64,000 nt of DNA. Origin: a candidate division FCPU426 bacterium. GTDB taxonomy: Bacteria > Oederibacteriota > Muellerivitia > Muellerivitales > Muellerivitaceae. Positions 1 to 64,000 of the stretch are shown here, one piece after another; positions within the stretch are counted from its first letter, which is position 1, and each line of letters starts with the position of its first letter. Below the pieces are notes generated by a model that did not search any database, was not told the DNA's origin, and saw only the letters and a list, made by a program, of their open reading frames with translations. The stretch lies in the NCBI GenBank assembly GCA_003152075.1, contig PLZG01000064.1, positions 31-64,030 on the forward strand, written 5' to 3'. The translations under genes and the position numbers were made by a program.

Positions 1-422
1 CTGAGGAGGCCAACGAGATTATCAAGAAGGAAGATATCAAGCACTTTACGGATGGGTTGGATCACAAGAAGGATGACCTTTTCACAATCCATTACCCAGT
101 GACTATCAGCCAATCCCTTGTGGAGTGGGGAGAAGACGGAACTAATCTCAAATCCATCCTAACGGTGGCGGACAAGGGTCTTTACGACGCTAAAGACAAT
201 GGAAGGAACACGGTTTTCTATAAGGGAACACCTCGGAGTGTTGGAGTAAAGCCCATCAAGTACACCCCGGAAATGCTCGAAATTCTCCACAACCATTCCC
301 TCAAGAAAGGTTCCACCGATTGGTGGGCCTACAAGAAGGCAGTTGGGGAAAAGGGAAGTGCGGAAGCTTTGGAGTTCGCGAGGAACACCCTGAGCGAAAA
401 GGAGGCTCCCAAGAAAAAGTAG
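1..422 (+). CDS. GGDEF-domain protein, C-terminal fragment (5' end lies outside the window)
   Basis: The reading frame of ORF 57..422 is open back to base 1. The motif ILTVADKGLYDAKDNGRNTVFY matches the conserved C-terminal helix of GGDEF diguanylate cyclases (AD.ALY.AK..GRN.V). Confidence 0.4.
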   Translation, partial: EEANEIIKKEDIKHFTDGLDHKKDDLFTIHYPVTISQSLVEWGEDGTNLKSILTVADKGLYDAKDNGRNTVFYKGTPRSVGVKPIKYTPEMLEILHNHSLKKGSTDWWAYKKAVGEKGSAEALEFARNTLSEKEAPKKK

Positions 423-458
423 TGTTTTGGGAAGTTAAATCATTAAAGGAGGAAGCAA

Positions 459-755
459 ATGGCTTTAAAGATCAATGTTACGAGGATGTACCCCTATGAA
501 GGGGAAAACACAAAGGCGTTTTTCGACGTGAAGGTAGCTCTGTCTGGTTATGAGTTTTACTTCAATGACCTGACTTTAGTGAAGAAGAAGGAGGGGGATG
601 GGTTGTTTATTGGTTTTCCTTCCCGCCCTGGCAAAAAGGAAGGGGATTATTTCCACTTTTGTAATGCCAACAAGAAGGCCAAGGAAGAGATCGAAAAGGC
701 GGCTGTGGTGGAATTCAAGAAGAAGACAAAAACCAAGGAATCCGCCCCGGCTTAG
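459..755 (+). CDS. spoVG: SpoVG-family protein
   Basis: 98 aa with a strong RBS (aaaggagg) 7 nt upstream. MALKINVTRMYPYEGENTKAFFDVKV...GLFIGFPSRPGKKEGDYFHF follows the SpoVG pattern (M.ITDVR..., KAFASV..., GLFVAMPS+...DGEFRDI). Confidence 0.55.
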   Translation: MALKINVTRMYPYEGENTKAFFDVKVALSGYEFYFNDLTLVKKKEGDGLFIGFPSRPGKKEGDYFHFCNANKKAKEEIEKAAVVEFKKKTKTKESAPA

Positions 756-787
756 GATTAACGCAAACCGTTTTTAGGGAGAAGCCG

Positions 788-1060
788 ATGGATAGAAGAA
801 AACCAGACCGAAGAAACCGAAACCAGGATCACCTCTTGACCGACAATCAAGTGGCTGAAATGGCTAGTGTCTCCGTAAGGACGGTTAGGTATTGGCGCTT
901 GGCCGGGGTTCTTCCATCGGTAAAGGTTGGGCGTCATCCGAGGATTTGGATGTCTGTTTTTCAAAAGGTCTTTCATAAGCCCGATGCAGAAGGCCCTTGG
1001 GAATTGGCAAAAAAGAATGATAAAATGCCAAGTGCTAGGGGCATTAGGAGGAAGCAATGA
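788..1060 (+). CDS. Excisionase/MerR-like helix-turn-helix DNA-binding protein (Xis-like)
   Basis: 90 aa. LTDNQVAEMASVSVRTVRYWRLAGVLPSVKVGRHPRI is a typical phage excisionase-type HTH. Its stop overlaps the integrase start codon (ATGA). Confidence 0.5.
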   Translation: MDRRKPDRRNRNQDHLLTDNQVAEMASVSVRTVRYWRLAGVLPSVKVGRHPRIWMSVFQKVFHKPDAEGPWELAKKNDKMPSARGIRRKQ

Positions 1061-2142
1061 GTAAACCTAATGTTCATGGATTGCCCCAACATCTTAGAAA
1101 AGATAAGGGGGGATATTACCTGGATTTTCTAGTCCAGGAAGAAGGAGTAAGGAAGCGGAAAAGAGTACGATTGGGGCTTATCCCTTTGGAGAAAGCAAAA
1201 AGGGTTTTGTCCCAACACATGCAGGCCATCGTTGAAGAAAGGTATCTTGAGGACACGAAACCAAAGATAACCTTCACCGAAGCCGCAGACGCTTTTTTAG
1301 CTTATTCCGAATCCAGAAAGAAAAGCTTTTATCAGGACAAGATGTATGTCAGAAATCTCAAGGCGTTTTTTGGAGATAGAACTCTTGAGAGTTTGAATCT
1401 TGATCTTGTTGAAAGTTATGTGAACTGGAGAAGGAAGGACGGTAACAAACGGGGAGCGGAATTGGGGCCAGCATCCATCAATCGTGACTTGGCTTGTTTA
1501 AAGACCCTTGTTAGAAGGGCTCAATTGAACAGGCAGATTGACAGGAATCCACTTGATGGGATTAAGCTCTTCAAGGAAATTCCAAGGGATACAACCTTGA
1601 AACCGGAGGAATACCAAAAACTTATTGAACATTGTCCCGTTCACCTTAAACCAATGGTTGAGTTGGCTTATTTTACGGCTATGAGGAAAGGCGAGATTTT
1701 CGGACTTAAATGGCAACAAGTTGATTTTCAAAATGGGGTAATCATTCTTGAGGCGGAAGAAACTAAGACTCAGGAGAAGAGAGAAATACCCATTGATGAA
1801 AACCTGAAATCGACCCTCAGGCGTATTCCAAAGACTCTTGGCTGTCCTTATGTTTTTAATTACCGAGGAAAGAAATTCACGGATTGCAGGAACGCCTTCG
1901 AGCGCGCGCGCTTGAAAGCGGGATTGGGAAACTTCCATTTCCATGACCTGCGACATTGTGCGGTAACTAATATGCGGAAAGCGGGGGTACCTGAAGGGGT
2001 GATTATGAGTGTCAGCGGCCATAAGACAAACGCGGTCTTTCGGAGATATGACCAGATTGACCGGGGTGACCGTAAAGAGGCTATGGCAAAGGTAAGAAGC
2101 TTCAATGACACGAATAAGACACGAACCGGAGGGGCTGGTTAA
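1057..2142 (+). CDS. Tyrosine-type site-specific recombinase / phage integrase
   Basis: 361 aa. It has an N-terminal SAM-like core-binding region and a C-terminal catalytic domain with HDLRHCAVTNMRKAGV...GHKTNAVFRRYDQ (the R..H-x-x-R..Y catalytic signature). Confidence 0.85.
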   Translation: MSKPNVHGLPQHLRKDKGGYYLDFLVQEEGVRKRKRVRLGLIPLEKAKRVLSQHMQAIVEERYLEDTKPKITFTEAADAFLAYSESRKKSFYQDKMYVRNLKAFFGDRTLESLNLDLVESYVNWRRKDGNKRGAELGPASINRDLACLKTLVRRAQLNRQIDRNPLDGIKLFKEIPRDTTLKPEEYQKLIEHCPVHLKPMVELAYFTAMRKGEIFGLKWQQVDFQNGVIILEAEETKTQEKREIPIDENLKSTLRRIPKTLGCPYVFNYRGKKFTDCRNAFERARLKAGLGNFHFHDLRHCAVTNMRKAGVPEGVIMSVSGHKTNAVFRRYDQIDRGDRKEAMAKVRSFNDTNKTRTGGAG

Positions 2143-2435
2143 AGATTCCAAAGACTCGTATAAGACTCGGAGGGTCTTTCAAGCAAGGTAAGGTGATTGG
2201 GTTGGGAAGTTTTTTAATAGTTGATGTTAAGAAAAGCAGGGTATACAAAGGCTTTTTTACAGAATTACTAAAAGACCACTTCGAAGATGAAGCGGCAAAA
2301 TTTGCCCGAAACAAAAGTCTCAAAATCACCCGTTAAAAAGCATGGCCGGAAAGGGTTTCCCCGGAAGCGGGTTTTGACTTTCCCATGCCAGGCTCCAATG
2401 AGCCATGTTTTTGCGGGTTCTTTTGATTCTCCCCA

Positions 2436-2478
2436 ACAAAAGCCTTTTCTCTTTAGAGAAAGGGCTTTTTGCTTTTAA
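2436..2478 (+). terminator. Hairpin followed by a T-run (candidate rho-independent terminator)
   Basis: aaaagccttttctctttagagaaagggctttttgctttt is an inverted repeat followed by a T-rich tract, lying in the noncoding stretch after the integrase. Confidence 0.3.
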
Positions 2479-2649
2479 GATATAACCGATGTTGTTCATT
2501 GAATACGGTTTTTGAGGTGGGGGGCTTGTCCACGACGGGGAGGTGTAATGGACAGGTGGACAATGGGAGTGCAACCGATGGCTAATTCGTCCCTTTCCAA
2601 AAAAGGGGTTTGGGGGGAATATAGTTAAAACCATCCCTCAGGAGCGGTC

Positions 2650-3543
2650 TTGAAAACAAAAGTACCCAGCCTCAAGGTCCTCGTCACTGGAGTTACGGCC
2701 GACCCTCCGGGCGCGACTTATGGACCCCGGTTAGCCAATAATTACGAATTGATATGGATCATGGAGGGGGAGGTCAATGCGACCTTTGGCCGGACGCTGA
2801 TCCAGGGTAAAGAAGGAACGATTCTCTTCCGTTATCCCGGGGTCAGGGATTATTACGAATGGTCCAAACGGGGCCGAACGGTCCACGCCTATGTTCAATT
2901 CGAGGTCCCCAAGACAAACGGATTTGAGATCCCTCAAAAAGGAGTCCCCCTGTTCCGGCACCTGCCGCCGAATGATGTGCTCAGGCCCCTGTTCGGTTAT
3001 TTCTTGAGGTTGGATGAGTTGAAAGGCAAAAAAGTAAACGATTTGATGATCGCGACCCTTGGGTTGATGTTGAACAGTTATTTTTTGGGAAAGATCGAGA
3101 TCAAAACCCTGCTGCCATCCCAATTTCCCGAATTGGTCGAAAGAACGATCGAATTCATCACACGTCATAACGAGGAAGACCCGACGGGGAAATTGAACCT
3201 GACCGAATTATCCAGGTTGGTGCATTCCTCACCCGAAAATTTGTGCCGTCTTTTCCAAAAGAACCTTCAATTGGGCCCCCTGGAGTACGTCAAAATGCTT
3301 CGGTTGGACCGGGCGGCTAATCTATTGCGTCGCTCTAACCAAAGTCTTAAGGAAGTTGCGGCCCAGACCGGGTTTTATGATTCCTTCCATCTATCCAAGA
3401 GCTTCAAGAAGGTTTATGGCCTTTCTCCAAAGGATTTCAGGGTATCCCCCTTCAATGAATGGATCTGTCAAAAAAACCCAATTATCCGCACCCTTTACAG
3501 CCGGTCGGACCTCAAGGCCTTGACCGCTTCCCAAACCAGTTAG
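2650..3543 (+). CDS. AraC-family transcriptional regulator (cupin sensor + HTH)
   Basis: The C-terminal region LTELSRLVHSSPENLCRLFQKNLQLGPLEYVKMLRLDRAANLLRRSNQSLKEVAAQTGFYDSFHLSKSFKKVYGLSP is a canonical AraC HTH_18. The ORF begins with TTG, and ATG at 2761 is a possible alternative start. Confidence 0.8.
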   Translation: MKTKVPSLKVLVTGVTADPPGATYGPRLANNYELIWIMEGEVNATFGRTLIQGKEGTILFRYPGVRDYYEWSKRGRTVHAYVQFEVPKTNGFEIPQKGVPLFRHLPPNDVLRPLFGYFLRLDELKGKKVNDLMIATLGLMLNSYFLGKIEIKTLLPSQFPELVERTIEFITRHNEEDPTGKLNLTELSRLVHSSPENLCRLFQKNLQLGPLEYVKMLRLDRAANLLRRSNQSLKEVAAQTGFYDSFHLSKSFKKVYGLSPKDFRVSPFNEWICQKNPIIRTLYSRSDLKALTASQTS

Positions 3544-3705
3544 AAAAAAGCTGAATCTCGGCTACATTCCCTTTCTTGAGACCATCAAAATCCTCTATCC
3601 ATTCGTCAGTCCTGTACATGGCCTAATATCCAATACCCGATAAACTGAAGCTGATAAGAGCCGTCCTTGCAGGGTCGGCTCAAAACAATTTTAGCGGGAT
3701 GGCTT

Positions 3706-6669
3706 ATGAAAACTGAAATCCAGAAAAAATCAAAAAGCCGGAGCTTTCTTTCGGCCTTTTACAGTCGTCTTAACTTTTTCTTGCCCGCCTTCGTCCTCGG
3801 GGGGCTTTGGGCTCCGGTTTGGGCCGCGCCGCCCCCCGGTTACAATCTGGTCTGGAGTGATGAGTTCAACGGAGCGGTCGGCAGCGCCCCCAACCCCTCT
3901 AATTGGACCTATGACACTGGCGCCGGTGGATGGGGAAACAATGAACTGGAAAATTACACCAACAGCACGGCGAACGCAAGGATCGTCGCCGATCCTAACG
4001 CCACCGACGGCGAAGCTTTGGCCATCATCGCCATCGACACCCAGCCCGGCAATACCAATTACAGTCAAGCGGGCCGTTATACTTCCGCCCGGTTAAAGAC
4101 CCAGGGTCTTCAAAGTTTTCAATATGGTTATATGGAGGCCCGAATCCAGATGCCCTATGGCGACGGGATCTGGCCGGCTTTCTGGATGCTGGGCAATAAC
4201 ATCACCACGGTCAGTTGGCCCGCCTGCGGTGAGATGGACATCATGGAAAATATCGGGAACGCCGCGGACCAACCGGTCAATCACGGCTCCCTCCACGCCC
4301 CCAACTGGAACCCCACCGGAACCTACACCCTGCCGGGCGCCCAGCTTTACCACACGGCCTACCACACCTTCGGTCTTCTTTGGCAGCCGAACCAGGTCCA
4401 GTTCTACGTGGACGGCACGCTTTTTGAGACCCAGACCTCCGCGAATTGCTCCAGCGCGGGCGGCACCTGGGAGTTCAATAATAACTTTTTCTTCTTGCTC
4501 AACATGGCAGTGGGGGGCAGCTGGCCCGGCTCGCCCGACGCCAGTACTCCCTTCCCGCAGACCATGTTGGTGGATTATGTGAGGGCCTATCAACTATCCT
4601 CGGGAACGGCCACCCCCACGCCGACCCCGGTGGTGTCTTCTACTTGGCGGGTGAACGCGGGCGGTCCCCAATACGCCGACAGCCAGGGAAATGTCTGGAG
4701 CGCGGACGAGAACTATACGGGAGGCACCGCGGCTGTGACAAACAGCACCATCACGGGAGCCTTGCCGGGCGCGGGAGACCAAAGCCTTTATCAGACCCAG
4801 CGGTATGGGAACCCTTTTTCTTACGTCTTCAATGTGCCGGCCGGATCCTATCAGGTGACCCTTAAATTCGCCGAAACCTATTGGACCGCCGTGGGTCAGA
4901 GGGTCTTCAATGTTTCCATCAATGGAAATACTGTCCTTAATAACTTCGACATCTTCCAGACCGCCGGGGGACAGGACAAGGCGATCGACGAAGTGTTCAA
5001 CAATATCAGCCCGTCCGGAGGGGCGATTACTATTCAGTTTGGGCCAGCATCGGCGGATAACGCGGTTGTTCAAGCCATTCAAATTATTCCACAGCCCGCC
5101 ACAGCTACGCCGACTTATACAACGACCAATACCAGAACCAATACGCCAACCTATACGTTCACCAATACGAAAACGAATACTCCTGTCCCGCCTACCAATA
5201 CCCCAACCTTCACGTCCATCTCTACCAATACGGGAACATCCACCTTTACCCGGACCAATACTTCGACCAATACGGCTACCTCCACCAACACCCCGGTGAA
5301 TACCTTTACGTTCACCTCAACTTCCACCAATACGGGAACACCCACCTTTACCCGGACGAACACCTCGACCAACACAGCCACTTCCACCAACACCCCGGTG
5401 AACACCTTTACGTTCACTTCAACCTCCACCAATACGGGAACATCCACCTTTACCCGGACCAATACTTCGACCAATACGGCTACCTTCACCAACACCCCGG
5501 TAAACACCTTCACAGCAACTTCAACCGCCACCAATACCGGAACCCCAACCTTCACCCAAACGAACACCTCGACCAATACCCATACGGCCACTTTCACCAA
5601 CACGCTGACTTCAACGCCGACTTTTACCCGGACCTCCACGAACACCCCTACCAATACTGGAACCTCCACCAATACCCCGACAGGAACCGTTCCTCCGACC
5701 AATACCCCCACTTCAACGGGAACGTCCACTCATACTTCAACTTCCACAAACACGCCCATCAATACCAATACCTTCACGAATACCCCGACCTTTACAAACA
5801 CGAACACCTTCACCAATACCCTGACTCATACCAATACCTTTACGAATACCTTCACATACACCCCGACCAACACCTTCACGCCAACCATAACCAACACGCC
5901 AACCAACACCCCTGTCATTACCAACACTTCCAACAATACACCGACAAAGACCAACACCCCAACTTATACCAATACGAATACGCCGACCTTCACGAACACC
6001 AGCACCTTCACCAATACTTTGACCAACACGAACACCTTTACGAATACCTTCACGCTCATTTTCACCCCAACCGTCACCAATACACCTACCAACACCCCGG
6101 TGATGACGAATACCCCCACCAATACCCCAACCAACTCCTTTACCCTCACGAACACCAATACCTTTACCCATACCACCACCAATACTTTTACCCCCACCCC
6201 GACCAAGACTCCTACCAACGTCGCCACGAGCACGGTGACGAACACGCCTACCTTCACGAATAGTTTTACCGCCACTTACACACCAACAGTTAAATCTACT
6301 TTCACTTTCACGGGAACACCTACCAGAACCTTTACGCGCACCGAAACCCCGGCGGTGACGCCGATCTTTAAGGCTACTTTCGAGCCAGAGGCATGGGTTT
6401 ATCCGCCGTTCCCCAATCCGTCGAATGGAAAACCCATCACCTTCAGCGTGCAAGTGCCAAGACAATCGGCGGTGACGATGGATGTGTTCACGTTGGGGTT
6501 CAGGAAGATCGTCAGCCAGACGTTGGAGGCCTACGGCAAGCGGACCTTCGAGTGGGACTTGAAGGATGTCTCAGGGGTTCAGGTGGCGAACGGACTTTAT
6601 TACGTCCGCGTCCATGTGGCAGGAGCCATTTCAACCACTCAAATTCTCAAAGTGATGATCCTGCGGTGA
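3706..6669 (+). CDS. Secreted GH16 beta-1,3(4)-glucanase (laminarinase) with malectin-like module, Thr-rich linker and T9SS-type C-terminal domain
   Basis: A signal peptide (MKTEIQKKSKSRSFL...WAPVWAAPP) follows ATG 3706, and the ORF is open from 3667. GH16 motifs are WSDEFNG and the catalytic GEMDIMEN (ExDxxE). A malectin-like module is present (WRVNAGGPQYADSQGNVWSADENYTGG...QRVFNVSINGNTVLNNFDIF). The linker is about 420 aa of TNTPT-type repeats. The C terminus PPFPNPSNGKPITFSVQV...GLYYVRVHVAGAISTTQILKVMILR resembles the Por/T9SS C-terminal sorting domain. Confidence 0.85.
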   Translation: MKTEIQKKSKSRSFLSAFYSRLNFFLPAFVLGGLWAPVWAAPPPGYNLVWSDEFNGAVGSAPNPSNWTYDTGAGGWGNNELENYTNSTANARIVADPNATDGEALAIIAIDTQPGNTNYSQAGRYTSARLKTQGLQSFQYGYMEARIQMPYGDGIWPAFWMLGNNITTVSWPACGEMDIMENIGNAADQPVNHGSLHAPNWNPTGTYTLPGAQLYHTAYHTFGLLWQPNQVQFYVDGTLFETQTSANCSSAGGTWEFNNNFFFLLNMAVGGSWPGSPDASTPFPQTMLVDYVRAYQLSSGTATPTPTPVVSSTWRVNAGGPQYADSQGNVWSADENYTGGTAAVTNSTITGALPGAGDQSLYQTQRYGNPFSYVFNVPAGSYQVTLKFAETYWTAVGQRVFNVSINGNTVLNNFDIFQTAGGQDKAIDEVFNNISPSGGAITIQFGPASADNAVVQAIQIIPQPATATPTYTTTNTRTNTPTYTFTNTKTNTPVPPTNTPTFTSISTNTGTSTFTRTNTSTNTATSTNTPVNTFTFTSTSTNTGTPTFTRTNTSTNTATSTNTPVNTFTFTSTSTNTGTSTFTRTNTSTNTATFTNTPVNTFTATSTATNTGTPTFTQTNTSTNTHTATFTNTLTSTPTFTRTSTNTPTNTGTSTNTPTGTVPPTNTPTSTGTSTHTSTSTNTPINTNTFTNTPTFTNTNTFTNTLTHTNTFTNTFTYTPTNTFTPTITNTPTNTPVITNTSNNTPTKTNTPTYTNTNTPTFTNTSTFTNTLTNTNTFTNTFTLIFTPTVTNTPTNTPVMTNTPTNTPTNSFTLTNTNTFTHTTTNTFTPTPTKTPTNVATSTVTNTPTFTNSFTATYTPTVKSTFTFTGTPTRTFTRTETPAVTPIFKATFEPEAWVYPPFPNPSNGKPITFSVQVPRQSAVTMDVFTLGFRKIVSQTLEAYGKRTFEWDLKDVSGVQVANGLYYVRVHVAGAISTTQILKVMILR
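5095..6360 (+). repeat. Coding tandem repeats (Thr-rich linker, ~102-nt unit TNTGTPTFTRTNTSTNTATSTNTPVNTFTFTSTS)
   Basis: Direct nucleotide-level repetition is seen. The 5140-5770 portion is nearly identical to 10530-11350 in the GH18 gene. Confidence 0.85.
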
Positions 6670-6699
6670 TCGTTTAGTTGACCGGTCAAATCCTATTGG

Positions 6700-7077
6700 A
6701 TGGGGAGGGGGGAAATGCCGAATACAAAAATAGCCATTAACCGTAGGGATAACCCCCGGGTTTCGATCAAGATCCCCGTTAATTTTTTTCCGGCAGAAGA
6801 TAAAAAATTCCCCAAAAAGATGGAGGATTGGCGCGAATCCAAGAAATGTGGATTCACTCGTGACCTGAGCGCTGGCGGCATGCAGCTTGTCGCGGACTAT
6901 CACTTGGCGGTCGGTAGTGTGTTGGAATTTAAAATTTACATCCTGGACAAGGTGAATGTCGTGACCGTCTATGCCAGGGTGGTGTGGACAAATAAGAATA
7001 GCGCCGGACTTCATTTCCTCCTGATGAAACCCGCCGAAATGGACGCCTTGACGTCTTTCCTTGAAAAGGCTTCTTAA
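6700..7077 (+). CDS. PilZ-domain c-di-GMP-binding protein
   Basis: RRDNPRV (the RxxxR motif) and TRDLSAGGMQL (the D/NxSxxG motif) are present. The likely start is ATG 6715, preceded by ggaggggggaa. Confidence 0.7.
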   Translation: MGRGEMPNTKIAINRRDNPRVSIKIPVNFFPAEDKKFPKKMEDWRESKKCGFTRDLSAGGMQLVADYHLAVGSVLEFKIYILDKVNVVTVYARVVWTNKNSAGLHFLLMKPAEMDALTSFLEKAS

Positions 7078-7171
7078 CGCGACGTTAATAAAGTTTCTAA
7101 CCCGATTTTGACCCCCTGTTAATCCCATCCATCCTTTTGGCAATTCCATCAATTCTTATTAACAATCTTTT

Positions 7172-9256
7172 TTGCGATCATTACGGAACGGGTTGGTCTG
7201 GGGCCGTCTGAACACGCTTCGGGCAAACGATCGCAGGGGCGGAATGAAAATGTTTCCTCACCAAAACTTTCTGAACAAAAGTTTAAATCGATTTCAAACT
7301 AAAATATTTTTAAGTTCCGCGCGTGTTTTCATTTTGATAGCGCTCGGAGGTTGCCTCCCTTTTTTTCCGGCCTCCACGGCCCAAGCCCTGCTCATATCCC
7401 TCAACGGCGGGGAAGTCATGAACTGCCAATTTGTCAATAACACTACGGTGCCAAACAATCAGGTTTACATCTGTGTGCTGGCTAACAATGCCTACCTCAC
7501 TCCGGGCGGAACGATGAACGCCATTGTGCCCGGACAGAACGCCAGCAACTACACCATGACCCTGGCCCAGATCGACTCGTTGAGTCCCGCCGGGCTGCAG
7601 TTCCCGGTGATGGGTTCAGGACGCATGTGGTTTTCTTTTTACTCGCCCCTGAACATGCCTATCGTGGCGGGGCCGGGCATCGTACAGCCCAACATCGGCA
7701 ACCCCTCGGACCCCAACATCAATACCGTCTTCGACTGGATGGAGTTCGACGAGGGCAGCGATTACATTTACTGCAATACCACCCAAGTGAACATGTTCGG
7801 CATTCCCTACACCATGGGTTTGTACAACGTCGGTGGGGGGCTCAACGGCGCCAGCGGCATCGCGGATTGCACCAGCGACATCGTGAACAAGTACAAGGCC
7901 TATATGAATTCCATCCCGGGCGCGTCCATCTTCAACTCCCTGGTGGGGCCGGTGCGCATCGTGGCTCCCGCGGACGGCACTTTCGCGGCGGGCGCGGCCA
8001 ACGGCACTTACTTTGACAGCTATATTTCCCAGCTCTGGACCGAGTACAAATCCACGCCGTTGGTCATCAGCACGGGGGGCAAAAGCTACTCGGGCACCAC
8101 GACGGGCCCGGGAAGCCAGATGACTTTTACCGGCCCGGGTGGGCCTTATCATGTGGGATATCCCACCACGCAGGACGCGCTGGCCGCTTCCGGCGTCTTC
8201 GCCACCGGAAATCCCACGGAGCTGGCGTTGGAAGTGGTGATGGCCGCGGGCATTAACCGCCACGTTCTGGACAACGCCGCCAACCTCAACAACCCCGCGG
8301 CCTTTTATCAAACCGCTCCTTGCAATTATTACTCGGCCTTCTTTCATACGGTCAACCTTAACAACCTAGCCTATGGTTTTCCCTATGACGATGACGACAA
8401 CCAAAGCGACCTGCTGGTCAGCACCAATGCCCGGGCGCTGGCGGTCACTTTCAGCGGCTGCATATCCACGCCCACCAGCACTTTTACGACTTCTCCCACC
8501 CCCACCCGGACCAACAGCCCCACGGCCACATCCACCCTTACCATTTCAAATACGGCCACCCCTACTTCTACCAAAACGGCCACCAACACCGCCACCATGA
8601 CGGATACCAAAACGGCCACTAACAGTGCCACCCATACTCCCACTAGCAGCGCTACCAACACCGCCACCCTGACCGATACCATGACCGCCACATCGACCTC
8701 GACTTCCACTAACACTCCTACCTACACGAATAGCCGCACTCCCACCCATAGCCCCACCACGACCAGTACCAACACCGCCACCCATACGTTGTCCCCTACG
8801 GGAACAAGTACTCCAACGGGCACGCCAGCCGTGACATCGACCCTTACACCCCTAAGAACACCTACCCTCATGTTCACCATGACACCGCCGCCGTCAGCAA
8901 CGGCCACCATTACGCCGGTCAACACCCTTATCAACACCCTGACTCCAACGCCGACGGCTCCAGCGGATGTATTCCGGATTTGCAGGAACGTCTTCAATGA
9001 AACCGTCGACGGGACGGTCTGCATCGCGATTTCATCCGCCCAATATCCCGGTCAGGTGACGTTGAACATTTACAGCTCGGTGGGTGAACACATTAAGACA
9101 TTATTCGATGAAACCTTAACCCATCCGCTGCCGTCGACAATGCTTAATTGGGATGGAACCAACAAGTACGGCCAGAAAGTCGCCAGCGGAGTGTACATCC
9201 TTTACATGATTAAACCTTTTGGCCGGGTGATAGGAAGACTCGCGGTAATTCATTAA
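7172..9256 (+). CDS. Secreted putative beta-1,3-glucanase (GH64-like) with Thr/Ser/Pro linker and C-terminal sorting-type domain
   Basis: The likely start is ATG 7247 (MKMFPHQ... with the signal-peptide-like stretch ARVFILIALGGC). A cysteine-poor thaumatin-like catalytic region ends in NLAYGFPYDDDDNQSDLLVS, which resembles the GH64 C-terminal motif. A TSTP-rich linker spans 8460-8960. The C-terminal domain reads GEHIKTLFDE...GVYILYMIKPFGRVIGRLAVIH. Confidence 0.55.
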   Translation: MRSLRNGLVWGRLNTLRANDRRGGMKMFPHQNFLNKSLNRFQTKIFLSSARVFILIALGGCLPFFPASTAQALLISLNGGEVMNCQFVNNTTVPNNQVYICVLANNAYLTPGGTMNAIVPGQNASNYTMTLAQIDSLSPAGLQFPVMGSGRMWFSFYSPLNMPIVAGPGIVQPNIGNPSDPNINTVFDWMEFDEGSDYIYCNTTQVNMFGIPYTMGLYNVGGGLNGASGIADCTSDIVNKYKAYMNSIPGASIFNSLVGPVRIVAPADGTFAAGAANGTYFDSYISQLWTEYKSTPLVISTGGKSYSGTTTGPGSQMTFTGPGGPYHVGYPTTQDALAASGVFATGNPTELALEVVMAAGINRHVLDNAANLNNPAAFYQTAPCNYYSAFFHTVNLNNLAYGFPYDDDDNQSDLLVSTNARALAVTFSGCISTPTSTFTTSPTPTRTNSPTATSTLTISNTATPTSTKTATNTATMTDTKTATNSATHTPTSSATNTATLTDTMTATSTSTSTNTPTYTNSRTPTHSPTTTSTNTATHTLSPTGTSTPTGTPAVTSTLTPLRTPTLMFTMTPPPSATATITPVNTLINTLTPTPTAPADVFRICRNVFNETVDGTVCIAISSAQYPGQVTLNIYSSVGEHIKTLFDETLTHPLPSTMLNWDGTNKYGQKVASGVYILYMIKPFGRVIGRLAVIH

Positions 9257-9349
9257 GGGAGTTTCAAATATGGGAATGGTGTTCCTAGTCGTCGGGGTGG
9301 TTTTGGTCCAGGGATGGAACCATGCGCGTAATCCTATCGCGGGCTCTCC

Positions 9350-11944
9350 ATGCGCCACGGCCATCCGGAAAGTGCCGGTGCTGAGATGAGATGGTTTAAG
9401 CGGGCCGAACTGAACTTTATAAGGTTTCAAAGTCCCAATTGGTGGGTCGTTTTGGGTTTTCTGGGCTTAACCGGCCCGGTCATGGCTCAATGCGATAAAC
9501 GGATCGTCGCCTATTACGCCTATTGGGACCAGCCGGCCTATACTTCGGCCAACCTACCCATGAATGAGGTAACCCATATCGAGCATGCCTTCATCAGCCT
9601 GGATACGACGAAAAATGACGGAACCCTTTCGGTTGCTCCCGCTTTTCTGGAGCCGGCCCTCATCGCCAGGGCCCACGCGGCGGGGGTGAAGGTTCTGGTA
9701 TCAGTGGGAGGCAGTGGTGCCGCCCAAGGAACGGCCTTTGAGCTGGTTTCGGCCCGCGCCGCGGGTCGGGTCAATTTCGCCAATAACCTTTACAACTTCT
9801 GCAAGACCAACGGCTATGACGGCGTGGATATTGACTACGAATTTCCACTCAACACGACAGACGAAAGCAATCTTACCCTCATGATGCAGGCCATTCGATC
9901 CGTTCTTCCTGCTCCCACATGGCTCATTTCCATGGCGACGAGCGCCATGGGCAACAATACCTGGAATGGCGCCTACTTTATGAATTTAAACGCGTTGGAG
10001 GGCATCGTGGATTTCTTCAACGTGATGGACTACGATTTTTACGGCGGGTGGGATACCAACAGCGGGCACTTAGCCCCGCAATATCAAAATCCCGCTGATC
10101 CGCAACAGGCGGGGAGCTTCAAAACATCCCTCGATTGGTACCTGGTCACGGCGGGTATTACCCCCTCCAAAATTAACGCGGGCATGCCTTTTTACGCGGA
10201 TGAATTCACGTCCGTCAACGCCCTTTGGAAAAATTGCGGGGGCGGTTGTCCTGTGGTGAATCAGGCTTATGGCACATTCGTTAAACCCCGGCTCAACGCC
10301 ATGGGCTATACCGTCCAATGGGATTCCTCGGCCCAGGCCAATTACTTGACGGGCTCCGACTTTATCACTTATGACAGCGTTACCACCGTGGCCAATAAGA
10401 CCACTTACGCTTTGGGAACCCGCGGTGTCGGCGGGGTGATGATCTGGGAAATATCACAAGATTACGATGGAGCCTCACAGGATTTGCTCACGGCAACGTA
10501 TAACGCTTATGTCGCGCAATGTCCCATCAATACGCCAACCTATACGTTCACGAATACGCCAACGAATACTCCTGTCCCGCCAACGTCCACTTTTACCCTT
10601 ACCCTGACCCGAACCAACACTTCGACGAATACATTCACGAATACGCCTGTGCCGCCGACCAAAACCTTTAACTCCACCTTCACCAATACTCAAGTCCCAC
10701 CTACCAATACCCCAACATTCACGTCCACCTCTACCAATACGGGAACACCCACCTTTACCCGGACGAACACCTCGACCAACACAGCCACCTCCACCAACAC
10801 CCCGGTCAACACTTTCACAGCAACTTCAACCGCCTCCAATACCGGAACCCCAACCTTCACCCAAACGAACACCTTGACCAATACCAATTCGGCCACTTTC
10901 ACCAACACGCCGACTTCAACGCTGACTTTTACCCGAACCTCCACGAACACCCCTACCAATACTGGAACCTCCACCAATACCCCGGTGAATACCTTTACGT
11001 TCACTTCAACTTCCACCAATACGGGAACACCCACCTTTACCCGAACGAACACCTCGACCAACACAGCTACCTCCACCAACACCCCGGTCAACACTTTCAC
11101 GGCTACTTCAACCGCCACCCATACCGGAACCCCAACCTTCACCCAAACGAACACCCCGACCAATACCAATACGGCCACTTTCACCAGCACGCTGACTTCA
11201 ACGCCGACTTTTACCCGGACCTCCACGAGCACCCCTACCAATACTGGAACCTCCACCAATACCCCGACAGGAACCGTTCCTCCGACCAATACCCCCACTT
11301 CAACGGGAACGTCCACCCATACTTCAACTTCCACCAACACTCCCACGCGGACCAATACGCCTACGAATACCTTCACTCCGACATCCACCTCTACTTTGAC
11401 CTTTACCAATACCTTCACCCGGACGAACACCTCCACCAACACCCCGATGAATACCTTTACGGCCACTTCGACTCCAACCAATACTCATACCCGGACTTCC
11501 ACGAGCACTTCGACCAATACCCCCACTCATACGATGACTCCAACATCAACCTCGACGAACACCCCGACGGTTACTTCCACTTATTCGAAGACAAACACGC
11601 CTACGGAAACATCAACCAACACCCCCTCGGTTACAGAAACTTATACTCCGACACTTTCCTCAGTTGTTGTGATCTCACCACCTTTTCCCAATCCGTCGAA
11701 TGGGTCGCCCATTACGTTTAAAATCCAGGTGCCGGGTGAATCAACGGTGACGTTGGATGTGTTTACTTTGGCTTTCCGGAAGATATACGGCGAAACGACC
11801 CAGGCGGATGGTCCCCTGACGCTTCAGTGGGATTTAAAGGATGTTTCGGGGGTACGGGTGGCGAATGGGGTTTATTACGTTCGTATCCAAGTCGTGGGCA
11901 GCCAATCGACGACAAAAATTTATAAAGTACTCATCCTGAGATAA
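9350..11944 (+). CDS. Secreted GH18 chitinase-like glycosidase with Thr-rich linker and T9SS-type C-terminal domain
   Basis: The probable start is ATG 9386 (MRWFKRAELNF...WWVVLGFLGLTGPVMA, a signal peptide). The GH18 catalytic motif DGVDIDYEFP (DxxDxDxE) is present, followed by KVLVSVGG. The C terminus PPFPNPSNGSPITFKIQVP...GVYYVRIQVVGSQSTTKIYKVLILR is homologous to the GH16 C-terminal domain. Confidence 0.8.
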   Translation: MRHGHPESAGAEMRWFKRAELNFIRFQSPNWWVVLGFLGLTGPVMAQCDKRIVAYYAYWDQPAYTSANLPMNEVTHIEHAFISLDTTKNDGTLSVAPAFLEPALIARAHAAGVKVLVSVGGSGAAQGTAFELVSARAAGRVNFANNLYNFCKTNGYDGVDIDYEFPLNTTDESNLTLMMQAIRSVLPAPTWLISMATSAMGNNTWNGAYFMNLNALEGIVDFFNVMDYDFYGGWDTNSGHLAPQYQNPADPQQAGSFKTSLDWYLVTAGITPSKINAGMPFYADEFTSVNALWKNCGGGCPVVNQAYGTFVKPRLNAMGYTVQWDSSAQANYLTGSDFITYDSVTTVANKTTYALGTRGVGGVMIWEISQDYDGASQDLLTATYNAYVAQCPINTPTYTFTNTPTNTPVPPTSTFTLTLTRTNTSTNTFTNTPVPPTKTFNSTFTNTQVPPTNTPTFTSTSTNTGTPTFTRTNTSTNTATSTNTPVNTFTATSTASNTGTPTFTQTNTLTNTNSATFTNTPTSTLTFTRTSTNTPTNTGTSTNTPVNTFTFTSTSTNTGTPTFTRTNTSTNTATSTNTPVNTFTATSTATHTGTPTFTQTNTPTNTNTATFTSTLTSTPTFTRTSTSTPTNTGTSTNTPTGTVPPTNTPTSTGTSTHTSTSTNTPTRTNTPTNTFTPTSTSTLTFTNTFTRTNTSTNTPMNTFTATSTPTNTHTRTSTSTSTNTPTHTMTPTSTSTNTPTVTSTYSKTNTPTETSTNTPSVTETYTPTLSSVVVISPPFPNPSNGSPITFKIQVPGESTVTLDVFTLAFRKIYGETTQADGPLTLQWDLKDVSGVRVANGVYYVRIQVVGSQSTTKIYKVLILR
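10525..11660 (+). repeat. Coding tandem repeats (Thr-rich linker), near-identical to repeats in GH16 gene
   Basis: The same ~102-nt unit as at 5140-5770 is used, including the shared INTPTYTFTNT...PVPPT start and the TGTVPPTNTPTSTGTSTHTSTSTNTP end. Confidence 0.85.
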
Positions 11945-12072
11945 AATTTGCCTGGAAAAAATTGAGCACTGTTTGCCCACGACGGGGACCCTTCATGAAC
12001 AACCACCTGCCGCGAGGCTTCCAGCCGAACGGCGAGTATTGGTTGCGCCAACTGTTGAATAAACAGTTGACG

Positions 12073-12342
12073 TTAAAATTTCAAAAACTTTTTGGCCGCC
12101 TCACCCGCCACGTCCCCGACGAATTTGGCTACCCCATCGTCCTTCTTGGAGGATGGATCGGCGGAAACCTTTGACGACCCACCGCTAGTAACCGAAGCCG
12201 AACTTTTGGAGGCGGTGGACTCAGGACGAACGCTTTTAACTGAGGTGTCGACCTTTGGGGATTGTTTTGGGGCTTCCTGGACCACCTTCACAACTTGGCT
12301 TTGAGAGGTACTTGGAGAACTCGGCGCAGGGGCGCTTTGCAA
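12073..12342 (-). CDS. Hypothetical small Ser/Lys-rich protein (doubtful)
   Basis: An 89-aa low-complexity ORF lies downstream of umuC on the same strand. There is no recognisable domain and it may be spurious. Confidence 0.15.
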   Translation of the reverse strand: MQSAPAPSSPSTSQSQVVKVVQEAPKQSPKVDTSVKSVRPESTASKSSASVTSGGSSKVSADPSSKKDDGVAKFVGDVAGEAAKKFLKF

Positions 12343-12406
12343 AATCGGGGTCAGGTCTTGAATATGGCAGTCCGAATTTCCTTTCCGCGATCAAGCCCAT
12401 TTCGAG

Positions 12407-13744
12407 TTACCCAATGCTGGCCTTTGGAATATCACTCCACCGGGTCGTGTAGTGGGGACTTTGCTTTTCAAACTTCGTCAGCCATCTCTGATTAATGCCC
12501 ACTGAAGCCATACGAAGTGTCCCGCGGCCTCTTTCGTCGTTGATTCGGTCCATTATTTTTAATAGCTTTGGCCTCTTTTCCATATCCGGCCTGACCCAGA
12601 TATGGCCTTGGACGCAATTTTCCGGATCCACCTTCGTTGCCCAAACCCCGATGCGCTTATAGCCGAAACCGGGTTTATAAAGCCGTTCTACCGCCCATTC
12701 CACGGCGCGGATAAGTTCCGAAGTGTCTTGGGTGGCCACCGGAAAAACAATAGGCAAGAGGTCGCTGTACTGGGGGCCGTCGCTAAAGGGGTTGGTCTGG
12801 ATCCAGACGTTCATTTCCTTGATGGCCAGCTTTTCCTTGTGGGCCTTGGCCGCTTCCTCCGAGCCCTTGAAGAAGGCGGCTTCCAGCATTTCCTCCCGGC
12901 TTTCCACCAGAAGGCTGAAACCCTGGGCGATGCCCAACTGCTTCTTGGGCGGGGCAACCCATTCCAGGGGCAGGCAGGGAACGCCCTTAAGTTCCATCTG
13001 AATCCTGGCCCCCACCACCGTCATTTTCTTGCGCACCCAATGTTCCTCGGCCTTAGTGAAATCCAGCGCCGTGTGGATGCCGGCGGCGTGGAGCATGTTC
13101 TGGTAGGCCTCTCCCACGCCCCAAAGGTCGCCCACGTCGGTAATGGCCAGGGCTTTTTCCAGGTGCGGGGATTGGTAAAGGTTCAATACACCTTTGGCTC
13201 TCTTGGATTTTTTGCCGATCTTGTTGGCCAGCTTGGAGAGGCATTTGGTTTCCGAAATGCCCACGGTGACGGAGATACCGGTCCAATCCTCCACCCGGCG
13301 CTTGATGGCCCGGCCATAGTCCAAAAGCTCCCCGGGCTTCTTATGGGAAAGGTCCAGGAAGCATTCGTCGATGGAATATTTCTCGATGCCGGCGAATTGG
13401 GCCAGCACTTCCCGGACCCGGTCGCACATGTCGAAATAAAGGGCGTAGTTGGAGGAGATGACGACAACCTTATGTTTTTGGATAAGGTCTTCGACCTTGA
13501 AAAGGGGAGAGCCCATTTTGACGCCCAAGGACTTGGCCTCGTTGGAACGGGAAATGATGATGCCGTCGTTGTTGGAAAGCACCACCACGGGTTTCTTTCT
13601 AAGGTCAGGCCTGAAGCGGCGCTCGCAGGAAACGTAGAAGTTGTTGCAGTCCACCAGAGCCACGGCGCCTCGACGCCGTGACTCACGGTTTGGTTGTGCC
13701 GATTCCATAGGGGAATCGGCGCCTAAGGCGACGACAGAATGCAT
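12407..13744 (-). CDS. umuC: Y-family translesion DNA polymerase V catalytic subunit UmuC
   Basis: VALVDCNNFYVSCERRFRPDLRKKPVVVLSNNDG...SIDECFLDL are the Y-family palm motifs. The gene lies downstream of an S24-peptidase gene. Confidence 0.85.
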   Translation of the reverse strand: MHSVVALGADSPMESAQPNRESRRRGAVALVDCNNFYVSCERRFRPDLRKKPVVVLSNNDGIIISRSNEAKSLGVKMGSPLFKVEDLIQKHKVVVISSNYALYFDMCDRVREVLAQFAGIEKYSIDECFLDLSHKKPGELLDYGRAIKRRVEDWTGISVTVGISETKCLSKLANKIGKKSKRAKGVLNLYQSPHLEKALAITDVGDLWGVGEAYQNMLHAAGIHTALDFTKAEEHWVRKKMTVVGARIQMELKGVPCLPLEWVAPPKKQLGIAQGFSLLVESREEMLEAAFFKGSEEAAKAHKEKLAIKEMNVWIQTNPFSDGPQYSDLLPIVFPVATQDTSELIRAVEWAVERLYKPGFGYKRIGVWATKVDPENCVQGHIWVRPDMEKRPKLLKIMDRINDERGRGTLRMASVGINQRWLTKFEKQSPHYTTRWSDIPKASIG

Positions 13745-14023
13745 AAGAACCTCACATAAAACCTATTGAACCAACATCCTCTTACGAGGATGATCGCCAC
13801 AAAGGGCACCAAGAACACCGGAAGACAAAGTTTTGGTTTAAGAACCGCTAACAAAAACCTGTTGAACCACCAAGTACACCAATGGCACCAAGAAGGACAA
13901 AACAAAACATTTTAGGTTTACCTCACTTGACATATCTAATCTTTCGCCGTCTTGGTGCCCTTGGTGTACTTGGTGGTTAAACCGCCTTCGTTTTTCTTGT
14001 GCTCTTGGCGGTTCACCCCCCAT
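13745..14023. repeat. Repeat-rich noncoding segment (inverted copies of TTGGTGTACTTGGTGGTT and GGCACCAAGAA-type repeats), MITE-like
   Basis: AACCACCAAGTACACCAA at ~13865-13882 is the reverse complement of TTGGTGTACTTGGTGGTT at ~13961-13978. The same 19-mer recurs at 14479-14497, on the other side of the GxxExxY gene. Confidence 0.5.
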
Positions 14024-14431
14024 TTATAGGGCAATTCTTTTGATGCCTTTTTTGAAAATGAGAACATTAAAGTTAATGAGGAAGCCCAGTCTTTTGTTAG
14101 CAAGCTTCAAGTAAGTTAAAATTTGAGGTTCATGTACCGGAAGGAACGATTCGACGGCCTTTATTTCGAGAATGATATTGTCCTCAACGATAGCATCCGC
14201 TCGAAAACCAACTGGTATTTCCATACCTTCATACATCAAGGGAATCGCGACTTGCCGTTCGACTTTTAATCCACGTTGGCTCAATTCATGAACCAAACAG
14301 AGCTCATAAGCATTTTCAAGCAACCCCGGACCAAGGGCCTTACGAACCTTAAAAGCCGCGTCTACAACCTGGTTGGCGACCTTATCTAATTCAGGATCGA
14401 TCTTCTCAAATTCCATCTCATCCTCCTTCAA
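14024..14431 (-). CDS. GxxExxY-family protein (PD-(D/E)XK nuclease-like, PDDEXK_3)
   Basis: The motif GPGLLENAYELCLVHEL contains G-x-x-E-x-x-Y. The product is 135 aa, the typical size. It sits between umuD and umuC and is flanked by 19-bp direct repeats. Confidence 0.65.
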   Translation of the reverse strand: MKEDEMEFEKIDPELDKVANQVVDAAFKVRKALGPGLLENAYELCLVHELSQRGLKVERQVAIPLMYEGMEIPVGFRADAIVEDNIILEIKAVESFLPVHEPQILTYLKLANKRLGFLINFNVLIFKKGIKRIAL

Positions 14432-14513
14432 AGATTTTTGATTACCAAGACGTAACCAGAATCATGGTACCTGCCTCTCTTGGTGTACTTGGTGGTTCAT
14501 ACTGCTTTTTGAC

Positions 14514-14942
14514 TTAAATGACGGCGAAGAAAGCGAAGGTCACCACCCCTATGACTTTCACCCCCTCGTCCTCGTCGATGGGGATGGGCTCGAAAGCCGG
14601 GTTTTCCGGCAAAAGATAGCCGCGGTTGTCCCGGTAGCCCAGGCGCTTGAGCGTGTTGCCGCCGTTCAAAGTGGCCACCACGACCTTGCCGATGCTAGGA
14701 ACGACGGAAGAATCCACCACCAGGAAATCCCCCGATTGGATACGCGCCCCCACCATGGATTCGCCCACGGCCTGCCAAACGCAGGTGGCTTCCGGATGGG
14801 GAACCATTTTCTTGAAAATATCCAGGCGCCTTTCCCGGTAGGTTTCCGGCGGGCCGGGCGTGCCGGCTTGCACGGGTGGCTCGACAAAGGACAGGATGAA
14901 AAACTTTAAAAGGCTGGAGGGTCCGATATATTCGGTTTCCAT
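14514..14942 (-). CDS. umuD: UmuD / LexA-like S24 peptidase (Pol V accessory subunit)
   Basis: GESMVGARIQSGDFLVVD...VVATLNGGNTLKRL is the S24 Ser/Lys dyad region. The likely start is METEY at 14942, preceded by AAGGAAAG. It lies upstream of umuC on the same strand. Confidence 0.75.
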   Translation of the reverse strand: METEYIGPSSLLKFFILSFVEPPVQAGTPGPPETYRERRLDIFKKMVPHPEATCVWQAVGESMVGARIQSGDFLVVDSSVVPSIGKVVVATLNGGNTLKRLGYRDNRGYLLPENPAFEPIPIDEDEGVKVIGVVTFAFFAVI

Positions 14943-15329
14943 TGTCACTTTCCTTTCTGAAACGAGATTGGTGAAGTGACCATCGCACCGCAAATCCTTG
15001 TTGGACTTTCAATTGAGTTGCGGGGCATGGTTATTCTCCTTGAGTGAAAAATAAATACGGAGTTCGGTTAGTCCCTGGGGTGGTTGAAAGGCTTCAACGG
15101 AGTTGTGGGACATGACAATAACTTAGCGATATAGGTTAAAGGTATACTCTTGTATCCCTCCTAATATTCGCTAAGGTCAAGTTTTTAAATTAGGCAGGTT
15201 TTACTTTGGGGGGATAATTGAGGTCGAGACGGTCATAAAAAAGTTGTAAAATCGGCCTGCCAAATAGGACTCATCACGGGGTGAACCATGAGGATGGCGT
15301 ACAAAATTTAATTATAGAAGAATGGAGGG

Positions 15330-16589
15330 GTGATGGAAGAGCAAGGGGTAAGGTTGTACCCGTACCGATGGGTGGTGCTCGCGGTATTCATGCTGATCAA
15401 TGTCATGGTCCAAGTGCTGTGGATCTGTTACGCGCCTATCGCGTCGCTGGCGGCCACCGCCTACGGGGTGAAGCGCGAGGACATCGATCTTCTGGCGAAC
15501 ATGTTCATGCTCATCTACATCGTTGTTTCGTTTCCGGCGGCGTGGGCGATCGATACCTACGGTTTCAAGAAAGCGGTCGGGTTCGGCGCCATACTGATGG
15601 GGGTTTTCGGACTACTTCGCGCGTTGTTTCCCACGAATTACACGATGGCGGTGGTTGGATCGATAGGAATATCGATCGGACAGCCCTTCCTTTTAAACGC
15701 CTTCACCAAATTTGCCGCGAATTGGTTTCCGCAAATACACCGGGCGACCATTACGGGCGTCATTTTCCTTGCCATGTTTTTAGGCATCGGGCTTGGGGAA
15801 GTGCTGGGGCCGGGATTGGTTTCCGCCTGCGGTTTTGCCGGTATGCAGCTCATCTATGGTATTGCCTCGGCGGTGTCGGCCCTGTTGTTCGTCGCGCTGG
15901 CTCGGTCTGAGCCGCCGACTCCCGCGAGCCCCCCGGGTGAGGAGGTTCGCGCGCTGGTGCTGGACAGCCTGAGGCAGATCCTGAAAAACAGGAGCGTCTA
16001 TATCCTCTCCCTCGCGCTGTTCCTGGCCAGCGGCATCGTGAACGGCGTGTTTACGCTGATCGACGGGCTCGGCAATGAGCTTTCGCTCACGGTGGACCAG
16101 GGCGTGCTGCTGACGGCTTTGTTGCTCCTCGGTGGAATCGTCGGCAGCCTGGTGATCCCCGCGGTTTCGGACGCCCTAGGACGCCGGAAGCTTGTGCTGA
16201 TCGTCGCGGTTTTCCTGGCCGTGCCTGCCACGCTTGGTTTGGTGTTCGGGAGAGGCCTCCCCTTCGAGATCATTTGCTTCTTGGTAATGGGCTTCGCGAT
16301 CACGGGCGTTACGCCGGTTGCCTATCAATACGGCGCCGAAATCACCTATCCAGCCCCCGAGGGTACGAGCAACGGGATTTTCGCCCTGGTCGTACAGGCG
16401 TCCGGCCTTCTGATTGTCCTGATGGACGCGTTTCGGGGAACGTTCCACAACTCCTACATCCCATCGTTTGTCGGCCTCGCGGTGTTACTGGGGGGGGCCG
16501 GTTTCCTCATGATATCGCTCTCAGAGTCCCCGAAGATGGCCCGGTCATCGGCAACCACCGAGTCGGAATCGGTATCCGACGCACTTTAG
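15330..16589 (+). CDS. MFS transporter
   Basis: 419 aa with about 12 predicted TM segments and MFS-like loop motifs. Confidence 0.75.
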   Translation: MMEEQGVRLYPYRWVVLAVFMLINVMVQVLWICYAPIASLAATAYGVKREDIDLLANMFMLIYIVVSFPAAWAIDTYGFKKAVGFGAILMGVFGLLRALFPTNYTMAVVGSIGISIGQPFLLNAFTKFAANWFPQIHRATITGVIFLAMFLGIGLGEVLGPGLVSACGFAGMQLIYGIASAVSALLFVALARSEPPTPASPPGEEVRALVLDSLRQILKNRSVYILSLALFLASGIVNGVFTLIDGLGNELSLTVDQGVLLTALLLLGGIVGSLVIPAVSDALGRRKLVLIVAVFLAVPATLGLVFGRGLPFEIICFLVMGFAITGVTPVAYQYGAEITYPAPEGTSNGIFALVVQASGLLIVLMDAFRGTFHNSYIPSFVGLAVLLGGAGFLMISLSESPKMARSSATTESESVSDAL

Positions 16590-16671
16590 CGAGACCCATG
16601 ACGCGCGAAAAAAGGGGCCTGGCCACCATTAACCTTTTTGAAATAATTTAGTTGTTCACGGCGGGGAGGTA

Positions 16672-17145
16672 TTGATGGAACAACATGACATCGTATTTCT
16701 GAAATCCTTCAGGGATTGGTTTGTTTCAATCTTCATGCTCCTGTTACCCCTGCCCCTATTCTGGTTTTTCTATCCCTGGTCTGGCTTTGAAAATGGAAAC
16801 AAGGTGTTGATTTATCCTTTGTTTATTGTTCTTTCCTTGTTTTTCTACGGTTTCTATAGAATTTTTTTGGTGCCCTATAGGCTTCAATTTCAAAATGAGG
16901 GGATTTTGGTTATAAAAAGCCTTCTTTTTCCAAAAGTCGTGGCAATCTCGGAAATACAATCGGTCCAGATCACCGAAAAAGAAGGGGGAAAGGGTTCAGT
17001 CCAAGCCCTTTATACGCTTCTTTTGAAAAACGGGGATCCTATTGAAATACCCTCATTAATCCAAATTGATTATTTTTTGGGAAAACTTTCCGCTCAAAAT
17101 CAACAAATCGAAATTAAAGATGAACGGTCGCATAAGAGGCTCTAA
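16672..17145 (+). CDS. Hypothetical small membrane protein (possible bacterial PH-like domain)
   Basis: 157 aa with two N-terminal TM helices. An RBS ggcgggg-agg lies before the ATG. Confidence 0.4.
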   Translation: MMEQHDIVFLKSFRDWFVSIFMLLLPLPLFWFFYPWSGFENGNKVLIYPLFIVLSLFFYGFYRIFLVPYRLQFQNEGILVIKSLLFPKVVAISEIQSVQITEKEGGKGSVQALYTLLLKNGDPIEIPSLIQIDYFLGKLSAQNQQIEIKDERSHKRL

Positions 17146-17300
17146 CAAAAATCCTTGGAACAATGACGTGCTTCGGACGCGCTGATGAACGCCGATGAAA
17201 AAAGCTTTAATCCCTTGTTTTCTTCAAATCTGCGCGTGCGTAGCACGTCTGCGTCCATCCTTGTTTGAATGCCGTTGAATGTTGTTAGAAGTTATAAGAG
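17140..17300 (+). repeat. MITE-like element A (~160 bp, terminal inverted repeats CTCTAACAAAA / TTGTTAGA, internal palindrome GCGCGTGCGTAGCACGTCTGCGTC)
   Basis: This is the reverse complement of 50540-50700 at about 85-90% identity. It starts at the stop codon of the 16672..17145 gene. Confidence 0.7.
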
Positions 17301-17325
17301 GGTTTCTTAAGCTGTCGACTGTAGA

Positions 17326-19674
17326 CTAATTCTTTGCTTGGTCGATGAATTTGTCTAAAGATTGAATGGAAGGGTTTTTTTCTGAGGTCGGGTGAAGGTC
17401 TTTTAGCGCCTCGAAGTCGGCCAAGGCTTTTTTCTTCTCTTTCTCCGATAAATAAAGGATTCCCCGGCAATAGTAAGCCTCGGCGCTGGAAGTGTTCCCT
17501 CGGACGGCCTCGTCAATATCTTGGAAAGCCGTCTTTTTATCCCCTGATTTATAGGCGTCAAACGCCATTTGGGCCAAGACTTTGGAAGTAAAGGCCCGGT
17601 CTAATTTAAAAGAATTATCAATTTGTTGCTGTGCTTTATCTTCCTGCCCGGTTTTCTTTAAGGCCATGGCCCAGTTCAGGATAAAGAAGGGGCTGGCGGG
17701 TGCCCATTTGACCGCGTTGTCAAAGGCTTCTTCCGCTTTGGGCAAATACTGAGGGTCAGTTTGGCTCAGGTTGTTATAAATTCTCCCTTGGTCATTATAG
17801 TAGTAGGCGTTGGCGGGGCTCATTTCGGCGGATTTTTGATAGCAATGAAGAGCTTCCATTCTCCAATCCCGCGCGTGTTCGGTATCCAGCTGGGCCTTTT
17901 GCTCAAAAGCCAAACCCAAGTAAAGAAGGTACTTCACATCCAAGGGACAAAGCATGACGGCTTTCTTTAATTCCATAATTTCATAGTCAGAATATTCATT
18001 GAGGGAGCCCTGATCCATTTGAGGGTCTGGTTTCTTAAGCATTTCAGAAACAGCGCTTCCACGGCCAAAGGCAATGTCAGCGCCCAGGCGGGGAAGAGGG
18101 ATAAAAAGAATCAAGAAAATTAGAAGGACTATTATGGTTACTCGGATAAAGCGAGTTGGGCCGAAATAAGTTAGTTCGGGGGAAGTAGAAACGGTGTTTT
18201 TTCGATAAAAGTATTGAACGATCGCCAAATGGATAAACCAAAGGAAATTAATTTCCGCCACGCCAAAGCTGAATAGGTTTTGGACATGGTATGCCACCGC
18301 TGAAGCCAAAACCGCCGTTAGCAACCATTGGGCGGGAGGGTTGACGGATTGATAACTCTTCCACCACATATAGCCAAAGGCCAATAGAACACTTAAATAG
18401 GCCCCCAGCCCTAACAACCCCGTGGTGGCCGCCACTTGCAGGAGCTCGTTATGGGCCATGCGGGAGCTCATGAACATTCCATCAATCAAATTGAACTCGA
18501 TCCCGCTGTAAAAAGGGAAGGCGATTTTAAAGGTATCCAGACCCACCCCGACGATTGGATTTTTTTTGATAATTTGGATGGCGGGACGCCAGATATGTAA
18601 CCGGGAAGTTTCCAGGCTTTTTTGCACATGAACGATCGAATCGGACAAGCGGCCCACGAAAGAATGGCCAAATACCCCAATGAGTATGAGGAGGGCTAGG
18701 AGACAGGCTCCAAAATAAAGTTTAGGAATAGTTGCCATCTTTTGTCGAAACGGAGTTAACAAATCGCTTTTACGATAGGAAAGAATCAGCCAAAACCCGG
18801 TCCCTACCACGGCACCCAATAGCCCCCCACGGCTTGCGGTGCTGAAAAGTCCTAAACCAAAGACTGTTAAGCCGATGAGAAGGGTTTGCCAAGATTGAAA
18901 AAGGCGCAAACGGACAAAGGTTATGGAGAGGAGGGCTAAGCCAAGTGTTCTGGCGGGAAAACTCAAGGCGCTAGAGGGGGTTAAGTTGAGAAGGGAAAGG
19001 CCTTTGGGTGTGCCCAGCAATAATAAAAAAATGCCTAGAAGCCCAATAAAACTCCAAAAGGGCCCCGGTTGGCGGGTTGGGACCGGCCCTTGGGAAAAGG
19101 CTTTTAGGGAGACGCATAAATATAGGGGAATCGACATGGCTAGGTAGGCAGAAAGGAAATTGGGGTTGCCCAGTGAGGCGAATTCACGGGTTGAGTTTAC
19201 CGATTCAGGGTTCCAATGGATGAAATCAAACCCGTAATGCTGGCCGATGGCGTAAAGCGAAGAGAGAAAGGCCGCCAGGGAGTTAAAGTAAAATATTTTC
19301 TCGATTTTCGTGTCGTTTAATAACCGGTTGAGGGCCCAAAACCATAAAAAATAAGCAGTAAGCGTGGTTAATCCCGCGAAATTCTCGTAGTCCCCTAAAA
19401 GGCTGGTTCGCCAACTCAAACTGTTCGCGGGAAGCGAGGAAAGGGCTTGCGTCATGAAGAAGGCGCCAAGGGACCAGGTGAGAGGCGTTGATGGAAATGA
19501 ATTGTTCTCTTTCAGTTGAAAATAGAGGAGCGGAAGCGTGAGAAGAAGAAGAAAAGTCAGCTTAGGGAGTTCAAATTGGTCCCGGCTTTGGGTGAAAAAT
19601 AAAAGCGGGGTGAGAAAAACGGCCAAAACAGTTAAAAGATCGAGCAATTTGTTGGTTATTCGGGAATTTGACAA
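17326..19674 (-). CDS. O-antigen ligase-like (Wzy_C) polytopic membrane protein with C-terminal TPR repeats
   Basis: The N-terminal ~470 aa carry more than 10 TM helices, consistent with the Wzy_C/O-antigen-ligase family. The C-terminal ~300 aa carry TPR repeats (AEAYYCRGILYLSEKEKKKALADFEALKDLHP). Confidence 0.55.
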   Translation of the reverse strand: MSNSRITNKLLDLLTVLAVFLTPLLFFTQSRDQFELPKLTFLLLLTLPLLYFQLKENNSFPSTPLTWSLGAFFMTQALSSLPANSLSWRTSLLGDYENFAGLTTLTAYFLWFWALNRLLNDTKIEKIFYFNSLAAFLSSLYAIGQHYGFDFIHWNPESVNSTREFASLGNPNFLSAYLAMSIPLYLCVSLKAFSQGPVPTRQPGPFWSFIGLLGIFLLLLGTPKGLSLLNLTPSSALSFPARTLGLALLSITFVRLRLFQSWQTLLIGLTVFGLGLFSTASRGGLLGAVVGTGFWLILSYRKSDLLTPFRQKMATIPKLYFGACLLALLILIGVFGHSFVGRLSDSIVHVQKSLETSRLHIWRPAIQIIKKNPIVGVGLDTFKIAFPFYSGIEFNLIDGMFMSSRMAHNELLQVAATTGLLGLGAYLSVLLAFGYMWWKSYQSVNPPAQWLLTAVLASAVAYHVQNLFSFGVAEINFLWFIHLAIVQYFYRKNTVSTSPELTYFGPTRFIRVTIIVLLIFLILFIPLPRLGADIAFGRGSAVSEMLKKPDPQMDQGSLNEYSDYEIMELKKAVMLCPLDVKYLLYLGLAFEQKAQLDTEHARDWRMEALHCYQKSAEMSPANAYYYNDQGRIYNNLSQTDPQYLPKAEEAFDNAVKWAPASPFFILNWAMALKKTGQEDKAQQQIDNSFKLDRAFTSKVLAQMAFDAYKSGDKKTAFQDIDEAVRGNTSSAEAYYCRGILYLSEKEKKKALADFEALKDLHPTSEKNPSIQSLDKFIDQAKN

Positions 19675-19796
19675 AGACGATATCCTTTTGAATGAGAAGA
19701 AAAAAATATTTTATCACCGACAGGTTAAAAAATATTTTTCGCGCCCGTTGTGTTTCTAAAAAAATTCTTCTAAGCGGTTAAAAACCCTTTATTTCC

Positions 19797-19825
19797 TTGA
19801 CAGTATAACGGTTAGATTTATACTT
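19797..19825 (+). promoter_or_regulatory. Sigma70-like promoter candidate for speE (TTGACA-16-TATACT)
   Basis: ttgacagtataacggttagatttatact lies ~35 nt upstream of the speE ATG. Confidence 0.3.
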
Positions 19826-19859
19826 AAGAAAATTCCTAACAAATTTTTTAATTTTCTAA

Positions 19860-20819
19860 ATGGAGTCCCATTTCATGAGCGATACGATCAGCCCGCATTG
19901 GCATATTGAATTTTTCGCCCCTGATGAAGCCCATATGCGCGGGATCTCCAAGATTTACGCTTCCGAGAAAACCCCCTTTCAACAAGTTGAAGTCATTCAA
20001 TCCAACCATTACGGCAAATGCCTGATCCTGGACGGCCATATGCAATCGGCCCAAGTGGATGAGTTCATTTACCACGAAAACCTCGTTCATCCGGCCATGG
20101 TGGCCTGTCCCAACCCCAAAAAGGTAGTCATTATCGGCGGGGGGGAAGGGGCTACGCTTTATGAGGTCTTGAGGCACAATACGGTCGAAAAAGCCTGGAT
20201 GATCGACATCGACAAGCGCGTTGTGGAATTGTGCGATGAATATATGCCCGAGTGGCACAGGGGCGCCTTTAAGGATAAAAGGACGATCCTGATGTTTAAG
20301 GACGGCCGGAAATTCCTTGAAAAGAGCAAGGAAAAGTTCGACGTGATCATCATTGATATACCCGAACCCGTTGAGGCGGGACCCGCTTATTTGCTTTATA
20401 CGGAAGAGTTTTACCGAATGGTGGCGGAGAAGCTTTCGGATAACGGTATCGTGTCGCTTCAATCGGGCTGCTCGGCGGAAAAAGAGCTCCTTTGCCTGGC
20501 CGCGGTTCATAACACCCTTAAAAAGGTTTTTCCGTTGGTCTATTCCTGGCCGGCGAACGTGCCTTCCTTCGATATTCCCTGGAGTTTCACCATTGCTTCC
20601 AAATCGGTGGACCCTAAGGCCTTGAAGCGTGACCAGGTGGATAAGATATTGAAAGAACGAAAAATCGGTCATTTGAAATATTACGACGGGGAAACCCATG
20701 AGGGCCTATTTTTCATCCCCAAGTACATCCGGGATGGGTTTGTTAAGATCAAGGACATCATCCGCGATAATAAACCTCTCACTTACCGTTTCATTGGAGA
20801 GGAAAAGAGCTCAAGGTAA
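19860..20819 (+). CDS. speE: Polyamine aminopropyltransferase (spermidine synthase)
   Basis: QQVEVIQSNHYGKCLILDGHMQSAQVDEFIYHENLVHPAM...VVIIGGGEGATLYEVLRH...MIDIDKRVV are SpeE family motifs. Confidence 0.85.
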   Translation: MESHFMSDTISPHWHIEFFAPDEAHMRGISKIYASEKTPFQQVEVIQSNHYGKCLILDGHMQSAQVDEFIYHENLVHPAMVACPNPKKVVIIGGGEGATLYEVLRHNTVEKAWMIDIDKRVVELCDEYMPEWHRGAFKDKRTILMFKDGRKFLEKSKEKFDVIIIDIPEPVEAGPAYLLYTEEFYRMVAEKLSDNGIVSLQSGCSAEKELLCLAAVHNTLKKVFPLVYSWPANVPSFDIPWSFTIASKSVDPKALKRDQVDKILKERKIGHLKYYDGETHEGLFFIPKYIRDGFVKIKDIIRDNKPLTYRFIGEEKSSR

Positions 20820-21055
20820 AGTCCTATACGAAGGCCAGGATAAAACTACGCTAATTGAAGGACCGCAAGTTAGGCGAATTTAAATATTAAAACGGCGAGA
20901 CCCTTGTGGGGATGTCCCCTAGGACGGATTCGCCAAGGTCAAAGACGCGATCCGGGACGACAACAACCCGGGCTACCGTTTCATTGGAGAGGAGAAGAAC
21001 ACTAAATAAATGTCCCTATACGACGGCCAAGATAAAACCCCCCTCTTCGACGCCA
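20764..21055 (+). repeat. Diverged tandem duplication of the speE-3'-end / decarboxylase-5'-end junction
   Basis: The speE tail DGFVKIKDIIRDNKPLTYRFIGEEKSSR* (20740-20819) recurs as DGFAKVKDAIRDDNNPGYRFIGEEKNTK* (20925-21008). The decarboxylase head MSLYDGQDKTPLF (21010) recurs as (K)VLYEGQDKTTLIEG (20822-20870). Confidence 0.7.
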
Positions 21056-22527
21056 TTGTCCGCTACGCCAACGAAAACAAAATTTCCTTCCATACCCCCG
21101 GCCATAAGCACGGCGTTGGAATCCACAAGATTTTCCGCCAATTTGTCGGCGAAAAGGTTTTCCGCCTAGATCTTTCCGTCATGAGCGAGGTGGACTCCCT
21201 CCATGAGCCCAGTTCGGTTATCAAGGAAGCTCAAGTGCTGGCCGCAAAGGCCTACGGCGCCGAATATTCTTTTTTCCTCGTCAATGGCACCACGGGCGGC
21301 AACCAGGCCATGATCCTTTCGGTGTGCGACCCGGGCGACAAGATCATCATTCCCCGAAACGCCCATAAATCCGTCATCTCGGCTGTCATCTTGGCGGGGG
21401 CGGAGCCGGTTTATGTGATGCCGAAAATCGATGAAGTATCCGACCTGATCCTCAACTTGACGCCCGAACAGGTGGAGGAAGCCTGTCGCCAGCACCCGGA
21501 TGCCAAAGCCGTGTTGATTACCAGCCCGACTTATTTTGGCCTAACGGCCGACTTGGAAGCCATCGCGGAGATCGTCCACCAATACGACAAGATCCTTCTT
21601 GTGGACGAGGCCCATGGGGGACACCTTCACTTCCATCCCTCATTCCCGAAATCCGCCATCGATTCGGGAGCTGACATGTGCGTTCAATCCACCCACAAGC
21701 ACTTGGCGGCATTAAGCCAGGGTTCCATGCTTCACGTAAAGGGAGTCCGGGTGGACATCCTTCGGTTGAAAACTACCCTCCAGATGCTTCAAACCACAAG
21801 CCCCTCCTATGTCATTCTTGGCTCCCTCGACCTTTCCCGTTATCAAATGGTTCATGAGGGCGAGAAGTTGATGGCGGGGGTGATAGACCTTTGCGAAAAA
21901 GCCCGGGCCGAGATCAACGGGATTCCCGGTCTCACCTGCCTGACCCGGGAGCAAGTCCGCAAGATCCCCTCCCTGGACCTGGACGTCACCAAATTAACCA
22001 TCTCCACCAAAGGCCTGTGCACTGGTTACGACATGGCAAAGATTCTCAATTCCGAATACGGGATTCAAACCGAGATGTCGGACTTCCAGAATATCCTTCT
22101 TTTCGTTTCCCTCGGGAACACCCCCAAGGAACTCAAGAGGTTCGTGAAAGCCTTGAAAAAGATCGTCGTGGATTACAAGGACATGTTCATGAACTTGAAG
22201 AAGCGCAAAAGGATCGTTTTTCCCACTTTTATCCCTCGGAAGGAATTAAATCCACGGGAAGCCCTGACCAAATTAACCCGCAAGATCCCCTTCAAACGGT
22301 CGGTGGGAAAGGTCTGCGCGGAAATTATCTGTCCCTATCCCCCCGGCATTCCGGTGCTTTGCCCCGGGGAAGTTGTCACCCAGGAGATTTACAACTACCT
22401 GATGAGCGTTTTGGACTCTGGCGCGAGGATTAACGGCCAATCGGATGGCCGGTTGCAGACCATCAAAGTTTTAGAGGACCTCCCCACCACCGGCTTAGGA
22501 CAGAAAAAGCTTTTTGCTATTGGATAA
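21010..22527 (+). CDS. PLP-dependent Orn/Lys/Arg decarboxylase family protein (likely arginine decarboxylase, polyamine synthesis)
   Basis: FHTPGHKHG...SFFLVNGTTGGNQAMI...STHKHLAALSQGSMLHVKG carries the PLP-lysine motif S.HK of the OKR_DC_1 family. It is adjacent to speE. Confidence 0.8.
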   Translation: MSLYDGQDKTPLFDAIVRYANENKISFHTPGHKHGVGIHKIFRQFVGEKVFRLDLSVMSEVDSLHEPSSVIKEAQVLAAKAYGAEYSFFLVNGTTGGNQAMILSVCDPGDKIIIPRNAHKSVISAVILAGAEPVYVMPKIDEVSDLILNLTPEQVEEACRQHPDAKAVLITSPTYFGLTADLEAIAEIVHQYDKILLVDEAHGGHLHFHPSFPKSAIDSGADMCVQSTHKHLAALSQGSMLHVKGVRVDILRLKTTLQMLQTTSPSYVILGSLDLSRYQMVHEGEKLMAGVIDLCEKARAEINGIPGLTCLTREQVRKIPSLDLDVTKLTISTKGLCTGYDMAKILNSEYGIQTEMSDFQNILLFVSLGNTPKELKRFVKALKKIVVDYKDMFMNLKKRKRIVFPTFIPRKELNPREALTKLTRKIPFKRSVGKVCAEIICPYPPGIPVLCPGEVVTQEIYNYLMSVLDSGARINGQSDGRLQTIKVLEDLPTTGLGQKKLFAIG

Positions 22528-22610
22528 AACCCGTTGTCCGTCCTTCGTCGTCTGTTTTCGCTAAGGTTGGAAAAGACTAAGATTCCTCCCTTGATTATGA
22601 CGAAGGACGG

Positions 22611-23309
22611 ATGACGAACGACGTATTCTCATTCGCAGGAGTTTTCATGGCCCCTCTGCAGGACGCTTTATCCAAATTACGCGAAAACAAAGCCGTCTAT
22701 CTGCGGCGGGTTGGCACAACGAAATGGGAAAAAAGTCGTGTGGAAACGGTATTGGGGAAAATAATTCATGTGGCCCATCCTACCGAGAAGGGGCGGTTAT
22801 GGTCCATTTCCGCCAAGGAAAACCTGGAAATCGGTTTTTCCGCCGGAGAAGAGTTTTACAGATTTTTGAGCGCGGTGCTGGAAGTCCGGCGCAAGCCAGT
22901 GCCCCTGCTGATCCTGCAGAGACCCTCCGGGAGTGAACTGGTCCAGGTCCAGCGACGAAGGTCTCCCCGGGTTAATTCCCTTATCCCCCTATCCTATGAA
23001 ATCATGGGAGGGGTTGGCTTGATGACGACCCGCCATACCTTGGCTCTCAGCTTAAGCGCCAGCGGCCTATCCTTTAATTCCCCCGAACCTATCTCCCCTG
23101 AAATCGGGTTAAGGATTGAGATTCAAATTCCGAATGTTACCGGAAGCCTATCGACAAGGGGAGAGGTCGTCGCCTGTTCCAAGGTTTTGCATTCAAGGGA
23201 AGAACGCTACAAAATCCGGGTCAAATTCGACCTGATTTCCGCCTCGAACCGGGTTCGGATCAATGAGTTTGTGCGTCACAAAACGGAAGCCCAAAAGGCC
23301 AGGGAATAG
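22611..23309 (+). CDS. YcgR-like PilZ-domain protein
   Basis: The C-terminal half carries QRRRSPRVNSLIPLSY (RxxxR) and LSLSASGLSFNS (DxSxxG-like). The N-terminal half is YcgR-N-like. Confidence 0.55.
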   Translation: MTNDVFSFAGVFMAPLQDALSKLRENKAVYLRRVGTTKWEKSRVETVLGKIIHVAHPTEKGRLWSISAKENLEIGFSAGEEFYRFLSAVLEVRRKPVPLLILQRPSGSELVQVQRRRSPRVNSLIPLSYEIMGGVGLMTTRHTLALSLSASGLSFNSPEPISPEIGLRIEIQIPNVTGSLSTRGEVVACSKVLHSREERYKIRVKFDLISASNRVRINEFVRHKTEAQKARE

Positions 23310-23319
23310 CAAAGACGTT

Positions 23320-24399
23320 TTATTTCGCCATGTCCTTGGAGAGGGCGTTTAGGTACGCCATAATCGAGTCCTTGGCCGTGTTGTCGATTCCAGCTTTTAG
23401 TTTCATCTTGGCCATAATTTTATCCCATCCATCCATCGTGAATTCCGCCGGCTCATGAATCGAGTGGCACTTTTGGCAGTTATTTGAGTAAAGTTCCCTG
23501 CCTTTTATTAAGTCCTCCAAACTTACCGCATTCGTAATTTTTGATAACCGTTCGGCATCCATTTCGTTAGGCATTGGCAAGAAAACATTTTTAGGCGCGG
23601 GGTTGGCATCCAAGGCGATGGAAAATCCAAGTTGGATTTGTGTTCGCTGGCTGTTGAGCAGGTCCAATCCCGAACCCCGAAAATTGACGAGCTGGGGCAA
23701 GAAGGTGAGGGTGGCCCACCAATCTTCCCCCGAATAGGATAGGACGGGCCCGGCCGAGAAGAGGGAAGCGGTTATTGGGGAGGCGGTGTCATACCAGAAG
23801 TTCCAATATTGGACTTCCAGGCCACAGAAAAACCGCTCTGAAACGAGGAAGTAGCCGAAGCCAATAGAAGGAATGATTGAAAAACCCAAGGTGTTGTGTA
23901 TGTAGTGAAATTCCGGCTCGTTGGTAAGGTTGAAGGTCCAGAGCCAGTTGCCCATTCTTTTATCCAAGATCACCTTCGTCTCAAGTTCATATTCGTCCGG
24001 CTTGAAGCCATTTTCCAGGTATAATCCCAAGCCGAAGTCGTCCGTTAAATTGTCCATCAGCTTGAATTTCCATTCGTTTGAAATGCCATCGGCCAGGAAA
24101 CTGTTTTTAATCTTTCCGGTCCCGTCGTCGGCCATTTCCTGGGTGAAATTCAGGTAAAGGGAAGTTTGAACGCCTCCCCCCAGGCCCAACTCGAATTCCA
24201 ATCGCTGGTCTAGCGCCGAGTAATATCGATCCCGGCCAAACCTGTAATCCGAATAGGTTTCCAATTCTTTCTGACCGCTTTGCAGAATGGGTGACTCATA
24301 ACTGAAACCAAAATGCCTTTCGCTGGCAAAAGAAGGCAGGCCGGCCAGGCCAAGGGCAACAGCCAATCCGCAACAATGGGTAAAAAATCTGAGACCCAT
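23320..24399 (-). CDS. Secreted protein with outer-membrane beta-barrel-like body and C-terminal mono-haem cytochrome c domain
   Basis: A signal peptide MGLRFFTHCCGLAVALGLAGLPSFA is present. The body has alternating-hydrophobic beta-strand-rich stretches with aromatic-rich termini. The C terminus reads LYSNNCQKCHSIHEP (CxxCH) ...MAYLNALSK. Confidence 0.45.
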   Translation of the reverse strand: MGLRFFTHCCGLAVALGLAGLPSFASERHFGFSYESPILQSGQKELETYSDYRFGRDRYYSALDQRLEFELGLGGGVQTSLYLNFTQEMADDGTGKIKNSFLADGISNEWKFKLMDNLTDDFGLGLYLENGFKPDEYELETKVILDKRMGNWLWTFNLTNEPEFHYIHNTLGFSIIPSIGFGYFLVSERFFCGLEVQYWNFWYDTASPITASLFSAGPVLSYSGEDWWATLTFLPQLVNFRGSGLDLLNSQRTQIQLGFSIALDANPAPKNVFLPMPNEMDAERLSKITNAVSLEDLIKGRELYSNNCQKCHSIHEPAEFTMDGWDKIMAKMKLKAGIDNTAKDSIMAYLNALSKDMAK

Positions 24400-24512
24400 A
24401 GAAACTCCTTTTGATTAATTCAAAACATTTTCGATGTATGATATTGATAATCATTATCAATATAGGGGCGCAAATGTCAAACTAGATTTTTTTCTTAAGA
24501 AAAAAAGGCGGG

Positions 24513-25613
24513 TTAGACGGCGGCTTTTTGGACTTCGTGGAAACTCCGGACGCAATTGCGGCCGCTGGCTTTGGCCTCATACATAGCCTTGTCGGCCCGA
24601 TCGATGAATGTCACACTTCCGATTCCCTCGGCGCTTTCGTAAGTGTCCACTCCGATACTCACGGAAACTTGAAGGGTGCGGCCCCTTACCATGACCTCAT
24701 AGTGGCTCAAAACTTCCTGGATGCGGTGGGCCAAGATCATGGCGCCTTCCTGCGCTGTAGCGGGTAACACGGCCACAAATTCGTCCCCGGCGTAACGCGC
24801 CACTAAATCCGTGGTCCGGAAAAGGGAGGAAAGTTTTTGGGAAATCTGTTTCAAGAATTGATCGCCGATGGAATGGCCGAAGGAGTCGTTAATTTCCTTG
24901 AAATGGTCGATATCAATGAAAATAAGCGAGAGGGACTGCCGGTAGCGCTTGGCTCGATTAAGCTCGTAATCCAGTATCTGGTTAAAGTAGCGGCGATTGT
25001 AAAGCCCGGTTAAGGTATCCCGAAGGGCCATTTCTTCCACTTTGGCGAAAAGTTTCGCGTTTTCAATGGTTAAAGCGGCTTGGCGTGAAAAAATGAAAAG
25101 GATTTCCTGGTGTAATAGGGCGGAAGTTTTTTCATATACCAAAAGCCCAACCATTTGATCCCGGATTTCCAAGGCCACCAGCTCTGCGTTTTTGAGTTCC
25201 AGATCTTTCTCGACCAGGAGAGCCAAACTGCTTTTTTCAAAATTAGGGTTAGCCGCGTGGACCGGTGAGATATTCGTCCTGAGCAGATCCGATTCTTCCT
25301 CAAGAGTTAAAAGAAAATTGGTTTCCGATAATTTTTTGTCGTTAAGGCCAATGGCCGCGCTTCCCTTTAAACTGAAGGAGGATTCGTCCTTGATGAAGAT
25401 AGCCGCTTTAGAAATTCCGGTCCCGCTCTTGAGGCCCCTCAGGATTGATTTAAGGAGGGAAGACAAAGGTTTAGAGAATTGGAGTTCGGCGCTGGCATGA
25501 TACAATGACATGAGACCCTGGTTCAGGGTAGCCATTTGGTTGCTCAATGAATCATTTTGAGCCGGGGCAACGGCTTTAGCGCTTTGAGAAGCGCCTGGTT
25601 TCTTCGTAGGCAA
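24513..25613 (-). CDS. GAF-GGDEF diguanylate cyclase-type protein (A-site variant AGDEF)
   Basis: The GGDEF domain includes RDTLTGLYNRRYF...IDIDHFKEINDSFGH...VARYAGDEFVAVLP...ADKAMYEAKASGRNCV. An N-terminal GAF-like sensor is present. Confidence 0.8.
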   Translation of the reverse strand: MPTKKPGASQSAKAVAPAQNDSLSNQMATLNQGLMSLYHASAELQFSKPLSSLLKSILRGLKSGTGISKAAIFIKDESSFSLKGSAAIGLNDKKLSETNFLLTLEEESDLLRTNISPVHAANPNFEKSSLALLVEKDLELKNAELVALEIRDQMVGLLVYEKTSALLHQEILFIFSRQAALTIENAKLFAKVEEMALRDTLTGLYNRRYFNQILDYELNRAKRYRQSLSLIFIDIDHFKEINDSFGHSIGDQFLKQISQKLSSLFRTTDLVARYAGDEFVAVLPATAQEGAMILAHRIQEVLSHYEVMVRGRTLQVSVSIGVDTYESAEGIGSVTFIDRADKAMYEAKASGRNCVRSFHEVQKAAV

Positions 25614-25807
25614 TTTATTTTCCCGTTATTTCAAAACAGGTTTTGGCGTTGATGTGGAATAGTTAGGGGTTATTATGCGGTAAAGGCTTTCTCTGGGGTA
25701 GCCAAAAAACAGTCAGATTTGGAAAATGTTTTCCCCTAGATTCTTCAGTTTTAGCTGTTTTTAGTGCACTAAAATGGAAGCAATATTTTAGCCTTTTCTT
25801 AAATGGG

Positions 25808-26854
25808 ATGAGCGTTAATCTGGGGCATGAAAGGGGTTTCATGGCGATCAAAAAATCCACACTCCTGATTACCGGCGGAGCTGGTTATATCGGCAGCCAT
25901 GCGGCTTTGGAAGCCGACCGGCACGGCTTCAAACCGGTCCTATTCGATAATTTGTCCATGGGTCATTCCTGGGCGGCCAAAAGCGGGGAATTGGTGAAGG
26001 GGGAGTTGGCTGATCGGGCAAAGCTTTTGAAGGTTTTTGGAAAATTCAAGCCGGTGGCGGTCATGCATTTCGCGTCCCATACTTACGTGGGTGAGTCGGT
26101 TACTGATCCCCAGAAGTATTACCGAGACAACCTAACCAATGCCATGAACCTTTTTTCCGTTATGCTTGAAAAAAATGTCAACTATTTCATTCTTTCCTCT
26201 ACTTGCGCGACATATGGTAACCCGGTTCAAGTTCCCATGCCGGAAACCCATCCTCAGAACCCTGTAAACCCCTATGGTGATTCCAAGTTAATGCTGGAAA
26301 AGATCCTGACTTGGTATGACAAGGCTTATGGATTGAAATCGACATTCCTAAGATATTTCAACGCGGCAGGGGCGGATGAATCGGGATCCATTGGAGAGGT
26401 TCATGACCCTGAGACCCACTTGATTCCCTTGGTTTTAGACGTCGCCATGGGTCGCCGAAAAAACATCACTGTTTTCGGAACGGATTATCCCACCCCCGAT
26501 GGCACCTGCGTTCGAGATTACATTCATGTGACAGACCTAGCCGGGGCCCATTTCCTCGCCCTCCAAAGGATGTTGGAAACGAGCAATAGCGACTTTTTCA
26601 ATCTGGGCACGGGAAAAGGTTATTCGGTGAAAGAGGTCATAACGGAAGCCGAAAAGGTTACGGGTAAGAAAATCTCGGTAGAATTTGGTGCTCGACGGGC
26701 GGGTGATCCGCCCGAACTGGTAGCAAAGGCGGATAAAGCAAAAACAATATTGAAATGGGTTCCCCAACATTCCAGCCTGGAAAATATCCTGAGAACTGCC
26801 TGGAAATGGAACCAGGGTTATTTTGGCAAGAAAATCGGGAAGAACAAAAAATAA
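25808..26854 (+). CDS. galE: UDP-glucose 4-epimerase
   Basis: LITGGAGYIGSH is the Rossmann motif and YGDSK is the catalytic YxxxK. The probable start is MAIKK at 25841. Confidence 0.85.
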   Translation: MSVNLGHERGFMAIKKSTLLITGGAGYIGSHAALEADRHGFKPVLFDNLSMGHSWAAKSGELVKGELADRAKLLKVFGKFKPVAVMHFASHTYVGESVTDPQKYYRDNLTNAMNLFSVMLEKNVNYFILSSTCATYGNPVQVPMPETHPQNPVNPYGDSKLMLEKILTWYDKAYGLKSTFLRYFNAAGADESGSIGEVHDPETHLIPLVLDVAMGRRKNITVFGTDYPTPDGTCVRDYIHVTDLAGAHFLALQRMLETSNSDFFNLGTGKGYSVKEVITEAEKVTGKKISVEFGARRAGDPPELVAKADKAKTILKWVPQHSSLENILRTAWKWNQGYFGKKIGKNKK

Positions 26855-26869
26855 GTAACTGCCAGCTGG

Positions 26870-27415
26870 TTACTTAAAAAATTTTTCCCGATAAAACTTC
26901 AGCTCCTCCACCGTCTCCAAAATGTCGTCCAAGGCCTTGTGCTTTTGTTTTTTGTTGGGCGCCTGGAACTCAGGCCCGTACCAGCGTTTGACCAATTCCT
27001 TGATCGTGCTCACGTCCACCAGGCGATAGTGCAAATAACTTTCCAATTTTGGCATATATTCAATGAGGAAACGCCGATCCTGGTAAATAGTGTTGCCGCA
27101 AAGGGGACTGCTCTTCGGTTTGCAATGTTGGGCGATGAAATCCAGCGTCTGTTGCTCGGCCTCAGCCAGTGTGATTTTCGAATTTTTTACCGCCTCGGTG
27201 AGCCCCGAATCCTTGTGGTGTTTTTTGTTCCAATCATCCATGCCCTCCAGCACCGAATCGGGCTGGTGGACGACCAACGCCGGCCCCTGGGCCAGGAGAT
27301 TCAAGTTCTTGTCCGTGATGAGGGTGGCGATTTCCAGGATGACGCAGGTCTTGGGATCCAGGCCGGACATCTCCAGGTCCATCCACACCAGGTTGGTTTC
27401 TGCTTCAGCGGGCAT
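26870..27415 (-). CDS. orn: Oligoribonuclease
   Basis: LVWMDLEMSGLDP...LCGNTIYQDRRFL...HYRLVDVSTIKEL are DEDDh exonuclease motifs. The product is 181 aa. Confidence 0.85.
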   Translation of the reverse strand: MPAEAETNLVWMDLEMSGLDPKTCVILEIATLITDKNLNLLAQGPALVVHQPDSVLEGMDDWNKKHHKDSGLTEAVKNSKITLAEAEQQTLDFIAQHCKPKSSPLCGNTIYQDRRFLIEYMPKLESYLHYRLVDVSTIKELVKRWYGPEFQAPNKKQKHKALDDILETVEELKFYREKFFK

Positions 27416-27465
27416 TGGGATTCCTTTTTATTAATTGAATGGATGGCATTTTACTGGATCGGGTG

Positions 27466-27502
27466 AAATAAAAAAGCCCCTTCCCAAAAGGAAAGGGGCC
27501 GT
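27466..27502 (-). terminator. Rho-independent terminator after the PEBP gene
   Basis: On the minus strand the sequence reads GGCCCCTTTCCTTTTGGGAAGGGGCTTTTTTATTT. Confidence 0.6.
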
Positions 27503-27520
27503 GCTCCAACATTCAAATTT

Positions 27521-28150
27521 CTATCTCGCTTTTGGAAACAAGGAATAGGTGCACTTGAGCGTGGTTTTATCCAGCACCAGGCCGCTCCCTGTCAAGGTTT
27601 TCAAGACGTCCTTGCAGGTGAAGCTGCCCTCGACCGGGCACCTCTTCTCTTTCAGGGCGTAGAGGGTGAAGACGTAGTTGTGCAGTTTCTCGTCGTTCCA
27701 GGGTGGGGCAGGCCCGTCATATCCGGAATAGGTCCCTTCCATGGCCGCGTTCCCCTTGTACCATTCGGTGAAATCGTTGATGGCCATCCTCGTGCCGCGG
27801 GCTCCGGCCGGGCCGGGCTTGCCCTTGACCGTGACTTCCTTGCTGAACTCGCCGGGCTGGATGAAGGTCTTGGTATCCAGATCCACCACCGCCCAATGGT
27901 AGAACTCAGTGCGGGGATAGTCATAGGGGACCATCTTTCCCACCTTGTTCACGAAATCACGGCTGGTCGGGGCGTCGGTGTCGTGCATGACCATGACGAG
28001 GGATTTGGTGCCTTCAGGCATTTCGCCCCAGGCGAAATTGGGGTTGCGGTTCTTTCCCAATTCCGCGTGATGGGTATTGTGGGGCTTGAGAAAGGCGTAT
28101 TCCTCCCGCAGGCGGCTGCCGTCGCTGACGCTATCGCTCCAGATTTTCAT
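27521..28150 (-). CDS. YbhB/YbcL-family PEBP (Raf-kinase-inhibitor-like) protein
   Basis: HNYVFTLYALK matches the family motif HRY.F.LYALD. The start MKIWSDS at 28150 is preceded by the RBS AGGAGGGAG. Confidence 0.7.
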   Translation of the reverse strand: MKIWSDSVSDGSRLREEYAFLKPHNTHHAELGKNRNPNFAWGEMPEGTKSLVMVMHDTDAPTSRDFVNKVGKMVPYDYPRTEFYHWAVVDLDTKTFIQPGEFSKEVTVKGKPGPAGARGTRMAINDFTEWYKGNAAMEGTYSGYDGPAPPWNDEKLHNYVFTLYALKEKRCPVEGSFTCKDVLKTLTGSGLVLDKTTLKCTYSLFPKAR

Positions 28151-28299
28151 TAAAATCTCCCTCCTTGGATTTTCGCACGAAAGACCACCCGGTATATAAA
28201 AGGATGGGTTCACCGCCCACTTCCCCAAAGGCGCTCATAGGGAAAATCCCCTATGTACCCGCAAAACCTTTTCGGAAATGGGCTCGGTAACTTTGAAGC

Positions 28300-30516
28300 T
28301 TAGCGGCCAGCGCCGCCGAAGACCCTTTGAATGGCGAAATCGGCGTTGTCGCTGAACATCTTGGCGGCCATAGGGTCGTACTTGACGGCCGCGCGCACCA
28401 GGTCCTTGGCCACATCGACGTTGTCCTTCGCGAAGGACATGATGGCGATCTTGGCCTCGCCCGGATCGGTCTGGGTCACCAGTTTCAGGATAGCCGCGAT
28501 GTTCTTTTCGGTCTTGTCGAACAGCACATAACGCAGCAGGATGGAGATCCTGCGTTTGCTGATCTTGGGCGAGGGGGCGATATTGTTGGCGATGGCGTTC
28601 ATGAAGTCGAGGTAGTCGGCGATCGCGTCGTCGCGGCTGGCCTCGTCCAGCGTGCTCTGGGTGGCGGCGAGGGAGAACTTCTTGTCCTTCCCCGTCCAGG
28701 AGACCTTGGTCTCCTTCTCGATCTTGCCCATGTAGTCGCCCATGAAGGTCCCGGTCCTGACCTCTCCCCGGTAGTCGTAGATGGGGTCCTTGGTCAGGTA
28801 GAGCGCGCAGAGGCGCAGCACCTGCACGTCCACCGGCGTGAAGGTCACGAAGGCGCCCTTGCGGACGGTTTCGCCGGAGACAAAGGACATAAGGAACCGG
28901 TCCTCGAAGAAATCCACGAAGTTGCGCAGGGGCTCGATCAGGATGGGGGGGATGATGTGTTTCCCCTCCCAGTCCCGGTTGAAGAGGTTGGTGTGGACCT
29001 TCAGGATCTTTTCCAGGGAGGTTAGGACGGCGGCGGGGGTGCAGAGGCTGTCCGCCAGGTTCCCCTCGTCGGGGAGCTGCTTAGAAAGAAGGATGCGGGC
29101 CGCGGAGAAGGGGACCCGCATGGGGGAGGTGTCGGCCGCCCTCACGCAGGCGTTGTTGGTGGTGTCGATGTCGGTGCGGATCTGGGCTATGACGACCTGC
29201 TCAAAAAGGGGCCCGGAGCTGGGCGGGGCCACCGTCACCAGGCCGGAATCCGCGTTGATGATCTCCTGCTGGCATTTGACGACACTTTGGTATTTCTCCT
29301 CCACCTGCTTGCCGTGCTCGGAGATCTTGCTCATCAGGGGCATGATCGGCGTGACCGCCTTTATCAGCTCCGCGGCGCTGGCCCCCATCTTCCCCTCGGA
29401 AGCCTTCAGCGCGGCTTTGTCCTGTTCGGTTAGTTGGTTGCCCTTGTTCCAGATGGCGGCCACGGCCTTAAGGTTATCCAAGGCGTTTTTGGCGCCTTGC
29501 CCCGTGGCGGCATTCAAGGCGGCCAAGACCTTGGGCGAATTGAAATCGATAGTACTGACGGACTGGATGACCTCTTTCTTGACCTGGTCCATCTTGCGCT
29601 TCCACTCGTCGCGGATCTTCTGGCCGTCCTCGGGGGAGGTGCGCATCATCACCTCGGCCTTGGCCATTTCCTGCTGGCATTTGGAAACCATCTGGTATTT
29701 CTCCTCGACCTGCCGGGCGTGTTCGGCGATGAGGCCCATTTGGCCCTGCAGTTCGTCCAACCACTTGGCCATGCCCCCGCCGGCCAGGCCGGTCTTACCC
29801 TCGAAGGCCTTGAGGAAGGCCAATTCCTGTTCCGCCGCGTTATCGCCCCTGCTCCAAATATTGGACACCTTCTTGAGGATCTCCATGGCGCTCTTGGCGT
29901 TCTTCCCCGCAGCCTCATTAAAGGCGATGATGAATTTCGGGAAGTTGGATTCCATCTGGGCAATGGACATGCTGACTTCAGTACGGAACTGGACCATCTT
30001 GCGCTTCCACTCGTTGACGACGTAGCTGTTATCGGAACCGGAGATATTGCGCAGGTCCCGCTCGCGTTCCTTGCCCATCTTGAAAGATGTCAGCTCGTTG
30101 CGCGCGATGGCCATGAACTTGTCGAACACGCAATAGGCCGGGGGGGTGATCGTCTCGGGGGTACGGCCCGAAAAGGTTTTTAGGAGGGATTCATAAAGAG
30201 GAGTCGGCAGAAGATCGATGGTCTTGGTTTCTTTCTCCAATCGCACCGTGATGACGTCGCCGATGGCCCCGGTGTTGAGGAAGGCGGCCTCTTGGGGGGT
30301 CAGTTCGTTCAGGCGGTTGGAGACGATCCAGTCCACCAGCTTGTCGTAGCCCCTACGCAATCTATCCGAACGTTGCTTTTCGGCGGTGGCGGCGGTATCA
30401 GCGTCGTTGGCGAAGAAAACGATATTTTCCTCGACCTGCTGCCTGACTTCGGAATCCACCCTCTTCATCAACTCTTCGTAGTGGGTACCGGTTACGGTTG
30501 AGGTCGCGGTGGACAT
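28300..30516 (-). CDS. Hypothetical cytoplasmic protein with internal ~115-aa tandem duplication (no recognisable family)
   Basis: The start MSTATS at 30516 is preceded by GGAGGC. Two homologous segments are present: EWKRKMVQFRTEV...QVEEKYQMVSKCQQEM and EWKRKMDQVKKEV...QVEEKYQSVVKCQQEI. There is no signal peptide. Local GC is higher than in neighbouring genes. Confidence 0.5.
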   Translation of the reverse strand: MSTATSTVTGTHYEELMKRVDSEVRQQVEENIVFFANDADTAATAEKQRSDRLRRGYDKLVDWIVSNRLNELTPQEAAFLNTGAIGDVITVRLEKETKTIDLLPTPLYESLLKTFSGRTPETITPPAYCVFDKFMAIARNELTSFKMGKERERDLRNISGSDNSYVVNEWKRKMVQFRTEVSMSIAQMESNFPKFIIAFNEAAGKNAKSAMEILKKVSNIWSRGDNAAEQELAFLKAFEGKTGLAGGGMAKWLDELQGQMGLIAEHARQVEEKYQMVSKCQQEMAKAEVMMRTSPEDGQKIRDEWKRKMDQVKKEVIQSVSTIDFNSPKVLAALNAATGQGAKNALDNLKAVAAIWNKGNQLTEQDKAALKASEGKMGASAAELIKAVTPIMPLMSKISEHGKQVEEKYQSVVKCQQEIINADSGLVTVAPPSSGPLFEQVVIAQIRTDIDTTNNACVRAADTSPMRVPFSAARILLSKQLPDEGNLADSLCTPAAVLTSLEKILKVHTNLFNRDWEGKHIIPPILIEPLRNFVDFFEDRFLMSFVSGETVRKGAFVTFTPVDVQVLRLCALYLTKDPIYDYRGEVRTGTFMGDYMGKIEKETKVSWTGKDKKFSLAATQSTLDEASRDDAIADYLDFMNAIANNIAPSPKISKRRISILLRYVLFDKTEKNIAAILKLVTQTDPGEAKIAIMSFAKDNVDVAKDLVRAAVKYDPMAAKMFSDNADFAIQRVFGGAGR

Positions 30517-30760
30517 AAAAAAAGCCTCCAAAAGGGAATGTGGAAAACTAGGAGGTGCATTATAGCAAAGGCTTTTGCTTGTTTAATCAATATTAAAGGG
30601 GTGAATTAGTGGCATCGCTGGTTTAAAAGGCGGGGGATTCAAGCGGAATTAAACTAAAAACACTCAGGTGTTTTTATTCCTTCTCTTTTCGTTAAACCAG
30701 ATGATATGAAACGTGGAAAAGTAACTGGTTTAAAAGCGAAGGATCGCAATAAGAGTTCGT

Positions 30761-31222
30761 CTACTTCAGGGTGGAGGGATCCAGGGTCCAAAGAAGTTTA
30801 AAGGTTTTTCCACGTTCGAAGGCGGCGATTCCGGCTGTAGGAAAGGTTAAGGACAGTCCCTCACCCCCCAAGAGGAGGCCAGCGAGGCCGGGTATGAATG
30901 GAAGATGGCTCACAATGAGGAGGTTTCCGCTGGAATGGTCTAAAATTTCCTGGTGGACCTGCTCCAAGTCCCCATCGGGAGATAAATCACTCCTCTTTTC
31001 GAGGGGGAGGGGTGGATTTTCCATGGCTTTCCAAACGATTTCGGCTGTTTGGATGGCCCTGGTTTTGGGGCTATGCCATATGGCGTCGAGTTTTAGGCCC
31101 TTTTTTCGGATGAGGTGCTCAACTACGCGAGCGACATCGGATATCCCCTTGGGTGTAAGAGAAGAAGGTTGATCGGGAGAGGAATGGGAAGCCTCCCCGT
31201 GCCGCATAAGGTAAAGAAGCAT
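30761..31222 (-). CDS. sixA: Phosphohistidine phosphatase SixA-like (histidine phosphatase superfamily)
   Basis: LYLMRHGEA is the RHG motif, followed by a second His in IVSHLP. The product is ~150 aa. Confidence 0.7.
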   Translation of the reverse strand: MLLYLMRHGEASHSSPDQPSSLTPKGISDVARVVEHLIRKKGLKLDAIWHSPKTRAIQTAEIVWKAMENPPLPLEKRSDLSPDGDLEQVHQEILDHSSGNLLIVSHLPFIPGLAGLLLGGEGLSLTFPTAGIAAFERGKTFKLLWTLDPSTLK

Positions 31223-31232
31223 AAAACGTCCT

Positions 31233-31817
31233 TTAATATTTGACCGCTGCTAATAGATCAAGTGACGGATTACTTTTTATCTTTACTTTAATACCAAACT
31301 TCCGATTGAACTCTTCCAAGTGTGTCCAGGACCTAAAATCCTTCATCCGATCAATATAAAACAAACCGTTCAAATGGTCGACTTCGTGCTGAACCACCCT
31401 CGCCTCAAATCCACGGACCGTTTTTCTTATCTTCTGGCCATCGGGCCTAAGGGCCTCAAAGGTTATTTGTTTAGACCTTGGTACTTTACCACGAAATCCG
31501 GGGATACTGAGGCACCCCTCCCAATCCCGAAGTTTAGCTTTGGAATAGCTCACGATCCGGGGGTTTAGGTAAGCTTGTAAAGGAAAGGCGGGGCGGGAGG
31601 GATAACGCCGGTTCCCCTGGCATTCCATGACAAACGCCCTCTGATTTTCGCCAACCTGGTTCGCGGCTAAGCCGACCCCCCCAGCGTGACGCATGGTCGT
31701 TACCATATTTTTTAAAAAAGACCGGAAGCGCTTAGCCTTCATACCCATCTTAGAAATAGAAAGGATTTTCTTTCGAAGGAGGGGGTTTCCGATTTTGACC
31801 AGTTTTAGTTTCATCAA
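31233..31817 (-). CDS. def: Peptide deformylase
   Basis: GVGLAANQVG, WEGCLSIPG and QHEVDHLNG are PDF motifs 1-3. Confidence 0.85.
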   Translation of the reverse strand: MMKLKLVKIGNPLLRKKILSISKMGMKAKRFRSFLKNMVTTMRHAGGVGLAANQVGENQRAFVMECQGNRRYPSRPAFPLQAYLNPRIVSYSKAKLRDWEGCLSIPGFRGKVPRSKQITFEALRPDGQKIRKTVRGFEARVVQHEVDHLNGLFYIDRMKDFRSWTHLEEFNRKFGIKVKIKSNPSLDLLAAVKY

Positions 31818-31916
31818 TGAAAGACGCTTTCATGAAAACATTCATTTAATTACTTCATTTTATTTAAAAAGCTAATACACTAACGCCTGCAATTTCCGAA
31901 AGGCCCAATATCAACC

Positions 31917-33323
31917 ATGTCCCAACAGTTTATTTCATTCCCCAAGAATTTCCTATGGGGAGCCGCCACCAGTTCTTTCCAAATCGAGGGTCATCCCCTG
32001 GCCGACGGGGCGGTGAAAAGCAATTGGTACGATTGGACAAAGACCCCCGGTAAAATCGCCGATAAAAGCGACGCGGATGTGGCTTGTGATCACTACCACC
32101 GTTATAAAGAAGACATCGCGCTCATGAAGCAGATGGGTCTGATGACCTACCGCTTCTCCCTCTCCTGGCCCCGTATCATCCCGGAAAGGGGAAGGGTCAA
32201 CGAGAAGGGGATTGATTTCTACCGTCGGCTGATCGAAGAGCTAAACAAATCGGGAATCACGCCTAACGCCACTCTTTTTCATTGGGAAGTACCCCGTTGG
32301 GCAGAAGGCGGTTGGGAAAACCGGGAAACCGCCCTGGCTTTCGCGGAATACGCCGAGGTGGTTTTCCAAAAGCTCGGCCAGGAAGTCCCCCTATGGGCAA
32401 CCCAAAACGAATCAGCTGTAACCGCCCAGTTGGGTTATCTTTGGGGTTACTTTCCGCCGGGCAAAGAAGACCGAAACGCTTTCGCGAAGGTAACCCATCA
32501 CCTAAACCTTGGCCACGGTTTGGCGGTACAACGCTACCGCCAAGCGAACCTTAAGGGCGAGATTGGCACGGTAGCGGCTCTGGGTCTTTTCAGCACTACC
32601 TCGAAAGAACAAGTTGACCGGGACCACGCCCAGCACGTACAGGACCTTCTAGTGGCGGCTTTCCTGGGTCCCATCACGGGCAAAGGCTATCCCGAATTCC
32701 TTTCCAAATTCTCCGGGGTTTCCCTCCGTGAATTCGACAAGGACCTCAAGGACATTGCGGTCCCCACGGACTTTTTGGGAGTGAACCATTATTTCCCCAG
32801 CTTTGCCCGCTATGCCCCCGGCCTCAACATTTTCGACAATGATTTCGCCATGCCCGACGGCCTCATGATCAACGACCTGGACTGGCCGGTAGTCCCCGAG
32901 GGCCTTTATGAACTTTTGACCCATCTTTGGAAGACTTACGAATTCAAAAAGATGATGATCACGGAAAACGGCCTTCCTACCCGGGATTCCTTGAGGTCAG
33001 AAAAAGAAACGATTGAAGATGATATGAGGGTTTATTACCTGGGCCATTACCTCGCCCAGTGCAAGCGCGCCATGGATGAAGGGGTGCCCCTCAAAGGTTA
33101 TTACGCTTGGTCCTTGATGGATAATTTCGAATGGTGTCATGGGTACGATCCACGCTTCGGACTGATCCATGTGGACTTCAAGACTCAGAAGCGGACTTTC
33201 AAGAAAAGCTCCAAGTGGTACCAAAAGGCCATTGCCGATGAAGGATTTGACCTGGCGGCCCTTCCGAAAAACCCGCCCTTCCGGGTTTTCAAGTCGCAAG
33301 GCGTCAAGGCCCGTAATTTCTAG
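31917..33323 (+). CDS. GH1 beta-glucosidase
   Basis: FLWGAATSSFQIEG, LFHWEVP, the catalytic acid/base TQNE and the nucleophile ITENG are present. Confidence 0.9.
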   Translation: MSQQFISFPKNFLWGAATSSFQIEGHPLADGAVKSNWYDWTKTPGKIADKSDADVACDHYHRYKEDIALMKQMGLMTYRFSLSWPRIIPERGRVNEKGIDFYRRLIEELNKSGITPNATLFHWEVPRWAEGGWENRETALAFAEYAEVVFQKLGQEVPLWATQNESAVTAQLGYLWGYFPPGKEDRNAFAKVTHHLNLGHGLAVQRYRQANLKGEIGTVAALGLFSTTSKEQVDRDHAQHVQDLLVAAFLGPITGKGYPEFLSKFSGVSLREFDKDLKDIAVPTDFLGVNHYFPSFARYAPGLNIFDNDFAMPDGLMINDLDWPVVPEGLYELLTHLWKTYEFKKMMITENGLPTRDSLRSEKETIEDDMRVYYLGHYLAQCKRAMDEGVPLKGYYAWSLMDNFEWCHGYDPRFGLIHVDFKTQKRTFKKSSKWYQKAIADEGFDLAALPKNPPFRVFKSQGVKARNF

Positions 33324-33388
33324 GCCGGAATTGAAGAGGGCTCCAGTCCCTTGAACCCCTTTGGGGTTTCACTGGTTATAATGTCCCC

Positions 33389-35062
33389 ATGAAAAAAAAG
33401 CCGGGTTTTCCCTGGAATATCCCAATCCATTCCTTCTTTTTTTTCCTATTCTTCGCCCTAATCTTCGCCCTCCAGGTCGTTCCGCGTTTGAAAGCCGATT
33501 CTCCCACTAATGACGAACCCGTGGATTTGGGAGACGGCTACTATTATTGGTTGGGAGACGTGATCTCGGATATCCGCCATCCTCCCTTCGCCAAAGCCCT
33601 CCAAGGCTTGCCCCTTCACTTCACCCGGTTGGAATCCAAGATTGGGACAAGGGCCATGACTTACGAGGGCCGAGACGCCTATTTTCTCTTCGGCCTTAAC
33701 CGGGACCGCTTTGAGGGAATGGTGGCTGCTGGCCGGTGGGTAACCCTCTTGTTCGGCCTGGTTCTAGGCTGGCTTTTATGGAGGATCACCCGGCAGGGCA
33801 GTATGGTCCTTTGTTTTTTGACCCTGGCGTTTTGGGCCTTCGAGCCCAATCTCTTGGCCTTTTCGGGGCTGGTACTTTCCGATATTCCCTTCACCTGCTG
33901 TTTCCTGGGAGCAGTTTGGGGCTTTCAGAGGGCGCTGGAAAAGCCGGGGTTATCCCGGGCCCTCTGGGCCGGTTTTTTCAGCGGCTTAGCCGTCACTTGC
34001 AAATTTTCAGGGGCCCTCTTGGCAGGCGTATTCCTCGTGTTGGAACTGGTCCGGCGCTGGGATGCTGGAAAGGGCAGGGGTCCAAAGCCGGAAAAAATTC
34101 AGGCAGTTTTTTCAAGGTGGGCGGCCGGATTTTTGGCTTCCGCCCTTTGGATTTTTGTTTTGTACTTGCCCGGAACGGTCAAAATGCCCGGACACCCCTG
34201 GCCCTTCCATTTCTTTTGGGACGGGTTCAGTTCCATGGCCGGCTATTCGGGCCATCCGGTCTTTTTCAAAGGTGTTCTCGCGCCCCTCTTTTATTGGGAT
34301 TATTACCCGACGGCTTTTTTACTGAAAAGCCCCTTTTCTTTCCTGATTCTTCTGGCCCTCGTCTTCAGTTTGGCCCTGCTGCGGAAAATCCAGCTACCAG
34401 CTTGGCAGTGGATTCCCCCAATCCTCTTCTTCCTGGCCATGCTGCCCTTTCATCAGATCGGTATACGGGAAATCCTGGCGGTTTATCCCTTTTTTATCCT
34501 CTTGGCGGCCAGGGGTGGGGAATGGCTTTGGCAGGAAAAAAGCCGATGGGGAGCCGTCACCGTTGGGGCCCTACTGGTTTTTCAGGTAGCGAGCGTAGGG
34601 CTTAGTTTTCCCCGGCATATCAGTTATTTCAACGAATTAATCCCGCCGGATAAAAAAAGTTATTGGTTGGGGGATTCTAATTTAGATATTGGCCAGGACG
34701 TCAAGCGATTGGCAAAAACAGCCGAGGAAAGGGGATGGGGCAAGGTGAAGCTGGCTTATTTCGGCTCGGCCGACCCTCGGCTTTATGGCATGGATTGGGA
34801 CTATTGGCGGGAATCGGATTTGGCCGGGCCCCAGCCAGGGTGGGTTTATGTGGTCAATGATGCGTTTTTTCAGCTGGGACCTGCCTTCCTCCGGAAGGCC
34901 GATCGTATTTCCAAAGGCTGGATCAGTGAAATGCCTCCCACGGGCCGGATTGGAGACACTTGGTACTATTTTGAAATTCCTGGCCGACCAAACCTGAAAG
35001 ATTCATCGCGGGTTTTGACTTCGGCCCCTTTTTTCATGACTCTTGATCGTTTAAACCAGTAG
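33389..35062 (+). CDS. GT-C membrane glycosyltransferase (GT39/GT83, PMT/ArnT-like)
   Basis: It is polytopic. The first periplasmic loop carries NDEPVDLGDGYYYW...HPPFAKALQG (the DE motif typical of PMT_2/ArnT), followed by many TM helices and a C-terminal soluble domain. Confidence 0.6.
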   Translation: MKKKPGFPWNIPIHSFFFFLFFALIFALQVVPRLKADSPTNDEPVDLGDGYYYWLGDVISDIRHPPFAKALQGLPLHFTRLESKIGTRAMTYEGRDAYFLFGLNRDRFEGMVAAGRWVTLLFGLVLGWLLWRITRQGSMVLCFLTLAFWAFEPNLLAFSGLVLSDIPFTCCFLGAVWGFQRALEKPGLSRALWAGFFSGLAVTCKFSGALLAGVFLVLELVRRWDAGKGRGPKPEKIQAVFSRWAAGFLASALWIFVLYLPGTVKMPGHPWPFHFFWDGFSSMAGYSGHPVFFKGVLAPLFYWDYYPTAFLLKSPFSFLILLALVFSLALLRKIQLPAWQWIPPILFFLAMLPFHQIGIREILAVYPFFILLAARGGEWLWQEKSRWGAVTVGALLVFQVASVGLSFPRHISYFNELIPPDKKSYWLGDSNLDIGQDVKRLAKTAEERGWGKVKLAYFGSADPRLYGMDWDYWRESDLAGPQPGWVYVVNDAFFQLGPAFLRKADRISKGWISEMPPTGRIGDTWYYFEIPGRPNLKDSSRVLTSAPFFMTLDRLNQ

Positions 35063-35138
35063 GGATTGACGTGGTTGGCGAAAAGAATGATTTTGTATAA
35101 GGAATGGATTTTTGGGGCTGTAGTGAAGAATTTCATTT

Positions 35139-37229
35139 TTGTTATTTAGGAGTCGCATGTTTTCAAAATATGGATGGTTTGTATTTCTCATCCTCTATTT
35201 TTTGTTCGTGGCTTATTGGGTAGTTGGTTTGTCAGGACAAATCTCCTCCCTCCCCGACGTCTCTTTTTACTTTAAACCTTTAAAAAAAATTGTAGTCGAT
35301 TTTCTGGGGCAAGGTTCAGTCCCGTTGTGGAATCCTTACGTCGCTTGTGGAATGCCGCTTTTGGCGGATTGGCAATCGGCCTGTTGTTACCCTTTTACAT
35401 GGGCTGGGGCATGGATTGATTTTTCAAAGGGAGCTGAAAGCGTCTCGTTGCTTCATGAATTATTAGCTTTCGCTGGATTCTGTCTTTGGCTCCGGCTGAA
35501 TCGTGTCGGGCGTTTGTGGAGCGTGCTAGGGGCCATGGGATTTGCGGGTTCCGCCCATATGGTCATTTGTTGGGGATACAACAGCTTCCAAGCGAGCTTA
35601 ACTTGGGTGCCGTGGGTATTTTGGTCGGCTCAATCAGCCCTTGAACAAGGAGGGGTTCACCGTTGGATTCGAGTGATACTGATTTTTTCATTCCAATTGT
35701 TGGCGGGTTATCCACCTTTTTCTTTCTATACATTCATTTTTTTAGGAGTTTGGGCAGTCTGGCACAAGACTGGAATCGGGGCAAATCTTCGTTTGATGTT
35801 GTGTGGCTTGGCCGCCCTCTTGGTTACTTCGGCGCAATGGCTCCCTTTTTTGGAATTTTTATCGAACGGGCAAAGAACATTAGGAGTTGAATATCCCTAT
35901 CATTTTTGCGCCGAGGATTTTCGGAGGATCATAAATCCGTTCCAAGGACAAATCGGAAGTTTGGAATTCCGGGGGATGAATCAAAACGCTCCATATAATC
36001 CCTACACGGGGATAGCGGCTTTGGTTTTGTTGATTTGGTCTTTTTTTAAACCGTTTTCGGAAAAAATTAATTTCTGGAAGTGGAGCTCCCTATTTATTTT
36101 AATCTGGATGGCTGGACATAATGGGCCCGCAAATTGGTTGTTGCCGAGCGGGCTTTTAAACGCTTTCGAACCCGCCAAAGCGGCTTTTCTTTTTGTTTTT
36201 TGCGCGATAACGGCTTCGGCCCATCAAGGGAATGGATATTTGAATTCCAAGAAAAAGAATAAAAGTGTTTTTATTTTAATCATTGCTTTTGTTTGGGCGA
36301 TGGAGGTATTGGTTTTACCCTTTCGAATTAGACAGTATATGCCTGATCCTTATTTGGATTCGAGTGCCGTTGCCGCGGCGCAAGCGGTTCGAAACGCAGC
36401 TGGGGAGGGCAGGGTACTCCAAGTCATGACTTCCTTGGATTACTCTTTATTAGATCAAGAGGATTTGCCGAGCCGGATAAGGGATAGCGTTCATATGATG
36501 GAGCCGAATGTATCGAGCGTTTTCGGTATCCGGACGCTTGCGGGGCATCTTTCCCTCGTGGCCGATGGTTTCATGAATCTTGTTCGATATGGCAATAAAG
36601 CTTATCCTTATCGGGGCCGGCTTTTTGACATCGCGGGTGTAAGAGTATTTATTTGTAAGAGAAAAATGCCGCTTGATAAATATGAATCAATCCCTGCTGG
36701 TGAAAAAAATATTTTGAATATCAATCGAAAGGCTCTTCCGAGCCTTCGATTAGTGGACGGGGCCCACTATTTTGAAAATCGTCCGGCTGTTTTGGAGGCG
36801 ACAACGCTTGAAACCGCCAACGTTGAGAAAGAAGTCTATTTGGAAAAGGGATTGGGAGGGTTCGTGACAGCCCTTTCCCCGGCCCGGCGCCGATTGGTAT
36901 TTGATATTTCGGGCGAAAATAAAACTTCCCGATGTTCGCCCCAGCGGGCTTTGTGGCGCGGGGAAACCCAACCTGGTTCCTATGTCGTTTTTAATGAAAC
37001 TTTTTTTCCGGGCTGGAAGGCTTGGCTGGATGGGGAGCCGGTTCCCATCTACCGAGCTTATGGTCAGTTTATGGCGGTGCGGGTTGATCAGGGTTCGGTC
37101 CATCAAATCAATTTTGGCTATGAACCGGACACTTTCAAAATGGGCCTTTTTATTAGTATTTGTTCCGTTTCGGTTTTGATTGGATTGGGTTTGGCGGGGA
37201 TTTTCAGAATAAAAAATTCACTGGTTTGA
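35139..37229 (+). CDS. YfhO-family membrane glycosyltransferase
   Basis: PLWNPYVACGMPLLADWQSACCYPF matches the YfhO N-terminal signature. Multiple TM helices are followed by a C-terminal extracytoplasmic domain. Confidence 0.6.
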   Translation: MLFRSRMFSKYGWFVFLILYFLFVAYWVVGLSGQISSLPDVSFYFKPLKKIVVDFLGQGSVPLWNPYVACGMPLLADWQSACCYPFTWAGAWIDFSKGAESVSLLHELLAFAGFCLWLRLNRVGRLWSVLGAMGFAGSAHMVICWGYNSFQASLTWVPWVFWSAQSALEQGGVHRWIRVILIFSFQLLAGYPPFSFYTFIFLGVWAVWHKTGIGANLRLMLCGLAALLVTSAQWLPFLEFLSNGQRTLGVEYPYHFCAEDFRRIINPFQGQIGSLEFRGMNQNAPYNPYTGIAALVLLIWSFFKPFSEKINFWKWSSLFILIWMAGHNGPANWLLPSGLLNAFEPAKAAFLFVFCAITASAHQGNGYLNSKKKNKSVFILIIAFVWAMEVLVLPFRIRQYMPDPYLDSSAVAAAQAVRNAAGEGRVLQVMTSLDYSLLDQEDLPSRIRDSVHMMEPNVSSVFGIRTLAGHLSLVADGFMNLVRYGNKAYPYRGRLFDIAGVRVFICKRKMPLDKYESIPAGEKNILNINRKALPSLRLVDGAHYFENRPAVLEATTLETANVEKEVYLEKGLGGFVTALSPARRRLVFDISGENKTSRCSPQRALWRGETQPGSYVVFNETFFPGWKAWLDGEPVPIYRAYGQFMAVRVDQGSVHQINFGYEPDTFKMGLFISICSVSVLIGLGLAGIFRIKNSLV

Positions 37230-37290
37230 GGTGGTTTGATGCGGAGCGGCGACTGAGGATTTGGCGGACCACCCATTTCCAATATCCGCC

Positions 37291-39528
37291 TCAATACCGG
37301 AATAGGCTCGGAAAGGCCCGGCGTAGGAAATAATATTCGTTGAAAGGCCGGTCATCGGTCGCCACGATCTTTTCATCGGGGTTCAGCAGAGTCTCCACCT
37401 TTACTTCCTTGGACAGTACAAACGCCAGGAAACCGGCCAAATCTTTTGAGATCATCCATTCGCTAAGGTCTGCCTGGGCGGATAGGGGCATGCGGGAAAC
37501 CATTTGAGCAGGGGAAGGAATGTCGATGGGTTTCATCGAGCCGATGAGATGGGTTCCCCAACCTTTATAGGAACCGAAGGCCCGGACATAGGGGAAAGAA
37601 ACAACAAAAGACCGCACAAAAGCCTCTTGGATCTTGTCCTCGCCGCCTGGAAACCATTGATGGACGATTCCGCCCGCGGCCAGGCGCTTTTTGACCGCCG
37701 CATAAAATCCCGTGGAATAAAGCAGGCTTGATCCGGCGGCCTCCACCGGCGGCATGGGGTCCAAGGTGATAACATCGAATTTTTGATTTGTTCGGGAAAG
37801 AAAACGCCTTCCGTCGTCGATGACGACCTGGTTTCGGGGATCCGAGAGGATCTGGTTCGCGTCAGCGAAACTTAACCCAAAATCCATGGGAACGCTGGGA
37901 ACCAATTCCACCGCCGTGGTATGGCCGCCCCAACTGACCAGGGAACGGAAGGTGGTTCCCATGCCGAAACAAATGACCATGGCCGACCAGGGCTTTCGCG
38001 GGCAGAGGGCCATGGGCAGGTGGGCCATCATCTTGGTGAGGGTGGTTAAGCGGGTGGCGCCGATTCCGTTGATCTTGATTCCGGTCTCATCTCTGCGCCG
38101 GTAATAAAAGACGGTGGCGGTGTTGTCTCGGCGCAGTTGATACCAATCTACCTTATTCACCAGATTCCATCCCTCCTCGAAGGTATGAGTGAAAAAACCG
38201 GAATAGACAAATAGCCCCAGGCCTGTTGCCATGATGATGCGATGAAAAGAAGCCTTTGAACTCAAACCGTTGAATTTGGCATAGAAAAATACGAAGGGGA
38301 GGGCTAGAAGCGTCAAGGTCCACTTGGCGCCAAGATAGGGGAGCAGCAGATAAGAGGCGGTAAGGGGCCCGAGAATACAGCCCAAAATATTCCAAGCGTA
38401 AATAGGGCCGACCCTTTCCGAATTTCCCAAGGTCCATCGGTCGATGAGGAGAGGAGTCAAATAGCCCAAAGCCGCGCAAAATGGCACCAAGCTCGCCAGG
38501 ACAAGCGGTCCATGTGGATAATCGCCCCGGGGGTCGATGAGCGCGACCGGTAAAAAGGCAAAAAGGGAAAGCAGGGCGGTTGGAACATCCAACGAAAGGG
38601 CGCTTTTTCCCCGAGCGCGTCGGCGGTAAAGCCAGGAACCCGCCCCAGTGGCGAACAAGTAAGTGGCTAGGAGCCCGGAGAAGGCGTAGATCTCGTTGCC
38701 GAGGACGGGGGTAAAGTCCCTTACCCAGCCAACCTCCATGGCCATTGAGGTGAAACCGGACATGAACAAGAAGGCCGGTATGACAGGGTCGCCGGAAATA
38801 TGGTTTTTAGCCAAGGCCGCATTTATTCGGCCTGGAGCGGCCGAAATCCGGGAACTCCAAGCAACGCTGAAAATAGCTATTAAAAGGTTCAAACAGGCGG
38901 AAAGAACCAGGGTTCCATGGAAACCAAAAAGTTCGACCAGCACAAAGGCGGTGGAAAGGGTACCGGCGCAAGCGCCCAAAACGTTGGCGAGATAAAGGAA
39001 ACTGAACCCCTTTTGTTCCCTGGGATCCTCCTCTTGAATGAAACGGGTGACCAACGGAAAAGTGGCCCCCATGAAAAAGCACCAAGGCAATAGGGAAACC
39101 AGGATCACAAGGGCGGAAAAGAAGAGGTAGTTTGTGGAATCCATATCCCCCATGGTCAGGAGGACGTTCGATCCCCACGAGAAAAGGAGGGGGACGCAAA
39201 GGGCGCCTAGACCAATCAGGGCTTCGGCTATCCCGTAGAAAAAAAGCGTCGAACGGCCCGTCTGCCGGGTGGCGGGCAAAATCCACTTTCCGCCCGCCCA
39301 ACTTCCCAGGGCCAATCCCAGCATAAAGACCGAGAGAATGACTGACATGACCGGAACGGTGATGCCGAAGTGGGCGTAGGCCAGCCTCATCCAGACGGTT
39401 TGGTAAACCAAGCCGCAGAAACCCGAGAGGAAGAACAGGAGGGATAAAATCCAATGGCGATGGGACAAATCTTGGCCTTTGTGGCGATTTGCCAGATGAA
39501 TACAGGCTCCGGCTTTAGCCGGGGACAA
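37291..39528 (-). CDS. Fused MFS-like membrane domain / spermidine-synthase-like (PABS) protein
   Basis: The N-terminal ~450 aa are polytopic (FFLSGFCGLVYQTVWMRL). The C-terminal part reads VICFGMGTTFRSLVSWGGHTTAVELVPSV...DVITLDP, an aminopropyltransferase-like fold. Confidence 0.6.
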   Translation of the reverse strand: MSPAKAGACIHLANRHKGQDLSHRHWILSLLFFLSGFCGLVYQTVWMRLAYAHFGITVPVMSVILSVFMLGLALGSWAGGKWILPATRQTGRSTLFFYGIAEALIGLGALCVPLLFSWGSNVLLTMGDMDSTNYLFFSALVILVSLLPWCFFMGATFPLVTRFIQEEDPREQKGFSFLYLANVLGACAGTLSTAFVLVELFGFHGTLVLSACLNLLIAIFSVAWSSRISAAPGRINAALAKNHISGDPVIPAFLFMSGFTSMAMEVGWVRDFTPVLGNEIYAFSGLLATYLFATGAGSWLYRRRARGKSALSLDVPTALLSLFAFLPVALIDPRGDYPHGPLVLASLVPFCAALGYLTPLLIDRWTLGNSERVGPIYAWNILGCILGPLTASYLLLPYLGAKWTLTLLALPFVFFYAKFNGLSSKASFHRIIMATGLGLFVYSGFFTHTFEEGWNLVNKVDWYQLRRDNTATVFYYRRRDETGIKINGIGATRLTTLTKMMAHLPMALCPRKPWSAMVICFGMGTTFRSLVSWGGHTTAVELVPSVPMDFGLSFADANQILSDPRNQVVIDDGRRFLSRTNQKFDVITLDPMPPVEAAGSSLLYSTGFYAAVKKRLAAGGIVHQWFPGGEDKIQEAFVRSFVVSFPYVRAFGSYKGWGTHLIGSMKPIDIPSPAQMVSRMPLSAQADLSEWMISKDLAGFLAFVLSKEVKVETLLNPDEKIVATDDRPFNEYYFLRRAFPSLFRY

Positions 39529-39790
39529 GCCGAGCGCTTGGCCGGGTCCCGGCCAAGAGGTGACCTTAAGCTAAACAGGGGATAACATAACATGGATTCT
39601 TGGGTGAGGAGTCCAAAACTTCGGAAGCATTCCCCGCCCGTTCTTTTCGCCTGGCCCTTTGACTATTGGGAAAAATAGGGGACACCTGGTTTTATTTCGA
39701 GATTCCCGGAAAGATTTTAAATCAAAAGCCTTCCCTACCGGTGTCATCCACTATGCCCTTTACCGATTGGAAGAATTTACCTTCCCGGCT

Positions 39791-41959
39791 TTAGCGCTCC
39801 TGAAAGGCCGAAGCGGGAACGACCTCGAATTTATCGTCCCCCGGCTTCTTCCACAAAAAACTGAAGGCTGGACTAAACCTCGACGTGTTTTGGAAATCGA
39901 TGACGATCGAGTGCGATCCCTTGGCCAAATGAATCCCCCGGGAGGGCTCGTTCCCGGTGAGAGTCGCGGATTCCCGGTTGATCGAAAAGGCCGAAGGATC
40001 ACTGGCAAGGCCTAAGAAAAAATAAGTCCCCGTTACCGGCGCCACCAAAAACCCGTCCCAACGGGCGTAAACGGCGTTGCTTCCGCCCAAAGGAAAATCA
40101 TCTTTCGAGGTGAAATTGAGCAAGGGATCCTGGTGCACCAATACCGGGCGGCTCCGGGGGTCCGGGGATTCACGGTAAGCCCCTCGGAGGCCGAAAGGGG
40201 ATTTGAGAAATTTTTCTGCCCTTCTTCGCCCCAGGGCGACCCGCTCCGGGGGAACCCGGTAAAAATAAACAATGGAATGGCCCTGGATATCCTTCGCGTC
40301 CTCCCTTTCCCCTCCTGGATAAAGCGATTGGAGCAGTTGAAGAACGCCTTTTTGGCCCTCCTCCAGCGCGAAAAAAGCCCCGCGCCCCGGGGGCTGGTGC
40401 GCCAAGGAGAGGCTTTCGGGCAGGTTGAACAGGCGCATGTGGTCCTTTTCGGAATAACCCAAAAACACGACCGTGTAATGTCCGTGAAAAAGAGGGGAGA
40501 GGTAATATTCGTATTCTTCCCCATGCTGGGCGATGGTTTTACCGACGATGGTTTTATCCGTGTCCGCCCCCCGCCAACAGGAATAATCCACCGCCTGCTC
40601 GAAGAAGTAGGTTTTGAAATTCAAGGCCAGCATCAGCCCCAGCATGACGAAAAGCAGGGCGGTGGAAAGCCGGGACGCCGCGGGTTTTCCCGACGACCGG
40701 AGCCTGGCCCAACTCGAATCCAGGGCGCCAGCGGCTAGGAGGGCCACGAAAGGGATGGCCCCGAAGGCCCGGCTGGCGCTCGCCGCGTCGTTGGAAAGGA
40801 AGGCCGGAAGGCACATCACACAAAGCCCTGCGAGGGGATAGAAATATTTCCTCTCCCGCCAGTGAAAAAGGGCATGGAAAAACCCCAGCGCCAAAAGGAC
40901 ACCCGTCACATCATCCAGCATCCGGTGGTGGGGAAGGTTATGGAGGTGCCAGGCATCCCCCTGGCGGTTGAACATGAGGATGGAGTCCATCAGTTGGGAA
41001 AAAAGAGGCGTCAGGCTCCCGCTCTCCATCAGCCGGGGAAAAATGAAAACATTCTTTTCCCGCCAACTCAAAAATCCGTTTTGGATCCAATAGAGCCAGA
41101 TGGGGGCGGATAACAAAAGGGCGAGCGCGCCAAAAACCGTGATCGCTCCCCAGCGAATTTTGGTTTTTTCGGGGTTCCACCGGATCTCGTAAAGAAAGAG
41201 AACCAGGATGAGGAGGGGAAAAGCCCGGTAGGACTGATAGGCGTAAAAGCCCCCGGCGAAAAAGATGGCGCCCATTCCCCAAGCCCAGGCTTTCCCGATC
41301 CGAAGGCCGTGAAGCACGAAGGCCAGGGTGCCCAGGATGTAAAAAAGAATCTCAATCGCCGGGTGTCCGTTGCGGCTGAAGGTAAGGTCCCAGCGGGAGA
41401 CGGACAGGATAAAGAGGGCCAGGAGGGCGGTCCGGGGGCCGGCGAGCTGGCGGAAGGTCCAGTAGGCAAGCGGCAGGGTCCCCAGCGAAATGAAAACCGA
41501 GAAAAGGAAAAAATGGACTTGGGTGGGGGAAAAAAATTTGAACCAGAGGGCCAGCAGGTAATAGAGGGGTATATCCCAGTTTGAAAGGTTGAAAATCTGG
41601 TAAAAGGGACGCCAACCCTCCCTCAAGATGGTCAGGGCGCCCCAACCCAGGCAGGACTCGTCGTAATAAATTCCCGCCGGAAATCGATCCAGCCGGTAAA
41701 CCCGCATTCCCAGCGCGACCAGGAAAATAAAACAAAGGATCCCGATTTCCTGGGAGGGGACCAAGCCTCTTTCGGGTTTTTGCCGTAATAGGGGTGGGGA
41801 TAGGGCGAAGAGGACTCCCGCAAAGGCGAGGAGGAAAAAGCCTGGCCAGAGGGTCCAGGCGTTCTCCCGCTGGGCCAGGAAATACTGCCCGCCGGCGCCC
41901 AAAAGTAAAGCTCCCGGAATCAGGTAGATGGAAAAATGGCCGCGGGTTTTGGAGGGCAT
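39791..41959 (-). CDS. GT-C (PMT/ArnT-like) membrane glycosyltransferase fused to C-terminal PA14 domain, paralog 1
   Basis: The N-terminal loop reads RLDRFPAGIYYDESCLGWGAL, followed by about 11 TM helices. The C-terminal part (DDFPLGGSNAVYARWDGFLVAPVTGTYFFLGLASDPSAFSIN...) is PA14-like. Confidence 0.6.
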   Translation of the reverse strand: MPSKTRGHFSIYLIPGALLLGAGGQYFLAQRENAWTLWPGFFLLAFAGVLFALSPPLLRQKPERGLVPSQEIGILCFIFLVALGMRVYRLDRFPAGIYYDESCLGWGALTILREGWRPFYQIFNLSNWDIPLYYLLALWFKFFSPTQVHFFLFSVFISLGTLPLAYWTFRQLAGPRTALLALFILSVSRWDLTFSRNGHPAIEILFYILGTLAFVLHGLRIGKAWAWGMGAIFFAGGFYAYQSYRAFPLLILVLFLYEIRWNPEKTKIRWGAITVFGALALLLSAPIWLYWIQNGFLSWREKNVFIFPRLMESGSLTPLFSQLMDSILMFNRQGDAWHLHNLPHHRMLDDVTGVLLALGFFHALFHWRERKYFYPLAGLCVMCLPAFLSNDAASASRAFGAIPFVALLAAGALDSSWARLRSSGKPAASRLSTALLFVMLGLMLALNFKTYFFEQAVDYSCWRGADTDKTIVGKTIAQHGEEYEYYLSPLFHGHYTVVFLGYSEKDHMRLFNLPESLSLAHQPPGRGAFFALEEGQKGVLQLLQSLYPGGEREDAKDIQGHSIVYFYRVPPERVALGRRRAEKFLKSPFGLRGAYRESPDPRSRPVLVHQDPLLNFTSKDDFPLGGSNAVYARWDGFLVAPVTGTYFFLGLASDPSAFSINRESATLTGNEPSRGIHLAKGSHSIVIDFQNTSRFSPAFSFLWKKPGDDKFEVVPASAFQER

Positions 41960-41971
41960 GGCGTCAGTATA

Positions 41972-44221
41972 TCATTCAGCGTGGAACGGTCTAAGGCTAG
42001 GCCTGTAGGCATCGCAAGGGACTACCTCAAATTTCGTCCCTCCCTGTTTTTTCCAAGCCAAGCTCAAGGCCGTGTCCGTTCCGGAGATTTTCCGGAAAAA
42101 TAAATCCATTTTATGTGGGCCCCTATTCAGCGAAATATCCCGCGACACGGCGTTCCCCTCGAAGAAAACCGTTTTTCCATCCAGCGTCATTCGGGCCTCG
42201 TCAGTGGTCAGGGCCAAGAACTGGTACCTATCGGCAAAGGGAACATACAAGTTCCCAGTCCAATGAACTAAAAAAGGCGTGGCGGGGTCCAAGGGAAAAT
42301 CGTTTCGAAAGGTGAAATTGATTAGCGCATCCCGGTGGACTAGGGTTGGGCGGCTGTTCCAATCCAGCGAGTGGAAATAAGTTCCTGTCAGACCCGTCCT
42401 GCCCCTCGAGAATTTATCCATTAAAGGACGGTCCTTCTCCACGACGTTCAAGGGAACCCGATAAAAATAAACCAGCACCCGGCCTGAGGGATCACGAACT
42501 GTCTCACTTTCTCCTCCGGGGTAAAGGACTTGCAGTAATTGGAAAACCCCGCTTTGTCCTTCTTCTAAGGCGAAGAAGAGGCCCCGTGATGGCGGACTCA
42601 GGGAGGGAAGGGAATCCTTATAAAGGCCCAACTCGTGAGTATGGTTCCTCTCGGAATAAGCCAGAAATTTCACCGAATAGTGATCTATAAAATGTGAAGA
42701 TAGGTAATACTCGAACTGGTCCGATTCCCGGGCTATTTTTTCACCGACGTAAGTTGCGTCGGTAGAGGGGCCCCTCCAACAATCCAAATTACCCGCCTGT
42801 TTCCCGAAATAAGTCGTGAAATTCTGGAAAGTCATGAGACTTAAGACCGCCGCCAGGAGAAAGATGGCGGGCTTGAAGGCCTGGACCCTTTCCCAGATAG
42901 CGGAGAGGCCTAAAGCCGACAGAAAGCAAACGAAGGGAATGCCCCCGAAAGCCCGGCTGGCGTGGGCGGCGTTGACCGACAGAAAGGCCGGAAGACTCAT
43001 CACGAGAAACCCGGTTAAGGGATAAAAATATTTCCGTTCCCGGACCCGAGTCCAGGCCAGCGCCACTCCGAAAATAAAGAAAAGGCCGGTGACGTCATCC
43101 AGCATCCGGTGCCCCGGAAGATTATGAAGGAACCAGGGGTCACCTTGTCGGTTGAACATCAAAGCCGTCCCGAGGAAATGCTCGATCAGAGGAAGGATAT
43201 TCCAATCCTGAAAAAGGGAAGGAATGATGAAAAGTTCCTTTTCCCTATCCCCCAGGTTTCCCATTTTTAAGCGGTAGGTCCACAAAGGCGAAGTAACGGC
43301 GAGAGTGGCAAGGGCAGCGGTAGGCAAGGCAGTTTTTAAGAAGCTATTTTTGAACTTACTTAACCACAACTCATAAAGGGCATAGACCAGGGCCAGCAAC
43401 AAAAAGGCCTTGTAAGCTTGGTAGGCGTAAAAGCCGGACGCGAAAAAAAAAGTCCCGGCCGCTAGGGCCCAGGCATTTCGTTCTTTCAAAGCGTAAAGCC
43501 AGAATCCCAAGGCGCCGAACATGAAAAAAAGGATTAGAATGGCCGGGTGACCATCGCGGCTGTAGGTTACGTCCCAACGCATCACAGCCAAAAGAAAAAG
43601 CCCCAAGAGGGCGACGGGAACGGCAGTTAATTGGCGGAAGACCCAGTAAACCAAGGGGAAAGTGATGAGGGAAATAACGGCGGAGAAAAGAAAAAAATGC
43701 TCCTTCGTGGGTGTTAGGATCTTAAACCAGAGAGCCAGCCCGAAGTAAATGATCTGATCCCAGACCAACAGGTGATAAATCTCGTAAAAGGGTCTCCAAC
43801 CTTCCTGAAGGATTCGCAAGGCTCCCCATCCCTCGCAAGCCTCATCCGTGAAGATCCCGGGAGGGAATTCGCCGAGCCGGTAAGTCCGGAAAAAAGCCGC
43901 CAAGCCCAGGATCATGAAGAATAAAATCGCCTCTAATCCCGGGGAGAGGGGCGCTGAGGGCTGGGATTTTTTTTTGCTGGCCAAAGTGAAGCGGAGAAAA
44001 AGAGGGATCGCGATGGCGTAGAGGCCGCAGCCAGCCCAGGCGGTCCAAGGTTTGTCTCGCTGGATGAGGAGGAATTGGCCCATGGCGGCCAAAAGCAGGG
44101 TCATGGGAAGGAACCAGGAGGGAGGCGCTTCAAGTGAAGTGGCTTGTTTTCGCAAGTGGGGCTTGGCCCGCTGTTTGTCTCTCATGATTTTCCAAATTAT
44201 AAAGCCTTCGCCCTTCCACAT
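41972..44221 (-). CDS. GT-C (PMT/ArnT-like) membrane glycosyltransferase fused to C-terminal PA14 domain, paralog 2
   Basis: The architecture matches paralog 1 (FTDEACEGWGAL...; RNDFPLDPATPFLVHWTGNLYVPFADRYQFLALTTDEARMTL). The probable start is MRDKQRAK at ~44185. Confidence 0.6.
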   Translation of the reverse strand: MWKGEGFIIWKIMRDKQRAKPHLRKQATSLEAPPSWFLPMTLLLAAMGQFLLIQRDKPWTAWAGCGLYAIAIPLFLRFTLASKKKSQPSAPLSPGLEAILFFMILGLAAFFRTYRLGEFPPGIFTDEACEGWGALRILQEGWRPFYEIYHLLVWDQIIYFGLALWFKILTPTKEHFFLFSAVISLITFPLVYWVFRQLTAVPVALLGLFLLAVMRWDVTYSRDGHPAILILFFMFGALGFWLYALKERNAWALAAGTFFFASGFYAYQAYKAFLLLALVYALYELWLSKFKNSFLKTALPTAALATLAVTSPLWTYRLKMGNLGDREKELFIIPSLFQDWNILPLIEHFLGTALMFNRQGDPWFLHNLPGHRMLDDVTGLFFIFGVALAWTRVRERKYFYPLTGFLVMSLPAFLSVNAAHASRAFGGIPFVCFLSALGLSAIWERVQAFKPAIFLLAAVLSLMTFQNFTTYFGKQAGNLDCWRGPSTDATYVGEKIARESDQFEYYLSSHFIDHYSVKFLAYSERNHTHELGLYKDSLPSLSPPSRGLFFALEEGQSGVFQLLQVLYPGGESETVRDPSGRVLVYFYRVPLNVVEKDRPLMDKFSRGRTGLTGTYFHSLDWNSRPTLVHRDALINFTFRNDFPLDPATPFLVHWTGNLYVPFADRYQFLALTTDEARMTLDGKTVFFEGNAVSRDISLNRGPHKMDLFFRKISGTDTALSLAWKKQGGTKFEVVPCDAYRPSLRPFHAE

Positions 44222-44270
44222 CGGGGGAAATAAATTTCTTAATACCCCCTTCCGTCATTAAAATACGGAA

Positions 44271-46409
44271 ATGGACAACCAAAGGCGATTCTGGTTCTTG
44301 GGGGGGGCGCTCTTTTTCGCCGTTCTGGGCCAATATTTTTTATTCCAAAAAGACCTCTCTTGGACATTGGGCCCCGGGCTTGCCTTTTTCTTGACGGCCA
44401 TCCTTCTTTTTATCGCTCCCGGCTCAAACAAGCTTTCCTACCCGCTTCCCCAAGGCAGGCTTTCCTCTAAGGCCGAATGGACTGGGGCCGTCCTCACCGG
44501 CTTATTGGCTCTTTTTTTCCGTCTTTATCATATCCAATCGGTTCCACCGGGAATGACGGTCGAAGAAACTTTCTGGTCCTGGCTGGGTTCCAATGTTTCC
44601 GCGTCCCATTGGGCCGAATATTATCCCACTGGTTTGGCGGGGACCTTCGCCGATGTTCCCTGCTTGGCCTCCCTTTGGTTCCACCTGTTCAAGCCCAGTC
44701 ATTTATCCTTCAGCCTTTTTTATGTTTTTCTTTCCATGTTGTCTTTTCCATTAGGTTACTTTTTTTTTCGGGAGTTGTCTGGCCCCGCAACCGCTCTTTT
44801 GACCCTGTGGTTTTGGGCGGTGATGCAATGGCACGTGAGTTTGAGCCGTAATGGGCACCCGGCCATTACGATCCTGATTTATATACTGGGCGCCTTGTTG
44901 TTTCACCGACTGGCGTGGAAACAGGGAAAAATATTTTTTTGGGTTCTGGCGGGTGTATTTTTGGGGTTGGGTTTTTACGCTTATCCCGCTTTCCGCGCCT
45001 GTCTGCTCCTGCTTCCCCTGTTTTTATTCTATGAATACCGTCTTGATCCTTCACAACGACGTTTTCCCTTGGTCCGAGTCCTTTTGCTTTTGACGGTTTT
45101 CTTCGCTGTTTCCGGAAACTGTTGGATAGCCATGTGGAATCAACAACATTGGATCACCGGGACTACGAAGGACAATAATTTCGTTGGCCGCCAAGTTGTC
45201 GAGGAGAAGAGCCTGCGGCCCCTCTGGCGGAATATTTCCCAAACCTTGTTAGCTTTTCAACGAACGGGTTCTTATTCGACGCAGGAAAACATTCCCTCCC
45301 ACCGACTTTTGGACGATGTTACCGGAGTACTTTCCACCCTTGGTTTTTTCTTGGCCGCGTGGCGTTGGAGGGAAAGAAAGTATTTTTATGCAATCGTGGG
45401 CGTCACCGTTCTCAGCTTCCCCTGCCTTCTTTCCGACCAACCCTTGCACACCAGTCGTATGCTGGGGGTAGCCCCCTTTGTGGCTTACTTGGCGGCCCTG
45501 GCCGCCATTGAAATTTGGGAGAGGACAGCTTCCTCAAGGATCGCTAGGAAACTTACCTTGGGTTTGGGGATAGGGGCAGCCCTTCTGGGCGTTTCCGAGA
45601 ATTTTAAAACTTATTTCGTTGACCGCCCCCAAAATGAGGCTTGTTGGCGGGAAGCGGGCGTGGCACCCATGAAAACTGGACAAGCCATCGCTGGCTTGGG
45701 AGACCAATATGAATATTACCTTTCCCCAACTTTTTTCGGTCAATATACCGTCCTGTTTCTGGGCCATTCCCAGATAGGACATCTTCATTTCCTAGACACA
45801 CCTGGTTGCTTTCATTATCTTTCCCCTCCTCCCGAGCGAGGTTTGTTTTTCATCCTGCAGGAAGGTCGAACGGGGGTCCTCAAGGTTCTCCAGGGGCTTT
45901 ATCCGGGAGGCGTAACCGAAAAGTTAATGGATCCCTGGAGCCGCCCTTATCTTTATTTTTTTAGTGTTCCGGCCGAAGCCTGTTCCCCCAGCCGATTTTT
46001 TCCCTTGGATCCCGCCCGTTCTTGGAAGGGAACCTACTGGACTTCCAACGCCCAACCCGTCCTGACCCAATCCGACCCGGTTTTAAATTATTCCTACCGG
46101 GATGATTTTCCCGTGAAAAACGCGTCGTCTCTGCGGGTGGAATGGCTGGGGACTCTCCATCCCGAAAAAGTCGGGCTGTACCATTTCCTGATGGTGGCCA
46201 GTGACCACACGAAGGCGGAGATGGAAGTTAACGGTAAAAAGGTAGCTGCCCTCGCCAACCAGGAAGCCGGGTTTTCAATGGAAAGGAAAGATTACCGGGT
46301 GGTTATCCGCTATCAAAGGGAAGGGGGATTCGAAAGTGTCTTTCACCTGGCCTGGAAACCTCCTGGAGCCGATCACTATGAGATTGTGCCCCCCGAAGCC
46401 CTGAAATAA
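44271..46409 (+). CDS. GT-C (PMT/ArnT-like) membrane glycosyltransferase fused to C-terminal PA14 domain, paralog 3
   Basis: The architecture matches paralog 1 (MTVEETFWSWLG...; RDDFPVKNASSLRVEWLGTLHPEKVGLYHFLMVASDHTKAEMEV). Confidence 0.6.
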   Translation: MDNQRRFWFLGGALFFAVLGQYFLFQKDLSWTLGPGLAFFLTAILLFIAPGSNKLSYPLPQGRLSSKAEWTGAVLTGLLALFFRLYHIQSVPPGMTVEETFWSWLGSNVSASHWAEYYPTGLAGTFADVPCLASLWFHLFKPSHLSFSLFYVFLSMLSFPLGYFFFRELSGPATALLTLWFWAVMQWHVSLSRNGHPAITILIYILGALLFHRLAWKQGKIFFWVLAGVFLGLGFYAYPAFRACLLLLPLFLFYEYRLDPSQRRFPLVRVLLLLTVFFAVSGNCWIAMWNQQHWITGTTKDNNFVGRQVVEEKSLRPLWRNISQTLLAFQRTGSYSTQENIPSHRLLDDVTGVLSTLGFFLAAWRWRERKYFYAIVGVTVLSFPCLLSDQPLHTSRMLGVAPFVAYLAALAAIEIWERTASSRIARKLTLGLGIGAALLGVSENFKTYFVDRPQNEACWREAGVAPMKTGQAIAGLGDQYEYYLSPTFFGQYTVLFLGHSQIGHLHFLDTPGCFHYLSPPPERGLFFILQEGRTGVLKVLQGLYPGGVTEKLMDPWSRPYLYFFSVPAEACSPSRFFPLDPARSWKGTYWTSNAQPVLTQSDPVLNYSYRDDFPVKNASSLRVEWLGTLHPEKVGLYHFLMVASDHTKAEMEVNGKKVAALANQEAGFSMERKDYRVVIRYQREGGFESVFHLAWKPPGADHYEIVPPEALK

Positions 46410-46494
46410 CGGGGTGAATGGGCTGAAAATATGTCTCTCGTCATTGAAAGACCAGCTATTTCGACCTAATTTGTCCCTGACAATTAGGTCGGTT

Positions 46495-46645
46495 TAAATA
46501 GCTGTCATTGCGAGGAATGCCCGCCGAATAGGCAGGGGTTATGACAAAGCAACCCCAGTCTAAAAAAGCTTTAAAGGCGTATTTAAACTGAGGTTGCCCC
46601 GTCGTAAACGTTCCCTATTCGGGAGCACTCCTCGCAATGACAGCA
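46495..46645. repeat. MITE-like element B, dimeric palindromic form (two inverted ~72-bp units; unit bounded by TTTAAATA, core CTGTCATTGCGAGGA-GCCCGCGAATAGCGGGC-GCAACC)
   Basis: A 16-bp terminal inverted repeat GCTGTCATTGCGAGGA ... TCCTCGCAATGACAGC is present. The unit recurs at 61534-61612 and, diverged, at 49265-49335. Confidence 0.7.
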
Positions 46646-46669
46646 GGTTAAATTTTTAAAGGAAACGAA

Positions 46670-49264
46670 ATGGATATCAATAAATTCACCCTTAACGCCC
46701 AAAATGCCCTGCAGGCGGCCCAATCGCTGGCCGGCGAATATGGCCATGCCCAGTTGGACGACGAACACCTGATGCTCACCCTTTTACAACAGGAAGAAAG
46801 CGTAGTGCCGCCCCTCCTCAAGAAGATCGGCGTGGACCCAGCTTTGCTGGAAAAGGCCCTGGAAAAGGATTTGAAAGGCCTGCCCAAGGTGGAAGGTGGG
46901 GGGCAAATCTTCGCCACGCCCCGGCTGGCCAAGGTCCTCGACCAAGCCCACAAGGAAGCGGACAAGATGAAGGATGAGTATGTCTCCACCGAGCACTTAT
47001 TCCTGGCGCTTTTAGACGCGCCGCACGCCCAAGGTTACGGCGAGGACTGGGGAGTGAAGGGCCTCACCAAACGCTACGGTTTGAATCGCGACAATGTTTT
47101 GAAAGCCCTCTCCGAAGTCCGGGGTTCCACCCGCGTGACCGACCAGAATCCGGAGGGCAAGTACCAGGCCCTGGAAAAATATGGCAAGGATTTGTGCGAT
47201 CTAGCCCGCCGGGGAAAGCTTGATCCCGTTATCGGGCGCGATGAGGAAATCCGCCGGGTCATCCAGGTTCTCTCCCGCCGTACCAAGAACAATCCCGTAC
47301 TTATAGGAGAACCGGGCGTGGGCAAGACCGCCATTGCCGAAGGTTTAGCTGGGCGTATCGTTTCCGGGGACGTGCCGGAAGGTTTGAAGGGCAAGAAGGT
47401 CATCTCGCTGGATATCGGGGCCATGGTGGCCGGCGCCAAGTTCCGTGGCGAATTCGAGGATCGCTTGAAGGCTTTCCTGAAGGAAGTCACCGAAAGCGAA
47501 GGCCAGATCATCCTCTTTATCGACGAGCTGCATAACCTGGTAGGGGCCGGAAAGGCCGAAGGCTCCATGGACGCTTCCAATATGTTAAAGCCCGTCCTGG
47601 CGCGAGGGGAACTGCGGGCCATCGGCGCCACGACACTAGACGAATACCGCAAGTACATCGAGAAGGACCCGGCCCTGGAACGCCGCTTCCAACAGGTCTT
47701 TGTGGGTGAGCCCTCTGTGCCGGATACCATTTCCATCCTCCGGGGCTTGAAGGAACGCTACGAATTGCACCATGGGGTGCGCATCCAGGATTCGGCCCTG
47801 GTGGCTTGCGCGGTGCTTTCCAACCGCTACATCACCAACCGCTTCCTGCCCGACAAGGCCATCGATCTGATGGACGAGGCCGCTTCCAAACTGCGCATTG
47901 AGATCGATTCCATGCCCGTGGCGCTGGACGAGGTGGAACGCAAGATCCGCCAACTGGAAATTGAGAAACAGGCCCTACAGAAAGAGAAGGATGAGGCTTC
48001 CAAGGAACGCCTGGCCCGCCTGGAAAAGGAAATGGCGGACCTGAAGGAAAACTCCTCCGGAATGAAAGCCCGGTGGCAGGGGGAAAAGAAGGCCATCCAG
48101 GATTTGCGGAAGGCCAAGGAAGAAATCGACACCCTCAAGCTCCAGGAAACCAAGTTAGAGCGGGAAGGCAAGCTCGATAAGGTGGCTGAAATCCGCTACG
48201 ACAAGGTTCCTAAACTACAGGCGCAATTAAAAGAACTGGAAGCCAAGCTGGCCGAGGTCCAGAAAAAGGGAGCCATGTTAAAGGAAGAGGTTACCGACCA
48301 GGAAATCGCCGAGATCGTGGCCAAGTGGACGGGCATCCCGGTTTCCAAAATGATGGAAGGGGAGACGGAAAAGCTTATTCACCTGGAAGACGCCTTGAGG
48401 AAAAGGGTCGTGGGGCAGGAAGAGGCTGTCGAGGCCGTATCCAACGCCATCCGCCGGTCCCGTTCGGGGCTATCCGACCCGAACAAGCCCCTAGGCTCGT
48501 TCCTCTTTGTGGGGCCCACGGGCGTGGGCAAGACCGAGCTGGCGAAGGCGCTGGCTTCTTATCTATTCGACGACGAGAAGATGATGGTGCGCATCGACAT
48601 GAGCGAGTATATGGAGAAACATTCGGTCTCCAGGCTCTTAGGCGCCCCTCCGGGCTATGTGGGTTATGACGAAGGCGGGCAATTGACCGAGGCGGTTCGC
48701 CGCAGGCCCTATTGCGTCATTCTTTTTGACGAGGTGGAAAAGGCCCACGCTGACGTGTTCAATGTCCTGCTCCAGGTGCTGGATGACGGCCGACTGACTG
48801 ATTCCCAAGGCCGGGTGGTGGATTTCAAGAATACCGTGCTGATTATGACAAGTAACATTGCTTCCCAGGCCATTATGGAATCCAAGGCCACGGATAAGGA
48901 CCTAAAGGATGCCCTGCAAAAGGAATTGCGCCAGTTCTTCCGGCCCGAATTCCTCAACCGTATCGACGATATCGTGATTTTCCACAGGCTCAAGGAAGAC
49001 CAGTTGGAATCCATCGTGGATATTCAGTTGGATGGCTTAAGGGCCCGCCTGGCGGATAAAAAGATCAAGCTGGAAATGTCCAAGGGCGCTTTGGTTTATC
49101 TCGCCGAGCGCGGTTATGACCCGGTTTATGGGGCTCGTCCTCTAAAAAGATTAATTCAACACGAACTCGTGGATAAGATGGCCCTGAAGCTCCTCGACGG
49201 AGAGATCAAGGACGGCCAGACGGTCAAAGTTGATGTTAAGAGTGGTGAATTAATCATTAAGTAA
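46670..49264 (+). CDS. clpB: ATP-dependent chaperone / disaggregase ClpB
   Basis: The product is 864 aa. It has an N domain, two AAA+ modules (GEPGVGKT and GPTGVGKT Walker A boxes) and a long middle coiled coil. Confidence 0.95.
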
Positions 49265-49335
49265 CTGTCATTAGGAGGCACCCCAATCGGGGTGTTTGCT
49301 GATGTGGCAACCGCAAGTGCAATTTATAGGTTTCT
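49265..49335 (+). repeat. Diverged unit of MITE-like element B including a terminator-like hairpin directly after clpB stop
   Basis: CTGTCATTAGGAGGCACCCCAATCGGGGTGTTTGCTG...GCAACCGCAAGTGCAATTTATAGG has the same architecture as the 46495 and 61534 units. Confidence 0.5.
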
Positions 49336-49803
49336 TCCTTTTCGAAAAATAAACAGGGAAAACGGTTTTTCCCAAGCGGGACATCCCTATTCGGGGGGGT
49401 GGCCGTTGGGTGAAGTTGGTGTTTGTGGCACCAGGGTGATAGCCTGTTTCTAGAAGATGACTTCCCGAAAGAAGTCCTCTTTCATCGTTTTTTCAGGCCC
49501 GGCCTGCAGCCGGGTTTGCCATCCGAGCCGTTCCATTGGTTTGCCCACCAAAGATTTCATTCATCCCGGTCTTCCTGTCCTTTGGAGTTGCACTCTTGAG
49601 GCGGGAGTCCGGTTTTTCAGTCCCCGGCCTGGGTATTTTCATGCCGGGACTGTTTTCCGTTTCACCCACGAAATTATGGCCTATTGACGAGGAAAGCCAT
49701 GGTTTCCTTCCACGAGGACCGGCTTTGGGAGCCGGCCCCGGGACCACCCCACCTAGGCTGAAACCTAGCCCATCGATGATCGGTGTTTCGCTAGGAGGAT
49801 GCG

Positions 49804-50085
49804 ATGAGAAAAGTAAAACTGGTCTCGTTTTTGGTTTTGAGCTTGGCCCTGTCGGTAGCGCTCCCCGCCTTGGTTTTGGGGCAATCAGTGCCTAAGCCCC
49901 CCGGCGGAAAGCCAACCCCTGTTCCCACATCGACCCCGACCCCTGTCATCGGGGATGACGATGGCGATGTGGACGAGGACGGGGTGGGTTGCTTGGGGGC
50001 GCTGGATTTCCTGTGCAATTGGGGTGGATGTTATCACTTCTACTATTCCAAGTTCGACGGCCAGGGGAGATGCGAACGCCAATAA
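49804..50085 (+). CDS. Small secreted Cys-rich peptide (hypothetical)
   Basis: 93 aa. The RBS aggagg lies 6 nt upstream. The signal peptide MRKVKLVSFLVLSLALSVALPALVLG is followed by a PT linker, an acidic stretch and 4 Cys (CLGALDFLCNWGGCYHF...GRCERQ). A terminator follows. Confidence 0.45.
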   Translation: MRKVKLVSFLVLSLALSVALPALVLGQSVPKPPGGKPTPVPTSTPTPVIGDDDGDVDEDGVGCLGALDFLCNWGGCYHFYYSKFDGQGRCERQ

Positions 50086-50108
50086 AACTGGAGAAGGTGC
50101 AATTGGGG

Positions 50109-50150
50109 CCGGTTCCCTTTGGGTAGCCGGCCTTTTTTTATTTATTGAGG
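50109..50150 (+). terminator. Rho-independent terminator
   Basis: The sequence is ggccggttccctttgggtagccggcctttttttattt. Confidence 0.6.
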
Positions 50151-50199
50151 AGGTCCATGGAAAAGCGCCAAAGGGGCCAGCATGGCCCTTTTGGCGCTC

Positions 50200-50329
50200 T
50201 TTAAAAAGATTAATTCAGCATGAACTTGTGGATAAAATGGCCTTGAAGCTCCTCGATGGGGAGATCAAGGATGGCCAGACGGTGAAAGTGGATTTTTCTA
50301 AAGGTGGGAAATTAATCATTAAGGTTTAA
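50200..50329 (+). pseudogene. Remnant copy of the clpB 3' end (last ~42 codons, ~85% nt identity to 49140-49264)
   Basis: It encodes [42 protein letters not shown]. The clpB C terminus is [40 protein letters not shown]. Confidence 0.75.
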
Positions 50330-50344
50330 CAAAAGAGGTTTGTC

Positions 50345-50539
50345 ATGCCAGCCAAGCCATCTCCTAAAAAATCCGGGTTGTCCCCCGACTACCATTACGA
50401 CGCTGATCATGATCAAGTCGAAATCCTCTGGAAATGCCTGCGCTGCGGCGAACTGATGCCGCGGGGTTCCCAACCTCCCGATAAATGTCCTTCCTGCGGC
50501 GCCCCCAAGACGGAATTCGTTTTATTGGATGAGGATTAG
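50345..50539 (+). CDS. Small zinc-ribbon protein (2x CxxC)
   Basis: 64 aa carrying CLRCGELMP...CPSCGAP. Its stop is immediately followed by MITE-like element A. Confidence 0.4.
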   Translation: MPAKPSPKKSGLSPDYHYDADHDQVEILWKCLRCGELMPRGSQPPDKCPSCGAPKTEFVLLDED

Positions 50540-50700
50540 AACCTCTAACAAAATTCAAAGGCATTGAAACAGGGATGGACGCAGACGTGCTACGCACGCG
50601 CAGATATGAAGAAAACAAGAAGTTTTAAGCTTTTTAATCGGCGTTCATCAGCGTTTATCACTGTTCCAAGGATTTTTGTTAGAGCCTCTTAATCTCTTTT
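50540..50700 (-). repeat. MITE-like element A, second copy (inverted relative to 17140-17300)
   Basis: It has terminal inverted repeats CTCTAACAAAAT...GATTTTTGTTAGAG and an internal palindrome gacgcagacgtgctacgcacgcgcag. Confidence 0.7.
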
Positions 50701-50714
50701 CGACGGAGAAAAAC

Positions 50715-51103
50715 ATGAGGGAAGTCAAAGTTTCGAAGGGGCCCGGCCAGCTGGCCCAACAGGTGGAGATCGGCCCCATCACTTGACCGCCGATGAGCCC
50801 ACGACCAACCAGGGGGAGGATTTGGGCCCCAATCCCTTCGAGTACCTGGCTGCCGCCCTGGGCGCCTGCACGGCCCTGACCGCCAAACTTTACGCGAAGC
50901 GGAAGGAATGGCCCCTGGAGGACACCGACGTCCGGGTCGCCCTCACCCGGCAGGATGATTTGACGGTCTTTGACCGGAAGGTGAAATTCGTGGGGAATCT
51001 GGACCAGGCCCAAAGGGAACGGCTTCTGGAGATCGTCAACCATTGCCCGGTCCATAAGGCCCTTACCGGCCGCATCCGGGTTGATACGGCGCTTGTGGAA
51101 TAA
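50715..51103 (+). pseudogene. OsmC/YhfA-family protein gene with a -1 frameshift in a C-run (pseudogene or homopolymer sequencing error)
   Basis: Frame A reads MREVKVSKGPGQLAQQVEIGPIT*. The shifted frame continues (P)HHLTADEPTTNQGEDLGPNPFEYLAAALGACTAL...VNHCPVHKAL, the OsmC core. One extra C in ggcccc at ~50772-50777 would restore a single ORF. Confidence 0.5.
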
Positions 51104-51127
51104 TTTTCCGGCCTAAAGGAGAACCGC

Positions 51128-51466
51128 GTGGCGATAACCAAGGAAGAACTGCTGGAAAAGATGAAGGAAAAGAATGTGGTGGTCCTGGATGTCCTGCCCT
51201 TTGCGGATTATGAAAAGCTGAGGATCAAGGGGTCGGATAGCTTGCCGATCATCGGAATACGCCCGGAGGTTTTCGCCCGGGCGGTCGAGGCCAAATACGG
51301 GAAGGACAAGTTCTTCGTTACTTATTGTTCCGGCTTTCCTTGCCGCCATTTCATGGAAGCGGCCGATGCCCTCGTCAAACAGGGCCTTCAAGCGCAGGGT
51401 TATCCGGGCGGTATCCAGGAATGGGCCGAATCGGGACTGCCGGTGGAAGGAACCCAGGTCAAATAA
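51128..51466 (+). CDS. Single-domain rhodanese-like sulfurtransferase
   Basis: 112 aa. ...VVVLDVLPFADYEKLRIKGSDSLPI...FFVTYCSGFPCRHF is the active-site Cys loop. Confidence 0.7.
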   Translation: MAITKEELLEKMKEKNVVVLDVLPFADYEKLRIKGSDSLPIIGIRPEVFARAVEAKYGKDKFFVTYCSGFPCRHFMEAADALVKQGLQAQGYPGGIQEWAESGLPVEGTQVK

Positions 51467-51575
51467 ATCGACGGTCAAAGTGGATGTGTCCAAGGGCGGC
51501 CTGCCCTCCGACCTGCTTGCCGAAGCTTTAGCGTAGGCGGGAGCTTTATGCGTAGGAGGGGGAACTAATGATTAA
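51300..51575 (+). repeat. Repeat R copy 1 (3' ~170 nt of rhodanese gene + ~100 nt downstream ending in clpB-C-terminus-like tag)
   Basis: It is the template for the copies at 54267-54590 and 62536-62730. The downstream part encodes TVKVDVSKGG...GELMIK*. Confidence 0.8.
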
Positions 51576-51680
51576 GTCGTAAAGTGTTAAATGGTCAATG
51601 TTCCCCGGTGACAACAAAGATAAGCTTCTGACAGCCTCCCCCTCTATCCCATAGTCTAAATTTGCCATTTTCCCTTATTA

Positions 51681-54266
51681 ATGGCCATGGCATGTCCTAT
51701 GCACCCTCAATCCAAACGACTTTTTCCTTTTGCCGGAGAGGTGTGCGTGGAAATAAGGAAGTTTTCCCCAAAATTTCGGTTGTTTGGTCCTTTCGGATTT
51801 ACAGGTCCCTCCAGGTCGCAAACCCGGTATTGGACAAGGGGTATCTTCTTGGCCGTGAGCCTCTTCTGGGGGATCACCCAACCCGGAACTAGCCAACAGC
51901 TTGGAATCTTCACGGTCGGCAGCACTGTTTATCCCACCCAGGGTTTGCGGCGTGTGGCCAAGATTGTGTTGAGCAATACGAACTATCAAGGGCTTTACGG
52001 CGCGGCGATCGACGCGGCCAACGGTTACGCTTATTGGGTAGGACGCAACGGCTCGCTCAGTAAAATCAATTTGACGACCTTCACCGAGGAAAGCACGATC
52101 GTCGGCCTCGGGCAATCCTATGGTTCTTTTGTCGATGACCCGAATGGATTTGGTTATTTTGAATCCGGGGCGAATATCTATAAGGTAAAACTTGGCGGCC
52201 CCGCGGTGCTTCCCATACTAGAAGCCACGCTTGTTCCCGGTGGAAATTTTTACGGCGGGGTGATTGATAAGAGCAACGCGGACCCCACCAAGCATTACAT
52301 CTATTTTATCGATGGCAATAAACCCGCAACGGTCTACAAGTATTTGCTGCCCTCGCCCTCCGGTGGTGACTTGGATAATAAACTGCCCACTTTGGTGGGT
52401 TCGGTTCTCTTAAACAGCCCTAACTTTCCTACTACGGGTTTCACCTACCATGGTGTGATAGACACCGGAGCCGGCTTCGCCTACTTTTCCGGTTTTAACA
52501 CCAATCAGATAGCCAAAATCGCCCTGAATGGGGCGGGTACCCCCACCGAAGTTGGCGTCATAACAACAACCGATCCGGCGACCACTGCTTATGGTTTCCT
52601 CCCTGATATTGACGCGACCGGCGCGACCCATTACGCCTATTTGGGAACCTATGTACCTCACGTGCTTGCGGATGTGGTTAAGATCAACCTGACGAGTTTT
52701 ACCGAGGTCTCCAACGCGACACTCAACTCGGGGACAGGAGGCTGTAACGGCCCCACCGCAATGGAACAAATGCTTTCCGCCGGGCTGGGCGATTCGACCA
52801 GCGGCTATACGGTTTATGGAACGGACGGCGTTTTTCCGATGAAGGTTTTCAAGATCAAGAACAACGCCGGTAATTTGGCTCCAACCGAAAACGCCGGGGC
52901 GCCCCTTTCGCTCCTGGGGGGGACAAGCGTTCCACCTTGTGATGGAAATGCCGGAGTAGCCGATGCCTCTCCCGATGGCGGCCTCACTTATCCCTATGGG
53001 GAAGTTTTTGCCCAGGGTTCGGTGATCGACAATGGGGCCGGTTACGCTTATTTTGGAACCGATAGTGGACCGGGACAAATAATAAAGGTAGCCTTCTCTC
53101 AAAAAGCGGCCATCAAGGGAACAAAGGTTGTGTTGGCCCAAGCGGTCACCGTAAACGACCTCAATTTTTATTCCACCGCGGCGGGCGGGCATGTGCGTCT
53201 GGCCATTTACGACAATGCCGCCACTCCCAACCTGCTTTGGGATTCGGGCGCGTTGGTCAATGGCGCTACCGGATGGATCACGGCCACCATCGCTTCGGGT
53301 AGCCCCTCTTCCCTGACCCTCAACCCCGGAACTTACTGGCTGTGCTGGCAAGTGGATACCACGTTGGACATTCCCAGCTACAGTTCGGGAAACCCGGGCG
53401 ACGGTTTTTTACAGGATCAGGCTTTCGGGGCTTATCCGGGAATCTTGAACACAACCCAAAGTACCTCCGAAACCTGGAGCGAGTACCTGGATTACACCGT
53501 TTCCGGGGCTACCCCCAGCGCGACAGCTTCCCCGACTCCGACATTAACTCCAACACAAACGGGGACCAATACCTTGACGTCTACGCCGACAAGTACTCCT
53601 TCGAGCACTCCCACCACCACACCCAGCAATAGCCCGACGAATACAGCCACCAACAGTCCGATTCCAAGTCCCACCAATACGGGAACCCTTGCCCCCACCA
53701 ATACCGCAACGAGTAGCCCTACGAATACGTCCACGAACACGCCTTCTCAAACGCCAACATCCACGGCCACGAATAGCTTGACCCCGACCGCATCCAACAG
53801 CCCAAGCGCGACGGCGACAGCATCCTTGACCAACAGCCCGACTTTGTCGCCCACAGGGACGGCCTCATCGACACCGACTTTGACCCCAACCCAAACGGAA
53901 ACAGGCACACCGACGAATACCCTGTCCGCTACTCCCACCGGGTCACTTACCAACACCCCAACCCCGGCGGTGACGGGAGTGGTGATCGGGCTACCCTATC
54001 CCAATCCCATCCGGGGCGAAGGGCCCCTTAACATTGACGTGCAGGGCCCATCGGGAACTACCCTTACCTGGGATGTTTTTACGGCGGCTTATCGTAAGAT
54101 CGCGGGCGGCTCCCAGCCTGTTTCGGGAAGCACTACCATCGCCTGGGACCTAACCGATAAGTTTGGCACCCCCGTGGCCAACGGCCTCTATTACATCCGG
54201 ATCAAGGTGACGGTGGGTGGGGCAGTGACCACTAAAATTTTGAAGGTACTTGTCTTAAATCATTAA
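51681..54266 (+). CDS. Large secreted protein, beta-propeller-like repeats + Thr/Ser/Pro linker + T9SS-type C-terminal sorting domain
   Basis: A signal-like stretch GIFLAVSLFWGITQPGTS is present. Repeated GYAYW/GFGYF/GFAYF segments suggest a propeller. The linker spans 53510-53980. The C-terminal domain reads LPYPNPIRGEGPLNIDVQ...GLYYIRIKVTVGGAVTTKILKVLVLNH. The exact start is uncertain. Confidence 0.55.
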   Translation: MAMACPMHPQSKRLFPFAGEVCVEIRKFSPKFRLFGPFGFTGPSRSQTRYWTRGIFLAVSLFWGITQPGTSQQLGIFTVGSTVYPTQGLRRVAKIVLSNTNYQGLYGAAIDAANGYAYWVGRNGSLSKINLTTFTEESTIVGLGQSYGSFVDDPNGFGYFESGANIYKVKLGGPAVLPILEATLVPGGNFYGGVIDKSNADPTKHYIYFIDGNKPATVYKYLLPSPSGGDLDNKLPTLVGSVLLNSPNFPTTGFTYHGVIDTGAGFAYFSGFNTNQIAKIALNGAGTPTEVGVITTTDPATTAYGFLPDIDATGATHYAYLGTYVPHVLADVVKINLTSFTEVSNATLNSGTGGCNGPTAMEQMLSAGLGDSTSGYTVYGTDGVFPMKVFKIKNNAGNLAPTENAGAPLSLLGGTSVPPCDGNAGVADASPDGGLTYPYGEVFAQGSVIDNGAGYAYFGTDSGPGQIIKVAFSQKAAIKGTKVVLAQAVTVNDLNFYSTAAGGHVRLAIYDNAATPNLLWDSGALVNGATGWITATIASGSPSSLTLNPGTYWLCWQVDTTLDIPSYSSGNPGDGFLQDQAFGAYPGILNTTQSTSETWSEYLDYTVSGATPSATASPTPTLTPTQTGTNTLTSTPTSTPSSTPTTTPSNSPTNTATNSPIPSPTNTGTLAPTNTATSSPTNTSTNTPSQTPTSTATNSLTPTASNSPSATATASLTNSPTLSPTGTASSTPTLTPTQTETGTPTNTLSATPTGSLTNTPTPAVTGVVIGLPYPNPIRGEGPLNIDVQGPSGTTLTWDVFTAAYRKIAGGSQPVSGSTTIAWDLTDKFGTPVANGLYYIRIKVTVGGAVTTKILKVLVLNH

Positions 54267-54590
54267 AAGGACAAGTTCTTCATCACTTATTGCTCGGGTT
54301 TTCCCTGCCGCCATTTCATTGAAGCGGCCTATGCCCTCGTCCAACAGGGCCTTCAAGCGCAGGGTTATCCGGGCGGTATCCAGGAATGGGCCGAATCGGG
54401 ACTGCCGGTGGAAGGAACCCAGGTCAAATAAATCGACGGCAAAGCCTGCCCCGAGCTTGCCTGCGGTGAGCGACCGACCTGTCCCCAGAAGCTGCCTGTC
54501 TACCGAAGCTTTAACGTAGGTAGATAGCGTAGGGGGAAGGGAGTCGAATCCGGTCGGCGTGCCCAAGGGCGGGGAACTGATGATCAAGTA
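54267..54590 (+). repeat. Repeat R copy 2 (truncated rhodanese 3' end, begins exactly at the stop codon of the upstream gene)
   Basis: It encodes DKFFITYCSGFPCRHFIEAAYALVQQGLQAQGYPGGIQEWAESGLPVEGTQVK*, which is 93% identical to the rhodanese C terminus. The copy ends with ...VPKGGELMIK*. Confidence 0.8.
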
Positions 54591-54843
54591 AGTCGGCCTG
54601 CCCATCCCGCAAATTCCCGCGGATATTATTAACGCCTTGTAAAATAATCCGTTTTAAATCTATACCATTGCGGCAAACCCTGAATTCTCTCTTACTCCAC
54701 CCCCGGGTGGAGAAAATGATTGACTTTATAAACCCATGTTTTTATAAAAGGTAACTGTTTTCCCGCTTACACCGCTATTTCCCCACATAAGCCGGGTAGA
54801 AATTAAATTTTTTCCATTTCCATGGATACCAGGAGAGGTTTGC

Positions 54844-57800
54844 ATGAATTCACACTCATATAAGAAACGTTCGCGCCGGGCCATTTCCCTCACGGCGGTT
54901 ATCCTCACAGCCGCCTTTCTTTTCACCCCCTCCGGCAAACTTTGGGCGATCTGTACCCCCCTCACGGTGACCGTCACGACGACGGCAGGTGACACCAGCG
55001 CCGGGTCCTTGGGTGACGCCATCAACCAGATCAACGCCAGCCCGTGCGGCGGCACCATCAACCTTTCGGGCATCGCCACCGGCACCACCATCACCCTGAC
55101 AGGCAACCTTCCTTACATCACCCAGAGCGTGACCATTTTGGGTAACAACGTCAACGTCAGCGGGAACAGCAGTTACGGCATCCTCAACCTGGGCGGCGGG
55201 GTGAGCGTGGCCGCGGGATTGAACGACAGCATCTCCAATATCAATCTCATCAACGGCAAGGCCCAAGGCAGCAACGGCGGCAGTTACAACGAGGGCGGCG
55301 GCGGGGGATTGGGCGCGGGCGGCGGCATCTTCGTCAATTCGGGAGTGACCCTGACGGTCAACACCGTCAGTTTCAACGGTGATTCGGCGGTGGGCGGCAC
55401 GGGTGGAAACGTGACCAGCGTGGGTAATTTTAGCCCAGGGACTTACAGCGGCGGCGGCGGTGGGATCAACGGGTCGGGCGCGGGTGTGAATGGTTATTAC
55501 AGTAGCGGGGTTGAATACAGCGGCGCGGGCGGCGGCGTGAACGGAGGCACGGGTTCAACCGCGGATAATCAAAATGGCGGTAATGGCGGATGGGGCGGCG
55601 GCGGCGGCGCGGCGGGCTGGGGGGCCACTGGCGGCAATGGCGGTTTCGGCGGCGGTGGCGGGGGATCGGACTTGTTCCAGGGCGGCAATGGCGGTTTTGG
55701 TGGGGGCGGGGGCGCGGATGGCCTGGGTTATACGGGCGGGTTTGGGGGGGCTTACGGCGGCCGGGGCGGATGCAGCGGCTGTTACCAAAATGCGGACCAG
55801 GCGGGCGGCGGGGGCGCGGGATTGGGCGGCGGTATATTCTTGTACCAAGGCGCGGCGCTGAACATCGCCGGTAGTACCTTTACCAGCAACACGGTCCAAG
55901 GCGGGGCCCCCGGATTGGGGGCTGGCTCCATCAGTACGGGCGGACAGGGTTTGGGCCAGGATATTTTTACCTATGGTTCGGCGGTGGTTTTCAACGGTTC
56001 TTCCATTACTACCGTGCCGGACACAATCGCGGGCACGGGCAGTGTGGTCGTCTCGGGGACGGGTTCTGTCACCCTTTCGGCGGTCAACACTTATAGCGGC
56101 GGCACCACCCTTTCGGGCGGTCTATTAGCCATCGGCAACGACAATAATATGGGCACGGGCAATCTCACCTTCGATGGCGGGACCCTTTTCACCACCGCGG
56201 GAATCACCTCGTCCAAAGGCATTTCGGTCACCGGCAACGGCGGCACCTTCAACGGGAACGGCTTCAACTCCACCTTATCCGGGGCCATCACGGGCACGGG
56301 GCTTTTAGGGGTGAGGGGTTCGGGCGCTTTGACCCTGAGCGGGAACAACAGTTCCTTCAGCGGCGGACTCTCGGTCACGGGCGGGACGCTGGACATCGGC
56401 AACGCGAACAACCTGGGCACGGGAACCCTGACCCTGGATGGTTCCAAGCTTCAAACCACGGCGGGTGTGAACGCTTCGAACAACCTATCTTTGACCTCCA
56501 ACAACGGGACCATCGACACCAACGGGTTCAACTCCACCCTCAGCGGCACGATCAGCGGCAGCGGGGCTTTGACCAAGATCAACGCCGGGACCCTGACCCT
56601 GACGGGAACCAACAGCTACGGCGGCGGCACCACGTTGACCGCTGGAAGACTGAACATCAACAACGATAACAATTTGGGAACGGGCTTGCTGGCCTTGAAC
56701 GGCGGCGTGACCTTACAGACGGCGGCGGGCATCAATTCCGCCACCCGGTCCATCGTCCTGACGGGCAGCGACACTTTCGACTCGAACGGGTTCAATTCCA
56801 CCCTGGGCGGGACCATCAGCGGCAGTGGAGCTTTGACCAAGATCAGCGCGGGAACCTTGACCCTGACAGGCACCAACAGCTACGGCGGGGGCACCACGGT
56901 TTCCGGCGGCACCCTGAACATCAACAACGACAACAACCTGGGTTCGGGCTTGCTGGCCTTGAACAACGGGACGACCCTCCAGACGGCGGCGGGGATCAAT
57001 TCCGCCTCCCGGTCCATCGTCCTTACCGGGATCGATACCTTCGATTCCAACGGTTTCAATTCCACCCTGGGTGGGGTCGTGAGCGGCAGCGGCTCCTTGA
57101 CCAAGATCAGCGCGGGGAGCTTGACCTTGACCGGTACCAACACCTACACCGGCGGTACCACCTTGACCGGCGGCACCCTCAGCGTCGGCAACGACAACAA
57201 CCTGGGCACGGGCAACCTAACCTTCAACGGCGGCACCCTGCAGACGTCCGCGGGCATCACCTCGTCCAAGAACGTGGTATTGACCGGGAACAACGGCACC
57301 TTCGACAGCAACGGGTCCAACTCGACCCTTTCGGGCAATATCACCGGCACGGGCGGCTTGAACAAGAATGGCCTGGGCACCTTGACCCTTAGCGGTTCCA
57401 ACAGCTACAGCGGTTTCACCGATATCAACGCGGGGACGCTGGCCCTGGGCAGCTCGACCGCCCTTTCCTCTAATTTCACGGCGGTCACCATCGCCTCGGG
57501 CGCGGTCCTGGGCCTGGGCGGGTACAACGCCACCATCGGTTCCTTGAACGGGTCCGGCGGCGTCTCCCTGGGTTCGGGTTCCCTGACGGACGGCGGGAAC
57601 AACACGGGTGCTTCCTTCGGCGGGGTCATCTCCGGCACGGGCACCTTCGTGAAGGTCGGAAGCGCGGCCTTGACCTTGACGGGCACCAACACCTACAGCG
57701 GCGGCACCACCTTGAGCAACGGTACCTTGAGCGTCGGCAACGACAATAACCTGGGAACCGGGACCCTGACCCTCAACGGCGGCACCCTGCAGACCTCGGC

Positions 57801-60800
57801 GGGAATCACCTCGTCCAAGAACGTGGTATTGACCGGGAACAACGGCACCTTCGACACCAACGGGTTTAACTCAACCCTGTCGGGCGTGATCAGCGGCTCC
57901 GGCGGACTCAATAAGAACGGCTCGGGGATATTGACCCTTTCAGGTTCGGATACTTACACGGGATTCACGAACATCAACGCCGGCACGCTTTTCATGGGCG
58001 CGGCCAATGTTTTGTCCAATAGCACGACGGTTTCACTGGCCAGCGGAACGGTTTTGGACTTGGGTAGCAACAACCAATCCATCGGTTCGCTCACGGGCTC
58101 GGGCGGGGTTTCCCTGGGTTCGGCTTCCTTAACGGCGGGAACCAACAACCAAACCACGGCCTATTCGGGTGTCATCGGCGGAACGGGTTCCCTGACCAAA
58201 ACCGGGACGGGCACCTTCACCCTTTCGGGAACCAACACCTTCAGCGGCGGCACGACCTTCACTGCGGGCATCGTTTCCGTGGGCAACGACAACAACCTGG
58301 GCACGGGGAACCTCACCTTCAACGGCGGCACCCTGCAGACCTCGGCGGGCATTACTTCCTCCAAGAACGCGGCCTTTACCTCCAACAACGGAACTTTCAA
58401 CACCAACGGGTTCAATTCAACCTTGAACGGTGTGTTGAGCGGAGCGGGGGCCTTGACCAAAACCGGGAACGGGACCTTGACCTTGACCGGGACCAACACC
58501 TATGGCGGGGGTACCACGGTCAACGGCGGCACCTTGAACGTCGACAATGACAATAACCTGGGAACTGGCCTTTTGGCCTTGAACGGGACGACCCTTCAAA
58601 CGGCGGCGGGTATCAACTCGGCCAGCCGGTCCATCGTCCTGGCGGGTTCGGATAATCTCGATACCCAATCCTTCAATTCCACCTTTGGCGGGATAGTGAG
58701 CGGCACGGGAAGCCTGACCAAGACCGGCTCCGGGAGCTTGACCTTGACGGGCGGCAACACCTACAGCGGGGGGACTTCCATCAACGGCGGCCTCTTGAGC
58801 GTGGGCGCGGACAACAACCTGGGGACGGGTAACTTGGAGTTCAATAGCTCGACCCTCCAACTTTCCTCCAGCTTTAACACGGCCAAGAACGTCAGCCTGG
58901 GCGCGGGCGGCGTGACCGTGGACACGAACGGGAACATCCTTTACGTGGGCGGGACCGTCTCGGGAACGGGAAGGCTCACCAAGACCGGATCCGGAGCCCT
59001 CACCCTCACGGGGACCAATAGTTACAGTGGTGGGACCAACCTGAACGCCGGGACCCTGGACGTGGGTAACGACAACAACCTGGGCACGGGGAACCTGACC
59101 TTCAACGGCGGCACCTTGCAGACCACGGCGGGGATCAGTTCTTCCAAGAACATCTCCCTGACGGGCAATGGCACCTTCGATTCCAACGGTTCCGATTCGT
59201 CCCTTTCGGGGGTCATCAGCGGCACGGGCCAGTTCACCAAGACCGGCGCGGGTTCCCTCACGGTGACCGGGGCCAATACTTACACGGGACTGACCGATGT
59301 CAACAACGGTTCGCTGGTGCTGAGCGTCAGCGGGGCCTTGCGGGCCACCGCGGCCGTCACCGTGGAATCGTCCGGGACGCTCGACCTGGGCGGCAAGGAC
59401 CAGACCCTGGGGAACCTTTCCGGCTCGGGCCTGGTGCTTTTCGGCGCCGGCAACCTGAAGGTGGGGGATTCCACCAACCAGCTTTTCTCCGGCGTCATGT
59501 CCGGCGCGGGAAGCCTGACTAAGACGGGAAGCGGCGCCCTGACCTTGACGGCCGCCAACAGCTACAGCGGCGGCACCAGCGTTTCCGGCGGCACCTTGAA
59601 CGTGGACAACGACAACAACCTGGGAACGGGGAACCTCGTCCTCGACGGCGGCAGCCTGCAGACGGCGGCGGGGATCACTTCCGCCAAGAATATCCAGCTG
59701 ACGTCCAACAACGGCGCCTTCGACAGCCAGGCTTTCAATTCCACCCTCTCCGGCGACATTTCAGGCGTGGGCGGCCTGACGAAATTAGGCTCCGGTGCCT
59801 TGACCATGACCGGTGTCAATACTTTCACGGGCGGCATGCTGGTTTCGGCCGGCACGGTGGCCTTGGGCGACGCCGGTTCGTTAACCGCCCGGATCAACGG
59901 GCCTGTCTCCATCGCCAGCGGGGCGACCCTGACGGGCTACGGGTCCATCCTGGGCGTCGTCAACAACAACGGAACGGTCCAGCCAGGGGGCAACAACGGC
60001 ACCCTGTCTATCGGCCAACTGTTTGACACGGCCACCAGCTCGACGAACATCGAATTGGCCCCCGGCAATCTCCAATCCGGAAGGCTGAACGTCCTTTTCG
60101 GCCAATTGAACGGCGCTTTGACTATCGCCGCCGATCCGGGCAATTATGGGGTACGGTACAAGTACATCATCCTCACCACGGGAGCCCCGGTGACGGGTAG
60201 CTTCGCCAGCGTGTCGGATAACCTGTCGTATATGACGCCAACGCTTCTTTACGGCAACAACGCGGTGACGCTGGTGCTGACCCGCAACAACGCGGACTTC
60301 ACGACCTCCGCGGCCACGTCCAACCAAAAGGCGGTGGCGACGGTCCTGAACTCGGCGATCCCCACGGCCTCGGACGATTTCGTGGCCCTCTTGAACGTGC
60401 TTTACGGCCTTCCGGCGGCCCAACAGCAGTCGTCCCTGGCCCAGATGAACGGCTCGTCCTACGCACCCCTGGCGGCCGTGATGGTGAACAACAACGCTTC
60501 CTCGGTCAACCTGCTGATGCAAAGGGCGGGCGGGCCCGGCTTTGTGCCGCCCTCCTCGTTCCAATCCATGCTGGTGGGCCGCGCGGCCTTCGACCTGACC
60601 GACACCGCCCCCAGCCTCTCGGCGGGGCTGAAGGAAGCCCAAAACTCGCCCGAGAATTCCGGGCTCTGGGTGGAAAGCTCCAGCGGTTCCTTAAGCCAGG
60701 ACGGCAACGGCAACGTGGTGGGCTACAAGTCCCAAAACACGGGTTTCCTGGGCGGCTACGACGTGGCCCTGGCCAAAAACCTGCGGGGCGGCCTGTGGGG

Positions 60801-61488
60801 TTCCTACAACCGCATGGACATGAACTCCACGGACGCGGCCGATACCTCCAGCGTGGACAACTACCTGGTGGGCCTCTACGGAGGGCCCAGCTTCGGAAAC
60901 GTGGCCCTCACGGGCGTGGTGGCCTATGGGGTCGACCACTATAAGACCACCCGCGCGGTGGATTTGGGCAGCCAAAGCTCACAGGCCCTGGGCGTTTACG
61001 ACGGTTCGGAACTGATGGGTGCCCTGCGCGCCTCCTACGCCCTGAAGGTCTCGGGCGTCTCGGTCAATCCCCTGGCGGGCTTGCAGTACACCCGGCTGTA
61101 CGAGAACGGATTCACCGAAACCGGCGCGGGCGACCTGAACCTGACCGTGGCTTCCCAGCAATACCAATCCCTGAGGCCCCTGGTGGGCTTCGACGCCTCC
61201 AAGGGTTTCGACCTGGGCGGGGGCACCCAACTGGTGCCGATGGTCAGCGCCAACGTGAGCGAGGAACTGATGGCCTTGAACCCGGCGGTCTCAGCCTCCC
61301 TGGCGGGGGCCCCGGGATCCAACTTCTTGGCAACGGGCATCAATCCCAGCCCCACCCTGGTGGGCCTGTCGGCGGGGGCAAAGCTTTCCTTCGGGCAGGG
61401 GCTCAACCTCTTCGCCCAATACTTGGGCGGCTTCGGCGGCGGACAGAGCTCCAACGCCTTCAACGGCGGGGTGGATTTCTCACTCTAG
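54844..61488 (+). CDS. Type Va autotransporter adhesin (2214 aa): signal peptide, ~27 PATR-type passenger repeats, C-terminal beta-barrel translocator
   Basis: The signal peptide is MNSHSYKKRSRRAISLTAVILTAAFLF. Repeated ~83-aa units read GTLTLTGTNTYSGGTTLxxGTLSVGNDNNLGTGxLTFNGGTLQTSAGITSSKNVVLTGNNGTFDTNGFNSTLSGVISGSG. An autochaperone/linker follows (SSLAQMNGSSYAPLAAVMVNN). A beta-barrel with alternating hydrophobic residues extends to ...NAFNGGVDFSL. Confidence 0.8.
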   Translation: MNSHSYKKRSRRAISLTAVILTAAFLFTPSGKLWAICTPLTVTVTTTAGDTSAGSLGDAINQINASPCGGTINLSGIATGTTITLTGNLPYITQSVTILGNNVNVSGNSSYGILNLGGGVSVAAGLNDSISNINLINGKAQGSNGGSYNEGGGGGLGAGGGIFVNSGVTLTVNTVSFNGDSAVGGTGGNVTSVGNFSPGTYSGGGGGINGSGAGVNGYYSSGVEYSGAGGGVNGGTGSTADNQNGGNGGWGGGGGAAGWGATGGNGGFGGGGGGSDLFQGGNGGFGGGGGADGLGYTGGFGGAYGGRGGCSGCYQNADQAGGGGAGLGGGIFLYQGAALNIAGSTFTSNTVQGGAPGLGAGSISTGGQGLGQDIFTYGSAVVFNGSSITTVPDTIAGTGSVVVSGTGSVTLSAVNTYSGGTTLSGGLLAIGNDNNMGTGNLTFDGGTLFTTAGITSSKGISVTGNGGTFNGNGFNSTLSGAITGTGLLGVRGSGALTLSGNNSSFSGGLSVTGGTLDIGNANNLGTGTLTLDGSKLQTTAGVNASNNLSLTSNNGTIDTNGFNSTLSGTISGSGALTKINAGTLTLTGTNSYGGGTTLTAGRLNINNDNNLGTGLLALNGGVTLQTAAGINSATRSIVLTGSDTFDSNGFNSTLGGTISGSGALTKISAGTLTLTGTNSYGGGTTVSGGTLNINNDNNLGSGLLALNNGTTLQTAAGINSASRSIVLTGIDTFDSNGFNSTLGGVVSGSGSLTKISAGSLTLTGTNTYTGGTTLTGGTLSVGNDNNLGTGNLTFNGGTLQTSAGITSSKNVVLTGNNGTFDSNGSNSTLSGNITGTGGLNKNGLGTLTLSGSNSYSGFTDINAGTLALGSSTALSSNFTAVTIASGAVLGLGGYNATIGSLNGSGGVSLGSGSLTDGGNNTGASFGGVISGTGTFVKVGSAALTLTGTNTYSGGTTLSNGTLSVGNDNNLGTGTLTLNGGTLQTSAGITSSKNVVLTGNNGTFDTNGFNSTLSGVISGSGGLNKNGSGILTLSGSDTYTGFTNINAGTLFMGAANVLSNSTTVSLASGTVLDLGSNNQSIGSLTGSGGVSLGSASLTAGTNNQTTAYSGVIGGTGSLTKTGTGTFTLSGTNTFSGGTTFTAGIVSVGNDNNLGTGNLTFNGGTLQTSAGITSSKNAAFTSNNGTFNTNGFNSTLNGVLSGAGALTKTGNGTLTLTGTNTYGGGTTVNGGTLNVDNDNNLGTGLLALNGTTLQTAAGINSASRSIVLAGSDNLDTQSFNSTFGGIVSGTGSLTKTGSGSLTLTGGNTYSGGTSINGGLLSVGADNNLGTGNLEFNSSTLQLSSSFNTAKNVSLGAGGVTVDTNGNILYVGGTVSGTGRLTKTGSGALTLTGTNSYSGGTNLNAGTLDVGNDNNLGTGNLTFNGGTLQTTAGISSSKNISLTGNGTFDSNGSDSSLSGVISGTGQFTKTGAGSLTVTGANTYTGLTDVNNGSLVLSVSGALRATAAVTVESSGTLDLGGKDQTLGNLSGSGLVLFGAGNLKVGDSTNQLFSGVMSGAGSLTKTGSGALTLTAANSYSGGTSVSGGTLNVDNDNNLGTGNLVLDGGSLQTAAGITSAKNIQLTSNNGAFDSQAFNSTLSGDISGVGGLTKLGSGALTMTGVNTFTGGMLVSAGTVALGDAGSLTARINGPVSIASGATLTGYGSILGVVNNNGTVQPGGNNGTLSIGQLFDTATSSTNIELAPGNLQSGRLNVLFGQLNGALTIAADPGNYGVRYKYIILTTGAPVTGSFASVSDNLSYMTPTLLYGNNAVTLVLTRNNADFTTSAATSNQKAVATVLNSAIPTASDDFVALLNVLYGLPAAQQQSSLAQMNGSSYAPLAAVMVNNNASSVNLLMQRAGGPGFVPPSSFQSMLVGRAAFDLTDTAPSLSAGLKEAQNSPENSGLWVESSSGSLSQDGNGNVVGYKSQNTGFLGGYDVALAKNLRGGLWGSYNRMDMNSTDAADTSSVDNYLVGLYGGPSFGNVALTGVVAYGVDHYKTTRAVDLGSQSSQALGVYDGSELMGALRASYALKVSGVSVNPLAGLQYTRLYENGFTETGAGDLNLTVASQQYQSLRPLVGFDASKGFDLGGGTQLVPMVSANVSEELMALNPAVSASLAGAPGSNFLATGINPSPTLVGLSAGAKLSFGQGLNLFAQYLGGFGGGQSSNAFNGGVDFSL
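56100..60200 (+). repeat. Intragenic ~250-bp tandem repeats (PATR units) with several near-identical neighbours
   Basis: For example, units at 56560-56810 and 56810-57060 differ at only a few positions. Confidence 0.8.
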
Positions 61489-61533
61489 AAATTGATCGAG
61501 GTCATCGCGGGGAGCCGCTTTGACCTCGAAGTG

Positions 61534-61612
61534 ATAATAGCTGTCATTGCGATGAGTGCCCCGCGAATAGCGGGGCGGTTACGACGAAGCAACCTCAGTT
61601 TAAATATGCCTT
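61534..61612 (+). repeat. MITE-like element B, single unit
   Basis: The sequence is GCTGTCATTGCGATGAGTGCCCCGCGAATAGCGGGGCGGTTACGACGAAGCAACCTCAGTTTAAATA. It is preceded by the hairpin TCGAGGTCA...TGACCTCGA after the autotransporter stop. Confidence 0.7.
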
Positions 61613-61645
61613 TACTAAATGGCATTTAATTAACAAGGATAAGCG

Positions 61646-62443
61646 ATGAAAAAATTATTTCTTATCGGAACACTGTTTTTGGTTTTAGCCGGACCAGTTT
61701 TGGGGGACGAAGGCAAGGACGCCGTCCAAAATGGCGACCAGGCTTTTAAAACCCGCGATTACACCGCCGCTTTCCAGTTGTACCAACAGGCGGCGAGGGA
61801 AGGAAACGCCTCGGCCAAGAACAACCTGGGCTATCTTTACGAGCACGGTTTGGGGGCCAAGCAGGACTACGCCCAGGCAGTGTCTTATTACCGTTCCGCC
61901 GCCGAATCGGGCAACGCGGCGGCCCAAAACAACCTGGGCCGTCTTTACGCCAAGGGGTTGGGCGTGGCCAAGGACATGCGGGAATCTTTCCGCCGGCATT
62001 CCCAAGCCGCCCTGCGGGGCGACCCGGAGGGGGAATATTGGGTGGGCTATGATTACGCATTGGGCCGGGGCGTGAAACGCGACCTTACCAAGGCCGCCGG
62101 TTGGATGAAGCAATCGGCCCAGGCTGGTTACGCGCCGGCGCAAGCCGGTTTGGCCTCCCTCTACCAAGAGGGCCTGGGTGTGAAGAAAGATGAATCCCAG
62201 TCTAAGGAATGGGCCCACAAGGCCAAGGCCTCCCAAGCCTCCGAAGTTGAGGCGGCCAAGGAACCCACGGACTCTTATAGCTACACGGTGACCGCGGGGG
62301 ATTGCCTCTGGAAGATTGCCCGGCGCTTGTTGGCCAAGGGCCGCTTGTGGAGCGTGATCTACGAGGCCAACAAGGACCGTGTCCACGATCCTAAGCTGAT
62401 ACATCCGGGAGAGATTCTCACCATCCAAAAAAGCAACAGTTAA
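61646..62443 (+). CDS. Secreted Sel1-repeat protein with C-terminal LysM domain
   Basis: A signal peptide is followed by five Sel1-like repeats (NNLGYLYEHGLGAKQDYAQAVSYYRSAAESGNAAAQNNLGRLYAKGLGV...). The LysM domain is YTVTAGDCLWKIARRL...IHPGEILTI. Confidence 0.7.
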   Translation: MKKLFLIGTLFLVLAGPVLGDEGKDAVQNGDQAFKTRDYTAAFQLYQQAAREGNASAKNNLGYLYEHGLGAKQDYAQAVSYYRSAAESGNAAAQNNLGRLYAKGLGVAKDMRESFRRHSQAALRGDPEGEYWVGYDYALGRGVKRDLTKAAGWMKQSAQAGYAPAQAGLASLYQEGLGVKKDESQSKEWAHKAKASQASEVEAAKEPTDSYSYTVTAGDCLWKIARRLLAKGRLWSVIYEANKDRVHDPKLIHPGEILTIQKSNS

Positions 62444-62535
62444 CCCGCCCTCCGGTATTCCTCGCCGGGCCAATAGATTGTTGTATGGCTTGTCAACCGA
62501 AGGTTAAAGGTAGGTAGGTGGCTTGGCATCCGGGC

Positions 62536-62730
62536 TTCATTTTCCCTGCCGCCATTTCATGGAAGCGGCCGATGTCTTTGTCAAACAGGGCCTTCAAGCG
62601 CAGGGTTATCCGGGCGGACTCCAGGAATGGGCCGAATCGGGATTGCCGGTGGAAGGAACCCAGGTTAAGTAAGTCGACAGTCAAAGTCGATGTGTCCAGG
62701 GGTCGCCAGTTATCCATTATTTACATTTAA
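62536..62730 (+). repeat. Repeat R copy 3 (shorter truncated rhodanese 3' end + clpB-like tag TVKVDVSRGRQLSIIYI*)
   Basis: It encodes ...PCRHFMEAADVFVKQGLQAQGYPGGLQEWAESGLPVEGTQVK* in the rhodanese frame. Confidence 0.8.
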
Positions 62731-62771
62731 GAAAACTGGCCATGCGCGAATTTCAAATATAATTTCCTAAA

Positions 62772-63998
62772 ATGAACCGGACCAACATGACTACCCAAAG
62801 CCGAAACCCCACTTTCATTATCCTCATCCTGGGCGCCCTCTCGACCGTCAGCCCCTTTTCCATCGACATGTACCTTCCCTCCTTTCCCCAGATCGCCCAA
62901 AGCCTGGGCTGTCCCACCGCGCGGGTTTCCCTGTCGCTCTCCAGCTATTTCATCGGCATGGGGCTGGGGCAGATACTCTACGGCCCCTTCCTCGACCACT
63001 TCGGCCGCAAAAGGCCCCTCTATTTCGGGTTGGGGCTTTATATTCTCTCGTCCGTGGGCTGCCTAGCCGCCGGTTCCCTGGAGATCCTCATCGCCCTGCG
63101 CTTCTTGCAGGCTCTCGGCGGTTGCGCGGCGGGGGTGGCTTCCATGGCCATGGTGCGGGACTTCTTCCACGTCAAGGAAAGCGCGAAAGTCTTTTCCCTG
63201 CTCATGCTCATCCTGAGCGTTTCACCCCTCTTGGCGCCAACCGTGGGGGGCTTCGTGACCCTACACTTGGGTTGGCGTTGGATATTCGTTCTTTTGGCGG
63301 CCATTTCCCTAGCCATCCTGGCGGTGGTCATTTTCTTTTTACCCGAAGGCCACAAGCCCGACCCCAAGGCCACCTTGAGTTTCAAGAAAAGCCTCAAGAA
63401 CTTCGCCATGATCCTCAAGGAACCCAAGTTCCACGCCTATGCCATCGTGGGTTCGCTTTCCATCTCGGGCCTGTTCGCCTATATCGCCGGCTCGCCCATC
63501 ATCTTTTTGGAAATCTACAACGTGGGGCCCAAGTTCTATGGCGCCATCTTCGCCCTTCTCGCGGCGGGCTTTATCGGGGGAAGCCAGGTGAATATCTGGC
63601 TCCTCAAGCGTTATTCCAGTGAGGAGATATTGAGGAAGGCCATCTGGGGCCAATGCCTGGTGGGGATGCTGTTCTTGCTCTTTGCCCTGGCCGGCTGGCT
63701 CAACCTGGCGGGAACCCTGGTCTTCCTATTTGCCGTGCTGTCCTGCGCCGGCATGGTCAACCCCAACGCGGGGGCCCTGGCCCTGAGGCCCTTCGGCCGT
63801 CACGCGGGGAGCGCCTCGGCTTTGTTGGGGTTCATCCAGATCAGCTTCGGGTCCCTGACCTCGGGGGCGGTGGGGTTCTTCAATTTCAAGAGCGCCCTTC
63901 CGACCATCACCATTTTGGCACTGACGGCCTTGGCGGGCCTACTGGCCTGCGGTGAGCTTGTCGAACCCGTCTCGGCCCTGGTCAAAAAAACCAGATGA
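62772..63998 (+). CDS. Bcr/CflA-family MFS drug-efflux transporter
   Basis: MYLPSFPQIAQSLG...GRKRPL...LRFLQALGGCAAGVASMAMVRD are family motifs. The product is 408 aa with 12 TM helices. Confidence 0.85.
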   Translation: MNRTNMTTQSRNPTFIILILGALSTVSPFSIDMYLPSFPQIAQSLGCPTARVSLSLSSYFIGMGLGQILYGPFLDHFGRKRPLYFGLGLYILSSVGCLAAGSLEILIALRFLQALGGCAAGVASMAMVRDFFHVKESAKVFSLLMLILSVSPLLAPTVGGFVTLHLGWRWIFVLLAAISLAILAVVIFFLPEGHKPDPKATLSFKKSLKNFAMILKEPKFHAYAIVGSLSISGLFAYIAGSPIIFLEIYNVGPKFYGAIFALLAAGFIGGSQVNIWLLKRYSSEEILRKAIWGQCLVGMLFLLFALAGWLNLAGTLVFLFAVLSCAGMVNPNAGALALRPFGRHAGSASALLGFIQISFGSLTSGAVGFFNFKSALPTITILALTALAGLLACGELVEPVSALVKKTR

Positions 63999-64000
63999 GC

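Follow-up and report, generated by a model that had tools for sequence, protein, structure and literature searches.

The 64,000-nucleotide stretch of DNA that we analyzed (the window), from a candidate division FCPU426 bacterium, contains an intact clpB gene (46670-49264, + strand; 864 aa; Pfam Clp_N, AAA, AAA_lid_9, AAA_2 and ClpB_D2-small), the product of which shares 84-63% identity with ClpB proteins from FCPU426 and other MAGs. The 3' end of this gene occurs a second time downstream, and the two copies bracket an insert of 934 bp as direct repeats while clpB itself is full length. How did a gene for a housekeeping chaperone come to be followed by another copy of its own end, and by what route did the DNA between the copies arrive?

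The repeated 3' end of clpB

An earlier note on this DNA had reported that ~125 nt of the clpB end recur downstream at 85% identity, and three alignment methods confirmed this. MAFFT alignment of 49120-49290 with 50180-50345 gave 85% column identity, a repeat search over the window returned a clpB-end family (D1) of 98 nt at 88% identity, and BLASTN of the two ends gave 84.8% across 125 nt (E = 7e-35). The homology was placed at 49136-49264 (the working clpB 3' end) and 50195-50329 (relic B), both on the + strand, with a left edge defined to within ~10 nt. The copies share no identical block longer than 17 nt, the only gaps between them are two 3-nt in-frame indels, and a stop codon closes both. 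Because the same clpB-insert-relic architecture was present in four independent assemblies (L001-L004), the duplicated end is not an assembly artefact. A second clpB gene upstream of relic B was ruled out by the peptide gene and hairpin that lie directly there, and relic B thus stands outside any such gene.

The translation of relic B matches positions 50-81 of the 81 positions of Pfam ClpB_D2-small and closes with the tail ...VDFSKGGKLIIKV and a stop codon. When 31 codons of relic B were compared with the working end, all 11 changes were synonymous (Sd = 11, Nd = 0, pS 0.57; P = 3e-8 under random substitution). The whole-gene pS of clpB between the window genome and L085, another genus-level relative, is 0.53, and that between the window genome and L005 is 0.59. 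Thus, relic B and the working end differ as much as clpB genes do between genera, suggesting that both ends diverged as working genes. Furthermore, the tail type of relic B (IIKV followed by the stop codon) is found in real ClpBs (P0051, P0060, P0069), and the tail of the working end is also present in ClpB P0053 from another lineage. Relic B has about three substitutions that may represent decay (P>S, V>F, E>K).

The simplest route to a direct repeat would be an in-place tandem duplication, either of the clpB end or of some larger region that was later trimmed by deletion, followed by neutral decay, and deletions do occur at this locus (in the MITE, 120 nt, in the window; in the hairpin in L094). 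However, decay should give mostly nonsynonymous changes, and the observed Sd of 11 and Nd of 0, at a between-genus pS, contradict it. In addition, the relic has a natural alternative tail, and the material between the copies was laterally acquired, as described below. We therefore consider this route extremely improbable, and the sequence comparisons argue that the second copy is a displaced former clpB end and no in-place duplicate. We infer that the copy now closing clpB would be the foreign one.

The relics at the same position in L093 and L094 have decayed, one of them being split by a MITE. Over 31 codons, the window relic has 0 nonsynonymous changes and the L093/L094 relics have 4. The idea that relic B is younger than these relics was rejected, as the counts for the whole relic (~3 vs 5 nonsynonymous changes) do not differ significantly.

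The cassette between the copies

The insert holds what the earlier note had listed: a MITE unit, noncoding DNA, a 93-aa gene with a ribosome binding site, a terminator and a hairpin. The first of these is a degenerate MITE half-unit directly after the clpB stop codon (49265-49327, + strand), which has 3 mismatches to the CTGTCATTGCGAGGA terminus and aligns with CTGTCATTGCGAGGA MITE-family half-units at 46502-46643 and 61541-61612. A ~190-nt version of this MITE lies at the same post-clpB position in L094.

The rest of the insert, ~860 nt, forms a cassette that begins with a conserved noncoding leader of ~470 nt (49328-49803, + strand), which contains the hairpin GGGAAAACGGTTTTTCCC at 49356-49373. 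Leader identity is 88-93% among five species and 78-82% in comparisons with L095. An Rfam search of the leader and hairpin found no family at gathering thresholds and only chance-level matches at E values up to 10. The MFE z of the leader was -3.6 for the + strand vs -2.2 for the - strand, and covariation analysis yielded 5 double-change pairs where 2.1 were expected, with 24 of 500 shuffles performing equally well. RNA-guided targeting by the leader was rejected, as the best local alignment of leader and target was matched or beaten in 241 of 300 shuffles.

The leader is followed by the 93-aa peptide gene (49804-50085, + strand), with AGGAGG 6 nt before the ATG. The product consists of a putative Sec-type signal peptide, judged by eye, a P/T-rich linker, a DDDGD motif and a variable C-terminus with Cys, His and aromatic residues. 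The reading frame is intact in six species, all of its indels being in-frame. A word-indexed search found 7 homologues, and a profile search of 1.84 billion representatives found 8 at E < 1e-5. The four-cysteine spacing (C-x7-C-x4-C) described in the earlier note is confined to the window copy, and near-invariance within the family is limited to the C-terminal Cys. The peptide had no Pfam match, no maturation, export or immunity genes lie beside its gene, where the neighbors are clpB and a redox operon, and no partner gene is common to its contexts in L085, L089 and L095. Thus, the peptide, which the earlier note had suggested may be a toxin, bacteriocin or signal, lacks both the family match and the neighbors that would mark a bacteriocin or RiPP precursor, and its family is very small.

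Downstream of the peptide gene, a stem with a T-run that resembles an intrinsic terminator when folded (50107-50146, + strand) is kept in all 6 cassette copies. The hairpin previously noted near 50163-50196 folded as a perfect 16-bp stem at 50164-50198, with its 3' arm running into the start of relic B; it is single-copy in the window (DNA dG -19.2 kcal/mol, z = -4.7). Its inner stem is common to L085 (10 bp) and L093 (6 bp). L094 has lost part of the hairpin, and L089 and L095 lack it. In the window, the stem reaches 16 bp through 5'-arm changes that pair with the junction GGCGC.

This lengthened stem would fit a hairpin and relic that are kept for a function. They could, for example, insulate the peptide gene from the operon of the zinc-ribbon gene (ZnR) or terminate transcription between the two, or they could supply a promoter or 5' UTR for ZnR, the start codon of which lies 15 nt beyond the stop codon of relic B. 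The small number of candidate decay substitutions in relic B would fit as well. Nevertheless, the decay of the L093/L094 relics, one of them MITE-interrupted, and the failure to find a promoter-like site in 49100-50700 argue against retained function, which we judge very unlikely and which would in any case explain the persistence of the relic, not its origin.

The insertion is not limited to the window genome. We observed the same cassette behind clpB in L085, behind the zinc-ribbon gene in L089 and behind an unrelated gene in L095. Altogether, six species of candidate division FCPU426, represented mostly by short contigs, carry it, and its contexts number at least four. At the non-clpB sites of L089 and L095, no gene end is duplicated. 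In L089, the cassette stands in place of the operon stretch that separates the ZnR stop codon from the last ~18 nt of the rhodanese gene, which is a substitution rather than a simple insertion. The pS of the peptide gene was 0.10-0.22, compared with 0.53 for clpB and 0.67 for the syntenic GH1 gene of the same genome pair (Fisher P = 2.5e-10), and the cassette-versus-host divergence test for L094 gave P = 1.3e-4. By these comparisons, the insert is a laterally exchanged cassette.

Divergent hosts carrying the cassette in four contexts at low divergence, together with its fairly sharp edges, would be expected of a non-autonomous transposable element of the IS200/IS605 type that landed beside a pre-existing relic, in which case the locus would record two unrelated events. 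A 7-bp hairpin ~20-30 nt inside the left edge, another hairpin at the right edge and MITE or REP units at most junctions point in the same direction. However, we found no transposase for such an element, and the cassette shows neither terminal inverted repeats nor a duplicated or conserved target sequence, its flanks differing between copies. Within the 64-kb window, no further copy was found, and a metagenome pattern scan added one contig only, from the same species as L089. BLAST searches of phage, plasmid and virus collections gave no match, and the 14 matches in IMG/VR shared only the 18-nt hairpin with the cassette. Given also the substitution in L089 and the absence of the right hairpin from L089 and L095, we regard a transposable element as distinctly unlikely.

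Relics and gene blocks downstream of clpB

Relic B is followed on the + strand by the ZnR gene (50345-50539; zinc-ribbon/rubredoxin-like, 64 aa; Pfam DUF7130, RUBY_RBDX), the normal position of which in relatives is after OsmC, by an OsmC-like gene (50716-51103) that is apparently frameshifted, with Pfam OsmC on the ORF 50783-51103 and the N-terminal part in another frame, and by the intact rhodanese gene (51128-51466; 112 aa; Pfam Rhodanese). Junction J1 (ATCGAC) and clpB relic C come next (51467-51582, + strand), relic C reading TVKVDVSKGG, then a REP-like insert at 51500-51560, then ELMIKS and a stop codon; its tail type also occurs in an L085 relic at 10686-10747. Directly after the stop codon of an 861-aa gene, a second relic block (54267-54591, + strand) consists of a rhodanese relic (54267-54431), J1, REP-like inserts and a clpB tail at 54559-54591 (VPKGGELMIK and a stop codon). 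A third block (62538-62775, + strand) contains a rhodanese relic (~62538-62672), J1 and clpB relic D (62674-62730; TVKVDVSRGRQLSII...), and the sequence after relic D is that found behind the working clpB of L085 (88% identical to L085 7330-7407). Thus, the pattern reported for clpB holds for rhodanese, as the earlier note had stated, with the 3' end of the latter present three times.

The order of the array is clpB, the cassette, a clpB relic, ZnR-OsmC-rhodanese, a clpB relic, the 861-aa gene, rhodanese and clpB relics, a gene for a 2214-aa protein and a Sel1/LysM gene, rhodanese and clpB relics, and what would be the original downstream DNA. All clpB relics (starting at 50195, 51470, 54559 and 62674) and rhodanese ends are on the + strand and bracket gene blocks, the cargo of which comprises the peptide gene, the redox operon and large secreted proteins. 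The sequence of the region indicates that the cassette is one layer within an array of relic-flanked gene blocks.

The proposal that one recombination system recognizes gene ends does not fit the relic boundaries, as the left edge varies between events. For clpB, no fewer than five relic lengths were found (about 20, 35, 45, 60, 130 and 375 nt), along with four rhodanese relic boundaries (~18 to at least 195 nt). Boundaries as variable as these speak for recombination anchored in homology rather than at a single fixed attachment core. A predicted empty site, with clpB followed directly by ZnR, was present in no genome among those examined, in a search that covered ClpB across 185,579 species genomes, L005-L008, the contexts of 33 ZnR homologues and ClpB C-termini with the relic tail. 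In the more distant FCPU426 genomes L005-L008, clpB has neither insert nor relic, and its downstream genes are different; the search for C-termini with the relic tail yielded another relic, of 375 nt, in L115.

A single position is shared by the hairpin-relic junctions of the window, L093 and L094, though the relics beyond it are different alleles, and the first 9 nt past the junction have derived states in common (cgc tYt tta vs the working cgt ccN ctN). This shared junction could reflect a site-specific recombination event within TTAAAAAGATTAATTCA, a block of 17 nt. However, no other perfectly conserved block is as long, and homologous crossovers would also concentrate there. The hairpin 3' arm, CCCTTTTGGCGC, resembles GGTTTATGGCGC of clpB, a likeness that is possibly microhomology at the joint.

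The shared junction is also what would be expected if the insert were a non-autonomous integrative element (a CIME, IME or pseudo-SCC), moved by a recombinase of the tyrosine or serine type whose gene lies elsewhere. Its attB would be the clpB 3' end, with a core around TTAAAAAGATTAATTCA, the hairpin would be part of attP, and the array would have grown by tandem accretion at the regenerated site. This would account for the direct repeats of the target-gene end, for clpB remaining intact and for the perfect hairpin adjoining the junction, and the genome has an integrase gene and an Xis-like gene at 787-2142. Elements known to insert into the 3' end of a protein-coding gene include SCCmec, which brings a replacement end to rlmH/orfX, and ICESt at fda, where CIMEs accrete. 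A further precedent is integrase-mediated insertion of e14 and phage 21 into the icd 3' end, which brings a replacement end and leaves the icdC 3' pseudogene (PMC13626634).

As in the icd, SCC and ICE cases, the target gene would owe its intact state to a 3' end that the element brings along and that has mostly synonymous differences. The original end would be displaced to the far side as a short pseudogene, and elements, including those without their own recombinase, would accumulate in tandem at the regenerated site. In contrast to these systems, the 934-bp insert has no integrase in or beside it, its relic boundaries vary, and the cassette also occurs away from clpB (L089, L095) without a duplicated gene end. 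No recombinase domain was found in the ORFs tested from 39.8 to 64 kb, the nearest Phage_integrase match in the window lies at 1057-2142, leaving no recombinase within 45 kb, and no tRNA or tmRNA target is present in the window. Furthermore, the hairpin is missing or degenerate in 3 of 6 copies, and the repeat copies are 85% identical with a longest identical block of 17 nt. Integrative insertion thus appears unlikely.

A related reading assumes gene-end cassette capture dedicated to FCPU426, with the right hairpin, and perhaps the leader, as the site for a recombinase encoded elsewhere. Cassettes with a replacement tip would then enter the last ~20-130 nt of conserved genes, and ordered arrays would grow at the clpB and rhodanese ends, which would act like integron attachment sites. 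We consider dedicated capture improbable. The insert is no integron gene cassette: gene 3' ends, and not attC sites, form the repeats between blocks, no IntI-like gene lies beside the array, and, unlike an integron attC, the hairpin at the insert is a perfect palindrome.

Proposed homology-anchored displacement of gene ends

The reading that we favor, as slightly more likely than not and by analogy with rhs and T6SS loci, is serial homology-anchored tip displacement at housekeeping genes. Displacement of C-terminal tips was described for rhs genes (Jackson et al. 2009, PMC2935791), and related orphan arrays were described for CDI and T6SS effector-immunity loci (Kirchberger et al. 2017, PMC5361080). 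In those loci, as here, a full-length gene is followed by co-oriented fragments of its own 3' end that bracket laterally acquired DNA, each beginning with a partial conserved stretch of variable length. Varying relic lengths are expected under the rhs model ('partial core of varying lengths', PMC2935791), not under a single att core. The mechanism proposed for rhs and T6SS loci is homologous recombination via circular intermediates, or homology-facilitated illegitimate recombination with its anchor in the conserved part (PMC2935791, PMC5361080). However, those loci carry non-homologous toxin tips with cognate immunity genes, and exchange diversifies the protein, whereas the genes here encode a housekeeping chaperone and a rhodanese, the tips encode near-identical peptides and it is the DNA behind the tip that forms the payload. 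The genes of the clpB array showed no toxin/immunity signature.

The recombination mechanism and the order of events that we infer from the relics, the coding-type divergence, the array and the mobility of the cassette would be as follows. Foreign DNA would have recombined into the end of clpB, bringing its own replacement end together with a cargo of the MITE and the ~860-nt cassette (leader, peptide gene, terminator and hairpin), and the former working end, now 50195-50329, would have been pushed downstream by the incoming DNA. This may have occurred through a circular intermediate with a partial clpB end and a single crossover, or through homology-facilitated illegitimate recombination, in which a homologous crossover in clpB is combined, at the other end, with an illegitimate joint at the level of microhomology; both variants have published precedent (PMC2935791, PMC5361080). 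Repeated events at clpB, and later at the rhodanese gene that had arrived there, would have built the co-oriented array.

The second variant is known from naturally transformable bacteria (de Vries & Wackernagel 2002, Prudhomme et al. 2002 and Meier & Wackernagel 2003, as cited in PMC5361080). At the present locus, one homologous anchor in clpB and a microhomology joint inside the recipient gene end would together leave an intact gene, cargo and a truncated 3' copy. As defined by experiment, it is a rare event in few cultured species, while the clpB joint in uncultured FCPU426 is read from its sequence.

If the replacement end had traveled with the cassette, the working ends of the window genome and L094 should match each other as closely as the two cassettes do. 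However, the ends are less similar, with 8 synonymous differences in 18 codons, and one must invoke either a later exchange in which the cassette alone took part or an old architecture in which the cassette was homogenized.

Gene-end displacement is known at other bacterial loci, and the present pattern resembles it, now at housekeeping genes. If the displacement reading is correct, tip displacement would not be peculiar to polymorphic-toxin loci, and the ends of conserved housekeeping genes would be a general entry route for DNA, with the stack of relics recording the order of acquisition. Relics would serve as portable homology arms, by which a cassette could move between genera without a dedicated recombinase. 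The locus offers a concrete, datable example of lateral exchange in FCPU426, an uncultured division without genetics. Finally, the ~470-nt leader and the gene for a secreted Asp/His/Cys-rich peptide form an unannotated unit that is conserved across genera, and the cassette is a candidate, worth testing, for an RNA-regulated or metal-related function.

The displaced 3' end of clpB and the sequence behind it

The clpB gene (46670-49264) encodes an 864-aa protein with Clp_N, two AAA modules and ClpB_D2-small. The earlier note had proposed that the end of this gene is duplicated, and our results confirmed that its last ~125 nt are present again at 50195-50329, with 85% column identity in a MAFFT alignment and 88% over 98 ungapped nt in a repeat search (family D1); BLASTN gave 84.8% across 125 nt (E = 7e-35). 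The alignment has only two gaps, each of 3 nt and in-frame, and a stop codon terminates each copy; the translated downstream copy fits the end of the ClpB_D2-small model. The host organism was placed in candidate division FCPU426. Because four independent assemblies show an identical clpB/insert/relic architecture, the locus is not an assembly artefact.

Comparison of the working end of clpB with the displaced fragment (relic) over 31 codons (L to D) revealed 11 synonymous and 0 nonsynonymous differences, which has a probability of 3e-8 under random change. The resulting synonymous divergence (pS 0.57) equals that of whole-gene clpB between the window and its relatives (0.53 to the related locus L085 and 0.59 to L005, a more distant FCPU426 clpB locus), and therefore each end diverged within a functional clpB, in different lineages. 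A decaying duplicate was rejected on the same 11 to 0 pattern at a pS typical of clpB between relatives. The comparison indicates that at least one of the two ends is foreign to the window genome and that 50195-50329 is a displaced working clpB end. The relic tail (IIKV and stop) is a natural variant found in real ClpBs of the same clade (P0051, P0060, P0069 and P0115), and the working tail (VKSGELIIK and stop) was also found in P0053. Subsequent decay is suggested for only three relic residues (P>S, located at the junction, V>F and E>K).

All of the elements that had been listed between the two copies were present. Immediately 3' of the clpB stop codon is a degenerate member of the CTGTCATTGCGAGGA MITE family (49265-49327), which is followed by a noncoding leader of ~470 nt (49328-49803), a 93-aa ORF with AGGAGG 6 nt 5' of its ATG and a Sec signal peptide recognised by eye, a stem and T-run seen on folding, and a hairpin (50164-50198) that is single-copy in the window and has a perfect stem of 16 bp (DNA dG -19.2 kcal/mol, z = -4.7). 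A mini-ORF of 15 codons (MEKRQRGQHGPFGAL and stop; 50157-50202), with GAGGAGG as its ribosome-binding site, spans this hairpin, its stop falling in the junction; a similar one occurs in L085 (MEKKQRGQCGPFSAVP and stop) and none in the related locus L093. Small repeats occupy nearly all junctions of the region: the CTGTCATTGCGAGGA-terminus MITE family is represented by a single full copy 5' of clpB (46493-46652) and by half-units at 49265-49327 and 61541-61612, a second inverted-repeat element lies between the zinc-ribbon (ZnR) and OsmC-like genes (50531-50696), and REP-like CCGAAGCTTTAGCG units lie within two clpB relics (51520 and 54503).

A peptide-gene cassette in divergent hosts

Contigs of six species contain one and the same unit, hereafter the cassette: the leader, the peptide gene and the terminator, in some cases with the hairpin as well. 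Homologues of the peptide are rare, with 7 recovered in a word-indexed search and 8 matches at E < 1e-5 in a profile search of 1.84 billion representatives; the cassette was not found in phage, plasmid and IMG/VR collections. In the window the order is clpB, MITE, cassette, hairpin, clpB relic and ZnR. L094 has clpB, a longer MITE, the cassette, half of the hairpin, and a clpB relic whose tail is of a different type and is followed by the downstream DNA of that type, and L093 has clpB fragments to either side of the cassette. In L085, clpB is followed by 80 nt, a REP, the cassette, the hairpin, two unrelated genes and a clpB relic at 10686-10747. L089 has OsmC and ZnR, then the cassette directly after the ZnR stop, then a rhodanese relic of 18 nt joined to one of clpB, and in L095 the cassette follows an unrelated gene and its terminator. 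No partner genes are common to these different contexts. The L089 ZnR (1319-1513), otherwise 91% identical to that of the window, has lost its first Cys pair (KCLRCG to KYLRFG) and may be inactivated.

Between the window and L085, the syntenic host genes show synonymous saturation (clpB pS 0.53; GH1 pS 0.67, with 61% amino-acid identity), whereas the peptide gene has a pS of 0.135 and the leader is 90% identical (Fisher P = 2.5e-10). Similarly, the window and L094 show 8 synonymous differences over 18 clpB-tail codons, against a pS of 0.12 in the adjacent cassette (P = 1.3e-4). Since its divergence is far below that of the host genes, the cassette is far more recent than its host genomes. These comparisons argue that the insert is a cassette moving between divergent hosts.

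Further copies of the leader lie at 7537-8000 (L085), 1524-1988 (L089), 193-662 (L093), 266-729 (L094) and 981-1461 (L095). The leader is 88-93% identical across genera with saturated synonymous sites, and at ~80% identity to the outgroup L095 it is more conserved than the synonymous sites of the peptide gene (pS 0.40-0.56). Its folding z is -3.6 on the + strand versus -2.2 on the - strand. It has no Rfam match and neither significant similarity nor significant complementarity to the clpB target. We regard it as a candidate for a new structured RNA or a long regulatory leader. The peptide ORF is intact, with all indels in-frame. It encodes a signal peptide, a linker rich in P/T and a DDDGD motif, and the variable C-terminus contains many His, aromatic and Cys residues; the Cys spacing suggested previously is not conserved among the homologues. 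The dN/dS of the gene is ~1 among the five close copies and ~0.5 to L095.

An array of clpB and rhodanese ends

BLAST searches of the window with the relatives and with the repeat detected further relics, which were confirmed by reading and aligning the sequence. The clpB-end duplication is one layer of an array, and the parallel that had been drawn with gene-end regeneration at the rhodanese gene holds, with extra rhodanese 3' ends at 54267 and ~62538. A fixed junction, J1 (ATCGAC), directly follows the rhodanese stop codon (51466), and 3' of it lies a clpB relic in which a REP-like insert separates TVKVDVSKGG from ELMIKS and stop. The rhodanese 3' end recurs over 165 nt from the next base after the stop codon (54266) of an 861-aa secreted-protein gene, with J1, REP inserts and then a clpB tail (54559-54591) behind it; this stretch (54267-54591) lay outside the earlier finding. 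The third rhodanese end (~62538-62672) follows a 2214-aa gene and a Sel1/LysM gene, and 3' of it are J1 and a clpB relic of QLSII type, beyond which the sequence is 88% identical to that downstream of the working clpB of L085. All relics are on the + strand, and the order is thus clpB, cassette, clpB relic, ZnR-OsmC-rhodanese, clpB relic, 861-aa gene, rhodanese and clpB relics, 2214-aa and Sel1/LysM genes, rhodanese and clpB relics, ancestral downstream DNA and an MFS gene. Because J1 also occurs twice in L089, the oldest layers predate the split of the window and L089 species.

Two large secreted proteins, of 864 aa (9350-11944) and 861 aa (51681-54266), both contain a long linker rich in P/T and, at the C-terminus, an FlgD_ig-like domain; the N-terminus of one is GH18-like by eye, and one of the two is cargo of the array. 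More distant relatives have, away from clpB, an undisturbed OsmC-ZnR-(Fd or Pyr_redox)-Redoxin-DsbA-Rhodanese redox operon, as in L097 (7564-9866) and L099 (7363-10812), with a ferredoxin or pyridine-nucleotide oxidoreductase, a peroxiredoxin and a DsbA-like gene. This operon is likely ancestral, and the ZnR-OsmC-rhodanese block of the window resembles a form of it that has been rearranged and reduced. The OsmC-like gene (50716-51103) appears frameshifted, being split around a C-run into an N-terminal piece (ATG at 50716, TGA at 50786) and, in a different frame, the remainder at 50783-51103; the same 106-aa OsmC-like gene call is present in three other assemblies.

Relic boundaries and proposed tip displacement

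The left edges of the relics vary from event to event. For clpB they lie at ~130 nt in the window, L093 and L094, 45 nt at J1, 60 nt in L085, 35 nt in L089 and, the longest seen, 375 nt in L115 (319-789 of ERZ27257067 k141_1668243; tail ELIIKV and stop); a 3'-truncated internal piece occurs in L093 and a 20-nt stub (GELIIK and stop) 3' of the QLSII-type downstream DNA. The rhodanese edges are ~165, 135, at least 195 and 18 nt. The L115 relic, which belongs to another community member, is fused to AT-rich and apparently foreign DNA. No recombinase was found in or near the array, the sole one in the window being 45 kb distant; there, at 787-2142, a separate integrated element ends with an Xis/MerR-like HTH ORF and, after it, a tyrosine recombinase of 361 aa (Pfam Phage_integrase, E = 5.9e-26). 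Gene-end regeneration and the rhodanese parallel stand, but a single recombination system recognising gene ends, which the earlier note had suggested, is not supported by such differing edges and the lack of a nearby recombinase. No empty site was found.

At rhs loci, an intact gene precedes a series of direct repeats "of varying length", every one carrying a displaced tip (Jackson et al., PMC2935791), and for T6SS effector arrays homology-facilitated illegitimate recombination was proposed (Kirchberger et al., PMC5361080). Our array resembles the former in having an intact gene followed by varying-length direct repeats of its 3' end, and it also fits the latter proposal. Either variant would yield an intact gene, cargo and a truncated 3' copy. 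The 3' arm of the hairpin (CCCTTTTGGCGC) resembles clpB (GGTTTATGGCGC), which would be compatible with a microhomology joint. We lean towards tip displacement as the origin of the clpB/rhodanese array.

The window, L093 and L094 agree in the position of the junction between hairpin and clpB relic, the first 9 nt having derived states in common, and past a 17-nt block (TTAAAAAGATTAATTCA) the three relics are different alleles. An enzyme acting site-specifically at this block would explain this pattern; homologous crossovers, expected to concentrate in the longest identical block, would explain it too, and we consider such an enzyme unlikely. In the window and in L094, the working clpB ends have diverged like host genes, although the same MITE and a young cassette follow both. 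The replacement end therefore did not simply arrive along with the present cassette, and either a later re-exchange of the cassette or its homogenisation within an old architecture has to be assumed. Tip displacement at a recombination hot spot is a known process. Unlike in the rhs and T6SS cases, the genes hit in the window are housekeeping genes, in an uncultured phylum; this and a laterally mobile cassette as the latest cargo are what is new here.

Follow-up and report, generated by a model that had tools for sequence, protein, structure and literature searches.

Cargo cassettes between repeated clpB and rhodanese gene ends in a candidate division FCPU426 bacterium

In an uncultured soil bacterium of candidate division FCPU426, a phylum without cultured members, the region downstream of clpB contains small cargo cassettes arrayed between direct repeats of gene ends. 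One of these cassettes (cassette C) is still segregating: some natural populations have it and others lack it. The array occupies 49.2-62.7 kb of the window, by which we mean the whole 64,000-nt stretch analysed (contig PLZG01000064.1), and it continues past the window to about +8 kb. The explanation that we favour, with a probability of roughly 0.45, is a nested accretion in which integrase-less cassettes were inserted serially by single-crossover (Campbell-type) recombination and then reshuffled through the repeats by homologous recombination.

Layout of the array

The order is clpB-O, cassette A, O, block B (DUF7130, OsmC, rhodanese), O, cassette C, rhod'-O, cassette D, rhod''-O and bcr. 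Here O denotes a clpB 3'-end remnant; each rhodanese copy is fused to one, and five of them delimit blocks A to D. Genes, blocks and gene-end copies are all on the plus strand; each cassette has one or two genes, transcribed away from the anchor, and the cargo is mostly secreted or surface proteins. The outer anchor gene, clpB (46670..49264, 864 aa, with Pfam ClpB domains), ends in ~125 nt (O1, 49140-49264) that recur downstream, according to a repeat search and blastn. Cassette A (49265..50198) comprises ~540 nt of non-coding sequence, an open reading frame (49804-50085) for a 93-aa protein that has an N-terminal signal peptide and no Pfam match, and terminator-like hairpins. It is followed by clpB' (O2, 50199..50329), the last ~42 clpB codons with their stop, which lies in an ORF matching Pfam ClpB_D2-small.

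Block B (50330..51466) is a redox-stress operon remnant, to judge from Pfam and from the operon context in relatives. It consists of a DUF7130/rubredoxin-like gene (50345-50539, Pfam), a MITE-like repeat (50536-50691, with a second copy at 17133-17297), an OsmC gene (50716/50783-51103) and an intact rhodanese gene (51128-51466, 112 aa, Pfam Rhodanese). Its decay is evident in the frameshift of OsmC relative to L100, in the disappearance of the Redoxin and DSBA genes and in the insertion of the MITE-like repeat. The first repeat copy (c1, 51302..51474) is the rhodanese 3' part that is common to the second, and O3 (51467..51582; ATCGACGGTCAAAGTGGATGTGTCCAAGGGCGG ... GGAACTAATGATTAAGTCGTAA) comes straight after the rhodanese stop; O3 is 87% identical to the clpB 3' end of L012 and is split by a small repeat, E3, of ~61 nt (51500-51560).

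Cassette C (51475..54266) contains the rest of O3, an upstream region of ~100 nt and the gene for an 861-aa secreted protein (51681-54266), which has a weak FlgD_ig-like match at its C-terminus only, with PF18962 found on one homologue. Beyond it lie the 5'-truncated rhodanese copy c2 (54267..54439), which starts at codon 58 and so comprises the last ~55 codons, and O4 (54432..54591), whose two parts, O4a (54432-54444) and O4b (54543-54591), are separated by a small repeat, E4 (~54445-54542). Cassette D (54592..62540) carries a gene for a 2214-aa PATR-repeat protein (54844-61488) and one for a Sel1/LysM protein (61646-62443), both products having signal peptides. The array closes at 62541..62707 with c3, the last ~44 rhodanese codons (62541-62672), and a truncated clpB remnant, O5 (62673-62707), and its right-hand neighbour is a bcr-type MFS transporter gene (62787..63998). 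Beyond the window a third repeat family, the 5' end of a luciferase-like gene, occurs in three copies around two minus-strand cargo genes (L121, 14975-18983), which means that at least two unrelated repeat sequences are in use within 25 kb.

Much of the initial annotation of this DNA stands. The rhodanese 3'-end repeats that it described are real, the 861-aa gene ends in TAA (54264-54266) and c2 does begin on the very next base, and Pfam upholds its Sel1/LysM and MFS (bcr) calls. What it called an autotransporter has 15 PATR repeats in Pfam, but a beta-barrel translocator domain was not detected, and the outer limits that it gave for the repeats, 54590 and 62730, are roughly right, but only by running past the rhodanese stop into the clpB 3' remnant, with indels. 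In naming rhodanese as the integration target it was correct that rhodanese ends are repeated, but the unit is composite and the array begins at clpB, so that the rhodanese gene itself lies within an inserted, decaying block. It had missed the repetition of the clpB 3' end itself (49140-49264 against 50199-50329, 88-90% identity), the clpB remnant on every rhodanese copy and the same architecture beyond the window.

Repeat units, populations and relatives

The repeated unit combines the rhodanese 3' end with the clpB 3' remnant. By blastn, c2 matches 51302-51474 at 94.8% identity over 173 nt (E 4e-75), and c3 (62541-62698) matches 51335-51492 at 92.4% over 158 nt (E 5e-59). The differences between c1 and c2, 9/9, are confined to the first 76 of the 173 nt (P about 6e-4), and the remaining 97-nt block is 100% identical (51378-51474 against 54343-54439). 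To the right of this block O3 and O4 are diverged again, with E inserts at different positions, and the divergence at its borders is 10-20%. Such an island of identity between diverged borders looks like the trace of homologous exchange, whether a crossover or a gene conversion tract.

Throughout the array (c1/c2/c3, O1-O5), direct repeats of the target gene end flank the cassettes, the gene being intact at one flank and present as a truncated copy at the opposite one. The extents of the repeats vary from ~50 to ~320 nt, and each truncated rhodanese copy has a left end of its own, at ~51260 (L110), 51302 (c2) and ~51335 (c3). In every rhodanese-O unit the clpB homology starts at GACGGTCAAAG, and the c1/c2 identity stops just beyond it, so that GACGGTCAAAG lies at two homology breakpoints. 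No convincing core common to the repeat copies was found, nor were arm sites. In their 3' block c1 and c2 share derived states, whereas c3 retains ancestral states in common with L099, L100 and L110. The 5' part of c2 is more diverged than c3 and has states seen in the functional alleles of other lineages, I63 (as in L101) and Q83 (as in L100), while c3 is nearer to the L099 gene (94.9%) than to c1 (92.4%).

Three independent assemblies are 100% identical across the array, and their agreement indicates that it is not an assembly artefact. In two contigs from two other samples, made with other assemblers (L006 and L008), cassette C is precisely missing and the junction falls inside the 97-nt block. 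Both have the c1-type state at 9/9 diagnostic sites and then run directly into the sequence downstream of c2, from which we conclude that the cassette is absent. This form is represented by two short contigs (844 and 718 nt) and not by reads; they otherwise match the array background over the ~0.7-0.8 kb covered per contig. No presence/absence variants of A, B or D were seen.

Close relatives have other cargo at the rhodanese junction. In L099, where rhodanese is 90% identical overall and 97% over the last 165 nt, a different, convergent gene of 700 aa follows rhodanese-O, while in L110 a short AT-rich spacer separates a bcr 3' end from a truncated rhodanese, to which an unbroken 17-codon clpB tail is fused. 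L094 has rhodanese, two genes and then a bcr-like gene (tblastn, 84%), and no repeats were found in more distant relatives. The O alleles of both sister-lineage anchors occur inside the window's array, one of O3 type (as in L100) and the other of O4b type (as in L099), O4b matching the remnant behind the L099 rhodanese gene. The accretion hotspot proposed in the initial annotation is borne out by the empty-site variant of the first rhodanese-flanked cassette and by the differing cargo of L099 and L110, and relatives are therefore not uniform at this locus. Its alternative of decayed tandem paralogues was rejected: the copies are 92-95% identical, whereas true second rhodanese paralogues in relatives reach only 44-49% (protein), and the downstream clpB remnant that the copies have in common shows that they did not decay independently.

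Routes to accretion

We propose that small integrase-less cassettes were joined one by one downstream of clpB by Campbell-type recombination. Each incoming circle would have borne a copy of the junction sequence, O, fused to the rhodanese 3' end in blocks B, C and D, and after each insertion the gene end towards the anchor would be intact and the one past the cargo a truncated copy. Present-day exchange would be RecA-type recombination between the repeats, which could delete cassettes, re-insert circles of cassette plus repeat and, through gene conversion, make stretches of the repeats alike; cassettes would move in this way between related lineages with a common anchor. What we infer in this scheme are circular intermediates, the enzyme involved, the sequence in which the events took place and the way in which each cassette first arose. 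Homologous recombination is favoured by the 97-nt block with its diverged borders and the cassette C junction inside it, by the unlike left ends of the truncated copies, by the use of unrelated repeat families and by the lack of a recombinase in the array. However, it explains deletion and re-insertion but not the first gain of a flanking anchor copy, and an illegitimate or site-specific event would therefore be needed at least five times in the clade. Furthermore, gene-end repeats by which an intact gene is restored are classically the mark of an integrase, GACGGTCAAAG could be a crossover core, and a trans-acting recombinase could be encoded outside the ~72 kb of genome seen.

We consider the principal alternative somewhat unlikely and prefer homologous recombination to it. 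Here the cassettes are non-autonomous, CIME- or pseudo-SCC-like elements served by a tyrosine or serine recombinase encoded elsewhere, which would integrate and excise them through a short core at the rhodanese-3'/clpB-3' junction; attL and attR would correspond to the repeats, and each element would bring a replacement gene end. An intact gene with partial copies at three gene ends, the precise empty site in L006 and L008, the compact, cargo-only cassettes pointing away from the anchor and the candidate core at two breakpoints all fit this reading, and the accretion of integrase-less elements has precedents (PMC5704250; 10.1101/2020.12.28.424599). Site-specific integration was also the interpretation of the initial annotation, and it is a part that our results do not support. 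The cargo side of O has no sequence in common (no P' arm), and the varying repeat lengths and left ends and a repeat family drawn from a gene 5' end also speak against it. GGTCAAA is a frequent 7-mer (28 copies in the window), the second breakpoint coincides with the E4 insertion, and a 97-nt island with diverged borders is unlike the result of a crossover with a 6-8 bp overlap.

The search for a recombinase covered 2.2-64 kb of the window and the 8.4 kb that follow, and found none; scans of viral contigs gave no matches. As had been noted initially, the array has no integrase and the window has a single one, at 1057-2142. This integrase is part of a separate element of lower GC. Near its gene, at 2219-2232, is a 14-nt match to the clpB 3' end (E 0.023); the apparent end of the element (~2327) is ~95 nt farther out, and the match is not kept in the O copies. 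No link between this integrase and the array could be demonstrated. Gene 3'-end repeats should not be taken as proof of an integrase. Were a trans-acting integrase nevertheless responsible, the locus would be a CIME/pseudo-SCC-type accretion site at the end of a protein gene, apparently the first to be described from this candidate phylum.

We hold it improbable, if worth stating, that the locus reflects gene capture without a recombinase, or via a novel one, with the anchor gene-end copy in the role of an integron attC. Circles of cassette plus anchor repeat would be released and re-captured at any anchor-bearing genome, and a small number of fixed loci (clpB 3', rhodanese 3', luciferase-like 5') would then supply FCPU426 populations with a strain-variable store of secreted and surface proteins that can be shuffled.

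Also improbable is tandem segmental duplication of the rhodanese-O interval in place, followed by internal gene replacement or loss, with no mobile cassettes. Deletions between ~100-nt repeats are common, and the cassette-C-less form would be an ordinary RecA deletion between the 97-nt repeats; the derived 3'-block states of c1 and c2 are likewise expected of a copy made within the lineage. Yet the cargo of A, C and D is mutually non-homologous, the allele states of c2 and the affinity of c3 to L099 point outside the lineage, two O alleles match different sister lineages, and many independent replacements would be needed. An integron-like cassette array (CALIN) with the repeats as attC sites, suggested by co-oriented gene-plus-repeat units without an integrase, is very improbable, given that rhodanese and clpB coding 3' ends can be recognised in the repeats, that single-stranded folds of the repeat units are no stabler than shuffles on either strand (z -0.5 to +1.2), that clpB precedes the array and that an IntI gene is absent. 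A prophage, ICE or IME was rejected, Pfam finding only secreted-protein or redox genes between the repeats and none for integration, replication, transfer or virions.

If cassettes do move by anchor-derived repeats alone, small gene sets could be exchanged among related strains without mobility genes, which would bear on the origin and spread of small strain-specific gene islets in metagenomes. Cassette C offers a concrete, still-segregating example.

Comparison with known systems

In the SCC and pseudo-SCC islands of staphylococci, recombinase-less cargo elements stand in tandem at the 3' end of rlmH (orfX), with direct repeats between them and independent presence or absence among strains. 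Their repeats are ~15-bp sites recognised by CcrAB serine recombinases, whereas our array yielded neither a CcrAB-like recombinase nor a short conserved site. The e14 element and phage 21 integrate into E. coli icd and leave a ~165-bp 3' icd pseudogene, and, as in our array, a substitute 3' end is supplied and a 5'-truncated copy, ~50 codons long and with substitutions scattered along it, stays behind at the far end. However, e14 inserted only once and, as a prophage remnant of 15 kb, encodes its own integrase, while the cassettes described here are small, serial and integrase-less. In IS26 translocatable units, cargo segments are each trailed by a direct repeat, and the circle of cargo plus repeat is lost or re-inserted, also via RecA; that repeat is a transposase-encoding insertion sequence, whereas ours is a pseudogene fragment of neighbouring host genes.

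At the fda 3' end of Streptococcus thermophilus, elements without integration genes stack between att repeats in tandems of ICESt1/ICESt3, IME and CIME (PMC5704250). The pile-up at a protein-gene 3' end with the intact gene at one end is common to both systems, but the fda tandems have a short att core and related ICE or IME with a known cognate integrase, whereas our repeats span ~50-320 nt and end variably, the cassettes carry one or two genes in a nested array and no cognate integrase was found. In the tycheposon islands of Prochlorococcus, successive integrations into a single site displace older elements outward, partial target copies lie between degenerate cargo remnants and cultures are heterogeneous for presence and absence (10.1101/2020.12.28.424599). 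Tycheposons differ in having tRNA/tmRNA targets, ~40-nt att sites and abundant integrase-bearing elements, while our array has the ends of protein genes as targets, and relatives that carry an integrase were not seen. The array is kin to the CIME, pseudo-SCC and e14/icd types, in a new form.

Rhodanese and clpB gene ends in a nested array

The intact rhodanese gene (51128-51466, plus strand; 112 aa, Pfam PF00581) is followed by two partial copies of its 3' end, both in direct orientation, as the initial annotation had noticed. Copy 2 (54267-54439) is 94.8% identical to 51302-51474 over 173 nt (E 4e-75) and copy 3 (62541-62698) is 92.4% identical to 51335-51492 over 158 nt (E 5e-59); copy 2 does start on the base following the stop codon (54264-54266) of the gene for an 861-aa protein, which has only a weak C-terminal Ig-like match. 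The genes between the copies also agree in outline with that description, copies 2 and 3 enclosing genes for a PATR-repeat protein (2214 aa, 15 repeats) and a Sel1/LysM protein, with an MFS (bcr) transporter gene to the right of copy 3; however, no translocator barrel was detected in the PATR-repeat protein, which had been called an autotransporter. Antisense ORFs lie across each rhodanese copy on the minus strand (51113-51493, 54255-54605, 62493-62717) and are most likely spurious, although public annotations list the second as a gene of 116 aa.

What had been missed is that the repeat runs on beyond the rhodanese stop codon, every copy being followed by a remnant (O) of the 3' end of clpB, the source gene at 46670-49264. 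Downstream of copy 1 the sequence reads TAA ATC GACGGTCAAAGTGGATGTGTCCAAGGGCGG ... GGAACTAATGATTAAGTCGTAA, which is equivalent to the ClpB C-terminus (TVKVD.SKGGEL.IK*) split by a 61-nt insert and is 87% identical to the clpB 3' end of a relative. The last ~125 nt of clpB recur once more at 50199-50329, at 88-90% identity and with a ClpB_D2-small match. If the clpB ends are numbered O1-O5 and the gene blocks between repeats A-D, the left half of the locus runs clpB-O1, A (a 93-aa signal-peptide protein), clpB'-O2, B (DUF7130 rubredoxin-like protein, OsmC and rhodanese) and O3, and the right half continues from O3 through C (the 861-aa protein), truncated rhodanese-O4, D (the PATR and Sel1/LysM proteins) and truncated rhodanese-O5 to bcr. 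Every layer consists of an intact gene end, cargo and a truncated copy of the same end, and because of this Campbell footprint we read the array as serial single-crossover insertions. The 49 kb at the window start contain no gene-end repeats of this type; no known RNA families were found at 45-64 kb, nor is there a tRNA or tmRNA gene in the window.

All nine differences between copies 1 and 2 fall within the first 76 of the 173 aligned bases (P about 6e-4), leaving a 97-nt stretch (51378-51474 and 54343-54439) in which they are identical; to its right O3 and O4 are clearly diverged again, and members of a small repeat family, E, interrupt each at different positions. Judging from the alignment, a perfect-identity island with 10-20% divergence on both sides is the trace of a homologous crossover or a gene-conversion tract; a 6-8 bp site-specific overlap would leave no such island. 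Differences between copy 3 and copy 1 are spread over the full length of copy 3. It retains states common to three related loci, L099, L100 and L110 (AAG TAA at the stop codon is one of them), compared with which copies 1 and 2 have derived states in common, and it is nearer to the L099 gene (94.9%) than to copy 1 (92.4%). The 5' part of copy 2 has I63 and Q83, as in functional alleles of other lineages, together with unique changes. The left ends of the truncated copies are all unlike, lying at the equivalent of ~51260 in L110, at 51302 in copy 2 and at ~51335 in copy 3.

Presence and absence of cassettes among strains and relatives

Across the array, the window sequence is matched at 100% identity by contigs of three independent metagenome assemblies, and the repeat copies differ from each other, which excludes an assembly artefact. 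Two short contigs obtained with other assemblers from other samples, L006 (844 nt, ERZ28654574 / SAMN07124935) and L008 (718 nt, ERZ27254092), match the OsmC-rhodanese region except for one gap in the alignment, at the point of divergence between copies 1 and 2; each has 9/9 copy-1 diagnostic bases and then passes straight into the downstream flank of copy 2 (54440-54635), so that the segment they lack, cassette C (about 51475-54439), is delimited exactly by the repeats. A chimera is unlikely, since the 97 nt of shared identity are shorter than the final k-mer of 141 implied by the L008 contig name and two pipelines agree. Three further short contigs (L004, L005 and L007) are of the C-present type, and cassette C, as known here from the two short contigs, would segregate between populations. 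Repeat E was rejected as the crossover site, the C-less junction lying to its left.

The organism is a member of candidate division FCPU426; its ClpB is 84% and 77% identical to the counterparts in two MAGs, the latter labelled FCPU426. In more distant relatives (rhodanese 72-80%) there are neither post-rhodanese clpB remnants nor partial copies. In one related locus (L094) rhodanese is followed by two genes and then a bcr homologue with 84% protein identity, and in another (L134) the OsmC...rhodanese operon adjoins a luciferase-like gene; this gene order indicates that the flanking genes are old neighbours and that the intervening material was added. Within the closer clade (at least 88%), L099 has an intact rhodanese gene, 90% identical overall and 97% across the last 165 nt, followed by a clpB remnant of the O4b type (one of the two parts into which an E copy splits O4) and then by a different, convergent 700-aa gene. 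L100 has the 3' end of an Ohr/OsmC-family gene, DUF7130, OsmC and rhodanese with an O3-type remnant, and has no clpB' upstream of DUF7130. In L110 a bcr 3' end and a short AT-rich spacer precede a rhodanese copy whose truncation lies at about codon 45-49 and which is fused to a 17-codon clpB tail free of interruptions. From these three layouts we infer that the rhodanese/clpB-remnant junction is ancestral to the clade and was copied as a unit; it is adjoined by different cargo in different lineages. The claim of an accretion hotspot whose segments are independently present or absent is therefore supported, by the C-less contigs and by the other cargo in L099 and L110.

The array is not a phylum-wide habit: ~100 kb of related loci (L012, L092, L094, L131, L132) contain no gene-end repeats and L011-L017 no clpB 3' repeats, and by this comparison it is a local hotspot. 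Second rhodanese genes in L092 and L103 were considered as the same phenomenon and proved to be true, diverged paralogues. The best homologues of cassette C are just 50-62% identical and lie in glycoside-hydrolase neighbourhoods, with neither rhodanese nor clpB nearby.

Relatives carry a redox operon in the order OsmC-DUF7130-(Pyr_redox)-Redoxin-DSBA-rhodanese, whereas block B is without Redoxin and DSBA. Its OsmC gene (50716-51103) carries the same frameshift in every assembly of this strain: relative to the L100 gene, which is intact and encodes 128 aa, a shift at a C-run puts the first ~22 codons out of frame. On gene content, block B is a decaying redox-operon remnant, and, being inserted and decaying, it places the anchor rhodanese itself within an inserted block. 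A MITE-like element (50536-50691; terminal inverted repeats 50531-50556 and 50671-50696) lies between DUF7130 and OsmC; it is missing at the corresponding position in L100 and has a second, inverted copy at 17133-17297 (85% identical).

Luciferase-like repeats and small elements

A further repeat set lies beyond the window on the same contig (locus L121; window coordinate = L121 coordinate + 51645). There a luciferase-like monooxygenase gene has its promoter and 5' end in triplicate (L121 14975-15263, 16914-17035 and 18695-18983), with 98% identity over 263 nt between the first copy and the third. The set (L121 14975-18983; about window +66.6 to +70.6 kb) brackets two minus-strand cargo genes, one for a protein of 432 aa and the other for an NHL-repeat lipoprotein of 408 aa. 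At the right end of the set lies the intact gene. Viewed on the opposite strand, the topology is that of the rhodanese array, an anchor and then cargo and repeat units pointing away; the repeated unit is a gene 5' end, in contrast to the 3' ends of the rhodanese array. Two related loci (L133 and L134) have one copy only. An AT-rich islet after bcr (L121 12395-14860), with a 463-aa protein (weak GmrSD_N match) and a Dam-type/D12-class adenine methyltransferase, has no flanking repeats and was probably inserted as a restriction or defence unit.

Family E (~60-110 nt; ...CCTG(C/T)CCTCCGACCTGC...GAAGCTT...GCGTAGG...) gave no significant fold. Its copies lie at window 51500-51560 and 54445-54542, splitting two clpB remnants at different positions, and at L121 19844-19953 and 20304-20410, where downstream of the luciferase-like gene they flank about eight 43-nt tandem repeats (ggtagacg motif). 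A palindromic repeat at 13831-13981, matching L100/L101 intergenic sequences on both strands, looks like another small interspersed element common to the clade; it lies between umuC and a PD-(D/E)XK nuclease gene, in a region (12407-14993) where the latter separates umuC-like polymerase and Peptidase_S24 (UmuD/LexA-like) genes. Three secreted glycoside hydrolases, GH16/malectin, GH64 and GH18 (5100-6250, 8500-8900, 10500-11600), have long Thr/Pro/Asn-rich linker repeats in common, and the identity of these repeats, up to 91% from gene to gene, suggests that the linkers recombined or underwent conversion.

The window opens (1-2330) with the right-hand end of an integrative element of lower GC, which encodes a tyrosine integrase (1057-2142) and has an HTH excisionase-like gene; this integrase was considered as a putative cognate enzyme for the array. 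Similarity to a 98%-identical strain stops at ~2327, and public contigs all break ~700 nt upstream of the integrase, leaving the other end of the element outside them. Near the integrase, 14 nt of the clpB 3' end (AGTTGATGTTAAGA) recur exactly at 2219-2232, probably by chance.

Assembly of the array and its known counterparts

We tentatively favour homology-driven exchange, at a probability of about 0.45. Whatever the enzyme, circles bearing a copy of the junction sequence would have inserted serially by single crossover, and present-day loss and exchange would proceed through the repeats. Rather unlikely, and the nearest competitor, is a site-specific recombinase acting in trans, the extension of the original proposal of serial integration into the rhodanese 3' end. 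It would fit the regenerated gene ends, the compact and co-oriented cassettes, and the fact that clpB homology begins at GACGGTCAAAG in every rhodanese-O unit while identity between copies 1 and 2 stops just beyond; yet GGTCAAA occurs 28 times in the window and one breakpoint coincides with an E insertion in O4, so this candidate core is weak evidence. The array contains no integrase, as had been stated, and the ~70 kb visible around it contain no recombinase other than that of the apparently unrelated lower-GC element. The cargo side of O has no common sequence, the repeats vary both in length (~50 to ~320 nt) and in where their left ends fall, and at least two unrelated repeat sequences are in use within 25 kb, the luciferase-like and rhodanese/clpB repeats having in common just one 10-mer (CCAGGTCAAA; not significant). 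The identity-tract pattern of copies 1 and 2 suits homologous exchange better. That the insertions were site-specific and aimed at the rhodanese 3' end is not demonstrated, and is probably too narrow a description.

Duplication in place followed by gene replacement is improbable; synonymous to non-synonymous changes (4:4 in copy 2, 5:3 in copy 3) are too few to separate import from in-place decay. Integron-like or artefactual readings are very improbable, the single-stranded repeats folding no better than shuffles, which rejects an attC-like structure, and IntI being absent.

Both homology-driven exchange and a trans-acting recombinase leave without explanation how new cargo was first joined to a truncated rhodanese-O unit. 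Cargo may, for instance, have been swapped inside an existing cassette with breakpoints scattered in the dispensable distal copy, which would account for the variable left ends.

Close cases are the pseudo-SCC composite islands found at rlmH, the extra copy of the icd 3' end (~165 bp) that e14 and phage 21 leave behind, and IS26 translocatable units. The closest described also include CIMEs and the tandem accretion seen at the 3' ends of streptococcal genes (PMC5704250), as well as islands seeded by tycheposons, in which remnants are degenerate and cultures heterogeneous (10.1101/2020.12.28.424599). Unlike these, the present locus has yielded neither a cognate recombinase nor, beyond the weak candidate at GACGGTCAAAG, a short conserved core in the ~70 kb viewed, and its interest would increase if circles or a novel recombinase turned up. 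What it shares with all of them is the footprint and the presence/absence behaviour.
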